Positions 1-55,780 of a DNA stretch of 55,780 nt are shown piece by piece. Origin of the DNA: Prorocentrum cordatum (taxonomy: Eukaryota). Both the position numbers and the translations under genes were made by a program. The DNA is taken from contig CAUYUJ010000134.1 of assembly GCA_963575745.1 (NCBI GenBank), positions 62,001-117,780 on the forward strand. Reading direction: 5' to 3'. The notes beneath the pieces are model-generated. The model was not told the origin of the DNA. It searched no databases and was given only the letters and a program-made list of their open reading frames with translations. Position 1 is the first letter of the stretch. The number at the start of each line of letters is the position of its first letter.

Positions 1-300
1 TGGACTGTCCTGAGGGTTTGCCCGTCAAGTCTGCCACATCTTGAAAAGTCCATCCCTTCAGAAAAGCACTGCCAACGTCGCGGGGCAACTACACCCAACG
101 CGGGCGACTCGCCGCATAAAAATTCACGATGCGCTGACTGTCTCGATGCCGTCGCGCCACGTGTCCAGGCGGTCCTGCTGCATATCCTTGAAGCCCTCTG
201 ATGCACAGACGGGCCTTGGTGCCTAGCTTTCCACCGGGCTGCTTCTTTCAACGAATGACCAGTCTGGAACCCATCAAGGTGTCGCGCCCTCGCCGGCTGC
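1..300 (-). pseudogene. Copia reverse transcriptase (RVT_2) N-terminal fragment
   Basis: Manual minus-strand translation across frameshifts gives KARLCIRG-FKDMQQDRLDT-ATASRQSQRIVNFYAA...DVGSAFLKGW, which matches the copia RT KARL..RG / D...AFL.G motifs. Confidence 0.8.
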
Positions 301-1353
301 GTTGAATAAGCGAGCCAGACTCCATCCACTTGTCAAGTTATCGCAGCGTGGCCTTTTCAACTTCCAATCGATGCTTGATCGGGCCCTCCCTGCGCAAGCT
401 CATCTGCTTCTCGTTCGAGCACCGTCTGGGTTTTTGCCCGACGAGCTCACAACCAACACCACGTAGTGACCATTGTCAGCTGCAGAGAGATATGACCTCT
501 GACGCCGTCGCACCGGCATCGTCCGCGGCCAGGACCAAAAGCTTAAAGACCCCCGCGCTGAACTCCACCGCCACTGGCTCCTCCGAAATCACCTGCGTGC
601 CTAGCGCCTCTCCCACCTGGACCGCGTCCACGACTCTGGAGCCCATCCTGTATTCAGCGTCAGGCGCGCAGGAACTGCCCAAGACAGAGCGGTAGGATCC
701 GAAGTCGTTCTCCATCTGTCCTGGCCATCCGAGGCCCCAGGGCCCCCTCCGACCACGGATCCTGCACATCTGAATTCGAATTGGGTTCGACCTCATAGGG
801 CCGATTGAACGGTCTCCACGTTGGTCGCAAGAGCTCTGGATGAGCGCCTGGGCCCCCAAGACGCGCTGTGCCCTGAGCCTCCGGCTCCGACGCCCCTGAC
901 TCGGCGTCGATCGTAGCCCCGGGACATGGCCAACGATGTTCGAGGCGGTCTCCATCATAAGCATCCTCACGCGGTTGCACCTGTCCTCGAGGCGGCGGGT
1001 CCGGCACCTCGCTCACCACGGGTAAGTCCGACACGTCTCGCGGCCCGCCAACGCGAGGAAAATGCGCGCCGGGTTGCCCCAGCACTGTCGCTGCGGCCAC
1101 ATCAAACATGAGAAACTGCACCCAGCACGCTCTGGCATAATCTTGACCCTGTACATGCTACGCGCTCGCCTTCTCCTGAGGGCCGTAGCTTGCGCGGCGA
1201 TACCTGTCTGTCTCCAGGCAACCACCACGCTGTCAGACACGCGCGCGCGATACCCGCGAGCTCGGGGCATCTCTTTCGCGCTGGATCCGAGCCTGACTGC
1301 AAGAACTCCACGCAGCTGGAAATCACATGCACCGACATGAAAGGCTGCACACA

Positions 1354-2450
1354 TCAAGCTTGGCAAACGTCAGCTCGCACGAGTGAACCTCCAGCGACCA
1401 TCTCGTCCGATCTCGCACCCCAGAGCACCGTCGTCGTCTTCGCCATGTTCTCGACAAAATACACCAAGAGCTGACACGGCTGGACGTCTTCCCTTCCAGG
1501 CGCGGCCAGGATCGCAATCCACGTAACTGCCCTGCGCACGTCTGCTGGCCGACATGGCAAGGTCCTGCCCTGCCACCTGGCATCTGTGATGCCCTCGTCT
1601 GCTCGCTCCATAGACATCACCCTGCAAGGCCCACGCCAGCCAGCGACGCCCTCGTCCGACGGAGCCCTGAAGATGTCAACCTGGTCGCCCGGCTTGACAT
1701 CGAGGAGCTGCGATGCTGGTCGCGCTCGCGTCCTCGCTGCCAGTTGCAGTCGCTCTTGCGCAGTTCCTCGAACGACACTGGCCAAGGTCAACTCTCGCAC
1801 TCGACGCAAGCGCCGCGATATCTCGCCTCCTGCTTCACCATCCGATTCAGCGCCCACGCCGCCAAACACCAGCAGAATGCCCGGCACCCTCCCGAACAAA
1901 GCAGCGTAGGAAGTCGTGCCATGCACGCTCAACAGGGCGTTCTGCGCGAAGAGCGACTTGTCTAACACCTCGTCCTTGGTCACTCGTATGCCTTCTTCTC
2001 GCGTCTGACCCCGAGTTTGACGATACTGACGTCTAAACAGATCATCCCTTCTCTCGACGACGCGCGCGCTCCATCCTGCTTGCGTTTCAGTTCCACCTTC
2101 TAGCGGTCCGCCCAGACGGCTCCCTCATCTGAGAAGAGCGCGCCTTCCTGATCAGGAACGATGAGCTTCGGCGCCCCATGGACCCTGAACCAGATGCGCG
2201 CCTTCGCTGGCAGCACGTCGCCTGGCTCCTTCGACATCACAAACAGGCCATGAGCCCAGCGAGCGCATATATCTGCAGGATGCACCACGACGCCGCGCCC
2301 CCCCCCCCCCAAAAAAAAAAGCCCCGCAGGCGTTGAGCGGGCACATCACAGCCGAATATGCAAGCGTCGCAACGTGCGCCGTACCATTCCTGAGGCAGCA
2401 GATCGCAGCCCTTTTTGAATAACACGTCTCATATCCCAGTGTGCCCAGAC
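1354..2450 (-). pseudogene. Copia integrase remnants (Zn-binding, rve core, C-terminal)
   Basis: LRRLHIRL (ORF 2346-2810), HGAPKLIVPDQEGALFSDE (ORF 2100-2312), AQNALLSVHGTTSYAALFGRVP and PGDQVDIFR...GWRGPCRV (ORF 1354-1983). Split by frameshifts. Confidence 0.8.
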
Positions 2451-4009
2451 TGGTCCGGCATCGATCTGCGAGATTGTATCTTGGAAGCGTCGTCGTCGAA
2501 GGGCCACCTCCTCGGCACCGGCCCGGGCCGGCGCATCTGCTCCTTCACCTGGCACAACAGCATCCTCAGTTGGCACGACTGCACCCTCAGTTGGCACAAC
2601 AGCACCATCGGCGGGCGCGGCAGCAGCTCCTCCAGAGGGCGGAGCACCAGCTCCACCGACTCCGCCGCAGGGTGAAGCGGCACCTCCCCCTCGTTCCCGC
2701 TCGAGGGCGCACCCGATGTCCTGCCCCAGCCGCTCGCGAGGCCAGTGCTCGAGGATCGCGGGCGTGAGCCCATCCCGAGGAAAGAGTACCGACTGTCCGA
2801 GGACCCTCAATGACTGGGCAACAGTTGGTGTCGCACGTGCGGCGAGAGTCGAACCTGTCCCTGCCCGCCTTACAAGCGGGGCACGAGCACTCCTCGGACT
2901 CGACCAGCGGGCGCCTGCACCGCACAGGAATTCGATTGTAGGAGGGGCGCGTTCTCACCCGATTCCCCCTACACCCTGGACAGTAAGTGATCACATCTGC
3001 CTTCGCCAGCTCATTCCGACGAGGTCGCGGAACAGGATGTCCTGGCGGCGGCGCCGCCGCCTCCGCCGGAGGTGCTGGAGCCGGCAGTCCAGATGGGGGG
3101 CCGATCGCCGCCGATACCCCAGCTGGATTCAGTCGAGGGTACGAGGCAGCCGTAGGATAAACGAGCCGTCGCGGATCCAGTTCACGCAGCCAAATCAACT
3201 CAGAAATCCCGTCTGCCAGCGTCCGCGCGAACTGCCAAGTCCAAATATGCGAAGGTCTCGTCCCTGTCAGAACGTTATCTTGTCCGTGCAGGTGTCGATC
3301 ACAGACCTTCGAACGAAGCCGATACACCAGCACCTCATGGCTGGCCCATACCTCCTCCGGCTTGCTCAGCGGTTCTTGTTGGCGCTCATCAGCCCCAGCA
3401 TGCACATATTGAAGCTGCCCATGCCATGCTTATCTTCGCCAAACTGACCCACTCAGGCACTGGGCGGATCGCTGGGCGGGAGTTCACAATGCCCGGTTCA
3501 ACGTCCAATCCGACGTGGGGGGGGCGATCCTGCCGACATCTCGGGCGGGGCTCAATCAACGCACGGGGGGGTCTCAGTGAACGTACGGGGGTGGCTCAGT
3601 CAACGCACGAGGGGTGGCTCAGTCAACGCAGGGGAGGTCTCAGTCAACGCACTGGGGTGGACGGTTTGCGCAACATGTGGGGTCGAAGAAGTTCCTGGCA
3701 AGATCGGAAAAAAACGCACTTTTTGTGATGGTTTTTCGTTTTGACAAATTAGCGGTCGGCGTGCGAAACTCTGTAGATCAGACCCGGCGGCAGCGTGCAC
3801 CCATGAAATCTCGCAACCCGTCACGGTCCAGCTGTCCCCCCCATGGTTCCCAGCCGGGAGTGGCAGGGGAGGTCTCATTCAACGTACTGGGGTACTGGGG
3901 TGGACGGCTTGCGCAACATACGCAATCGAAGAAGTCCCTGGCCAGATCAAGAAAAACTCACTTTTTGTGAGGGCTTCCGTCCTAAAAATGATACTGGTAA
4001 GAAAACCCA

Positions 4010-5523
4010 ATCAGAGTCATTGCTTGATCTTACATGAGATCCCTTAGCAATCGCTCCTTAGGTTTATGAAGTCTGCGAGGGCTATGAAGCCCCTGAGGGC
4101 TAGGGTTATAGGGCTACAAGGCTACAGGGCTATAGAGCTGTAGGGCTATAGGGCTATGGGGCTGTAGCGCAGTAGGGCTACAGGGCTATAGAGCTATATG
4201 GGCTATATGAGCTATATGGGCTATAGGGCTATAGGGCTAGAGGCCTATAGGGCTATAGCCCTACACGGCTATAGAGCTATAGGGCTATATTGGCTATTGG
4301 GCTATTGGGCTATTGGGCTATAGGGCTATAGAGCTGAAGGGCTATAGGGCTATAGGGCTGAAGGGCTATAGGGCTATAAGGCTTTAGGGCTATAGGGCAA
4401 TAGAACTTCCGGGCACCTGGGCACCTGGGCACCCCGGGGCACCTCCAGGCACCCCCGGGCACCTCCGGGCAACCCCGGGCACCTCCGGGCACCCCCAACC
4501 ACCCAGGCAATCGGGCATGCGGGCACCCCCGGGCACCCTGGCACCCGGGCACCCGGGCCGGCCACCGACATCGGCGACGCACCTCACCTAACCATATGAT
4601 ACCGGAGGAAAAAAACAATCAGGGATCTTTTTGATCTTACATGAGATCCCTTTGTAGTTGGTCCTTAGGTTTATGAAGTCTGCGAGGGCTGTGAAGGCCA
4701 TGAGGGCTAGGGCTATAGGGCTAGGGCTACAGGGCTATAGGGCTATCGGGCTGTAGGGCTACAGCGCTGTAGGGCTGTAGGGCCATGGGACTGTAGGGCT
4801 ATAGGGCTATATGGGCCATAGGGCTATAGGGCTATAGGGCTATAGGGCTATGGGAGTATTGGGCTTTGGGGCTATTGGGCTGTAGGGCTATAGAGCTAAA
4901 GGGCTCTAGGGCTATAGGGCTATAGGGCTATAGGGCTATGGGGCTATGGGGCTGTAGGGTTATAGGCCTACATGGGCTATAGGGCTACAGGGCTATAGGG
5001 CTATAGGGGGCAATAGGGCTATAAGGCTGTAGGGCTATAGGGCTGTACGGCTATAGGGCTATAGGGCTATAGGGCTATAGGGCTATAGAGCTATAGGGCT
5101 GTATGGGCTATGGGGCTATTGGGCGGTTGGGCTATAGGGCTATGTAGCTGAAGGGCTATAGGTCTCTAGGGCTCTAGGGCTATAGGGCTACAGGGCTACA
5201 GGCCTATAGGGCTACAGGGCTATAGGGTTATAGGGCTACAGGGTAATAGGGCTATAGGGCTATAGGGCTATATGGCTATAGGACTATAGGGCTATAGGGC
5301 GATAGGGCTATAGTGCTATATGGCGATAGAGCACCCGGGCACCCGGGCACCTGGGCACCCCTGGGCACCTCCGGGCACCCCCGGGCACCTCCGGGCACCC
5401 CCGGGCACCCCCGGGCACCCGGGCACCCGGGCACCCCCGGGCACCTGGGTACCCAGGCACCCGGGCACCCGGGCACCCGGGCGGGCAACCGAAATCGGCA
5501 ACGCACCTCACCTAACCATATGA
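4010..5523. repeat. Two tandem copies of a composite unit: unique head + (GGGCTATA)n + (GGGCACCC)n + tail
   Basis: Head TTGATCTTACATGAGATCCCT occurs at ~4024 and ~4631. Tail CACCTCACCTAACCATATGA occurs at ~4580 and ~5504. Both 8-mer arrays are present in each copy. Confidence 0.9.
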
Positions 5524-5947
5524 ATCCACTAGGACCCCTACAGAAGCAAGCTCTGATTGGGGAATGAATCCGCTAGGACCCCTACAGAGGCAAGCTCTGA
5601 TTGGGGAATTAGCGGTCGGCGTGCGAAACTCTGTAAATCTGACCCCGCGGCGTCGTGTACTCATGAAATCTCGCACCCCGTCACGGTCCAGCTGCCCCCC
5701 CCTGTCCCCGCGGCCCCCCACAGCGCAGCGCGGTATCAGGGGCGGAACTGCGACAGGACCCCATTGGCCGGAATTGTGCCCCATCGGGAGCTACTCAGGA
5801 TTTTTTCGGCTCCAAGGCCCTGGTGGGTGCGTTCGCATAAAGCATAAGAGCATAAGGCATAAATGTCCCACGCTCATTCCAGCAGACCCCCCACATGTTT
5901 CGCGCCCTAGGGAGCTCCAGTGGAACCTCCACCTCCTTCCCCCCCCG

Positions 5948-5962
5948 TCCGTAGCCATTTTG
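5948..5962 (+). other. Truncated dinoflagellate spliced-leader relic
   Basis: TCCGTAGCCATTTTG is identical to the first 15 nt of DinoSL (DCCGTAGCCATTTTGGCTCAAG) and runs directly into (GAG)n. Confidence 0.6.
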
Positions 5963-6209
5963 AGGAGGAGGAGGAGGAGGAGGAGAAGGAGGAGGAGAGC
6001 GAGGAAGGATTTGATGATGAGGATGAGGATGAGGATGAAGAGGATGAAGAGGATGAGGGATGAGGATAAGGATGACGGAGACCCAATGACGAGGCGACTC
6101 ACGGCGACAGAGAGCCGAGCTAGAGGCCAGCTTCCCGAGTTACAAGCCACCGACGGCAAAATGGTCCGTGATGGGGACATGTGCCGACGGGCCGCCGACG
6201 AGCCGCAGA

Positions 6210-6770
6210 AGGAACCTCCTGGGGCCTCCGGGGGCCTCCTGGACTTTTCAGGGCCTCATGGGGCCTCTTGTTGCCTCCAGGGGCCTCTCGGGGCCTCCTC
6301 GGGCCTCCTGAGGGTATCCTGAAGCCTCCTGCGGCCTCTTGGGGCCTCCTCTGGTCTCCTGAGAGCCTCGTGGAGTTTCCTGGGACCTCTTGGGTCTTCG
6401 GGTGCCTCCTGGACCTCGCAGGGAGGCTCCTGGGGCCTCCTACTGTCTCCTGCTGCCGCTTGGGATCCTGAAGCCCCATGGGGCTTCTTGGGGCCCCCAT
6501 CGGGTCTCCTGAGGGCCTCGTGGAGCCTCCTGGGACCTCTTGGGGCATCCTCGAGCCTCCTGAGGGCCTCCCGGGCCCTCCTTGAACCTCCTGGGACCTC
6601 TTGGGCCTCCTCGGGCCTCCCGAAGGCCTCCTGAGGGCCTCCTGGGGCCTCCTGGGCTCCCGGGGCCTCCTCGGACCTTCAGGGCCTCCTGAAAGCCTCC
6701 TGCGGCCTCCTGGAACTCTTGGAACCTCTTGGAGAATCCTGGAACTTCCTGGAAAACTCGAGGACATTGC
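6210..6770. repeat. Degenerate (GGGCCTCCT)-like minisatellite
   Basis: Recurrent GGGCCTCCT/GGGCCTCTT units. Confidence 0.85.
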
Positions 6771-9700
6771 TGAGGCTGCCCTGATACCAGCCCCCATCAG
6801 ACTCAGTCCCAAGCGCCTGGTGCCACAGGGCGATGGCCTCCACGAGCGGCGCAAGCTTCGCGGCGGCTTCGGCGTCGATCATTCTCTCAAGCTCCGATTC
6901 TAACCCGACGGGGGCGGGGTCGGCGGGACCTGGAACCTCGTCGGGTTTCTGGCGGACGTCCAAGGCGATTCGGGCGCCCCCCGGAACGCTCTCGGCGCGT
7001 CGCAACTGCAAGAGAGCATCCCGAACTGCTCCTACCCTCGCCCAACACTATTTTTACCTAACGTCCTCGAATTTTGGGATTACCGTCCGGGATTAGCGGG
7101 CCTCCCGGGCAGCTCCCGGGCCCCGACCTCCCGGACGGCGTCCCCCATGTAGTCCCGTTAATGAAATCGCCGACCCCGCCCCCCTCGATCCGGCCGGCTC
7201 CGCCCCCCTCGGGCGAGGTGGTCGACACTTGGCTGGAATCCGAGCTTGAGATGATGATCTACGCCGACGACGCCGCGAAGCCTGCGCCGCTCGTGGAGGC
7301 CATCGCCGCGTGGCAGGGGGTCAGTCAGACTTACAGAGCTTCGCACGCCGACCGCTAATTTTTCAAAACGAAAACCCTCACCAAAAATACGTTTTCCGCG
7401 GTCTAACCGGGGACTTCTTCGATCGCACATGTAACGCAAACCGTCCACCCCAGTACGTTGACTGAGACCCCCCGTACGTTGACGGAGCCACCCCCCGCAC
7501 GTTGACTGAGCCAGCCCCGCACGTTGACTGAGACCCCCAACGTGCTTTGACTGAGCAACCCCATGGGGTAGGCAGAGGAACCTTCACTGCGTACCCCGCC
7601 GACGGGCCGGGGCGGAATTGTGACCGGACCTCTAAACCCCCTTTTAAAAATTCACCCAGCTCCGGCATGAGGTACATGCGACTTCCCCGAAGCAGCTCGC
7701 TCACATAGCGTCGTCCAACGTCGATCAAACGACGAGCAGCATCCGCACATTTTCTTTCAAGATGATAAGAGACCTCCGCGCTGCGATGATGCACTTCGCT
7801 GCCGATCGCTTCGTTGACCGTGCACCATCCTGATGTGGCCGTACATTGAGGCGCCATAAATACCACTCCTGCAGGTAACGACACAATTCACCCTCCTCGT
7901 CCTGCTGCGAGATCCACACTCATAATTGCATCAAAGTTGCGTCCGCCGATGCAACGTCGCCGAACAAGCAGCTGGGTCGCTCGACCTTCGCCGCCCCTGA
8001 TCTCGACCACGTCCACGAAGAAATCGCCGACCTTCTGCCTCACCTGCGCCAAGAAGAATCGGCCCGACAAGATACCGAAAAAATGGTGACCTCGCTCGGT
8101 GGGTCGATCAACGTGGAAACGACGAATGACGCCGCGGGCGTCGATGTCGCTCTGCCCCGGGAAATTACACATGACCCCATTGCCCGGCACCCCCCGCCAA
8201 CAGACTTCCAATGGCGAACCGAGCCCACCCAGATCCTCGCCACGATCACCCATCACATCTGGGAACAAGATCCACGCGATCTTCCTCGTGGGCCGCTGTC
8301 CTCCAGCTCTTTGAGATCATGGCTTCTTCGCGCAGGATTCGGCAGAGTCCGCGGGAAAGAAGCTCGCCGTCGCGGGCAAAGCCACCGAGGGACGCGCGTC
8401 GACTGCCCCGTCTGGCCCAGTCTAACGATATCGAGCTGCTCGCTCATCATCGGCCGTCGCACGGTCACCATCATTCACCACGTCGATTAGCATATCTCGA
8501 AGTTGGTCATGCCAGGAGGCCGCCAAGAACCAACATCTTAGCACGGGGTGCCCCACGCCAGTACATATGCGATGATCTGCATCAATCTCCCCACAGCAAC
8601 GAGGATCTGAGCGAAGATCAACAGTCGTGGACAACCTTTGACTCGCAGCGGGCGTGATATCGCTTCCAGATTGAGGGTGGCTGCACCATCTGTGATCGGT
8701 CATCGCGCATCCTGGCAGGGTCGTCGTCGCCGCCCCTGTGGCACCCCCTCTGGCCAGGCCTCATTCATTGTCATAATCTGAGTATCGACCAGCAACACAC
8801 ATCTAAGTTAAATGAGACGAGCGATGAGCATTGAGGCCGCCACAAATCGCTGCCTCTGCTCGCCCCTCCAGCCCTGCTTGCGAGCGAGGTCCCCAACGGC
8901 AGGTTGGGCTCGCATCCACGCCCCCATCGGCGCATTCCCCGTTCCAGGAATCTAAAAACACATTCCATGGTCGACAGATGCAGCAGACTCAAACGCGCAA
9001 ACTCGGCGTTCGCCTGGACCAGCAACTTGGCGCGGATCGGACGGCCGTCGCCCTCATCGACCACGATCATCTCCAGGCCCTCCCCAGGAACATCCAGGTG
9101 CCCAGCCGCCCATTCCACTGCGGCGCCGCCGCCGCATGCTAGCGGCAGCCCGCGGCCGCAACGCGATGCCAGATCCTCCGACGAGGCGGCCGCCGGAACG
9201 ATCCCCTGCGTCTTCGCGCCCTCGCCCGTGCTGTCCTTCGCCCCGCGGGGATGCCGAGTCGCGGGCCCCCGTTTCTCTCCGGCCCAAGCGCCCTTGCCTC
9301 CGCCCAGAAAGTGCGAGACGGAAAGCGGCAGATGTCCGGGTCGCGACGTCGAGGGGTCGGAGACGAGCGCCCCGGGCGGGGGAGCGAATGGGGCCCCCCC
9401 CGGCCCGCACAAGTACAGCTTGCAATCGATCAGACCCAGCACCGCCCGATTCTGCTCGAGGCCGCGCTGCCCCCGCAGCGCGGGGATGTCGGAATTGGGG
9501 GCCGCCGGCGCTGGTTAATCCAAATGGCGCGCCTCGCCCGGCACGTCCTTCGCGGCGCCCGGCACCTCGGCCTACCCCGTCGGCGATCTGAGCGTCGGCT
9601 CCGACGCCGCCCACGCCGATATATTTGTCCATATCCGTCTGCGTCGGCCCCAGCTGCGCCTCCCACGCCAGCACGCCCCGCGCTCGACCCGCCGGTCGCG

Positions 9701-10909
9701 CGCCAGATTGTCGCGGGCCCCATGGGCCGATCAACAGGCACTCCACACCCTCCGCCCTCGTCGCTTCCAGAAACGCCCGCCTGGTCTCGCCGCACCTCTC
9801 GAACACAGGAGCCACGAACCACTTCAGAACAGAAGCGTCTGCGCTCTCGGCCTCGCCCGCTCGATCATCTGCGCGGCCTCGTTTCCGACTGCCACGTGCT
9901 CCGAAGACGTCGAGAGCAGACCCTGCGAGGCCGACGAACCGCAACCACGGCGGACATCTTCGCCGGGAAGCACGCCTGGCCGGGACTGTGACTGGCACAA
10001 GCGCGAGCCCTCCTTCATCTCGCATTCCATATGGATATGGCCCTTTCACCTCCAGGCAGTATATGTCTTCGCGCTCCACCTCGTCCTCTGGCGCCACGAA
10101 GAAGTGCCTCGTCGCCGGCGGCGCCGAAAGCTGGCCAGTCAGCTGTTGCCACTGCTGCAGATCGCTCGCAGGCTGCCTGACATTGCTGCCGGCCGCCTGA
10201 CGTGGCTCGACGCTGGCGAGGCTCTTCAGCCCCTGGGGCATTGCACATCCGCCACAAATGCGTCTCGCTGCCATTGGTCGCACTTGAGCGGCTGTCCGTT
10301 CGAGCAGCGCGGGCTGGCCCTGTCGCCCTTTCCCTTTCCCTTGCAATACTCGCGCGCGTTCCATGCACAGTCGGGACAAGGAGCTCCACCACCGATTGCT
10401 GATAGGAATCGACCACCCACTGCTGCGCTGAAACCGAATGACCTTCTTGCCTCTGCTCTTGCCTGTGCCAGAGTATTGGCGTTTGCGAGGTGGTCGATCT
10501 GTCCGACGACGCGGATGCTTCTTGGCCATCGCGTATATATCTTACAGATCCTCGTCTGAAATATTTGGTCCAAGCTCAATCGTGGTCTCTGTCAAGGCCA
10601 CGCCGTCATCTTCGCTGCTCTCGGTCATGTCCTGACCTTCTTGGTTATAGAAAGCCTGTTGACAGGAGCTGCACCAGCATCCGTCTGCATTATGAGCCAC
10701 GCTTGCTCCTCCAGCGGCGCCGCCTCGCAATCGTCCCGATTATGACGAAGCAACCCCAGGAAAGCACGGCTGCTGTTGCGTTCCTGAAGTGTGCCCGCGT
10801 CCTGCTGCTGGCTGTTGTCCGAAGAGAAGAATCCGTCCGTTTCACTTCGCGTCTGGTCCATGTACTGATGCTGCTGCTGATGCCTTGATTGACGTGCTGC
10901 TTGTGCCAA

Positions 10910-11617
10910 TCAACTCCGCTCGCACAGATGACGCTGCGGCCGAATGACAGCTGTCGGTGCCGCGAGGCACGCCTCGTTCGCTGGTAAGCTGCCTCCCATC
11001 AATGCCAAGAACTCAGCCCGTTGATTCAGTGGTACACCAAGCGCATTCAGCAACATCCACGCTAGGTTGGGCACGCCCATGTGGAATTTTCCTATATGAT
11101 CTGGTTTGAACCCCGAAAGATCAAATCTGGTTAGCGTTTGATCTATCGGTTCGCCTGGTTTTCGTCGAAAACAACCAGGTCCAGCAATCGATGTCTCGAT
11201 CTCGATTGGCAAAAACTTCCTGCGAAATCCATGGATGAGCAAATCCATTCCTGAGTGCCACCGGTTGCCGCTGCCGTCCCGAAAATCCAAACAGACCCCA
11301 CCTTGAAGCTGCTGTGGAGGTACTTCTAATGACATCTCTCGTGGCAATCCTCCGAGCTGTAGTAAACCTGTAAGTGCCATCGAACGTGAGGGTATGTCGG
11401 TCGTGGTTTCCCACATTCGTACATCCGTGATCCAATCCTTCAGTGGGCAAACTGCTTCGCGACTTGGACCCAAATTCGGTGATACCTTCGTGTTCGACTG
11501 CATGATGAATCCAGTGGCTGGCCCAGCTCCACCAACACCTTCACGCATACCTGCCATGGTGATGAAATTGTCGCGCAGGGGATGCTGCTGCGGTACGTCC
11601 AAGACGATGTTCAGCAA
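10910..11617 (-). pseudogene. Copia gag-like region
   Basis: 235-aa ORF lies immediately 3' of the PBS and contains LKDWITDVRMWETTTDI...FRRKPGEPIDQTLTRFD. A degenerate Zn-knuckle follows (~10280) and then a protease-like segment (LLIGPWG, ~9730). Confidence 0.7.
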
Positions 11618-11651
11618 TCACGTACAGGGATCTTGTACGAGATCACACCTG

Positions 11652-11662
11652 CGCCGCTACCA
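11652..11662 (-). promoter_or_regulatory. Primer-binding site (initiator tRNA-Met-like)
   Basis: Minus strand reads ...TTCA-GT-TGGTAGCGGCG, i.e. LTR-terminal CA, a 2-nt spacer and a TGG-initiated PBS just upstream of gag. Confidence 0.7.
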
Positions 11663-11664
11663 AC

Positions 11665-12075
11665 TGAATTTCCAGGCACTCCTCCTCCTCCTCCTGCTCC
11701 TCCTCCTCCTCCTGTTCCTCCTCCTCCTCCTCCTCCTCCTCCTCCCCCTCCTCAGTGCAAGAGAGGAGGTCCACACACAGTTCTGGCGCGTCCACCAGTG
11801 AAACGCTGCAGCACGCCCTGGCACTGATCAGGTGCAGGGGAAAGAAGATGGAGAGGACGAAGAAGTCTATGACAGACTTCGTCGTGGTTATGGATATGAC
11901 CACGGGTCGGGTCTGCACGAGGGATCTCGGCTCTCCACAAACGGACTTGAGCCAAAGCGGCGTCGGTCGACACGCTTTGACATTCACTGCTGCGACATGC
12001 TACATACATCATTCTGCGTGGGTATGCCGAGCACCCTCCCCAATCTCGGGAGATCCACTACACTTTAACTACACA
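11665..12075 (-). repeat. Candidate 5' LTR (TG...CA)
   Basis: Minus strand starts TGTGTAG at 12075 and ends CA at 11665 next to the PBS. The outer boundary is unconfirmed because the 3' LTR is outside the window. Confidence 0.5.
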
Positions 12076-12984
12076 TAAGAAGGAGGAGGAGAGATGGAGG
12101 AGGAGGAGAGATGGAGGATCCACTGCGGGTTCTGACCCGAACTGCGGCCTTCGAGCAGGCTCTGGCTGGACACGAGCTCGAGGGTGGTGCCACAGGGGGC
12201 AATGAAATGGGAGCGTACTCTGACCCTGGTCGGGGCAAAGGAAGTAGCCCTGAACCGTATGGCAGATCCTCGGGGAAACCGCTGGGCGCCTTCGAGACGT
12301 AGTCTAGCTAACTACGCTGTGCGAGAAGAAGTCGCAAGGTCAGCCCTAGGAACTACCACGCCGAGGTCTGGCGGCGCAACGCCACTGCTGGGTTAACCTC
12401 CAAGGCTCCGAGCGCACCACCGACAAAGCAAGGGCACCTCTCTTGCCAAGGCGTGCCCGAAGCACGCCAGGCAGACCATAGCCTTTGGAGCTGTACCAGC
12501 GACACGCCGATCGGTACATTGCGTTATACACGTTGCACTGAGGACCCTGTGATTCCTTCAAAATCGTAGCTTCTAGCACCATAGTGAGGCTGCGTGCTAG
12601 CGAGGCCGGCAAAGCAAGTGCTCGACGGGTGCGCCGCGCACTTCCCGTCCACTCCAGCCTTCTGCTGTCGTCCGCTGCGTGACCCGCGGGACACCCTTGA
12701 AAAAAGCGCCGCGCGCGCGACTGCCGCCACAGCGCGGCAGTGCGGCGTGCTAGAGGAAGGTTGCTGCCACACTGCGTGGTGGCTCAAGGCCCGAATAGGC
12801 CCGCGCGTTCCCGCCCTCCTCCTCCTCCTCCTCCTCCTCCTCCTCCTGCTCCTCCTCCTCCTCCTCCTCCTCCACTTGCTCCTCCTTCTCCTCCTCCTCC
12901 TCCTCCTCCTCAACTTCCTCCTCCTCCTCCACTTGCTCCTCCTTCTCCTCCCTCCCGCCTCCTCCATTCTTCCTCCTCCTCCTC

Positions 12985-13140
12985 CTCCAGCACCGACGGG
13001 TCCTCGGGGCATATCTGAAGGGGCATCTGGGCCCCCTCCATCATGGCGAGCAGTCGCCCTGCGTGCCACATGACGTTCGTGTTGCTGGCGTCCTTGCCTC
13101 CAGCGCCAAACACTTCCTGGTTCGACAGGACATTGATCGC
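12985..13140 (-). CDS. Carotenoid cleavage oxygenase, next coding segment
   Basis: KDASNTNVMWHAGRLLAMMEG...EDPSVLE matches the family NTNV..H.GRLLAL.EG motif that follows the previous segment. It ends in a (GAG)n tract, so the locus may be a pseudogene. Confidence 0.8.
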
Positions 13141-13351
13141 AGAGAATCAAAGCGCGACATATGCATCAACTTTTGGAGGACCGCGTGGATTGCGAAGATC
13201 GGCGCTGGACCCCTTCCCACACCTCTGGCGGCGCGCCCGCCGGCGCGAGAGGCGCGGCAGGGAAGGGGCGTGGGAGGAGGGGTCCAGCGCCGAATCAAGA
13301 AATCCGCACAGAACTCCGAAAATATTCGTTTATGCCGTTGTCTGTTCTCTG

Positions 13352-13726
13352 AATCAGACCAGCGGGCGGCGATGTCTGCATCACTGGCCTCGCCAAGGGC
13401 TCACCAGCAGCCTGCTCTCTCAAGAAGCCACTGCCGCGTATGAAACGATTCTTGTACGAAGCGGCCCCTTGCCGGAAGCGAACCTGGTGCAACATACCGT
13501 CGCCTTCAAACCAATGGTGCACAGAACGGCCGAACGGCGACGTGGTGCTGGTTGTCGGAAACTGCGGGTTGGGCCCGTTCCTGATGTAGAAGCCGTCCGG
13601 AAAGTCGGCGGGCACGGTGCCTTCGAGCACTTCCAGCTGCGGCGCGGAGATCTCCTCGCTCACGGGTGCGAAGTTGCCGTCCACAATCGGATTATCGAGG
13701 GCAGTACCGAGGAGCCCCTCCACCGC
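13352..13726 (-). CDS. Carotenoid cleavage oxygenase (RPE65/CCD/NCED family), N-terminal coding segment
   Basis: GNFAPVSEE...LEGTVPADFPDGFYIRNGPNP...HHWFEGDGMLH...YKNRFIR are hallmark family motifs. Candidate acceptor CAG|G at 13727/13726, with an in-frame stop just upstream. Confidence 0.9.
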
Positions 13727-13849
13727 CTGCATGAAGGATCATCGGAGAAGGGCCAGCTGAGAAAACGGCAGCCCTCCCGCCCAGGCAGGGACGCACCCAG
13801 CACATGTGCAACAAGTGGCAATATCATCGGGAAGTTTTCGAGGTCTGGC

Positions 13850-14790
13850 CGCGACGCGCGTTCCCCTTCGCTCCGCTGGACCTCCTAGAAGCAAAACGAA
13901 CGCGGCGACAGTTGCGCAGCCCGCAGCACCCAGTGTATCCCACACGGCAGCCCAACCAGGGAGGGCGAGGTCTCGTCGCGGCGCGCGAGTCCCACCGCCC
14001 CGTTGAAGCTCGCAGGAGCTCGCGAAAGTAGCAAAAACCAGCACACTGCAGTCCCCCAAGGAATGGCGAGGTCTGGTCTGGATCCACGTGTTCCCCAGCC
14101 CCGCTGGACCTCTCAAAAGCTCGCGAAAGTGGCGAAGGTTGCGCAGCTGGCAACCCCCCCAGGAGGGCGAGGTCGAGTCTGGATCCGCGTGTCCCACTGC
14201 TCCAGTGGACCTCCCAGGAGCGCGCGAAATTGGCGACAGCCCCCACGGAGCGGCGCTGTCTAGTTCCCCCCCTCCCCAGGTTTGCTGGACCTCCCAGGAG
14301 CTCACGAAAGTGGAGAAGGTTGCGCAGCTGGCACCCCCCTGATGAAGGCGAGGTCGAGTCCTGATACGCGTGCACCTCCGCTCCACAGGACCTCCCAGGA
14401 GCGAGCGAGACAGCTGCACACTTGGCTGCCGCCCAGGAAGAACGAGGTCCAGCCTGGATCCGCGTGCACCTCCGCTCCGCTGGACCTCGCAGGAGACGAC
14501 CAGGGAGGCCAAGGTGTAGCCCTTCTGCTCAGCTGAACCCCCCAGGATGGCGCGAAATCGGCGGCAGCTGCGCGATTCACGGCCCTCCAGAGAGCGCCGA
14601 TGTCGGGTCTGGACCCGCGTGTCTCCCAGATTCGCTGGACCTCCCAGGAGCTCGCGAGAATGGCAAGGTCTGGATGCGCGTGCACCTCCGCTCCACTGGA
14701 CCCCCCAGGGGATCGCGAGAACGGCAAGGTCTGGATGCGCGTGTCCCCCTGCTCCGCTGGAGCTCACAGAAATCGCGACAATGGAGAAAG
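13850..14790. repeat. Degenerate tandem repeat (~60/120-bp units)
   Basis: Recurrent GGACCTCCCAGGAGCTCGCGA...GGTCTGGATCCGCGTGCACCTCCGCTCC. Confidence 0.8.
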
Positions 14791-14946
14791 CTGATTCAAG
14801 TGGGAAGCACGGGGTAACTAGTCAGAAGGAGGAAAAAGCGGAGGAGGAGGAGGAGGAGGAGGAGAAGGAGGAAGAGGAAGAGGAGGAGGGGGAAGCGGAG
14901 AGGGAAGAGCAGGAGGAGGAAGTAAACTGTTTTAGTCGCCAAGTAA

Positions 14947-15220
14947 CCGGTTCCCCGTTCCCGTCTCCCGCTTCCCGGATCCCGGATCCCGGGTCCCGGG
15001 TCCCGGGTCCGGGGTCCCGGTTCCCGGGTCCCGGGTCCGGTTCCCAGTTCCGAATTCCCGGGTCCCGGGTCCCGGGCCCCGGGTCCCGGGTCCTGGGTCC
15101 TGGGTTTCGGTTCCTGGTTCCCGGGTTTCTGGTTCCCGGATCCTGGTTCCCGATTCCTGGTTCCCGGTTCCTGGAATTCCCGGTTCCCGGTACCTGTTTC
15201 CCGGTTCCCGGGTCCTGGGC
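14947..15220. repeat. (CCCGGGT/CCCGGTT)n heptamer satellite
   Basis: Read directly from the sequence. Confidence 0.95.
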
Positions 15221-15224
15221 TCCT

Positions 15225-17620
15225 CAGCCCTTCGCAATACACCTTGCAGGGGGAGCATGAACAGGGCCAGCCCCATGTGGCAGAAAGCGCAAACCCTTGG
15301 GAGAAGCCGCACTGTCGCGAACCAGGGGACATCCAACAAAACATGAGGGAACGACGGTTCCTCCTAGAAACAAACCAGCCCTGTGCGAAGGAGCATGAAG
15401 AAACGTAAACAAAAAACGGACAAGCAAAAGGCTGGGTAGCCGGGATGGGCGAACATGGAAGGAGGAGAAGGAGAGGGGAGGGGGAGGGGAAGCCCAGGTT
15501 GTGCTTAGAATCGAGCCAGCCCTGGGCAAATTGTGAATGTATGGGGGCAAGCATACCAGGGTTCCTCCTGGAAGCACGCCAGCCCTTCGCAATACTCCAT
15601 GCAAGGGCCGAGCATGGACAGGGCCAGCTCCATGTGGCAGAAAGCGCAAGCCTCTGGGAGAAACCGCACTGTCACGAACCAGGGTGCGTCCAGCAAAACA
15701 TGAGGGAACGACGGCTCCTCCTCGAAACAAGCCGGCCCTGCGCGAAAAACCATGAAGAAACGTGAACAAAAAAAGGACAAGGCGAAAGGCTGGGTAGCCG
15801 GGATGGGCGAACATGGAAGGAGGAGAAGGAGTGGGGAGGGGGAGGGGAAACCCAGGTTGTGCCTAGGTACGAGCCTAGAAACGAGGCAGCCCGGGGCAAA
15901 TTGTGCATGCAGGGGGCGAGCAAACCAGGGTCCCTCCTAGAAACACGCCAGCCCTTCGCATAAACCCGTGCAGGAGCGGAGCATGGACAGGGCCAGCCCC
16001 ATGTGGGAGAAAACGCAAACCCCTGGGAGAAGCCGCACTGTCGCGAACCAGGGGGCATCCAACAAAACATGATGGAACGACGGTTCCTCCTAGAAACAAG
16101 CCACCCCTGCGCGAAAGAGCATGAAGAAACGTAAGCAAAAAAACGGACAAGCAAAAGGCTGGGTAGCTGGGATGGACGAACATGGAAGGAGGAGAGGGGA
16201 AGGGGGAGGGGAGGCCCAGGTTGTGCCTAGAAACGAGCCAGCAAAAATGTGTATGCAGGGGGCGAGCAAACCAGGGTCCCTCCTAGAAACACGCCAGCCC
16301 TTCGCACAAACCCGTGCAGGAGCGGAGCATGGACAGGGCCAGTCCCACGCGGCAGAAAGCGCAAGCCTCTGGAAGAAGCCGCACTCTCGCGAACCAGGGG
16401 ACATTCAAGAAAACATGAAGGAACGACGGTTCTTCCTAGAAACAAACCAGCCCTGTGCGAAGGAGCATGAAGAAACGTAAACAAAAAACGGACCAGCAAA
16501 AGGCTGGGTAGCCGGGATGTGCGAACATGGAAGGAGGAGGAGAGGGGAGGGGGAGGGGAAGCCCAGGTTGTGCCTAGAATCGAGCCAGCCCTGGGCAAAT
16601 TGTGAATGTATGGGGGCAAGCATACCAGGGTTCCTCCTACAAGCACGCCAGCCCTTCGCAATACTCCATGCAAGGGCCGAGCATGGACAGGGCCAGCCCC
16701 ATGTGGCAGAAAGCGCAAGCCTCTGGGAGAAGCCGCACTGTCACGAACCAGGGTGCATCCAGCAAAACATGCGGGAACGACGGCTCCTCCCCCGTAGAAA
16801 CCAGCCAGCCCTGTGCGAAAGACCATGACGAAACGTAAACAAAAACGGACAGGCCAAAAGACTGGGTAGCCAGGATGGGCGAACATGGAAGGAGGAGGAG
16901 TGGGGAGGGGGAGGGGAAACCCAGGTTGTGCGCAGAAACGAGGCAGTCCTCTGCAAATTGTGTTTGCATGGGGGCGAGCATACCAGGGCTCCTCATAGAA
17001 ACGCGCCAGCCCTTCGCAAAAATCCTTGCAGGGAGCGAGCATGGCCAGGGCCAGCCCCACGTGGGAGCAACGTGAACCCAAGGTTCCTCTTAGAAACCAG
17101 CCAGCCCTCCGCAAAGCCGCACGGACTACGAGGAAGCAGCGTGCGCGAAAACACCGTCCCAGAGGGAGCAACATCGTGGGGGCCGTACGTCCTCCTAGAA
17201 ACATACCAGCCCTGTGCAAAACACCACGTAATGGGGGGGACAGGTCCAAGCGAAACCCGGCAGCCGCAAGGAGCAACGTGAACCCAGGCTTCTTAGTAAA
17301 AAACGAGCCAGCCCTTCGTGAAAACGAACGGAATCCGAGGAAGAACTCTGCGCGGAACCGCCCTTCCAGAGGGAACCACGTCCGGGAGGGGGGGCCATGG
17401 TTCTTCCTGAGAACAAGCCGACCCAGCGCAAAACATCACGTTATTGAGGGGGGGTCCACAGGAAAACACCTGGACCCAAGGTTCCTCCTAAAAAATCCTA
17501 AAAACATGGCAGTCCTGCGCGGAATCGCACGGATTCCGAAGAGGAAACCTATGCGAGACCACCCTCCCTGAGGGAGCAACGTCGGGGGAGGGGCGCCCTG
17601 GCTCCTCCTAGAAACAGCCA
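15225..17620. repeat. Tandem repeat, ~355-bp unit, ~6 copies decaying rightwards
   Basis: CAGCCCTTCGCA recurs at ~15225, 15580, 15949, 16295, 16649 and 17007. The ORF-track peptides repeat accordingly. Confidence 0.9.
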
Positions 17621-17689
17621 GCCCTTCGTAAAAACTCATGTGATTGGACCCATAGGTCCACGCGAAGGCGGCTTCCACAAGCAGCAAAG

Positions 17690-18610
17690 TTATCCAACAT
17701 AACAGAGTGGGGCAGCGGGACAGAACAGAACAGAAAAGAGCGGCGGGCAAGACCAGAACACACGGGAGCATCGGGGCAGAATAAAACAGAACACGCATAG
17801 CAGAACGGAGCAGCAGGACAGACAAAACAGAACAGACGACCTTGCGGCCCAAAAGAGAATAGACGAGCCTGCGGCCAAGACCAAAAAAGAACGGAGCAGA
17901 GGAACGGAACAGAACACAACGGAGCAGCAGGACAGACCAGAACAAAGCATCGGGGCAGAACATAACATAACATCACAAGCATGACAAAACGAATCCGAGC
18001 AAGAAATCTATGCGAGACCGCCCTCCCAGAGAGAGAGAGAGCAACATCGAGGGGAAAGGCGCCACGGCTCCTCCTAGAAACCGCTGGCACTTCGCAAAAC
18101 CTCACCGAATTGGCCCCATAGGTCCACGCGAAGGCGGCCTGGACAAGGAGCAAAGTGAACCCAACAGAATAGAACGGGGCAGCGGGACAGAACAAACAAA
18201 ACAGAACGGAGCAGCGGGCAGAACGAAAACGGACGAGGGCATCGGGGCAGAACAGAACAGAACACACACATAACAGAACGGAGCACCGGGACAGAACAAA
18301 ACAGAACAGACGAGCTTGCGGCCCAAAACAGAATAGACAAGCCTGCGGCCAAGACCAGAATAGGACGGAGCAAAGGGACATAACAGAACACAACGGAGCA
18401 GCGGGACAGACCAGAACAAAGCATCAGGGCAGAACAGAACAGAACGAGCAGAACAGAACGAAGCAGCGGGGCACGCCAGATCAAAACGGACGATGGTGCG
18501 GCCCAGAACAGAATAGACGAGCCTGCAGCCAAGACAAGAGCAAAACGGAGCAACGGGACAGAACGGAACCGCAAACGGAGCAGTGGAGCACGACAGAACG
18601 GAAAAGAGCA
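17690..18610. repeat. CAGAA-rich degenerate repeat
   Basis: Repeated ACAGAACAGAACGGAGCAGCGGG and GCCTGCGGCCAAGACC blocks. Confidence 0.8.
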
Positions 18611-18619
18611 GGGGAGCAA

Positions 18620-19193
18620 AACCGGTTCCCGGCTCCCAGTTCGCAGTTCCCCGTTCCTGGTTCCCGGTTCCCGGTTCCCCATGGCTGCAGTTCCCGGTTC
18701 CCCAGTTCCCGGTTCCCGGGTTTCCGGGTTTCCGGGTTCCCGGTTCCCGGGTTCCCGGTTCCCGGGCCCTGACTCCAGATCCGCCCTACTTTGGGGAAAT
18801 TCGTAAGTAGGGCTTGGAATTTCCGCCCTACTATTCAGGCCCCGCTGATGCAAATTTCCGCCCTACGTTTCTGCTGCTGTTTCCGCCCTACTTTTGCGGA
18901 TTTCCGCCCTACTTTATGCTGGGTGCAGCAATTTCCGCCCTACCTTTTCGGCTCCTTATAGGTGGATGTCCGCCGCAATCTTGAGCTGGAAAAAAGCCAA
19001 ATTAGGGCGGATCTGGAGTCAGGGAAATCCCGGTTCCCGGGTTCCCCGTTCCCGGTTCCCGGTTCCCGGTTCCGGGTTCCGGGTTCGCGGTTCCCGGTTC
19101 CCGGTTCCCGGTTCCCGGTTCCCGGTTCCCGGTTCCGGGTTCCCGGTTCCCGGTTCCCGGTTCCCGGTTCCCGGTTCCCGGTTCCCGGTTCCC
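18620..19193. repeat. (CCCGGTT)n satellite, interrupted by a MITE
   Basis: Arrays at 18620-18766 and 19028-19193. Confidence 0.9.
18767..19024. mobile_element. 258-bp MITE-like element
   Basis: TIR CCCTGACTCCAGATCCGCCCTA is a perfect 22-bp match (27/28 extended). Five internal TTTCCGCCCTAC motifs. No clear TSD. Confidence 0.75.
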
Positions 19194-19449
19194 TTCATTA
19201 TTCCTCCATAGTGAGAGGAGGAGGAGGAGGAGGAGGAGGAGGAGGAGGAGGAGGAGGAGGAGGAGGAGGAGGAGCAACGGGAGAAGAAGAAGATTATCCC
19301 GGCAAAGCAACCTAACAGCGATATGTAGAAGCATATCTGAAAGCATTCCCCTCAAGATTCAGATGAAAATCCAGTTGTAGAATTCTGCTGTTCTCGCAGT
19401 CGTAGTCGCATTCGCGATGACAGTCGCAGCGGCAACGGCAGTCGCAGTC

Positions 19450-19780
19450 ACAGCCTCAGCCTCAGCCTGCCTCAGCCTCAGCCTCAGCCTGCCTCAGCCT
19501 CAGCCTGCCTCAGCCTCAGCCTCAGCCTGCTTCAGCCTCAGCCTCAGTCTGCCTTCAGCCTCGGCCTCAGCCTCAGCCTGCCTCAGCCTCAGCCTGCATC
19601 AGCCTCAGCCTCAGCCTCAGCCTGCCTCAGCATCAGCCTGCCTCAGCCTCAGCCTCAGCCTGCCTCTGCCTCAGCCTCAGTCTGCTTCAGCCTCAGCCTC
19701 AGTCTGCCTTCAGCCTCGGCCTCAGCCTCAGCCTGCCTCAGCCACAACCTGCCTCGGCCGCAGCATCAGCCTGCCTCAGC
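19450..19780. repeat. (CAGCCT)n microsatellite
   Basis: Read directly from the sequence. Confidence 0.95.
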
Positions 19781-20004
19781 ATTCAAAATGTGGCCCAGGA
19801 ATGGAGTTCTGGGAACTAGAAGAACACGAAGTGGCCTACAGTTGGCTCCGGGCATTCAAAATCATGCCCAGGAATGGAGTTCTGGGAACATGAAGAGCAC
19901 GAAGTGGCCTACAGTTGGCTCCGGGCATCCAAAATGTGGCCCGGGAATGGAGTTCTGGGAAATCGAAGAGCACGAAGTGGCCTACAGTTGGCTCCGGGCA
20001 TCCC
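19781..20004. repeat. 73-bp tandem repeat x3, truncated by the gap
   Basis: Units start at 19781, 19854 and 19927. Confidence 0.9.
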
Positions 20005-20104
20005 NNNNNNNNNNNNNNNNNNNNNNNNNNNNNNNNNNNNNNNNNNNNNNNNNNNNNNNNNNNNNNNNNNNNNNNNNNNNNNNNNNNNNNNNNNNNNNNN
20101 NNNN
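20005..20104. other. Assembly gap (100 N)
   Basis: Run of N. Adjacency across it is unverified. Confidence 1.
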
Positions 20105-20178
<74 letters not shown>

Positions 20179-20235
20179 TATCATCATTATCATCAGCATC
20201 ACCATCATCATCATCATCATCATCAGCATCATCGG

Positions 20236-20267
<32 letters not shown>

Positions 20268-20950
20268 GCATCAGCATCAGGGGCATCATCATCATCATCA
20301 TCATCAGCACCAGCATCATCATCATCATCATCATCAGCAGCATCAGCAGTATCACCATCATCATCATCATCAGTATGATCATCATCAGCATCAGAATCAG
20401 CATAATCATCATCATCAGCATCATTATCATCATCGTCATCATCATCAACAACATCAGCATCATCAGCATCATCAACATCAGCATCAGCATCAGCATCATC
20501 ATCATCATCAGCATCATCATTATCAGCGTCAGCATCAGCATCAGCATCAGCATCAGCATCAGCATCATCATCATAATCATCATCGTCATCATCATCATCA
20601 TCGTCATCGTCATCGTCATCGTGATTGTCATCGTGATCGTCATCATCATCAGCATCATCATCAGCATCAGCATCATCGTCATCATCATCATCAGCATCAT
20701 CATTACCATCATTATCATCAGCATCACCAGCATCACCATCATCATCATCAGCAGCATCATTAGCATCATCATCATCATTATCATCAGCAGCATCATCATC
20801 ATCATAATCATCATCATCATCAGCATCATCATCATCATCAGCATCATCAGCATCAGCATCATCATAGGGCATCATGCTAATCATCAGCAGCATCATCAGC
20901 ATCGTCATCGTCATCATCCCCATCATCATCAGCATCATCAGCATTATCAG

Positions 20951-20983
<33 letters not shown>

Positions 20984-21154
20984 CATCATCGTCATCATCA
21001 TCATCATCATGAGCATCAGCATCATCGTCATCATCATCGTCATCATCAGCATCAGCATCATCATCATCATCATCATCAGCATCATCATCACCATCGCCAT
21101 CATCATCATCAGCATCATCATCATCACCACCATCATCATCATCATCAGCAACAG

Positions 21155-21193
<39 letters not shown>

Positions 21194-21583
21194 TATCATA
21201 TTCATCAGCAGCATCAGCAGTATCATCATCATCAGCATCATCATCATCATCAGCATCATCAGCATACTCATCATCATCAGCATCATCATCATCATCATTA
21301 TCATCAGCATCACCATCAGCAGCATCCTCCTCATCATCAGCAGCATCATAATCATAGCATCATCATCAGCAGCAGCATCATCATCATCAGCAGCAGCATC
21401 AGCATCATCATCATCAGCATCATCATCATCAGCATCAGCATCATCATCATTGTCATGATCACCAACATCATCATCATCATCATCATCATCAGCATCATCA
21501 TCATCATCATCATCGTAGTCATCATCATCATCAGCAGCATCAGCAGCAGCAGCATCATCATCCTCATCATCATCACCACCATT

Positions 21584-21618
<35 letters not shown>

Positions 21619-21693
21619 AGGCATCATCATCATCAGCATCAAGATCATCATCATCATCATCATCATCGTCATAATCATCATCATCATCATCAG

Positions 21694-21736
<43 letters not shown>

Positions 21737-22632
21737 TTCCTACTCCTGTTCCTGCTCCTGTTCCTCTGCCTCAGTTACCTGTTTTTGTTCCTGATCCTGT
21801 TCCTGCTCCTGCTTTTCCTCCTCCTCCTCCTCTTCTTCTTCTTCCTCCTCCTCCTTTTTCTTCCTCCTCCTCCTCCTCCTCCTTCTCCTCCTCCTCCTCC
21901 TCTCTTCTCTCGTCCGTTTCGTCCTCCTGTTCCTCCTCATTTTCCTCCTCCTTCTCTCCCTCTTCCTCCTCCTCTTCCTGTTCCTTCTTCTCCTCCTCCT
22001 CCTCCTTCTCCTACTCCTTCTCCTTCTCCTTTTCCTCCTCCTCCTTCTCCTCATCTTTCTCCGCCTCCGCCTCCGCCTCCGCCTTCTCCTCATTTTCCTT
22101 CTCCTCCTCCTTTTCCTTCTCCTCCTCGTTCTCCTCCTTCTCCCCCTTCTCCTCCTCCTCCTCCTCGTCCTCCTCCTCCTCCTCCTCCTCCTCCTCCTCC
22201 TCCTCCTCATCCGTTTCTCCTCCTCCCCCTCTTCCTCCTTCTCCTCCTCCTCATCCTCCTCCTTCTGCTCCTCATCCTCCTCCTCCTCCAACTCCTTTTT
22301 CCTCCTCTTCCTCCTCCTCCTTCTCCTCCTCCCTCCTCCTCCTCCTCCTCCTCCTCCTCCTCTCTCCTCCTCCTATTCTCCTATTCCCACTCCCCCCCCT
22401 CCCTATCCTCCTCCTCCTCCTTTTCCTCCTCCTCCTCCTCCGCCTTTTCCTTTCCTCCTCCTTTTCCTCCTCCTCCTATCCTCCTCCTCCTCCTCCTCCT
22501 CTCCTCCTCCCTCCTCTCCCCCTCCTCCTCCTCCTCCTCCTTCCTCCTCCTCCTCCTTCTCCTCCTCCTCCTTTTTTTTCCTCCTCCTCCTCCTCCTCCT
22601 CCTCCTCCTCCTCCTCCTCCTCCTCCTCCTCC
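20105..22632. repeat. (CAT/CAG)n microsatellite (to ~21737) followed by (CCT)n
   Basis: Read directly from the sequence. Confidence 0.97.
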
Positions 22633-23051
22633 TGTCGCTCAGGACTCCGATGCACTTGCGCCAAACAGCAGCGGTTGAACCCGAGACGAGACAACGACTG
22701 CGAGCAGCAGCGAGGGGCGAGGGAGGGAGTCTTGTGGAGGGGATGGATTGACACTGTCATGAACCTGCTCAATTACCCCTCCCCACTTCTCGCCCTCCCG
22801 ACCCCAGTTTCGACCCTGGCCATCCCGCTGCAACCGCGTCATCGGGCTCGGGCCCCATGTCGGGGTATTCGTCGCGCTCAGACTTGAACAAATGATAGGC
22901 GGTCCTGAGCGTACTTCCCCATTCGTCGCCGCCGCCCTCCAGATCCCGCGCCCCCGGCTTCCTCCAGCACGCGACGCGGACGTGCTTCGGGAGCGCGACA
23001 ACCTGGAGGATTGCAGCCACGAGGTGCGAAGTGCGCCAAGCCCGACTAGCG

Positions 23052-23138
23052 TTATGTCGGCAGGGCATCCTAGAGGGCCTCATCAGGGACCCTTTGTTTT
23101 TTTCCCCGCCAGGCTCCCGCAGGAGCATCCGCAGGCCC
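23052..23138 (+). repeat. Left terminal inverted repeat
   Basis: TTATGTCGGCAGGGCATCCTAGAGGGCC...TTTTTTCCCCGCCAGGCTCCCGCAG. Confidence 0.92.
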
Positions 23139-24045
23139 TCGGAAATTTCCCTGCAAGCCTCCCGCGGGGCACCCGCAGAGCATATGCAGGGCCTCACCGA
23201 AAAAACAAAAAGCATCCGCAAAGCCATCCGCAAAGCATCTGCAAAGCATATGCAAAAACACAAAAAAATAAGAAAAACAAGCAATCATATGTCTTGCACG
23301 CAACACGATCGTCTCAGCGTAGGAAGAAGTCCAGACTGGCGCGCCCCCGAGGCACCGACGATTGATATGCATGTTATAGGAAAGGCTAGACGAGTATATA
23401 TGTGAAGGCGCTGGGAAGCCTCATAAGGGGGCTGGCGGATATATCTTCAGAGTGCAGGCGGGGCTCCTAAGAGGGGACTCATAGGGGGCCTCATGGGGGG
23501 GTCGGCGGATGTACGGGGGCTGGGGGAATTCTTGGGGGGGCCTTACTGAGTGAATGCGCTGGGTGGCCTCATATGGGGGCTGGCGTATCTAGCTACAGAT
23601 CGCATGCTGGACTCCTGAAGGCCTAGGTTGAGAATCTGGGGGCGTCCACGGCAGGGTGTCTAGGGCAGGGTGTTCTGGGGTGCTTAATGGCTCAGGGCGG
23701 GTTCGCGATGTGTCATACGTGCCAGCGCAGAGATATAAACGGTTAGTTATCTTGACCCGAACTTTTAGTCCAAAGTTTCAGGCGGTCGGAGCCGAAATCC
23801 ATACGTGCGGTAAGTTTTGGAAAATAGTGAGACATCGGGGAGGGAGGGGATGTGACTTCAGGGAGAGGGGGGGCGGATTGAGAACCCCAGAGATGAGAAA
23901 TGATGGAGGGGGGCACAGTACATTATATATTTAAGAAGAATCAAAAGGGCAAACATAGGTAAACGAAGAGATGAGGAACATCTACCAGACAGCCAGCCTT
24001 GAAATACCAACCCTGGCAATCAACAGACAACACATCTCGTTCATG

Positions 24046-24067
24046 ACCGTAACCATTTTGGCTCAAC
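24046..24067 (+). other. Dinoflagellate spliced-leader relic upstream of the transposase
   Basis: ACCGTAACCATTTTGGCTCAAC matches DinoSL at 20/22 positions and ends 80 nt before the ATG at 24147. Confidence 0.85.
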
Positions 24068-24146
24068 TTTCGGCATTCTCCATATCATGTTCGTACCACT
24101 TGTACTCATGTACGCATACATAACAATTTTGTTCGCGTCAGCCTTT

Positions 24147-27100
24147 ATGGCAGGCGCAGGTGACTCGTGGCTTGCGGCTTTGAGCGACGTTGGCAGCGAC
24201 ACGGCCGTCGACGACGATGTGGGCGAGAGCTGGCTTTCAGCGCTGGGCGCCGTGAGCGATAAGGCTGACGCTGGGCAGGAGCTGCCGCAGCCAGATGGAG
24301 ACGACTGGTTGGCAGGTGTGGACGCCCTCTCGTGCGACGACTGCTCTGCCGACGGCGACGTGGACGGCGAGCTCGACCATGAGATGGCGTTGGTCCCCGT
24401 AGAGGTGAAGAAGGATGTCTACTGGGCATCGCACGCTTGCAGGCACGTGCCCGACAGCGACCTCGACGAATCAGCTTTCAAGATAGCCACAGAGGTGATG
24501 GACGACGACCCGCTCACAGGGCGGATCACCAGCAACGCGCGTAACCTCGACGAGAGCCGCTCGAAGTATAGGGACACGCTGAAGATCATGGCAGGGTGTG
24601 CGTTGCAGGTCTTAAAGGCGTTTGAAATGCAAACCGTCGCTGCGATTTCGATTTGTTTTTTTGGTGGGCCATCTCGGCCCCAGGCCGGGGAAAAAACACT
24701 GGAAACCAGATCGCGATGCAGCGGCGGTTTGTTTTCAGACGCCGCCGCAGGTCGAGCGCAACGTATGGAAACACGCTGAGGAGCTATTGGTTAGCTACGC
24801 TGGCTCTTCCAAGAGAGTGGAGCTTCTGTGCTACGTGGAGTACGCCAGCTATGACAGCACCGATTTTATCTTGCAGAGTACGCAAACGGTGACCGAGACG
24901 CTCGACGACGGACACTCCATCGTGGACCACGGGGCCCCTCCAGGACAAGAGCCAGATGAAGCTAACACCGTCGTTCTTGTGGAGAAAACAGTGGGCACGA
25001 AAAAGGTACTACAGATGGACACGAACGTTTTGCTTTTGCTGAAGATTGATGGTCGGTATGCGATTCTCCGTGGGAATATGCTATCGTGGCTCCAGGTGTG
25101 CGATAGGAACTCTGCTAAAAACTACAAGGCTGCTATTTCAGAATATTCGATTGGGACATCAAATGCAGCTTCGTTCCTCAGGAGGCTTCGCATTGTTTGC
25201 ACTGAGAGGTACACGGCAAATCTGAAGGCTGAGCGCCATCTATTGTCTGAGCGCGAAGGATGGGCAGTGCTACACCTTCTTTGTCGGGTACACACAGTGT
25301 CTGGATTCCACACTAAAGTTTACGACATGCACGCGGAAGATATATCGGGGCTTATTGCGACGACGCTTTCACTGAGGCTGGCTGGCCAGATGAGCTTGCT
25401 ACGAAAGGCTGCCAGGCGGATCATTAGACAGAAGTTGGTGATTGTGACAGGCGTAGCTCTGGATGCCAAGGCAGTTGCGTTCAGGAACCTGGTGATGGAT
25501 ACATTCTTGGACGCTTCTCCTCAGTGCGTGGCGCTTCGAATGCTGCTCGAACGGTGTGCGCCAGGGGATTGGAGAGATAAGGACCGTATGATGTTCGTTG
25601 CACGGCCAGGGGAGACTCGAGCTGACGTCCTTCGTCTGCTGTTCAAGGAGTTCGTGCCAGCAATCTTCCCCCACGCCCCGTACTTGTTCCCTCGCCACAG
25701 GTGGACTGGGGCAGACATCACGTTTCGCGACGTCGGCCTGCCGATGAACATCCACGGCCTCTTCGGGGCGACATACATGAGCTACCTGAACGTCGAGTAC
25801 GGCGACGAGGATCCTGGCGACTACCCAGTCGCGCAACCCGACCTGCAGCTGGTGCCGCATGAAGGGCAGCAGGCCCCGCCCGAGGATATCGAGGGCGAAG
25901 GTCCAGCTGCCGATGCGCAGCCGCCCGAGAAGGATAAGGAGGCGCCCGAACCTGGCGCGCAGAAGGCCGATCACCCACGAAAGGCCTTCGCCGAGCAGAG
26001 CAAGGCATACCGCGGCCAAGCGCGCGACTGGATTTCCACTGAGCCGTCCATCCAGGTCCTGTTCTTCAGGGCGGTTTTGGAGCCAATCAAGAAGTTCCTG
26101 GAGATGGAGTTGGAGATGGCAAGCGAGGAGTGGGAGATGAATCAGGACTGTGCCCTTCTCGCCTCAGACGGCGATGCGACGGTGTTGGGTGGGAGGCAAT
26201 GGCCTATGATGAGTGTTGCGATGCTGACGTTGGAGACCGAGTGCTTCAAGGACATTGAGAAGGTGGCGAAGTCTATGGAGCTGGACTGCCTGCCAGATGA
26301 TTGCATGACGCTCGAGAACCAGACGAAGCTGCGCAAGGACTTATCCAGAGAAGGCTGTTGCACTTATCAGTTCGGGGCCTCGATCGGAAAGCAATTCCCC
26401 TTCAGGTTGTGTTTGCTTCTTGATGATCGCGCTTTGGCTCCAGAACTCGAGGCTTCTTGCAGGCTTATTCGCGACAAGTTTAGCGATGACTTTATCGAGT
26501 ACTACAAAGATAAGCCTGGCGGGCTAACGAGCGACCAGGCTTTGCACGAGTTGAGCCTCATCGTGATGGCCAGCAAGACGGCGACGGTGAAATTGGAGAC
26601 TCAGAACGCGCAGATCAGAAGGCAGGTGGAGGCTACCTCGCTGCAGTCCGCCAGGCCCGAGCTGCCCACCATCAGCGGCAGGTTTGTTCTGAGGAAGGCT
26701 TCTACGAGAGAGGCTCGGATCCTGAAGCCAGCGGGGGTCTTCGAGCCCAAGGAGCGGAAGCGCGGAGATCAAAAACCAGACGAACAAGGCCGGCCTACAA
26801 AGAGGGGTGGCGGAGGAGCTTGGAGAGCATTCATCGCTGCTCGCGCCAGAGTTGTAGGGAGGGTTGTGCTGCAAGCGGCAGCGGCCGCATACCGAGCGCT
26901 ATCCCGAGAAGAGTTTGAAGTTTACCAAAGAGCAGGCTCAATCGGGACATCTTTGCATCGAGAGGGCAAGAAGTCTTTCGGCACCGTCTCGAGGGAGCTC
27001 AACAAGTTGCTGGGCGAGCAGCAGGCGAAGGAGAGGGCGGAGTCCATCTTGAACGCGAGTCGCATGCCAGGGCGCCCTGCGAGCATCGACATGGTCGCTA

Positions 27101-28883
27101 TCCCAGTCGGCGACGTCGCGACGAACATCGGCACGCTCAGAGCAGATCACTACCTCTGCAGGCGCCTCAAGAAGCGCGCAGTCCACGACAGGGCCATGAG
27201 CTTATCCAAATGGAGGGCTACCAAGGGCATGCAGCACGTGAACGATTTCATTGCCGCGCTCCCTCTAATGGCTCCATTGGTAAACGGCCTCGTTGCTCGC
27301 CCCCACTTTGGTGGCGCATACGTCCTGGAGTATTTCTGCCCGTCAGGAAGATTATCCCCAGGATGGTGGGCTTGCTGGCCAAGTCCGAGAACGCCAAGAT
27401 CAGGGAGGTGGTCACCAGCTATTACGACAAGCTGCACGATGAGAAGAGAGATGCTTCCCAGCAGGACTTCGACGAGACGCCTAAGAAAGCTCATCAGAAA
27501 CCAAGTTGCATCGACGCAGGCGTGTGCTTGTGTGGCCCGAAGGGGGACCTCGTCTGGAAGTTCAAAAAATGGGTTGATAGTGGCATCAAGTTATACTGCA
27601 AATCTACGTCTATGAGGGATGCATTGTCGTCTGGCGATATCGTCGTTAAGATCCATCACGTGCCAGAGGATTCGAGTGGGGATGCCGCCAGCGCTGGAGA
27701 CGTTGCAGGTGATGAGGCTGGCCCGATGGGCGAATTTGTGACTTACCTTCATATCGGCCTGATGTATTTCTCGCCGCACAGGCCAACTTATCGCCAGTGC
27801 GTACCAGCGGATGTCGGTGTGCTCGGTGACGGCGCTATCGTGCTGGATTGCCTGGACGACTACCTGACGAACTTCGAGGTCGCCGACAACTTGTATGCGT
27901 ACTTTTCGAAGCCAAGCACTTGGAGTTTGTCTGTTATGCGGGTGCAATCCTCGTCCAGGCCCGTATCGCCCATACGGCCGTCACAGCTGGTGGTTGGCAA
28001 TATCGAAGATGACCGAGACTTTACGCGACGTTGGCCAGCGCCCAGGCGCAAAAAACGGAAGCGACCTGATGACAATGGGTGGTTGGACGACCTTGACGAG
28101 TTGGGCGAGGATGGCGCCGACGGCGAGGACGAGGGCGAGGACGGCGACGGCGACGGTGACCCCGAGATGGTCGAGCCCGAGCCCGAGAATGACATTCATG
28201 GCGAGGGAGGGTCTATCAAGTCTCTTTCCTACGACGGCTGGGAGAGCCCATCATCGGTTGCAAACACTGACGAGTTGTTCGGGAGTGACCACGGTGGTGA
28301 GGCCATTCTGTCAGATGAGGTCGACGACGTATCAGTTGACAGCGGACACGGTGACGACCCTGGTGGTGATGATCCTGGTGGTGATGATCCTGGTGGCGCC
28401 CCTGATCCAGGCGGCGGTGGTGATGGTCCTGGTGGCGACGCTGATCCAGGCGGATGCGGCGGAGGCCCTCCTCCACCCCCACCTCCGCCGCCAGGCGGCG
28501 GTGGTGGTCCTCGCGACCCAGCAGACATCACATTCGTCACGCCCTACGGCATCATCCGATACTACGCGAAGAAGCTAGAGTTAGTTGCACATTGCCCCAG
28601 GCACGGGGGCAAATGCAGATTGACCAGGACCGTGCGAGGATCAACTGCCCATTGGAGGGCTGGTCAGGGCAGGCCGCTCGGCGCCCTCATGCTGTGGCTG
28701 AAGAGGGGCACGGGCGACGACTTCGCCACCCTCCACGACCATGTCCATTGCTGCGCTCTGCCCTTTGGCGACAGGCAGGCCGCCAGGGAGGAGCTCAGGG
28801 CCGTGCCAGGCAGCGGCGCGCTCTTCGCCGTTGAGCGCGACCGCAGGCCAGACGAGCCCGACGAGCCCGAGTCTGTTCCCTGA
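24147..28883 (+). CDS. Putative hAT-like DDE transposase (~1530 aa after one probable intron and one 1-bp frameshift), with an HMG-box-like segment and C-terminal Cys/His clusters
   Basis: Joins ORFs 24087-24779, 24622-27615 and 27210-28883. Motifs in hAT order: YASYD (24853), CTE (25204, usually D), CRVH (25282), RW (PRHRWTG), long helical insert, LETQNAQIRR (26596). Lies inside a TIR/TSD-bounded element. Confidence 0.7.
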
Positions 28884-28924
28884 GAACTGCTCTGCTTGCG
28901 CAGCGTCTGGCTGCGCAGCTGGAA

Positions 28925-28932
28925 GAAAAAAA

Positions 28933-29013
<81 letters not shown>
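28925..29013 (+). repeat. Poly(A) tract ~40 nt after the transposase stop codon
   Basis: ~88 A with one interruption. Confidence 0.9.
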
Positions 29014-29014
<1 letters not shown>

Positions 29015-29334
29015 CGCATCTAACCATCCTCCTCATCATCATCAACATGTCCACTACCATCCAAGAGGAGGGATGAGGATGGGGACGACGAGGTGCACGA
29101 GGAGCAGGAGCAGGGACAGGAGCAGGAGCAGGGGGTGAGGAGGTGCACGATGAGGAGGGGGGCCAGGAGGAGATCGGAGGAGGGGGAGGGGGACGAGGAG
29201 GGGGGATGAGGAGGAGGAGGAGGACCAGGATAGGGGGAATGAGGATCAGGCAAATGGGGCATGAGCAGGAGGGGGGAGGCGGAGGAGGGGGAGGATGACG
29301 AGGACGAGGGAATGGAGGAGGAGGAGGCGGCACA

Positions 29335-29990
29335 AATAATGCCAAATATAAGCATTCTTAAGCTCCAAGAGAGATTCCAACAATGCCCCAAGATGGCTCC
29401 AAGAGAGGCCCTAGATAGGCTCCAATGGGGGCTCCAAGAGGTCTCCACGAGAAACTCCACTAAGGCCCCAGGAGGGCCCCATCATGCCAAATACAAGCAC
29501 ACCAGGGGCCCCAATTTGGAACCAAGGGGGGTCCCAATGATGCCCCAATATGGCTCAAACATACGCCCAGGAGGTGCCCCAACAGAGGCTCCAATATGGC
29601 TCCAATAGGGGCTCCAATAAGGCACCAACGGGGGTCACTAGGGCACAACATCGGCTCCAATAGAGGCTCCAATAATGCCCCAAGATGGCTCCAGGTGAGG
29701 CCCAGGAGAGGCCCCACTAGAGGCTCAAAGATGGCCCAAGAGAGGGCCCAATAAGGCCCCATGAGGCTCCAATCAGGCCCAGTATAGGCACAATAGAGGC
29801 TCCAATCTGGCATGGCTCCAACAGAGGCCCAAATAAGGTCCCAAGATGGCCCCAAGAGACTCCCAGGAGAGGCCCAATTGAGGCTCCAAGATGGCTCCAG
29901 GAGAGATTCCAGTAAGGCCAAATTGGGGAGGGCACTAAGGCCCAATATCGGTCCCAAGAGAGGCTCCATATGCCCTGGAGGGATGTCCCT
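29335..29990. repeat. Degenerate GGCTCCAA/GGCCCCAA minisatellite
   Basis: Read directly from the sequence. Confidence 0.8.
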
Positions 29991-30844
29991 GCAAGGGGAC
30001 GGTGGAGTTTCTGAGCCCCCAAACCCGCGTCCGTGCAGGAGCAGAACCGAAAAACTGTTGTCATGCTTTTCCTCTCTGCGAAGTACACAGGCACATCAGG
30101 GAAATGTTGATTTGTGTTTTTCCCTCGTGCAAACGGACCACAGCGTGCAGGTAAAAAAAACAAAGGGAACGGGGAAAAAAAACACCTTCAGCCGGAAATC
30201 CTGAAATGAAAATTCCCCTCGCTGGAACCCACGAACGCACGAGGGGCAAACATGCAATAGAAAATTTCCCTCTCTGTAACTGACGAAAGTACACGGGGGG
30301 ATCTGATTTCCTCACCAGTAACTGATGTTGGTACTTAAATAGAGAAAATTTCCCTGGGGGACCTCTTGACGGCCGCTGGGCTCTTCGGGGACTCGGGCCC
30401 CTTGGGGCCTGCGCTGGCCTCTTGGGACCTCTTGGGGGCATCTTGGGCCTCCCCGCTGACCTCTTGGGCCCCCCCGCTGGCCTCTTGGAACCTTTTGGCT
30501 TTTTGGGGCCTCTTGGGAAAAATGCAATCTTGGGGCCGGTTTATTTCTTGGGGTGAGTTTCGGGCGATGTAGGGCTGGGCTGGTAGATCGTATGCGTTTT
30601 CAAAGGAGGGGGCCCTACTGGGGCCCTTGGCGATTCCCCATGGACGTTCCTGGAGCGTTTCGGGGCTTTCGGGGAAGTCCCGTGTGCCAGAAAATGCCCG
30701 GGACAGCCGGCTATTTTGAAAGATTTTTGGGGTTTGCGTATTCGATCATGTTAAGGTCCTTGTAAGGGGTTTTACGAGGGCCCTCTCAAACGTCACCTCG
30801 TTGGAGCATACATAACGCTTGAAAATTATGGGGCGATCTTCGGA

Positions 30845-31660
30845 TTTGGGGTTAGGGGTTATCTTAGGATTCGGAGTTAGAGGTTTTCTTAGGATCAGGG
30901 TTAGGGGTAGGGTTAGGAACCCTTAGGGTTAGGGCTAGGGGCCCTTAGTGTTAGTGGTTATCTTAGGATTAGGGGTTATCTTAGGACCAGAGGTTATGGT
31001 TATCTTAGGATTAGAGTTAGGGGTCGGATTATGGTTAGGATTATGGTTAGGGGTTAGGATTAGGGTTAGGGCTTATCTTAGGGTTCGGTATAGGGTTATA
31101 TTAGGATGATGTCACGACTCCTTCTTCACCAGGGGGGCGTAACAAAAAGGGGTGGGGGGGGTCCTTAGTGTTAGGGGTTATCTTAGGATTACGGTTAGGG
31201 GTAGGGTTAAAGGCCCTTAGGGTAAAAAGGTAGGGGTTGGGGTAGGGTTAGAGGTAGGGTTAGGATTAGGATGAGTGTTAGGGTTAGGGTTAGGGGTAGG
31301 AGTAGGGGTCGGGTTGGGGATCGGGTTAGGGGCCCTTCGGGTTAGGGGCCCTTAGGGTTAGAGTTAAGTTTGTACCAGGGGCGGGGGTGGTATATCTTGG
31401 AGCCCTTAAGGTTCGAGTTTATACTAGGGGTTGGGTTAGAATGCTCTAGGTTGGATGTTATCATAGGGTTAGGGGTTGGGAATTGTTTAAGGGCTAGGAG
31501 TATATTAACGTTGAGGTTCAGGGTTCTATCAGGGGCAGACTTATGGGGTTATCTTGAGGATAGGATTCGGGTTAGGGTTATGGTTAGGGGTGTATTGAGG
31601 TTAGGGTTAGGATTAGGGTTGGGGGTCGCATATCTTGGGGCCTTCAGGATTAGGTTTATC
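30845..31660 (+). repeat. Degenerate TTAGGG/TTAGGA telomere-like tract
   Basis: Many GGGTTAGGG and GGATTAGGG units. Confidence 0.8.
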
Positions 31661-32060
31661 TATGAGTTACAAGGGGACATTATCTACAACAAAAAATATA
31701 TCCTGAGGGCCGCCTGGGCTTTAGATCGTTCCGGAATAATGACAATATTATGGGCAAGGGGCCCCTGATAAGTTCGAGCAGGGGTTGACGCGTGCATCGG
31801 CAATTTCGTTGGCTTTATAGGACCCATGAGAGGGGCAGCCCAACATGTGTGATAATGTTTTCTGGTTGCTCGGGTGCCCAGACGGAGCGGCTTCCGTGAT
31901 TCAGCGAGGTAGCTGAGAGGTAGCTCGGACATCGGTGCTTCTTCGCCGTTGCATAGCATGTTATATCTAGGATCTAGGGCGAGCTAACGAGGTAGCTATG
32001 AGAAGCGGTGCTTTGATCTGCGGCCCCCCTCGTCGTCGTCCCTCCCCCCCGATATCCATG

Positions 32061-32085
32061 TACGTAACCATTTTTGCGGATCAAG
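32061..32085 (+). other. Degenerate spliced-leader-like motif upstream of ORF2
   Basis: TACGTAACCATTTTTGCGGATCAAG aligns to DinoSL with indels and ends 73 nt before the ATG at 32158. Confidence 0.55.
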
Positions 32086-32157
32086 TTTATAGTTTCAGGT
32101 GAACTCGCCACACTGTGACATGCTAGTGTACTGAGCGAGTGCACAGAGCAGCCCCTG

Positions 32158-35100
32158 ATGGCTGCGACTGCAGCGGGCAGCGTTGCGAGGGCACCGCGTC
32201 GCGGCGCCAAGTGTGCGCGCTCGTTCTGCGAGCTGCAGGTGGCGCTGGCCACGTGCGAGAAGTTCGGAGACCTCTTCTTGTGCAGGGAGTGCGGCGAGTT
32301 CGGCGACCAGTCTGGATTCGAGTTGAAAGCGTTGGCATCGATGAAGCCCAAGTCGCCAGCAAAGTGGAAGGAAAGGAAGGCGCAGAAGGAGGAGCGGGCC
32401 AAGGGCAAGGCTGTCGCTGAGGACGACAGGGAGTTCCCCCAGGAGGAGGTCTACGAGGAGACGATTCAGGATAGCTCCTTGTCAGAGGAGTTCACCTTCC
32501 AGTCGCGCGACGGCTTTAAGGAGGAGCACGGCTGCCTGCCAGACCAGGCGAAGGTGATGACGCTGCGCGTGACGAACTCTAAAGGCGAGGAGTCTTTCGG
32601 CGTGGCGCTGGCCACGGAGACGGATGCACCTCCGAAGCTGACGGTGACCACGACGAGGAGGCTCGTCAGGAGGACGCCCATCCTCGTGAAGGGCCGCAGC
32701 TTCTACAAAGCTCAGGCGAGCAACCTCTTTGAGAACATGTCGGCTGATCGGTCGCGCGCGCACGGACAGAAGTTCGGGAACAAGTACCAGCCGAAGGCCA
32801 AGAAGTTCAGCGCCTACAAGAAGGATGCGATCAAGCAGCTCGTGAAGAAGAACGTCGAGAGGCCAAAGGGGTTGCGTCGCATGGTGCGCGATGGTGATGT
32901 TCCTGATGACTCTGGCTCGGACGCGGGGGGCGCGTCGTCCGAGGCTGAGGCCGAGGCCGAGCAGGAGGCAGCTGCAGGCGCAGCACAGCAGCAAGTTCCT
33001 CCAGCGACCGACGCTGGGCAGGCTTCGGCGTCGGCTGGGCCCCAGCACTCAGACGCGCCAGAGACGCCCAGGGCACCGAGGACCTCAGCAGCGGCGGACA
33101 GCTCCAGGACCAAGGAGAAGCGCACGTCCGAGAACGCGAGCCCGACCCTCGCGTTGGCCCCGAGCTCGAAGAAGGCAAAGCCAGGCACGAACGTCGCGCC
33201 GTCGATCGCCGATACGGCGGCCACGGGCGTGGACGGCGAGGGTGGCCGCCTTAAGCCGCCCGAGCACTGGCACGAGACCATCACCCCGTCGAGAGTGTTC
33301 GCGGGCGCCCCCCTGAAGAGGCACGTGGGCTGGGCAAGGGATTGCGTCAAGCGCATCGCTGGCCAGGGCGAGTCGGTGAAGGCCAACCACTTGACCGAAC
33401 ACATCGACGCAATCGATCTTTGCATGGAGCTGATGACTGAGCTAGCCAATGAGAAAGTGACCTTCGTTAGCCTTAGCACCATCTTGGGGAAACTTGTGAC
33501 GAAGAAGGTGGACTTCGATTCGAACATCAAGAGCAAGCTTTTGGGGAAGAGATTGTTCTCATCGATTCTGGCTTTCTCGAGTGGAGATACCGACGACGCC
33601 TGCATCAAGGAGATCGTGGATACCGTCATGCCTTTCACGGTTGAGAAGCTGGACGCGAGCCAGGAGGTGACCTGCGATGACGACGGCGACGAGAAGATGG
33701 CCCCAGACCCCGAGGAGTTCGACCCCATGAAGGTTAGCATGGCGACTATCGACGTCTCGAGTGACTCCAGGATGACGTTGCTCCTGAGCGTGCTCCTGAA
33801 GGAGATCGTCCCAGCGGTGATGCAGGTGGATCAGGCTGGCCAGGTAGCAGCGTCGCGCCTGTGCGCTGCCATGCTGAGTCGGTTTGAGGCAGGCGTCGCA
33901 GAGATGGAGGAGATCCCCTCCGCCGCGAGCGACACGTTGGCCGTGCTTCGCGTCATGTGCGCCCTCAGCGACAGCACTGCCGACATGGACTTCGATGCCT
34001 TGGACGAGTTCTTCCTCCAGCAGGCCAAGAAGACCAAGGGCGCCCTCGCGGACCTGGGAGTGATGATTCGCTTGAATGAGCACTGGAAGGAGATCTACGA
34101 GGAGCTGCAGACCACCATCCAGGATGCCAGGGAGTGGATGCCGAAGATCTTCAAGAGCGCTGCCCAGGTCAAGGCACTCAAGACCAGCGAGGCTCCCATC
34201 AGGCTTCCCAGCGCTATCATCGACGAAGCTTTCGACATCCTGAAGTCCTGCCGAACGATCCTGAGGGCCGGCTCCACCCACACTTTGGAGATCGAGATCG
34301 CTGGGGTCCACGGCGTGATCCAGTCGAAGATGTTCGACAAGAGCGGCGTGGTCAATGGCGGGGACGGCTACAGCAAGGCCGAGCTGCTCGCAGCGGATAA
34401 GATGTTCAAGGACAGCCTGGACCTCAAGTGCTGGGTCGAGGAGTTCGGCATCAGCGCGAGGGAGCACATCGGCGCCGTGATCGAGAAGGCAGGAGCGAAG
34501 GAGATCATGAACGGGCTGAAGGAGATGATGATGGGCGGCGCCAAGGACGAGGCGGGCAACATCGACATTGAGAAAGTTCGTGCCGTCAAAGTCGCGCTGC
34601 ACAACCTCACCGAGAGCTCACTCGATGTCGAGGGCAAGGAAGCGGTCACGTCCTTCTGCAGCCGCGTGTGGGACGCTATCAAGGACGCGGTGAACGCGAG
34701 CAATGGCGAGATTGCAGGTGTCATGAAAGACATCGCATTGGTGGCGGGCGACGGCATCACCGACATCTCCAAGGCGTTCCACGCTGCAGGCGAGACGAAG
34801 TTCAGCATTGCAGCGCACGTCTCGATGACCAGCGGCAGCGAGGACGGCTCTGGAGTGACGGACGAGGAGCCCATGAAAAGTACGAAGACCATCATCCTGA
34901 AAGAGATCGCGCTCGACCAGGTCACGCAGAGCATCCCCGAGCGCGAGCAGAAGGAGGTCCTGGTCGCTGCCCACACGAGCGCGAAGAACTACATCCAGAC
35001 CGTCGGAGACCAGGCGATGGGGATATCCAAGGCCGAGCTCGACAACAGGGTGAACCACGCTGCGAAGTGGGCCAAGGGCGGTGCTGACGGTGAATCGTGG

Positions 35101-35484
35101 TGGGGGTCAGCGAACGACGCGAACGACCTCAGCGAGCTGCTGCCCATGGCGAAGGAGACCGTGTGCAAGCACGCGTCGGAGAGCTTCAACGTCGAGAAGA
35201 CCAAGATCCAGGAGCTGCTCAAGTCGCACACGGAGGTGGCCAGCGTGTTCACTCGCGTGCCGAGCCCCGACTCCACCAAGACGGCGAACGACGTGATGAA
35301 GGCTCTGGCGCAGAGCCACATCGAGGGCATGGTGGCCGCGCTGTTCACCGCCAAGTACAGCAAAGAGGAGCTCAAGAAGAAGGTGTTCGCGCTCAAGAGG
35401 CTCGCGACGAAAGAGGGTGCGAAGTGGGACCAGATGCCGTCGGCGCTCGTGGAGCGCGCAGTGAAGGCCGCGAAGCTGCAGTAA
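32158..35484 (+). CDS. Intact intronless 1108-aa protein of unknown function (transposon ORF2/cargo)
   Basis: Uninterrupted 3.3-kb ORF with strong G/C third-position bias. N-terminal C-x4-C-x8-C-x8-C-x2-C, low-complexity linker and long helical-looking C-terminal part. No family recognised. Confidence 0.85.
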   Translation: MAATAAGSVARAPRRGAKCARSFCELQVALATCEKFGDLFLCRECGEFGDQSGFELKALASMKPKSPAKWKERKAQKEERAKGKAVAEDDREFPQEEVYEETIQDSSLSEEFTFQSRDGFKEEHGCLPDQAKVMTLRVTNSKGEESFGVALATETDAPPKLTVTTTRRLVRRTPILVKGRSFYKAQASNLFENMSADRSRAHGQKFGNKYQPKAKKFSAYKKDAIKQLVKKNVERPKGLRRMVRDGDVPDDSGSDAGGASSEAEAEAEQEAAAGAAQQQVPPATDAGQASASAGPQHSDAPETPRAPRTSAAADSSRTKEKRTSENASPTLALAPSSKKAKPGTNVAPSIADTAATGVDGEGGRLKPPEHWHETITPSRVFAGAPLKRHVGWARDCVKRIAGQGESVKANHLTEHIDAIDLCMELMTELANEKVTFVSLSTILGKLVTKKVDFDSNIKSKLLGKRLFSSILAFSSGDTDDACIKEIVDTVMPFTVEKLDASQEVTCDDDGDEKMAPDPEEFDPMKVSMATIDVSSDSRMTLLLSVLLKEIVPAVMQVDQAGQVAASRLCAAMLSRFEAGVAEMEEIPSAASDTLAVLRVMCALSDSTADMDFDALDEFFLQQAKKTKGALADLGVMIRLNEHWKEIYEELQTTIQDAREWMPKIFKSAAQVKALKTSEAPIRLPSAIIDEAFDILKSCRTILRAGSTHTLEIEIAGVHGVIQSKMFDKSGVVNGGDGYSKAELLAADKMFKDSLDLKCWVEEFGISAREHIGAVIEKAGAKEIMNGLKEMMMGGAKDEAGNIDIEKVRAVKVALHNLTESSLDVEGKEAVTSFCSRVWDAIKDAVNASNGEIAGVMKDIALVAGDGITDISKAFHAAGETKFSIAAHVSMTSGSEDGSGVTDEEPMKSTKTIILKEIALDQVTQSIPEREQKEVLVAAHTSAKNYIQTVGDQAMGISKAELDNRVNHAAKWAKGGADGESWWGSANDANDLSELLPMAKETVCKHASESFNVEKTKIQELLKSHTEVASVFTRVPSPDSTKTANDVMKALAQSHIEGMVAALFTAKYSKEELKKKVFALKRLATKEGAKWDQMPSALVERAVKAAKLQ

Positions 35485-35554
35485 TGTGGTCGACAGCTGG
35501 GATGCTGCGACGTGGGGTGGGTTAAAAAGAAATGGAAAAGAATACTCAGGTACT

Positions 35555-35582
35555 CGTCGTCGTCGTCGTCCTCCCCACCCTT

Positions 35583-35629
<47 letters not shown>

Positions 35630-35674
35630 TGCCGTCGCCGTCGCCGTCGCCGTCGCCGTTGCCGTCGCCGCCGC

Positions 35675-35722
<48 letters not shown>

Positions 35723-35825
35723 TTTCGTAGTCGTCGTCGATCGTCGATCGTCGATCGCCGATCGTCGTCGTCGTCGGCGATCGTCGACCGTCGGTCGTCG
35801 ATCGTCGATCGTCGTCGTCGTCCTC
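35555..35825. repeat. (GTC/GCC)n and (GATCGTC)n microsatellites
   Basis: Read directly from the sequence. Confidence 0.9.
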
Positions 35826-36209
35826 GGGGCGGGCGCGGCGTCCGCCTGTCATCAGCTTCGGCCACTTCCCAGGACAGCCCGCCAGCCCGCGGCCCGAGGG
35901 AGGATGAGGCATTGAGGGAGGAGGAGGGGGGAGGGAACGGGCGGGGTAGGGAGGTGGACGGCAGGCGGGAGGGAACGCACAGGAAGGGAAAACACCAGGA
36001 AAAAGGGGGGGTGACGGCGCGGGGGGGCGGTAGGACGAGGGGGAGTGGATGAATGCGAAGACGGATGAATGATAAGGCATGGGAGCGGACAAGTTGGATA
36101 GCCGCGAGGGGCGCGAGGATGCGGTTGGGCAAGGAGGAGGCGAAAGGCGAGGATGAGGTGGGTAATGTGGAGGCGCATGGAGGGTGTAACAGGAGGGCTC
36201 CAAGATATG

Positions 36210-36495
36210 TTAAGCCTAGCTCTAACCCCCACCCCAATTACAAGATAGCCGCTAAAGCTAACGCTAAAACGACCTCTAAGATAGCACATAACCCTAACCC
36301 TGAGATAACCCCATAACCCAAACCATCATATAACCTCTAACCTGCGGTGGCCCCGAACCCCTCGCCCTTAGATGACCCCTAACCCAAAGTACTCTAACAT
36401 TAACCTCAAGACAACTCCTAACCCTGAGGGCCCAAGGTACACCAACCCTAACACCAACATATCTTTGACCCCTAACCCTAAAGGCCCCTAACCCA
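36210..36495 (-). repeat. Degenerate CCCTAA tract (reverse complement of the 30845-31660 tract type)
   Basis: AACCCTAACCC and ACCCCTAACCC units. Confidence 0.7.
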
Positions 36496-36978
36496 GAGGG
36501 CATTATGGGGGGGAGGATGATAAGGAGGTGGAGGAGGAGGAGAAGGATGAAGAGAGGGAGGAGGAGAAGGAGGGGGAAGAAAAGGGGATAAGGAGGAGGA
36601 GGGGTAGGATGTGCTGGAGGATGGCGAGGAGGAGGAAGAAAGGGGACGGGGGGAGGAGGAGAAGGAGGAGGATGAGGAGGAGGAGGCCGTTGTTTGTGGA
36701 TACAAACACGGATGCGCCGTATGGCGCGAACAACTCGGGTATAGTTGCCCGTGATAGTGGTAGCGGAACTGTAGTGCGACCCCCCATGATTTGTTGCGCC
36801 AGCAACGGCTGCATATTGCTAAGCAGCCTTCTTGGTAGCGGATCTTGAGATTGCGCGGCGTGCCGTGGTACATTCGGCCTGTGTTATTAATGTCATGTCG
36901 GGCGTGCGTGCGCATGAATGAAACTATTGTGTTGGCGCGTGAACCGCTCGCTATGGTGCGCCCAAGCACACGGAGATA

Positions 36979-36981
<3 letters not shown>

Positions 36982-37072
<91 letters not shown>
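36982..37072 (+). repeat. Poly(A) tract near the right TIR
   Basis: ~90 A. Confidence 0.9.
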
Positions 37073-37073
<1 letters not shown>

Positions 37074-37188
37074 GGCGCGGAGAAGGAAAAAGTGCATATG
37101 GAAAAAAGAAAGGATTTGAGGAAAAAAACATGAACCCTGACATAGCTCTTGCGGATGCTCTGCGGATGCTCTGCGGGTGCTTTCGGGT

Positions 37189-37276
37189 GGGCCTGCGGAT
37201 GCCTCTGCGGGAGCCTGGCGGGGAAAAAAACAAAAGGGTTCCCGATGTGGCCCTGTAGGATGATCTGCCGACATAA
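37189..37276 (-). repeat. Right terminal inverted repeat
   Basis: Ends ...GGATGATCTGCCGACATAA, immediately followed by the TSD GACTAGCG. Confidence 0.92.
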
Positions 37277-38849
37277 GACTAGCGCAACGCAGGAACGACA
37301 CAGACACCCGCATGACTGCATCGTGCACGGCGGCAATCGTACCCGAGGCGAGGTATGTACGCCGCGAGCACAGGGTCATATTGGGCCACCTTGGGCCAAA
37401 TAACTCTCGCGTGGACGTGGTGGCTCGCGCCTCGCTCGCCCATCTCGCGGTCTCCTTCACCTTGCCCCCCTCGGTATCACCCCCCTCCGTGGCCCTCCTG
37501 CTGGGGCCCAGGACTGGGATCCGTTTGAAACGCTCGTGTTTCCACGCGCGGAACTCGGGGTGGGCGTGGAGCTCGTCGAGCCCTGAGGGGAGCCTCAATA
37601 GGCACGCGCAATACAAGGCCGGCTTATCGCCGCAAACCTTGGGCGCGCCTTCCTGACGGACGTCGCCCTCTCGCAACAGGGGCACGCAATAAGCGACGGG
37701 AGGCCGCTTCACCCTGCAATCGAGCACCTCATCGCCAAAGCAACGGCCCCCCCAACGGCTCCTTGCGGCGACGCCACCCAGCGCCCACGAGGTCCAGACA
37801 CAAGGCAAGCTTAGACTGCTTCTGCGCCATGGCGCCCTGCAGAGCAGCGGCTCGAGCGACAGACACCCCCATCCCCTCGCCGAGAGTCGCGGCAAACGCC
37901 CAATGAACAGAAGACAAGCAGACCCGCAATTCAGGCCCCCAAAATTCACCGAAGCGGTTTACTTCGAGGACGCCTAGCCGCTCGTGGAGGGGGATGCCGT
38001 TGAGCTGGAAGCCTGCATTTACTAGCTCTTCAAAACTCATCGGGGCGCCCGCGCCCGCGTGGGCGCCCCAGCTGGCCGACTCCAACGCTGGGGGATCCAA
38101 GCCCACCTCCTCTGGGGGACAGCGGAGGCCCCGCGGGGGCCGAAGGGCGGGAGCGGGCGGAGAGCGGAAGGAGGAGAAGTGGGGACTGGAGGCCCCTGGT
38201 CGACATCCGCCACGTTGCCAGCTGCATTAGAGAAGGCGCTGGCCAGGGAATCGGGCAATCTCGCAAGCGAGCTGGTCGATTGTCTCTCTGGCCATCGAAC
38301 GAGCAGCGGAAGTGAGTGGGCGTTGCCGGCGCGGATCAAGTCCACGAGACTGGGATGAACCAAATGTGGACACAAGAAGATGCCGCCATCACCATTCGCC
38401 TCTGATCCCAGGAACGCCAGGCCGCACTCTCCCCCAATGTAATCTAGGCGCGCCGGGCGCAAGACCTTCCTGCGCCGCCGCTGGGCCGAGATGATTGCGA
38501 AGAAAACGTGGGGGTCTTGGGCCCCCCCGACATCGAGGGCCTCACCCGACGGATCGCAAAGAATCTGAACAACATCCACAAGGTCAGGGATCGGGGGCGC
38601 GAGAGCCGCCCCGTCTTGGCCAGCACGTGGATCACCTCCCCCCTGGACGTAGCCCATCAACTCCCGGCGGGCGACGGCCGCGGGCGCCGGGCCGCGCCTC
38701 CGCCTGAGAGCTTAGCCAGTACACCATCCCATTCCACTTCCCACCATATCCTGATCATCCTGCCCCCTCTGCTCCTTCTTCCCCACATCCTGAGTGGGGT
38801 TCTTGTTCTCCCAGAACATCCCCTCCTTCTACCCCCGCCTCCCGCCCCC

Positions 38850-39795
38850 CCTTTCGCGCCCCTCCCACCCCTCCACGGAGGCCCCGCCTGAGCGAGGAGG
38901 GCATCGGAAACCACTACTATCACAAGGTTTTCGCGCCCCACCCACCCCTCCAGGGAGGCCCCGCCTGAGCGAGGAGGGCATCGGAAACCCATACTATTTA
39001 CATTGTTTGGTGCCCTTCCCACCTCTCCAGGGAGGCCCCGCCTGAGCGAGGAGGGCATCGGAAACCCATGATATTTACACGGTGTCGCGCCATTCCCACC
39101 CCTCCAGGGAGGCCCCGCCTGAGCGTGGAGGTCATCGAAAACCCATGCTATTTACATGGTTTCGCGCCCCTCCCACCCCTCCAGGGAGGCCCTGTCTGAG
39201 CGAGGAGGGCATCGGAAACCCATACTATTTACCTGGTTTCGCGCCCCTCCCACCCCTCCAGGGAGGCCCCGTCTGAGCGAGGAGGGCATCGGAAACCCGT
39301 ACTATTTACATGGTTTCGCGCCCCTCCCACCCCTCCAGGGAGGCCCCGCCTGAGCGAGGAGGGCATCGGAAACCAATATTTGTCACATGGTTTCGCGCTC
39401 CCCCCACCCCTCCAGGGAGGCCCCGCCTGAGCGAGGAGGGTATCGGAAACCAATACGATTTACATGGTTTCGCGCTCCTCCCACCCCTCCAGGGAGGCCC
39501 CGCCTGAGCGAGGAGGGTATCGGAAACCCATATGAGTTACATTGTTTCGCGCCCCTCCCACACCTCCAGGGAGGCCCCGCCTGAGCGAGGAGGGCATCGG
39601 AAACCAATACAATTTACATGGTGTCGCGCCATTCCCACCTCTCCAGGGAGGCCCCGCCTGAGCGAGGAGGGCATCGGAAACCCATGCTATTTACATGGTT
39701 TCGCGCCCCTCCCACCCCTCCGGGGAGGCCCCGTCTGAGCGAGGAGGGCATTGGAAATCCACGCTACTTAAATGGTTTCGCGCCTCTCCCACTGA
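38850..39795. repeat. 77-bp tandem repeat x~12 (two further decayed copies at ~40490-40660)
   Basis: GGAGGCCCCGCCTGAGCGAGGAGGGCATCGGAAACC recurs at 77-bp spacing. Confidence 0.95.
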
Positions 39796-39899
39796 CACGG
39801 GCGAGGAGGAGGGGGGAACATTACCTATCCATCTCACGTCCTACTTCTCCCACTGAGAAGGGCGAGGAGGAGGGGGAGTTCTGCGATGAGGAAGGCTTC

Positions 39900-40485
39900 A
39901 TCATGATGACGGTGATGACGATGGTTATGCTGTTCACGATGACGATGACGATAGCGATCATGGCGATGGACGGTGACGATGGCGATAACGGCGATGATGA
40001 TGATGATGATGACGATGATGATGACGATGATGATGATGATGGCGAAGACGATGATGACAACGACGACGACGACGACGACGACGATGATGATGCGGATGCT
40101 GGTGATGCTGACGATGCTGCTGCTGATGCTGACGTTGCTTGTGTTGTTGATGATGATGACAACGATGATGTTGATGATGATGACGTCCACGATGATGCGG
40201 ACGAGTATGATGCCAAGGACGATGATGGTGATGGTGATGTCGATGATGATGATGGCGATGATGGCGAAGACGGTGATGATGATGACGATAACGATGCCGA
40301 TGATGATGATGCTGATGATGATGATGAGGATGATGACGATGGTTATGATGATGCCGATGATGCTGACGATAATGATGATGATGGTGATGCTGATGGTACT
40401 GCTGATGATGACGATGATGCTGATGATGACGACGACGACGATGCTGGTGATGATGATGATGATGATGCCGAGGATGAGGAGGACG
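39900..40485. repeat. (GAT/GAC)n microsatellite
   Basis: Read directly from the sequence. Confidence 0.95.
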
Positions 40486-40829
40486 CGGAGGAGGCCCCCC
40501 ACTCCTCCCCTCCACTCCTCCAGAGAGGCCGCCCTCGAACGAGGAGGGTCGCGGAAAGCATACTCTTCACCATGTTTCGTAGCCCGCCCCCTTCCAGCGG
40601 GGCCCCGCCAGAGCGAGGAGGGTATCAAGAAACCGTACTATTTACAAGGCTTCGTTTCCTGAGCACCTGTCCTTCCTCCTCCTTTCTTTCGTCTGTCCTT
40701 TCGTGCGTACTTACTCGTTTGATGAGCTTCTCCTTCGCGCTGATGTTGTCGTACCCCATGGGTCCCACGAAACCGTTAATATTTTTATGTGGGGAACTCC
40801 GTTAGCTTAACTTTGCCCCACCTCCCCCG

Positions 40830-40877
<48 letters not shown>

Positions 40878-42039
40878 ACCCCACCCCCACCACCCACCCA
40901 CCCCCCACCCCCACCCCATCCTTGTTCCTTATTAGAATATACCCCCATCTACCTCGTATTCCGGCCGATAGCGGCCCAATCCGGGACCTCCCATCCCGAC
41001 TGTAAAAAATCATTACCAAGTGGCCGTTTTCCTTCTCAACATCGTCTTTCTTGTCGTCGACAATGCGAAAAGCGCGGCAGGAATGGGACGCGGCGCACAT
41101 CGCGCGCGGCAGTCCATCTGGGCCCGCCCATCCTGAGTGTAAAAAATCAATACAAAGTCTTCGTTGTTTCATCTCAGCATGGCCTGCCTTGTCGCCGACG
41201 GTGCGAAATATGTGGCAGCAGTGGGACGCGGCGCACATATGGGCCGCGGCGCACATCGCGCGCGGCCGTCGATCCGGGCCCGCCCATCCTGATTGTAACA
41301 AAATCAATACAAAGTTTCCGTTTTTCCCCTCAGCATGGCCTGCCTTGTCGCCGACGGTGCGAAATGGACTGGGACGCGGCGCGCATCGCGCGCGGACGTC
41401 CATGCGGGCTGCGGGCCCCCCCATCCTGACTATTAAAAAATTACTCACTGCGTGGAGCTCCCCATATGTGCATATCACGTTTTATGTCATGCCGTGGCGA
41501 GCGTCTGCTCATGAGCGGTCGACTACAATAGCGCGTCCACGTGGGCGACAGGTCCGACGAAGACGAGTGACCCCTAGTGCGAGTGATTGCGCATGAGGCA
41601 GAGTGAGCTTTGAGTATGGTTGAATGCGAGCCTCTTCCTCTTCATCCCCCCTCCTCAGCTGCCAGGCCTTCCCCTTTTCAGCCCGTGGTAGCTTTGGAGC
41701 TGCCCACATGTGCACATGTTGTAGGATAGTTGGCAGTGGGATATGTAAGACGAGCGCTTAGCCACACAAGGCCATAAGTGCATGTCATGTTGGAGGATAG
41801 TGCCACGGTGAGCATTTCCAACGATCCCCGCACACAACCACCGCCCCCCTCGCAGTCAACCCCTATGAATACATATATATATATATCCAAGTAATAACAA
41901 GAACCCCATCCTAGGATATGGGGAACAAGCAAACCACCTGAGACATCCCCACAAAATGGCCGCGAACGAGCCCGTGCAACCACCCCTGGCGGCTCCCCTT
42001 AGGGGTGCTGAAACCAGCGCCCCGACTGAGACATCCTCA

Positions 42040-45000
42040 CAACTAGCTCTCCAGCGCCCGGAATTACTCTTAAGCTTCCAGCAATAACTTGCTAAGGGAA
42101 GCTCTACGAGTTACTGGGCGCCGGCGGTAAGCCGTCAACCTTTCTTACCGCCGGGGGACTCGTAGAGCTTCCTGACAATATATAATGTCGAAAAAAATTG
42201 CAGAGAACGAATAGTTTTTCAGCCCAAGCGATTTCAGACCTCTCGATGCAACAGCCGAACGCCCCCGATGCTTCTGGATTGTCTTCTGTACGAGCTCTGT
42301 AGCTCTCCTACAGCCCGAGTTACGTGCGTAAATCGACAGCAACCCTCAAGATGACTGGAACAATACGAATAGTTTGGCAAACCTAGCTTGAGTATCAGAC
42401 AAGTTCAGGCCTCTGAATGCGATAGGCAGACGCGTCTGATGTCTCCGAATCGATTCCTGTGATTACCAGCCCTGCAGCCCCCGTGCAGCCCGAGTTAAGT
42501 GCAGAAAACGGACAGCATCTCAGGATGACTCGAACAATACGAATAGTTTCGCGGACCTAGCTCGGGCAGCAGACCGAGTTCCGAGCTCTGGATTCGACAG
42601 GCGGACGCGCCTGATGTCTCTGAATCGATTCCTGTGACTACCAGCACTGTAGCCCCCCACAACCCAAGTTAAGTAGAAAACCCAAGCAGCTCTCAAGATG
42701 ACTCGAACAATACAAACGGTTTCGCGACTCTAGAGAGGGCAGCAGACCGAGGCCAGAGCTCTGGATTCAACAGACAAACGCGACTGATGACTCTGAATCG
42801 TTTTCTGTAATTCTCAGCTCTGTAGCTGTGATATAGCTCGAGTTAAGTACAGAAAACCGAGAGCGTCTGTCAAGATGACTCGAATGATACGAATAGATTT
42901 GCGGGCCTAGCTCGGCTAGCAGACCGAGTTCAGACCTCTGGATGGAGAAGACGAACGCGCCTGATCATTCTGAATCGATGACGTGTGCTGACCAGCTCTG
43001 TAGCTGTCCTGTATCTCGAGTGAAGTCCAATATACCGACAGCGCGTATCAAGATGACTCGAAACAGCCGATCCCGCCTGGACGCTTTTTGGCAGTAAAAG
43101 GTACCCGATCGAGCTGAGATCAAGATGGCGAGCGCAAATAAGATCGAATATTACGGAAAAAATACTAGAGCTCCAACGAATGGTTGAATTTCGAGAACAA
43201 AATTTTCAACCGACCAAAAGTCATCAAAACGTCCGTCGAGATTTTCCTTGCCAACTAGCTCTCCAGCGCCCCAGAATTACTGGCGCCGGCTGTGAACCGT
43301 CAACCTGGTCACCGCGGGGAACCTCGTAGAGCTCATTTCACGCGTGAGAAAGCTCAGAGTCGAAAGAGAGAGCTTCTGGAGGCATTTCTCGAAAAATTGA
43401 ACATTGATTTCTTTCATGTCGAAATAAAGTTGGTTGCTCCAAGTGTTTCAATAGTAAAAGTGCGCCTACAGAGCTCATATTAAGACGCAGAGCCTCTCAT
43501 AACCTTTTACAGGTGCGAAAAATCTGCTTTCTCAAATAAATGGTCAAATATTTCGGAAATATTCGCAAAACCACCCAAAAGTTGTTACTTTGTCCTTTCT
43601 GGTCGGGTCGACCAACTGGGCGCCGGCGGTGAACCGTCAACCTTTCTTACCGCCGGGAGACTCGTAGAGCTTCCTGACAGCATTTATATCGAAAATAATT
43701 GCCGAGAACAAATAGTTTTTCAGCCCAAGCGATTTCAGACCTCTCGATGCAACAGCCAAACGCTTCCGATGCTTCTGGATTGTCTTCTGCACAAGCTCTG
43801 TAGCTCTCCTAGAGCCCGAGTTACGTGCGTAAATCGACGGCACCTCTCAAGATGACTCCAACAAAACAAATAGTTGGGCAAAACCAGCTCGAGATCAGAC
43901 CGAGTTCAGACCTCTGAATGCGACAGGCGGACGCGTCTGATGTCTCCGAATTGATTCCTGTGATTACCAGCCCTGCAGCCCCCCTACAGCCCGAGTTAAG
44001 TGGGAAACGGACAGTGCCTCTCAGGATGACTCGAACAATACGAACAGTTTCGCGGACCGAGTTCGGGCAGCAGACCCAGTTCCGCTCTGGATTCGACAGG
44101 CGGACTCGCCTGATGTCTTGAATTCGATTCCTCTGACCACCAGCGCTCTAGCCCCATAGAGCCCGATTGAAGTGCATAAACGGACAGCACCTCTCAAGAT
44201 GACTCGAATAATACGAACAGTTTCGCGATTCTAGATCGGGCAGCCAAAGGGTTTCAGAGCTCTGCATTGAACAGAGAAACGCGACTGATCATTCTGAATC
44301 GGTTTCTGTAAGTATCAGCTTTGTAGCTAGCCTAGATAGAGCTCGAGTTAAGTACAGAAAGCCGAGAGCGCCTGTGAAGATGACTCGAGTTCAGACCTCC
44401 GAATGTGACAGGCGGACGCGTCTGATGTCTCGGAATCGGTTCCTGTGATTACCAGCCCTGCAGCCCCCCTACAGCCCGAGTTAAGAGTCGAAAACCGACA
44501 GAATCTCAGGATGACTCGAACAATACGACTAGTTTCGCGGACCTAGTTCGGGCAGCAGACCGAGTTCCGAGCTCTGGATTCGACAGGCGGACGCGCCTGA
44601 TGTCTCTGAATCGATTCCTGTGACTACCAGCACTGTAGCCCCCCTACAGCCCGAGTTGAGTACAGAAAACCGACAGCATCTCTCAAGATGACTCGAAAAA
44701 TATTAACAGTTTCGCGATTCTAGATCGGGCAGCGGACCGAGTTCAGAGCTCTGGATTCAACAGAGAAACGCGACTGATGATCCTGAGTCGTTTCCTGTAA
44801 GTATCATCTCCCTAGCTGTCCTATAGCGCGAGTTAAGTATAGAAAACCGAGAGTGTCTGTCAAGATGAGTCGAATAATACGAATAGGTTTGCGGACCTAG
44901 CTAGCAGACCGAGTTCAGACCTCTAGATGCAACAGACGAACGCGCCTGATCATTCTGAATCGATAAGGTGTGCTTACCAGCTCTGTAGCTGTCCTGTATC

Positions 45001-48000
45001 TCGAGTTAAGTCCAATACCTACAGCGCGTATCAAGACGGCTCGAAACGGCCGATCCCGCCCGTGTGCTTTTTGACAGTAAAAGGTACCCGATCAAGCTGA
45101 GATCAAGATGGCGAGCGGGAATAAGATCGAATATCACGGAAAAAAATACTAGAGCTCTAACGAATGGTTGAATTTCGAGAACAAAATTTTCAACCGACCA
45201 AAAGTCAGCAAAAGGTCGTCGAGATTATTCTTGTCAACTAGCTCTCCAGCCCCCCCGAATTAATCTTAAGCTTCTAGCAACAACTTGCTAAGGGAAGATC
45301 TACGAGTTACTAGCTCCACCCCGCGCCGGAATAACTCGTAGAGCTTCCGTTAGCAAGTTGTTGCTGGAAGCTTAAGAGTAATTCCGGGGCGCTGGAGAGC
45401 TAGTTGGCAAGAAAAATCTCGACTGACCTTTTGCTGACTTTTGGTCGGTTGAAAATTTTGTTCTCAAAATTTGAACATTCGTTAGAGCTCTTGTATGTTT
45501 TCCCGTGATATTCGATCTTATTCCCGCTCGCCGTCTTGATCTCAGCTCGATCGGGTACCTTTTACTGTCAAAAAGCACTGCGGCGGGATCGGCCGTTTCG
45601 GGTCATCTTGACACGCGGTGACGGTTTCTCAAGATAACTCGAGCTTAGGACAGCTACAGAGCTGGTAAGCACACCTTATCGATTCAGAATGATCAGGCGC
45701 GTTCGCCTGTTGAACCCAGAGGTCTGAACTCGGTCTGCTAGCCGAGCTAGGTCCGCAAACCTATTCGTATTATTCGAGTCATCTTGACAGACGCTCTCGG
45801 TTTTCTGTACTTAACTCGAGCTACAGGACAGCTACAGAGCTGATACGTACAGAATCTGATTCAGAATTATCAGTGGCCGTTGTCTGTTGAATCCAGAGCT
45901 CTGAACTCGGTCTGCTGCCCTATCTAGAATCGCGAAACTATTCGTATTGTTCGAGTTATCTTGAGAGATGCTGTCGGTTCTCTGCACTTAACTCGGGCTG
46001 TAGGGGGGCTGCATGGCTGGTAATCACTGGAATCGATTCGGAGACATCAGGCGCGTCCGCCTTTCGAATCCAGAGCTCCGAACTCTGTCTGCTGCCCGAA
46101 CTAGGTCCGCGAAACTATTCGTATTGTTCGAGTCATCCTGAGAGGTGCTGTCGGTTTCCTGCACTTAACTCGGGCTGTAGGGGGGGCTGCAGGGCTGGTA
46201 ATCACAGGAATCGATTCAGGAGACATCAGACGCGTCCGCCTGTCGCATGCAAGGGCTGAACTCGGTCTGATACTCGAGCTAGGTTTGCCAAACTATTCGT
46301 ATTGTTCGAGTCATCTTGAGAGGTGCTGTCGATTTACGCACGTAACTCGGGCTGTAGGAGAGCTACAGAGCTCGTACAGAAGACAATCCAGAAGCATCGG
46401 GGGCGCTCGGCTGTTGCATCCGAGAGGTCTGAAACTGCTTGGGCTGAAAAATTTTTTTTTCTATAATTTTGTTCGACATTATATGTTGTCAGGCAGCTCT
46501 ACGAGTCCCCTGGCGGTAAGAAAGGTTGACGGTTTACCGCCAGCGCCAGTAATTCCGGGGCGCTGGAGAGCTAGTTGGCAAGAAAAATATCGACGGACCT
46601 TCTGGTGACTTTTGGTCGGTTGAAAATTTTGCTCTCGAAATTCAACAATTCGTTAGCTCTAATATTTTTCCCATGATATTCGATCTTATTCCCGCTCGCC
46701 ATCTTGATCTCACCTCGATTACTGCCAAAGAGCACACGGGCGGGATCGGCCGTTTCAAATCATCTTGACACGAAATGACGGTTTTCTGAACATAACTCGA
46801 GCTTTAGGACAGCTACAGAGCTGGTGAGCACAGCTAATCGATTCAGAATGATCAGGCGCGTTCGCCTGTTCAGTCCAGAGGTCTGAACTCGGTCTGCTAG
46901 CCGAGCTAGGTCCGCAAACCTATTCGTATTATTCGAGTCATCTTGACAGACGCTCTCGATTTTCTGTACTTCACTCGAGCTACAGGACAGCTACAGAGCT
47001 GATAGGACAGAAACCAATTCAGAATCATTAGTGGCAGTTGTCTGTTGAATCCGGAGCTCTGAACTCGGTCTGCTGCCCGATCTTGAATCGCGAAACCATT
47101 TGTATTGTTCGAGTCATCTTGAGAAGTGATCTCGGTCTTCTGCACTCAACTCGGGCTGAGGGGGGCTACAGTGCTGGTGGTCACAAGAATCGATTTGAAG
47201 ACATCAGGCGCGTCCGTCTGTCGAATCCAGAGCACGGAACTCGGTCTGCTGCCCGAACTAGAACCGCGAAACTATTGTATGTCATCCTGAGAGGTGCTGT
47301 CGGTGTTCTGTACTTAACTGGGCGCCGGCGGTAAACCGTCAACCTTTCTTACCGCCGGGGGACTCGTAGAGCTTCCTGACAACATATAATCGAAAAAACT
47401 GCAGAGAACGAATAGTTTTTCAGCCCAAGCGATTTCAGACCTCTCGACGCAACAGCCGAACGATGCTTCTGGATTGTCTTCTGTACGAGCTCTGTAGCTC
47501 TCCTACAGCCCGAGTTACGCGACCTTCCACAGCAACCCTGCAGATGACTCGAACAATACGAATAGTTGGGCAAACCTAGCTCGAGTATCAGACCAAGTTC
47601 AGGCCTCTGAATGCGACAGGCGGACACGTCTGATGTCTCCGATCGATTCCTGTGAGTAACAGCCCTGCAGCCCCCCACAGCCCGAGTTAAATCAGAAAAC
47701 CGACAGCATCTTATCAGGATGACTCGAAGAATACGAATAGTTTCGCGGACCTAGTTCGGGGCAGACCGAGTTCCGAGCTCTGGATTCGACAGGCGGACGC
47801 GCCTGATGTCTCCAAATCGATTCCTGTGACAACCAGCACTGTAGCCCCTCAACAACTCGAGTTAAGTACAGAAAACCGACAGCATCTCTCAAGATGACTC
47901 CAGCAATACGAATAAGTTCGCGATTCTAGAGCGGGCAGCAGACCGAGTTCAGAGCTCTGGATTCAACAGACAAACGCGACTGATGACTCGGAATCGCATT

Positions 48001-49984
48001 CTGCAAGTATCAGCTCTGCAGCTGTCATATAGCTCGATTGAAGTACAGAAAACCGAGAGCGTCTGTCAAGATGACTCGAATAATACAAATAGGTTTGCGG
48101 ACCTAGCTCGGCTAGCAGACCGAGTTCAGACCTCTGGATGCAACAGACGGACGCGACTGATCATTCTGAATCGATAAGGTGTGCTTACCAGTCCTGTAGC
48201 TGTCCTTTATCTCGAGTATAATCCAATATACCGACAGCGCGTATCAAGATGACTCGAAACGGCCGATCCCGCCTGGACCAGTAAAAGGTACCCGATCGAG
48301 CTGAGATCAAGATGGCGAGCGGGAATAAGATCGAATATCACGGAAAAAAAAAACTAGAGCTCAAACGAATCGAGGAATTTCGAGAACAAAATTTTCAACC
48401 GACCAAAAGTCACCAAAAGGTCCGTCGAGATTTTTCTTGCCAACTAGCTCTCCAGCGCCCCGGAATTACACTTAAGCTTCCAGCAATAACTTGCTAAGGG
48501 AAGCTCTACGAGTTACTGGGGCTGTAGGGGGGGCTACAGTGCTGGTAGTCACAGGAATCGATTCGCAGACATCAGATGCGTCCGCCTGTCGCATTCAGAG
48601 GTCTGAACTCGGTTTGATACTCGAGCTGGGTTTCCAACCTACTCGTTTTGTAGAGTCATCTTGAGAGGTGCTGTCGATTTACGCGCGTAACTCGAGGAGA
48701 GCTACAGAGCTCGTAAATAAGACAATCCAAAAGCATTGGGGGCGTTCGGCTGTTGCATCGAGAGGTCTGTTGGGCTGAAAAACGATTCGTTCTCTGCATT
48801 TTCCACAATTATATTGTCAGGAAGCTCTACGAGTCCTCCGGCGGTAAGAAAGATTGACGGTTCACCGCCGGCGTCCAGTTCCTCTAGCTCATCGATGCCG
48901 AAAAGCTCTACGAGGTACTCATAAACTTCCAGCAACAACTTGCTAAGGGAAGCTCTACGAGTTACCTGGTCACCGCCGGGGACCTCGTAGAGCTCCTTTC
49001 GCGCGTGAGAGAGCTCAGAGTCGGAAGAGAGAGCTTCTGGAGGCATTTCTCTTGAAAAAAACTTCTTTTTTTTCATGTCGACATGAAGTTGGTTCCCCCA
49101 AGTAAATGAGCGCCTACAGAGCCCATATTAAGACGCAGAGGCCCTCATAGTCGTGTCACATTGTCTCTTCTGGTCGGGTCGACCAACTAGCTCCACCCCG
49201 CGCCGGAATTCCTCTAGCTCATCGACGCCAAAGAGCTCTACGAGGTACGTAACTCGTAAAGCTTCCCTTAGCAAGTTGTTGCTAGAAGCTTAAGAGTAAT
49301 TCCGGGGCGCTGGAGAGCTAGTTGGCAAGAAAAATCTCGACGAACCTTCTGGTGACTGTTCGTCGGTTGAAAATTTTGTTCTCGAAATTCAATCATTCGT
49401 TTCAGCTCTAGTACTTTTTCCCGTGATTTTCGATCTTATTCCCGCTCGTCATCTTGATCTCAGCTCGATCGGGTACCTTTTACTGCCAAAAAGCACACTG
49501 GCGGGATCCGCTGTTTCAAGTCATCTTGATACGCAAACGGTTTTCTGAACATAACTCGATCTTTAGGACTGCTACAGAGCTATTAAGCAGCTAATCGATT
49601 CAGAATGATGAGGCGCGTTCGGCTGTTGAATCGAAAGGTCTGAGCTTGGTCTGCTAGCCGAGCTAGGTCTGCACACTTATTCGTATTATTCGAGTCATCT
49701 CGACAGACGCTCTCCGTTTTCTGCACTTAACTCGAGCAAAAGGACAGCTACAGAGCTGACACTTACAGAAACTGATTCAGAATAATCAGTCGCATTTGCC
49801 GGTTGACTCCAGAGCTCTCAACTCGGTCTGCTGCCCGATCTAGAATCGCAAAACTGGGATCCGGCGGTAAACCGTCAACCATGTAACCGCCGGGAGCCTC
49901 GTAGAGCTCTGTTCTTGCGCAGCGCTGTTCGAAGCACACGAAAGAAGCTTTTTCAAGCGTGAAGAAAAATTAGAAAATATGTTT

Positions 49985-50062
<78 letters not shown>

Positions 50063-53000
50063 TGCATCTTCGTTTCGTGAACCTTGCTGCCAGACCGAGT
50101 TCGGACCTCTCGATGCGAGAAAAAACCCGCCGGTTGATACTGGATCGTTTATATGCGTACCAGCTCGTCTGCTGCCCGAACTAGGTCCGCGAAACAACTT
50201 GGTAGCGTCCACTTGGCAGCTTCCAAAACCCCGAGAGCGAAGGGAGCCCAAGGAACTGGGGAGCTGCAGCGCTGAAGCGCAACCAGAAACGCTTCCATGC
50301 GCGTATGCACGCTTGCAGACACGCGTGAACTTGCCGGAAGCTCTCCCGGACCAGCTGCCGGCTGAAACGAACTCTGCGAGGCGTGTGGACGCCGTGGAGG
50401 AGCTTCTGGCGGCCACCACCGTCCGGCTTCTCATCTTAAACCCTTTAGCTCTCAACGAGTTCTCCGGGAAACCCAAAGTCACCACTTTCTCCTTTCTGGT
50501 CGGGTCGACGGTGGACCAACTAGCTCCACACCTGTAGCTCATCGATGCCGAAGAGCTCTACGAGGCAAACCCGGACAGCAAAGGGGAAACGCACCAGAAA
50601 TCTGCCCTGGCAAACTCTCGAACGCTGTTGTGAAGCGCTACTGGGGCTGTTGGGGGTTCCCCTGCAGCGCTTCTGAAGCGCCGTCAGGGAAATTGGTAGT
50701 GTTCACTTGGCAGGATCCAAAATCCGGAGAGGGACGGAGCCTAACTGACGCCCGCGGTGAACCGCCAACCTGGTGACCTCCGGAACCTCGTAGAGCTCCT
50801 GACACCCGTAAGAGTGCTCAGCATCAAAAGAGAGGGCTTCTGGAAGCATTTCTCGAACAAGAGAAAACATTTTTTTTTCATGTCGACATAAAGTTGGTTT
50901 CGCCAAGTGTTTTGAAAATAAAAGTGCGTCTAGGGAGCTCATGTTAAGACGCAGAGGCGGTCAAAACCAGCCAAAAGTTGTCACTCTCTCCTTTCTAGCT
51001 CCTGGGGGCCATCATCACCGTCCGGATTCTAATCTTAAGCCCAAGCCCTGAGCCCAGAAAAAAACCGACCCAAAGTGACCACTTTGTCCTTTCTGGTCGG
51101 GTCGACCAACTGGGCGCCGGCGGTGAATCGTCAACCTTCCTTACCGCCGGGGACTCGTAGAGCGTCCTGATAACATATAATGTCGAAACAAATTATACAG
51201 AAAAAAAAGTTTTCAGCCCAAGCAGTTTGAGCGCTCTCGGATGCAACAGCCGAACGCCCCCGATGTTGTTCGATTGTCTTCTCTACGAGCTCTGTAGCTC
51301 TGCTACAGCCCTAAGTTCATTATTGCCTTCTGATTGCGTGCTGAACGATTCTAACGAGCAGGCGTGATGCTTTGAGATCAGTTTCTGCACATTAGTTCTA
51401 GCTCTCCTGGAGCACAAGTTACGCGTGAAGACGGATTCTGCCTCTCAAGATGACTTAACTGACACGAATAGGTTCGAAACTTATCTCGAGACCAGACTTA
51501 GATGAGACCTCTGGATTGTAAGCGTCCAAAACCCGGATAGCGAAGCCAAGCGCGGAACGCCGCACGGGGACCTCTGCCAGGCCGCCGGAAACGATGCGCG
51601 GGACGCTGGAAACCTCGCAGGAAACGCTCGCAGGGGCGCCGTTTACGATGCGTGGAGCCCTGCAAACCGCGCAAGGAAGATCTGCCTAGAAGCCTGGAAG
51701 CAATGCCGAAGCTCTTTCGAAGCTCTGCCGAAGCGCTTCGCGCACCCTGGAGCCACGCGTACTGGGAAACGCTAGGAAGCCACGCTCCCGGACGGGCTGC
51801 CGGTTCCGGCAGGGCGCTGCGGGGATCGTGGACCGGCGGAGGTGGGCGTGTCCTCCTCACCACCCACAGCCGGCTTCTTATCTGAAACCCTCAGCTCTCC
51901 AAGGAGCTATCCGGGAATGAACAGAGAAATGCGCCCGATTTTTCTGTATTGTTTTCTGCGCGTGTACGCTCTGTATGGCAGTGAACCGTCAACCAGATTA
52001 AAGAGACACATACTGGAAACCTTCCTGGCAAGCCCACGGAAGCTCGCGTGAAGCTCTTCTCGGGCTTTGGGGGGTTCCCCGCAGCGCTTCCGAAGCGCTG
52101 CCAGAACCGCTTCTGGGGCGGCGGAAATGGGCTGCTGGCGGGCACCACCACCGTCCGGCTTCTAATCTTAAACCCTTTAGCTCTCAGCGAGCTCTCCGGG
52201 GAAATCGACATGACTCGTAGAGCTTCCCTAAGCTAGTTGCTGGAAGCTTAAGAGTAATTCCGGCGCGCTGGAGAGCTAGTTGGCAAGACAAATCTCGACG
52301 GAACTTTTGCTGACTTTTGGTCGGCAGCTGGAAGCTAAGAGTAATTCCGGAGCGCTGGAGAGCTAGTTGGCAAGAAAAATCTCGACGGAACTTTCGCTGA
52401 TTTTGGTCGGTTGAAAACTTGTAAGCGTCCAAAACTGGGCGCCGGCGGTAAACCGTCAACCTTTCTTACCGCCGGGGGACTCGTAGAGCTTCCTGACAAT
52501 ATATACTGTGGGAAAAAACTCCAAAGAACGACTTTGTTTTAAGCCCAAGCGATTTCAGACCTCTCAAGATAACGCTAACAAAAAACAAACAGTTTCGCAA
52601 CCCAGTTCGAGTATCAAACCGAGTTCAGACCTCTGTATGCGACATCATGCGATTCCACTCATGCGATTCCAGCCCTAAAGCCCACCTACAGACGGAGTTA
52701 ATGCAGAAAACCGACAGTATCGACTCGAATAATATAATAGTGTTGCGAACCTAGTTCGAGCAGCAGACCGAGTTCCGAGCTCTGGAATCGACCGAAAGAC
52801 GCGCCTGATGTGTGAAAATCGATATATGTGGCCTGCAGCACTGTAGCCCTCCCCCAGCACGAGTTCAGTGCAGAAAATTGAGAGGACGTCTCAAAATCAT
52901 TCGGACAATACGAACAGTTTCGCGAACCTAGCTCGGGCAGCAGGCCGAATTCAGACCTCTCGGTTCAACAGACGCGTGCCATTGGTGATTTCCCATCGAT

Positions 53001-55780
53001 GTCTGTGACAATGAGCCCTGTAGCTGCCCTACAGCTCGAGTTAAGTACAGAAAACCGAGAACGTCTATCAAGATAACTCGAATAATACCAACAGGTTTGC
53101 GGACCTAACTCGGCTAGCAGACCGAGTTCAGACCTCCGGATTCAACAGGCGAACGCGCGTGATGATTCTGAGTGCGATAGGTGTGTTTACCAGCACTGTA
53201 GCGACCCTAAAGCTCGAGTCAAGTACAGAAAACCGAGAGTGTCTATCAAGATGACTCGAATAATACAAACAGGTTTGCGGATCTAGCTCGGCTCACAAAC
53301 CGAGTTCAGACCTCTCGATTCAACAGGCGAACGCGCCTGATCATTCTGCATGCATTAGCTGTGCTTACCAGCTCTGTAGCTGCCCTAGAGCTCGAGTTAT
53401 GTTCAGAAAACCGTCAGCGCGTATCAAGATGACTCGAAACGGCCGTTCCCGCCACTGTGCTTTTTGGCCTTCAAAGTTACCCGATCGAGCTGAGATCAAG
53501 ATGGCGAGCGGGAATAAGATCGAATATCACGGGAAAAAATACTAGAGCTCTAACGAATGGTCAAATTTCGAGAACCAAATTTTCAACTGGGCGCCGGCGG
53601 TAAACCGTCAACCTTTCTTACCGCCGGGGGACTCGTAGAGCTTCCTGACAATATATACTGTAAAAAAAAACTCCAAAGAACGGCTATTTTTTCAGCCCAA
53701 GCGATTTCAGACCTCTCAAGATAACGCTAACAAAAAACAAACAGTTTCGCAACCAAGGTCGAGTATCAAACTGAGTTCAGACCTCTGAATGCGACAGGCG
53801 GGCGCGTCTGATGTCTGCGAATCCACTCATGTCATTCCCAGCCCTGAAGCCCCCCTACAGCCCGAGTTACATGCAGAAAACCGACAGTATCGACTTAAAT
53901 AATATAATAGTTTTGCGAACCTAGTTCGAGCAGCAGACCGAGTTTCGAGCTCTGGAATCGACCGAAAGACGCGCCTGATTCTGCAAATCGATATATCTGA
54001 CCTGCAGCACTCTAGCCCTCCCCCCAGCACGAGTTCAGTGCAGGAAATTCAGAGCACGTCTCAAGATCATTCGGACGATACGAACAGTTTCGCGAACCTT
54101 GCTCGGGCAGTAGGCCGAGTTCAGAGCTCTCGATTTGATAGACGAACGCAACTAATGATTCCCCACCACTGTCTGTCACAATCAGCCCTGTAGCTGCCCT
54201 ACAGCTCGAGTTAAGTACAGAAAACTGAGAGCGTCTATCAAGATGACTCGAATAATACGAATAGGTTTGCGGACCTAGCTCGGCTAGCAGACCGAGTTCA
54301 GACCTCTGGATTCAACAGGCGAACGCGCGTAATGATTCTCAAAGGGATAGCTGTGCTTACAAACACTGTAGCTGCCCTAAAGCTCGAGTTAAGTCCAGAA
54401 AACCAAGAGTGTCTATCAAGCTGACTCGAATAATACGAATAGGTTTGCGGACCTAGCTCGGCTGGCAGACCGAGTTCAGACCTCTGGATTCAACAGGCGA
54501 ACGCGCCTGATCATTCTGAGTGCAATAGCTGTGCTCACCAGCTCTGTAGCTCCCCTACAGCTCGAGTTAAGTACAAAATACCGACAGCACGTATCAAGAT
54601 GACTCGAAACGGCCGTTCCCGCCACCGTGCTTTTTGGCCTTCAAAGTTACCCGATCGAGCTGAGATCAAGATGGCGAGCGGGAATAAGATCGAATATCAT
54701 GGGAAAAAAATACTAGAGCTCTAACGAATGGTCAAATTTTGAGAACAAAATTTTCAACCGACCAAAAGTCACCAAAAGGTCCGTCGAGATTTTTCCTGCC
54801 AACTAGCTCTCCAGCTCCCCGGAATTACTCTTAAGCTTCCAGCAATAACTGGGCGCCGGCGGTAAACCGTCAACCTTTCTTACCGCCGGGGGACTCGTAG
54901 AGCTTCCTGACAGTATATAGTGTGGGAAAAAATCCAGAGAACGACTAGTTTTCAGCCCAAGCAATTTCAGACCTCTCAAGATGACTCTAACAAAAGAACA
55001 AAAAGTTTCGCAACCCAGTGAGTATCAGACCGAGTTCAGACCTCTCAATGCGACAGGCGGACGCGTCTGATGTCTGCGAATCGACTCATCTGATTACCAG
55101 CCCTGCAGCCCCCCTGCAGCCCGAGTTAAGTGCAGAAAACCGAGAGCATCTCTCAGGGTGACTCGAATAATAGAATAGTTTCGCGGACCTGTTTCGAGCA
55201 GCAGACCAAGTTCTGAGCTCTCGAATCGACCAACGAACGCGTCTGATGTGTGCAAAACGATTTCAATGACCCACAGCACTGTAGCCCTCCCCCAGCACGA
55301 GTTGAGTGCAGGAAAATGAGAGCACTGTTTACGATGATTCGGACAATACGAATAGTTTCGCGAACCTAGCTCGGGCAGCGGGCCGAGTTCAGAGCTCTCG
55401 ATACAACAGACACACGCGCCTGATAATTATCAATCGATTTCTGTAACTACAGGCTCTGTAGCTGCCCTACAGCTCGAGTTGAGTACAGAAAACCGAGAGC
55501 GTTTGTGAAGATGACTCGAACAATACGAATAGATTTGCGGACCTAGCTCGGCTAGCAGACCGATTTCAGACCTCTGGATTCAACAGGCGAACGCGCCTGA
55601 TGATTCTGAGTGCGATGCGTGTGTTTACCAGCACTGTAGCTGCCCTACAGCTCGAGTTAAGTAGAAAATACCGACAACGCGTATCAAGTTGACTCGAATA
55701 ATACGAATAGGTTTGCGGACCTAGCTCGGCTAGCAGATCGAGTTCAGACCTATGGATTGAACAGGCGAACGCGCCTGATT
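42040..55780. repeat. Complex higher-order satellite: ~176-bp subunits in ~1.2-kb units, in both orientations
   Basis: AAGATGACTCGAA-type anchor at ~42347, 42522, 42695, 42871 and 43048. Unit head ACTGGGCGCCGGCGGTAAACCGTCAACC at ~42113, 43616, 47317, 52434, 53587 and 54849. Reverse-orientation blocks at ~45332-47310 and ~49250-49850. Confidence 0.9.

Follow-up and report, generated by a model that had tools for sequence, protein, structure and literature searches.

TnpA of En/Spm (CACTA), the Myb-like protein of PIF/Harbinger and mudrB of MuDR are all second open reading frames (ORFs) of multi-gene DNA transposons. DNA transposons also capture genes, as is seen in Pack-MULEs, in Helitron captures and in transduplication. 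In dinoflagellates, whose genomes are huge and in which roughly half the genes are ‘dark’, Slamovits and Keeling reportedly described in 2008 retrogenes that carry relics of the spliced leader (DinoSL), a form of mRNA recycling, and in 2018 Stephens et al. are said to have described the conserved ‘dark’ genes of these algae. A passage of one published account puts the share of ‘dark’ gene models in Prorocentrum cordatum at 52.2% (PMC10666404). The locus described here touches on each of these subjects. It lies in a stretch of 55,780 nucleotides of P. cordatum, an alga of red tides (contig CAUYUJ010000134.1, positions 62,001 to 117,780), which we call the window, and its central gene, ORF2 (32158..35484, + strand), is an intact, intronless frame of 1108 codons. 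Our preferred reading, to which we give a probability of about 0.45, is that ORF2 is the cargo of a 14.2-kb DNA transposon bounded by terminal inverted repeats (TIRs), and that it is more probably a passenger, or a captured gene, from a dark, multicopy, host-like family than something the transposon depends on.

ORF2 is a real, intact protein-coding gene of P. cordatum. The nearest proteins are 99% (P0002), 62% (P0003) and 51% (P0004) identical, and the start codon is backed by the latter two, which start at the same position. Homologues at E = 0, together with a GC3 of 0.85 vs 0.44 at codon position 2, rule out a chance frame. An earlier note, made from the letters of this DNA, had called ORF2 the only long undisrupted ORF of the window, and this is true among real genes: the large neighbour, ORF1, is frame-shifted, and a 934-aa ‘ORF’ (19874-22678) is spurious and was rejected as a gene, as it reads through a gap of Ns (about 20005-20104) and through repeats of (ATC)n. 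The intactness of ORF2 is nonetheless weak evidence of selection, since at the lesion density of ORF1 (2 in 4.7 kb) one would expect about 1.4 lesions in 3.3 kb, and the probability of seeing none is about 0.24.

The gene sits inside an inverted-repeat pair which bounds an element of 14.2 kb (23046..37282), with ORF1 and ORF2 both on the + strand. The left terminal inverted repeat (23046..23191, + strand) matches the right arm (37135..37282, - strand), taken in reverse complement, at 124 of 151 positions, with an E-value of 7e-32, and in a dust-filtered self-BLAST this is the sole inverted pair that brackets ORF2 (23052-23191 / 37135-37276). The placement of ORF2 between TIRs in the earlier note is thus borne out, with a true pair and a large candidate-transposase gene inside it. 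The terminal motif of the element is CGTTATGTCGGCAG...; the left arm begins with CTAG, and the right arm ends at CTAG (37279-37282). From the left arm, 11-12-nt GCATCCGCAGAG-like subrepeats run on to about 23250, and the right arm shows an 11-nt GCTCTGCGGAT period at 37145-37210 (TRF); these subterminal 11-12-mers are common to both arms. As to a target-site duplication, the two ends share only CTAG, which is palindromic and may be the repeat's own, and no duplication longer than CTAG was found at the element ends. The region is also rich in low-complexity DNA and further A tracts. Two other sets of repeats were considered as TIRs and rejected: the ‘inverted repeats’ at 20.1-20.9 kb and 39.9-40.5 kb are low-complexity (ATC)n against (GAT)n, and the opposed TTAGGG-like arrays at 30836-31624 and 36240-36500 have arms of 30-54 nt that are 70-90% alike.

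ORF1 (24148..28883, + strand) is a damaged member of a family of about 1530-1630 aa, as delimited by tblastn against P0169, P0171 and P0179. It changes frame twice (frames 3/1/3 at 24168-24632, 24748-27372 and 27339-28880), and the invariant CTDG motif of the family reads CTER in the window. Neither a Pfam match nor a PDB sequence match was found for the family. The only leads are an Atlas score of 0.75 to a hAT-derived family and a ‘TDG...C-x2-H’ arrangement that presumably resembles hAT/MULE motifs; ORF1 is a putative, candidate transposase. An intact homologue of 1535 aa, 37% identical over 798 aa and headed by a leader relic of its own, is found on the metagenome contig L001. About 700 nt upstream of this homologue lies a terminus that resembles the right arm in the window (Smith-Waterman score 32 vs 18.5±2.2, reached in 0 of 300 shuffles), while the left arm aligns with L001 through its subrepeats only and without significance (24 vs 18.3±2.0, a score that 8 of 300 shuffles reach). 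The subterminal repeats of L001 are of a different form, GGGACTCCGCGG. On a second gene L001 is silent because the contig ends 450 nt past ORF1; an open frame at its 3' end was rejected as a counterpart of ORF2, being not ORF2-like.

Both genes are headed by traces of the spliced leader, on the coding strand and 73-100 nt ahead of each ATG. The relic before ORF1 (24047..24067, + strand) has two mismatches to what we take to be the 21-nt DinoSL consensus, with 0.01 such matches expected by chance. The relic before ORF2 (32061..32085, + strand), about 73 nt ahead of the ATG, is decayed, and its core CGTAACCATTTT is exact at 32063-32074; this 12-mer occurs 3 times in the window and 0 times in 100 shuffles. 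Just the core is common to the copies of the ORF2 relic, as the 3' part differs in the contigs X1, X3 and X4: all three have G for A at 32084, and X1 alone has it at 32083 as well. A poly(A) tract of 88 nt (28926..29013, + strand) follows about 42 nt past the ORF1 stop, and ORF2 is colinear with its full-length relatives as a single intronless ORF. According to excerpts of two studies, a leader relic together with intronlessness is the known footprint of dinoflagellate retrogenes (PMC11453091, PMC5585692). From the same two features we infer that both coding units passed through mature mRNA. The ORF1 relic is old and was inherited with the element, since it also heads the 37%-identical homologue in L001.

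The 3' side of ORF2 has no clear poly(A) tail, just an A-rich stub (35524-35545) ahead of a (TCG)n microsatellite (35554..35826, + strand); the stub may be the remnant of such a tail. Farther downstream is a pure poly(A) tract of 91 nt (36982..37072, + strand), which stops 12 nt short of the right subterminal region; in X1 (record 7) its length is about 40 nt. This tract was rejected as the ORF2 tail because it lies 1.5 kb past the stop, whereas the contig of a relative (P0004) leaves just about 340 nt for UTRs.

At least one further, near-identical copy of the unit (~99%) exists, and it stops resembling the window a few bases inside the right end of the repeat. Record 7 of X1 matches the window at 36696-37276 and is then followed by 60 unlike letters, an observation made at the right end only and on one contig; its last element letters, reverse-complemented, are the left terminus of the window, CGTTATG. 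X1 also matches 31500-31930, upstream of the ORF2 relic, which shows that more than the gene itself was copied; its contig over ORF2 ends at 35544. X1, X3 and X4 are assembled contigs of runs and are uninformative on expression. The 23 listed differences between X1 and the window ORF comprise 9 synonymous changes and 14 replacements (pN/pS 0.45). At 8 of the 14 replacements P0003 and P0004 both side with X1 against the window, among them C21R, W80R, L718H and F871S at conserved columns; of the other six, P0003 alone backs X1 at two, the relatives are split at one, and three give no information. The window copy seems to be drifting. The earlier note had framed ORF2 as an accessory or captured gene, which is the right frame given the true TIRs, the candidate-transposase neighbour and the near-identical further copy that diverges at the right-hand repeat.

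The protein is built from two modules joined by a linker, much as the earlier note had pictured it. In an AlphaFold2 model (m52e023cc7e53), the basic N-module (residues 1-250; 32158..32907, + strand; pI 9.5) comprises a zinc knuckle, a helical part (43-85) and, from about 98 to 245, an alpha/beta domain. The five-Cys cluster that had been noticed at the N-terminus is present (C19, C24, C33, C42 and C45, all within the first 45 residues), and it includes a zinc-knuckle-like stretch at residues 19-45 (32212..32292, + strand) with the family pattern CxxC-x17-CxxC. The near-invariant cysteines of the family are C21, C24, C42 and C45 (CxxC...CxxC), each at least 90% conserved in 33 sequences. The window ORF2 has Arg at position 21, so the four-Cys ligand set is incomplete in this copy; Cys is present at this position in X1 (TGC at 32218) and in P0002. 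It might be that C19 substitutes for the lost ligand. The basic region was located at residues 62-95. The linker (residues 251-365; 32908..33252, + strand) is acidic (pI 4.6), rich in Ser/Ala/Pro and predicted to be disordered, with pLDDT below 50 at 249-262 and 266-362, and it contains an NLS-like SSKKAKP patch. The remainder is an acidic, all-helical C-module (residues 366-1108; 33253..35481, + strand; pI 5.25), and the model of residues 385-1108 (m6cc62cdcfa62) gives the roughly 700 aa of helical-looking sequence a concrete form, with 26 helices at a mean pLDDT of 86.8. Composition and architecture alone suggest, as the likeliest biochemical role, a nuclear protein whose head binds nucleic acids and whose large remainder is a scaffold that binds other proteins.

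Searches for a known family or fold gave little. At the curated cut-off, Pfam returned no family in ORF2, in 48 relatives or in the alignment A3; the sub-threshold rows were AMH_N (E 0.085) and Hemerythrin (E 0.0085). The earlier note had likened ORF2 in role to the second ORFs of CACTA, Harbinger and MuDR; these Pfam searches showed no similarity to the proteins of those ORFs, and there was no Myb/SANT-type accessory domain in ORF2 or the 48 relatives at the same cut-off. PDB sequence profiles of both modules retrieved only designed helical bundles and low-complexity rows. For the C-module, Foldseek against PDB had a best E of 4.5e-3 with TM at most 0.18, with no match above noise; VIA-align (wide) had a best Z of 9.9 with an rmsd of 9.1 Å over 190 residues, which is the noise range for helical models; and the BFVD structure search gave nothing above noise, with a best E of 6.4e-3. 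The N model likewise had no match above noise with Foldseek against PDB or with VIA-align (wide and PDB), and the alpha/beta domain at 98-245 was barely probed because the match lists were filled by the last helical hairpin (residues 352-425). There was no usable match for ORF2 in the ESM Atlas, no relative in pattern-limited IMG/VR scans with alignments A3 and A5, and none in a JGI metagenome scan with A3; the JGI scan with A5 found a single locus, L001. A literature search found no description of the ORF2 family or of such a transposon type, which does not in itself prove their absence.

ORF2 is by no means an orphan, as had been thought. A phmmer search of the full library returned 159 representatives with E<=1e-3, of which 75 reach <=1e-10 and 14 reach <=1e-30; since each stands for a cluster at 50% identity, the family counts at least 159 clusters. 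The full-length colinear relatives are 1091-1157 aa long and 20-31% identical, and six full-length members align end to end. Of 20 clusters looked up, 3 carry names, and all 3 are P. cordatum; as far as names go, this large, unannotated family is known from dinoflagellate material only. Six consecutive gene models (CAK0858265-70) on one 312-kb P. cordatum contig all belong to it, with no annotated ORF1 beside or between them. Among the annotated P. cordatum accessions, 0 of 9 of the ORF2 family adjoin any of the 4 of the ORF1 family; accession adjacency is a crude proxy for genomic linkage, and the ORF1 side consists of just these 4 proteins, which are only 24% identical to the window ORF1. 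In the surroundings of the 62% paralogue, no P. cordatum protein of at least 476 aa and closely related to ORF1 turned up. The indirect evidence from annotated accessions leans against an obligate linkage with ORF1; transposon genes are often masked ahead of annotation. Some features point toward a transposon-like family: many matches are fragments with frameshifted tails (e.g., P0013 and P0016), the contigs that carry one distant cluster measure 13.7-14.5 kb, close to the length of the element, and the family occurs mostly in unannotated assemblies. Both the ORF1 and ORF2 families are present in the same contaminated EukProt transcriptome, and their profiles show no homology to each other (hhalign probability 0.1).

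How is the presence of ORF2 in the element best explained? It could be the transposon's own accessory protein, whose N-module would bind the 11-12-nt subterminal repeats and whose C-module would recruit or bridge the ORF1 transposase, much as TnpA of En/Spm or the Myb-like protein of Harbinger does. Its position within the repeats on the strand of ORF1, and its intactness while ORF1 is damaged, would agree with such a role, as would the repeated subterminal motifs in both arms and their other form in L001, the basic N-module with its conserved CxxC...CxxC pair, the distant cluster on element-sized contigs, and the similar database footprint of the two families, with many unannotated copies and the shared transcriptome. 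Yet a linked ORF1-ORF2 pair was seen at this locus only, the two sets of accessions are not adjacent, the window copy has lost the zinc ligand C21 and altered other conserved residues, GC3 differs between ORF2 (0.85) and ORF1 (0.67-0.78), and Pfam shows no similarity to any known accessory protein. On balance we think this role somewhat unlikely, and it is the six-gene tandem array, lacking an annotated ORF1 beside it, that places the passenger slightly above the dedicated accessory. A bolder proposal, which we regard as a rather doubtful speculation, takes ORF1 and ORF2 for an undescribed two-gene superfamily of dinoflagellate transposons, with ORF2 as a sequence-specific, end-binding scaffold of new fold, the genes rewritten from their own spliced-leader-capped cDNAs and the tandem members domesticated. 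Periodic rewriting of this kind would explain why leader relics and A tracts occur inside a cut-and-paste element.

Another origin would make ORF2 a spliced-leader-tagged host retrogene in repeat-rich DNA and reduce the inverted repeats to two unrelated copies of a small repeat, with no mobile unit. The leader relic and the missing introns are what one would look for (the footprint in the excerpts of PMC11453091 and PMC5585692), the arms are just 82% alike, no clear duplication flanks the 14.2-kb unit, and low-complexity DNA and other A tracts abound. We nevertheless consider it improbable: X1 shares 31500-31930 upstream of the relic as well as the downstream DNA as far as the repeat end and diverges there, the ORF1 homologue in L001 stands behind a similar terminus, and ORF2 has neither the poly(A) tail nor the duplication that a fresh retrocopy should show. 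An origin from an endogenised virus, or from something virus-like, is less credible still, to the point of being very improbable. The protein is large, unannotated and multicopy, and herpesvirus tegument proteins, large and helical, head the weak BFVD matches, but these have E>=6.4e-3 and TM<=0.16, the pattern-limited IMG/VR scans found no relative, and the element holds no viral hallmark genes. We thus return to ORF2 as transposon cargo. If so, the coding units of ORF1 and ORF2 would have passed through spliced-leader-bearing mature mRNA before becoming DNA; the mRNA-derived ORF2 would ride as cargo of the TIR element at 23046-37282 along with the damaged ORF1; and the element, now non-autonomous, would have been copied recently, so that the gene now exists in at least three variants that are ~99% alike.

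The locus would illustrate how a dark family can spread, when a DNA transposon takes an intact 3.3-kb gene of mRNA origin along and multiplies it. It also offers new material in the confident model of a 740-aa helical domain that has no recognisable relative, and in a family of candidate transposases whose element ends are conserved. Should ORF2 turn out to be an obligate partner of the transposase, this would be a new type of multi-gene transposon in which trans-splicing is tied to the biology of DNA transposons; should it be a passenger, it would be a clean case of whole-gene capture. Either way, part of the algal ‘dark proteome’ may be the cargo of mobile elements.

It is worth setting the locus beside the systems mentioned at the outset. 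Like the second ORFs of En/Spm, PIF/Harbinger and MuDR, ORF2 is a second large gene next to a candidate transposase and has a basic, zinc-binding-like N-terminus, and the short subterminal repeats could be putative binding sites. Unlike them, it has no sequence, domain or fold similarity to those proteins, and its family includes members arranged in tandem with no annotated transposase. The resemblance to Pack-MULE and Helitron captures lies in a host-like gene that travels between transposon ends and multiplies along with them; what differs is that ORF2 is a full-length, intact and mRNA-derived gene, not a fragment, and that its route into the element would be retroposition or recombination with cDNA. 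The relic-DinoSL retrogenes share with this locus the relic near the ATG on the coding strand, the intronless unit and, for the neighbouring ORF1, the poly(A) tract that follows; here, however, the relic-headed genes lie within a copied TIR DNA element, and ORF2 is without a clear poly(A). Finally, the ORF2 family resembles the dark genes of dinoflagellates in being unannotated, multicopy, partly tandem and without a Pfam domain, while the ORF2 copy in the window differs from them in being borne by a transposon.

ORF2, the gene under study, is an open reading frame of 1108 uninterrupted codons on the forward strand (32158-35484), as the earlier note had it, with a GC content of 0.58 at the first, 0.44 at the second and 0.85 at the third codon position. 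Its description as the sole long undisrupted ORF of the window holds among real genes; the rival 934-aa "ORF" at 19874-22678 spans an assembly gap (an N run at 20005-20104) and the roughly 800 nt of (ATC)n-like repeats that follow it, and is an artefact. The intactness of ORF2 is not significant (P ~0.24) at the lesion density of ORF1, the damaged candidate-transposase gene upstream. The anatomy proposed for the protein was also found: five Cys within residues 19-45, a region rich in Lys and Arg (residues 62-95), a disordered linker that is acidic and made of Ser, Ala and Pro (pLDDT <50 at 249-262 and 266-362), and a helical C-terminal part, modeled as 26 helices with a mean pLDDT of 86.8. In a 33-sequence alignment, conservation is 90% or higher at C21, C24, C42 and C45, in the pattern CxxC-x17-CxxC; the window copy has Arg in the conserved-Cys column at position 21. 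The isoelectric points are 9.5 for the N-module (residues 1-250), 4.6 for the linker and 5.25 for the remaining C-module. Judged by architecture alone, the N-terminal head would be a basic, probably zinc-dependent, nucleic-acid-binding module, joined to the C-module by a flexible linker that bears an NLS-like patch (SSKKAKP); the C-module would serve as a large acidic protein-interaction scaffold.

The earlier note took this protein for an orphan of no recognizable family, and here it is contradicted. An exhaustive phmmer search with the target protein recovered 159 representatives at E≤1e-3, of which 75 reach ≤1e-10 and 14 reach ≤1e-30, and by sequence similarity the protein belongs to a family, the taxonomic range of which is not fixed by the names on its records. 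A word-indexed search had matched three proteins: P0002 (99% identical, a partial 767-aa model) and P0003 (62%, 1034 aa), both from Prorocentrum cordatum, and P0004 (51%, 1107 aa), from a 3.7-kb contig. All three named clusters among the 20 looked up are P. cordatum; some family records also carry the label Polarella glacialis, and a EukProt transcriptome labeled Pyramimonas contributes one member of 116 aa. Many phmmer matches cover only residues ~40-410 or ~410-1107. Since several of these "half" proteins (P0013, P0016) terminate in frameshifted tails, and since relatives of 1091-1157 aa (P0006, P0157, P0163) align with the target from end to end at 20-31% identity, most of them are probably fragments or decayed copies and no proof of split genes.

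No Pfam family reached the cut-off in the target protein or 48 relatives, and no known fold emerged for the C-module from Foldseek against the PDB (best E 4.5e-3, TM ≤0.18) or from BFVD (best E 6.4e-3), or for the N-module from Foldseek against the PDB (best E 1.3). The wide VIA-align search gave a best Z of 9.9 for the C-module (rmsd 9.1 Å, 190 aligned), the rows being spectrin-like and CID-like bundles inside the stated noise range for helical models, and a best Z of 8.2 for the N-module (rmsd 1.8 Å, 57 aligned) that is confined to the final helical hairpin; the N-module searches hardly probed the alpha/beta domain (98-245).

Once low-complexity sequence is filtered out, a single inverted pair encloses the gene (23052-23191 and 37135-37276), refined to 23046-23191 against 37282-37135 with 124 of 151 positions identical. 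Both arms begin with CTAG and contain GCATCCGCAGAG-like 11-12-mers; no flanking duplication was found beyond CTAG. Two other candidates for transposon ends were rejected: the longest "inverted repeats" of the window are low-complexity (ATC)n against (GAT)n, and the degenerate TTAGGG-like (telomere-like) arrays that flank the gene in opposite orientations inside the element (30836-31624 and 36240-36500) offer arms of only 30-54 nt. Elsewhere in the window, ~177-nt satellite arrays lie in several blocks at 42380-55740, among them an inverted one (45647-46092 against 47761-48206, 90% complementary), and a 77-nt unit is repeated in tandem at least 11 times at ~86-89% identity (38775-39844), in an array that leads into a (GAT/GAC)n "ORF" rich in Asp (39618-40805).

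All listed contents of the 14.2-kb unit lie on the forward strand. A spliced-leader (DinoSL) relic at 24047-24067, with two mismatches to the 21-nt DinoSL consensus, is followed by ORF1 (24148-28883), an A(88) tract ~42 nt past its stop, 3 kb of low-complexity sequence, a second, decayed relic of the leader with its core at 32063-32074, ORF2 itself, and (TCG)n, CCCTAA-like and (GGA)n repeats. Then comes a unique 290-nt stretch (36690-36981) ending in a pure A(91) tract (36982-37072), which the right subterminal repeats follow at a distance of 12 nt; this tract is ~40 nt in X1, a public run with a near-identical ORF2 copy. The 290-nt stretch, for which neither an ORF nor a leader relic turned up, may represent the 3' terminus of a further retro-derived unit, the third in the element. 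Three copies of the 12-mer CGTARCCATTTT are present in the window, and 100 shuffles produced none. A third leader-like stretch, CCGTAGCCATTTTG, lies at 5949-5962 inside a 252-aa ORF (5564-6322) and runs straight into (GAG)n. A T(23)A(60) homopolymer tract occupies 49985-50065.

ORF1 is probably the transposase of this element family. Its relatives measure 1529-1631 aa at 27-38% identity, besides shorter ones, and tblastn of three of them gave frames 3/1/3 and thus two frame changes, a plain frameshift near 27340-27370 and an unaligned 115-nt stretch at 24632-24748. The family matched neither Pfam nor PDB sequences; the leads are limited to a row for an HMG box at E 0.14 and, in the Atlas, a score of 0.75 against a hAT-derived family, and the motif CTDG...C-R-V-H is reminiscent of the hAT/MULE D...CxxH block. 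The family-invariant CTDG reads CTER in the window (25195-25206; ORF1 residues ~61-64 of P0005), so that, the two frame changes aside, this copy is probably inactive. The only metagenome locus recovered, L001 (5858 nt), carries an undamaged homologue of 1535 aa (37% identity over 798 aa), with a leader relic CCGTAGCCATTTGTGCTCAA ~5 nt upstream of its ATG. About 700 nt farther upstream, a sequence resembling the window's right terminus (score 32 vs 18.5±2.2, 0/300 shuffles; rest-of-contig control ≤25) is followed by GGGACTCCGCGG subrepeats; the window's left arm aligns there via the subrepeat only, not significantly (8/300 shuffles). The right repeat is absent from L001, which ends 450 nt past ORF1 and is therefore silent on a second gene. 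Because the relic accompanies ORF1 both in the window (24047-29013) and in L001 (772-5404), in 37%-identical homologues, it was probably passed on with the element and does not mark a fresh retrocopy; the A tract after ORF1 is A(88) in the window and missing in L001.

Contigs of four public runs were compared with window positions 31500-37300. In X1, a 3707-nt contig spans 31901-35544 with 29 differences, and further contigs span 31500-31930 and 35967-36506. A 571-nt contig aligns to 36696-36965 and to 37084-37276, its A tract being shorter, and continues in 60 letters unlike the window. Divergence starts a few bases inside the right repeat end, and the terminal letters, reverse-complemented, read CGTTATG, as at the window's left terminus. 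At this one end of one contig, the shared sequence, as aligned, stops at the repeat, and the unit has a further copy, or else sits at a different site in a different strain. Residue 202 is R in P0002, H in the window and Y in X1; P0002 being distinct from both, there are at least three ~99% variants of ORF2. The listed X1 differences within the ORF number 23, nine synonymous and 14 replacements (pN/pS 0.45). P0003 and P0004 both side with X1 at eight of the 14, which places C21R, W80R, D119G, V150A, G533V, L718H, F871S and Y1024H on the window's branch; among the other six, two are backed by P0003 alone, one is split and three are uninformative. So polarized, the replacements make the window copy look relaxed. 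Read on the coding strand, six of ten window-branch replacements are T>C changes (sites including 32218, 32395, 32606, 34769, 34925 and 35227), consistent with GC-biased drift.

The earlier note's view of ORF2 as a transposon's accessory or captured gene stands as to location: the gene is transposon-borne, as the terminal inverted pair indicates, and it is improbable that no transposon surrounds it at all; a viral gene is far less probable still. The accessory role itself stayed a proposal. We favor a passenger or captured gene, at a probability of roughly 45%. One 312-kb contig bears six accessions in a row (CAK0858265-70), all in one ≥90% family cluster, and none of nine ORF2-family accessions adjoins any of the four annotated ORF1-family accessions, two observations that also speak against a dedicated accessory protein; since transposons are commonly masked by annotation pipelines, the adjacency test is weak. 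Further, no close ORF1 homologue of at least 476 aa is annotated in P. cordatum, and GC3 is 0.85 in ORF2 vs 0.67-0.78 in ORF1. A dedicated accessory protein of the element, somewhat unlikely in our estimate, would suit the gene's position and strand within it, subterminal repeats that call for a binder, a head that is a basic zinc knuckle, the numerous decayed family copies in unannotated assemblies, and one distant ORF2-family cluster on 13.7-14.5-kb contigs.

Literature searches turned up no account of the ORF2 family or of dinoflagellate TIR elements with several genes. Retrogenes with a relic leader, and rampant retroposition, are well documented in dinoflagellates (PMC11453091; PMC5585692), and "dark" gene models make up 52.2% in P. 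cordatum (PMC10666404).
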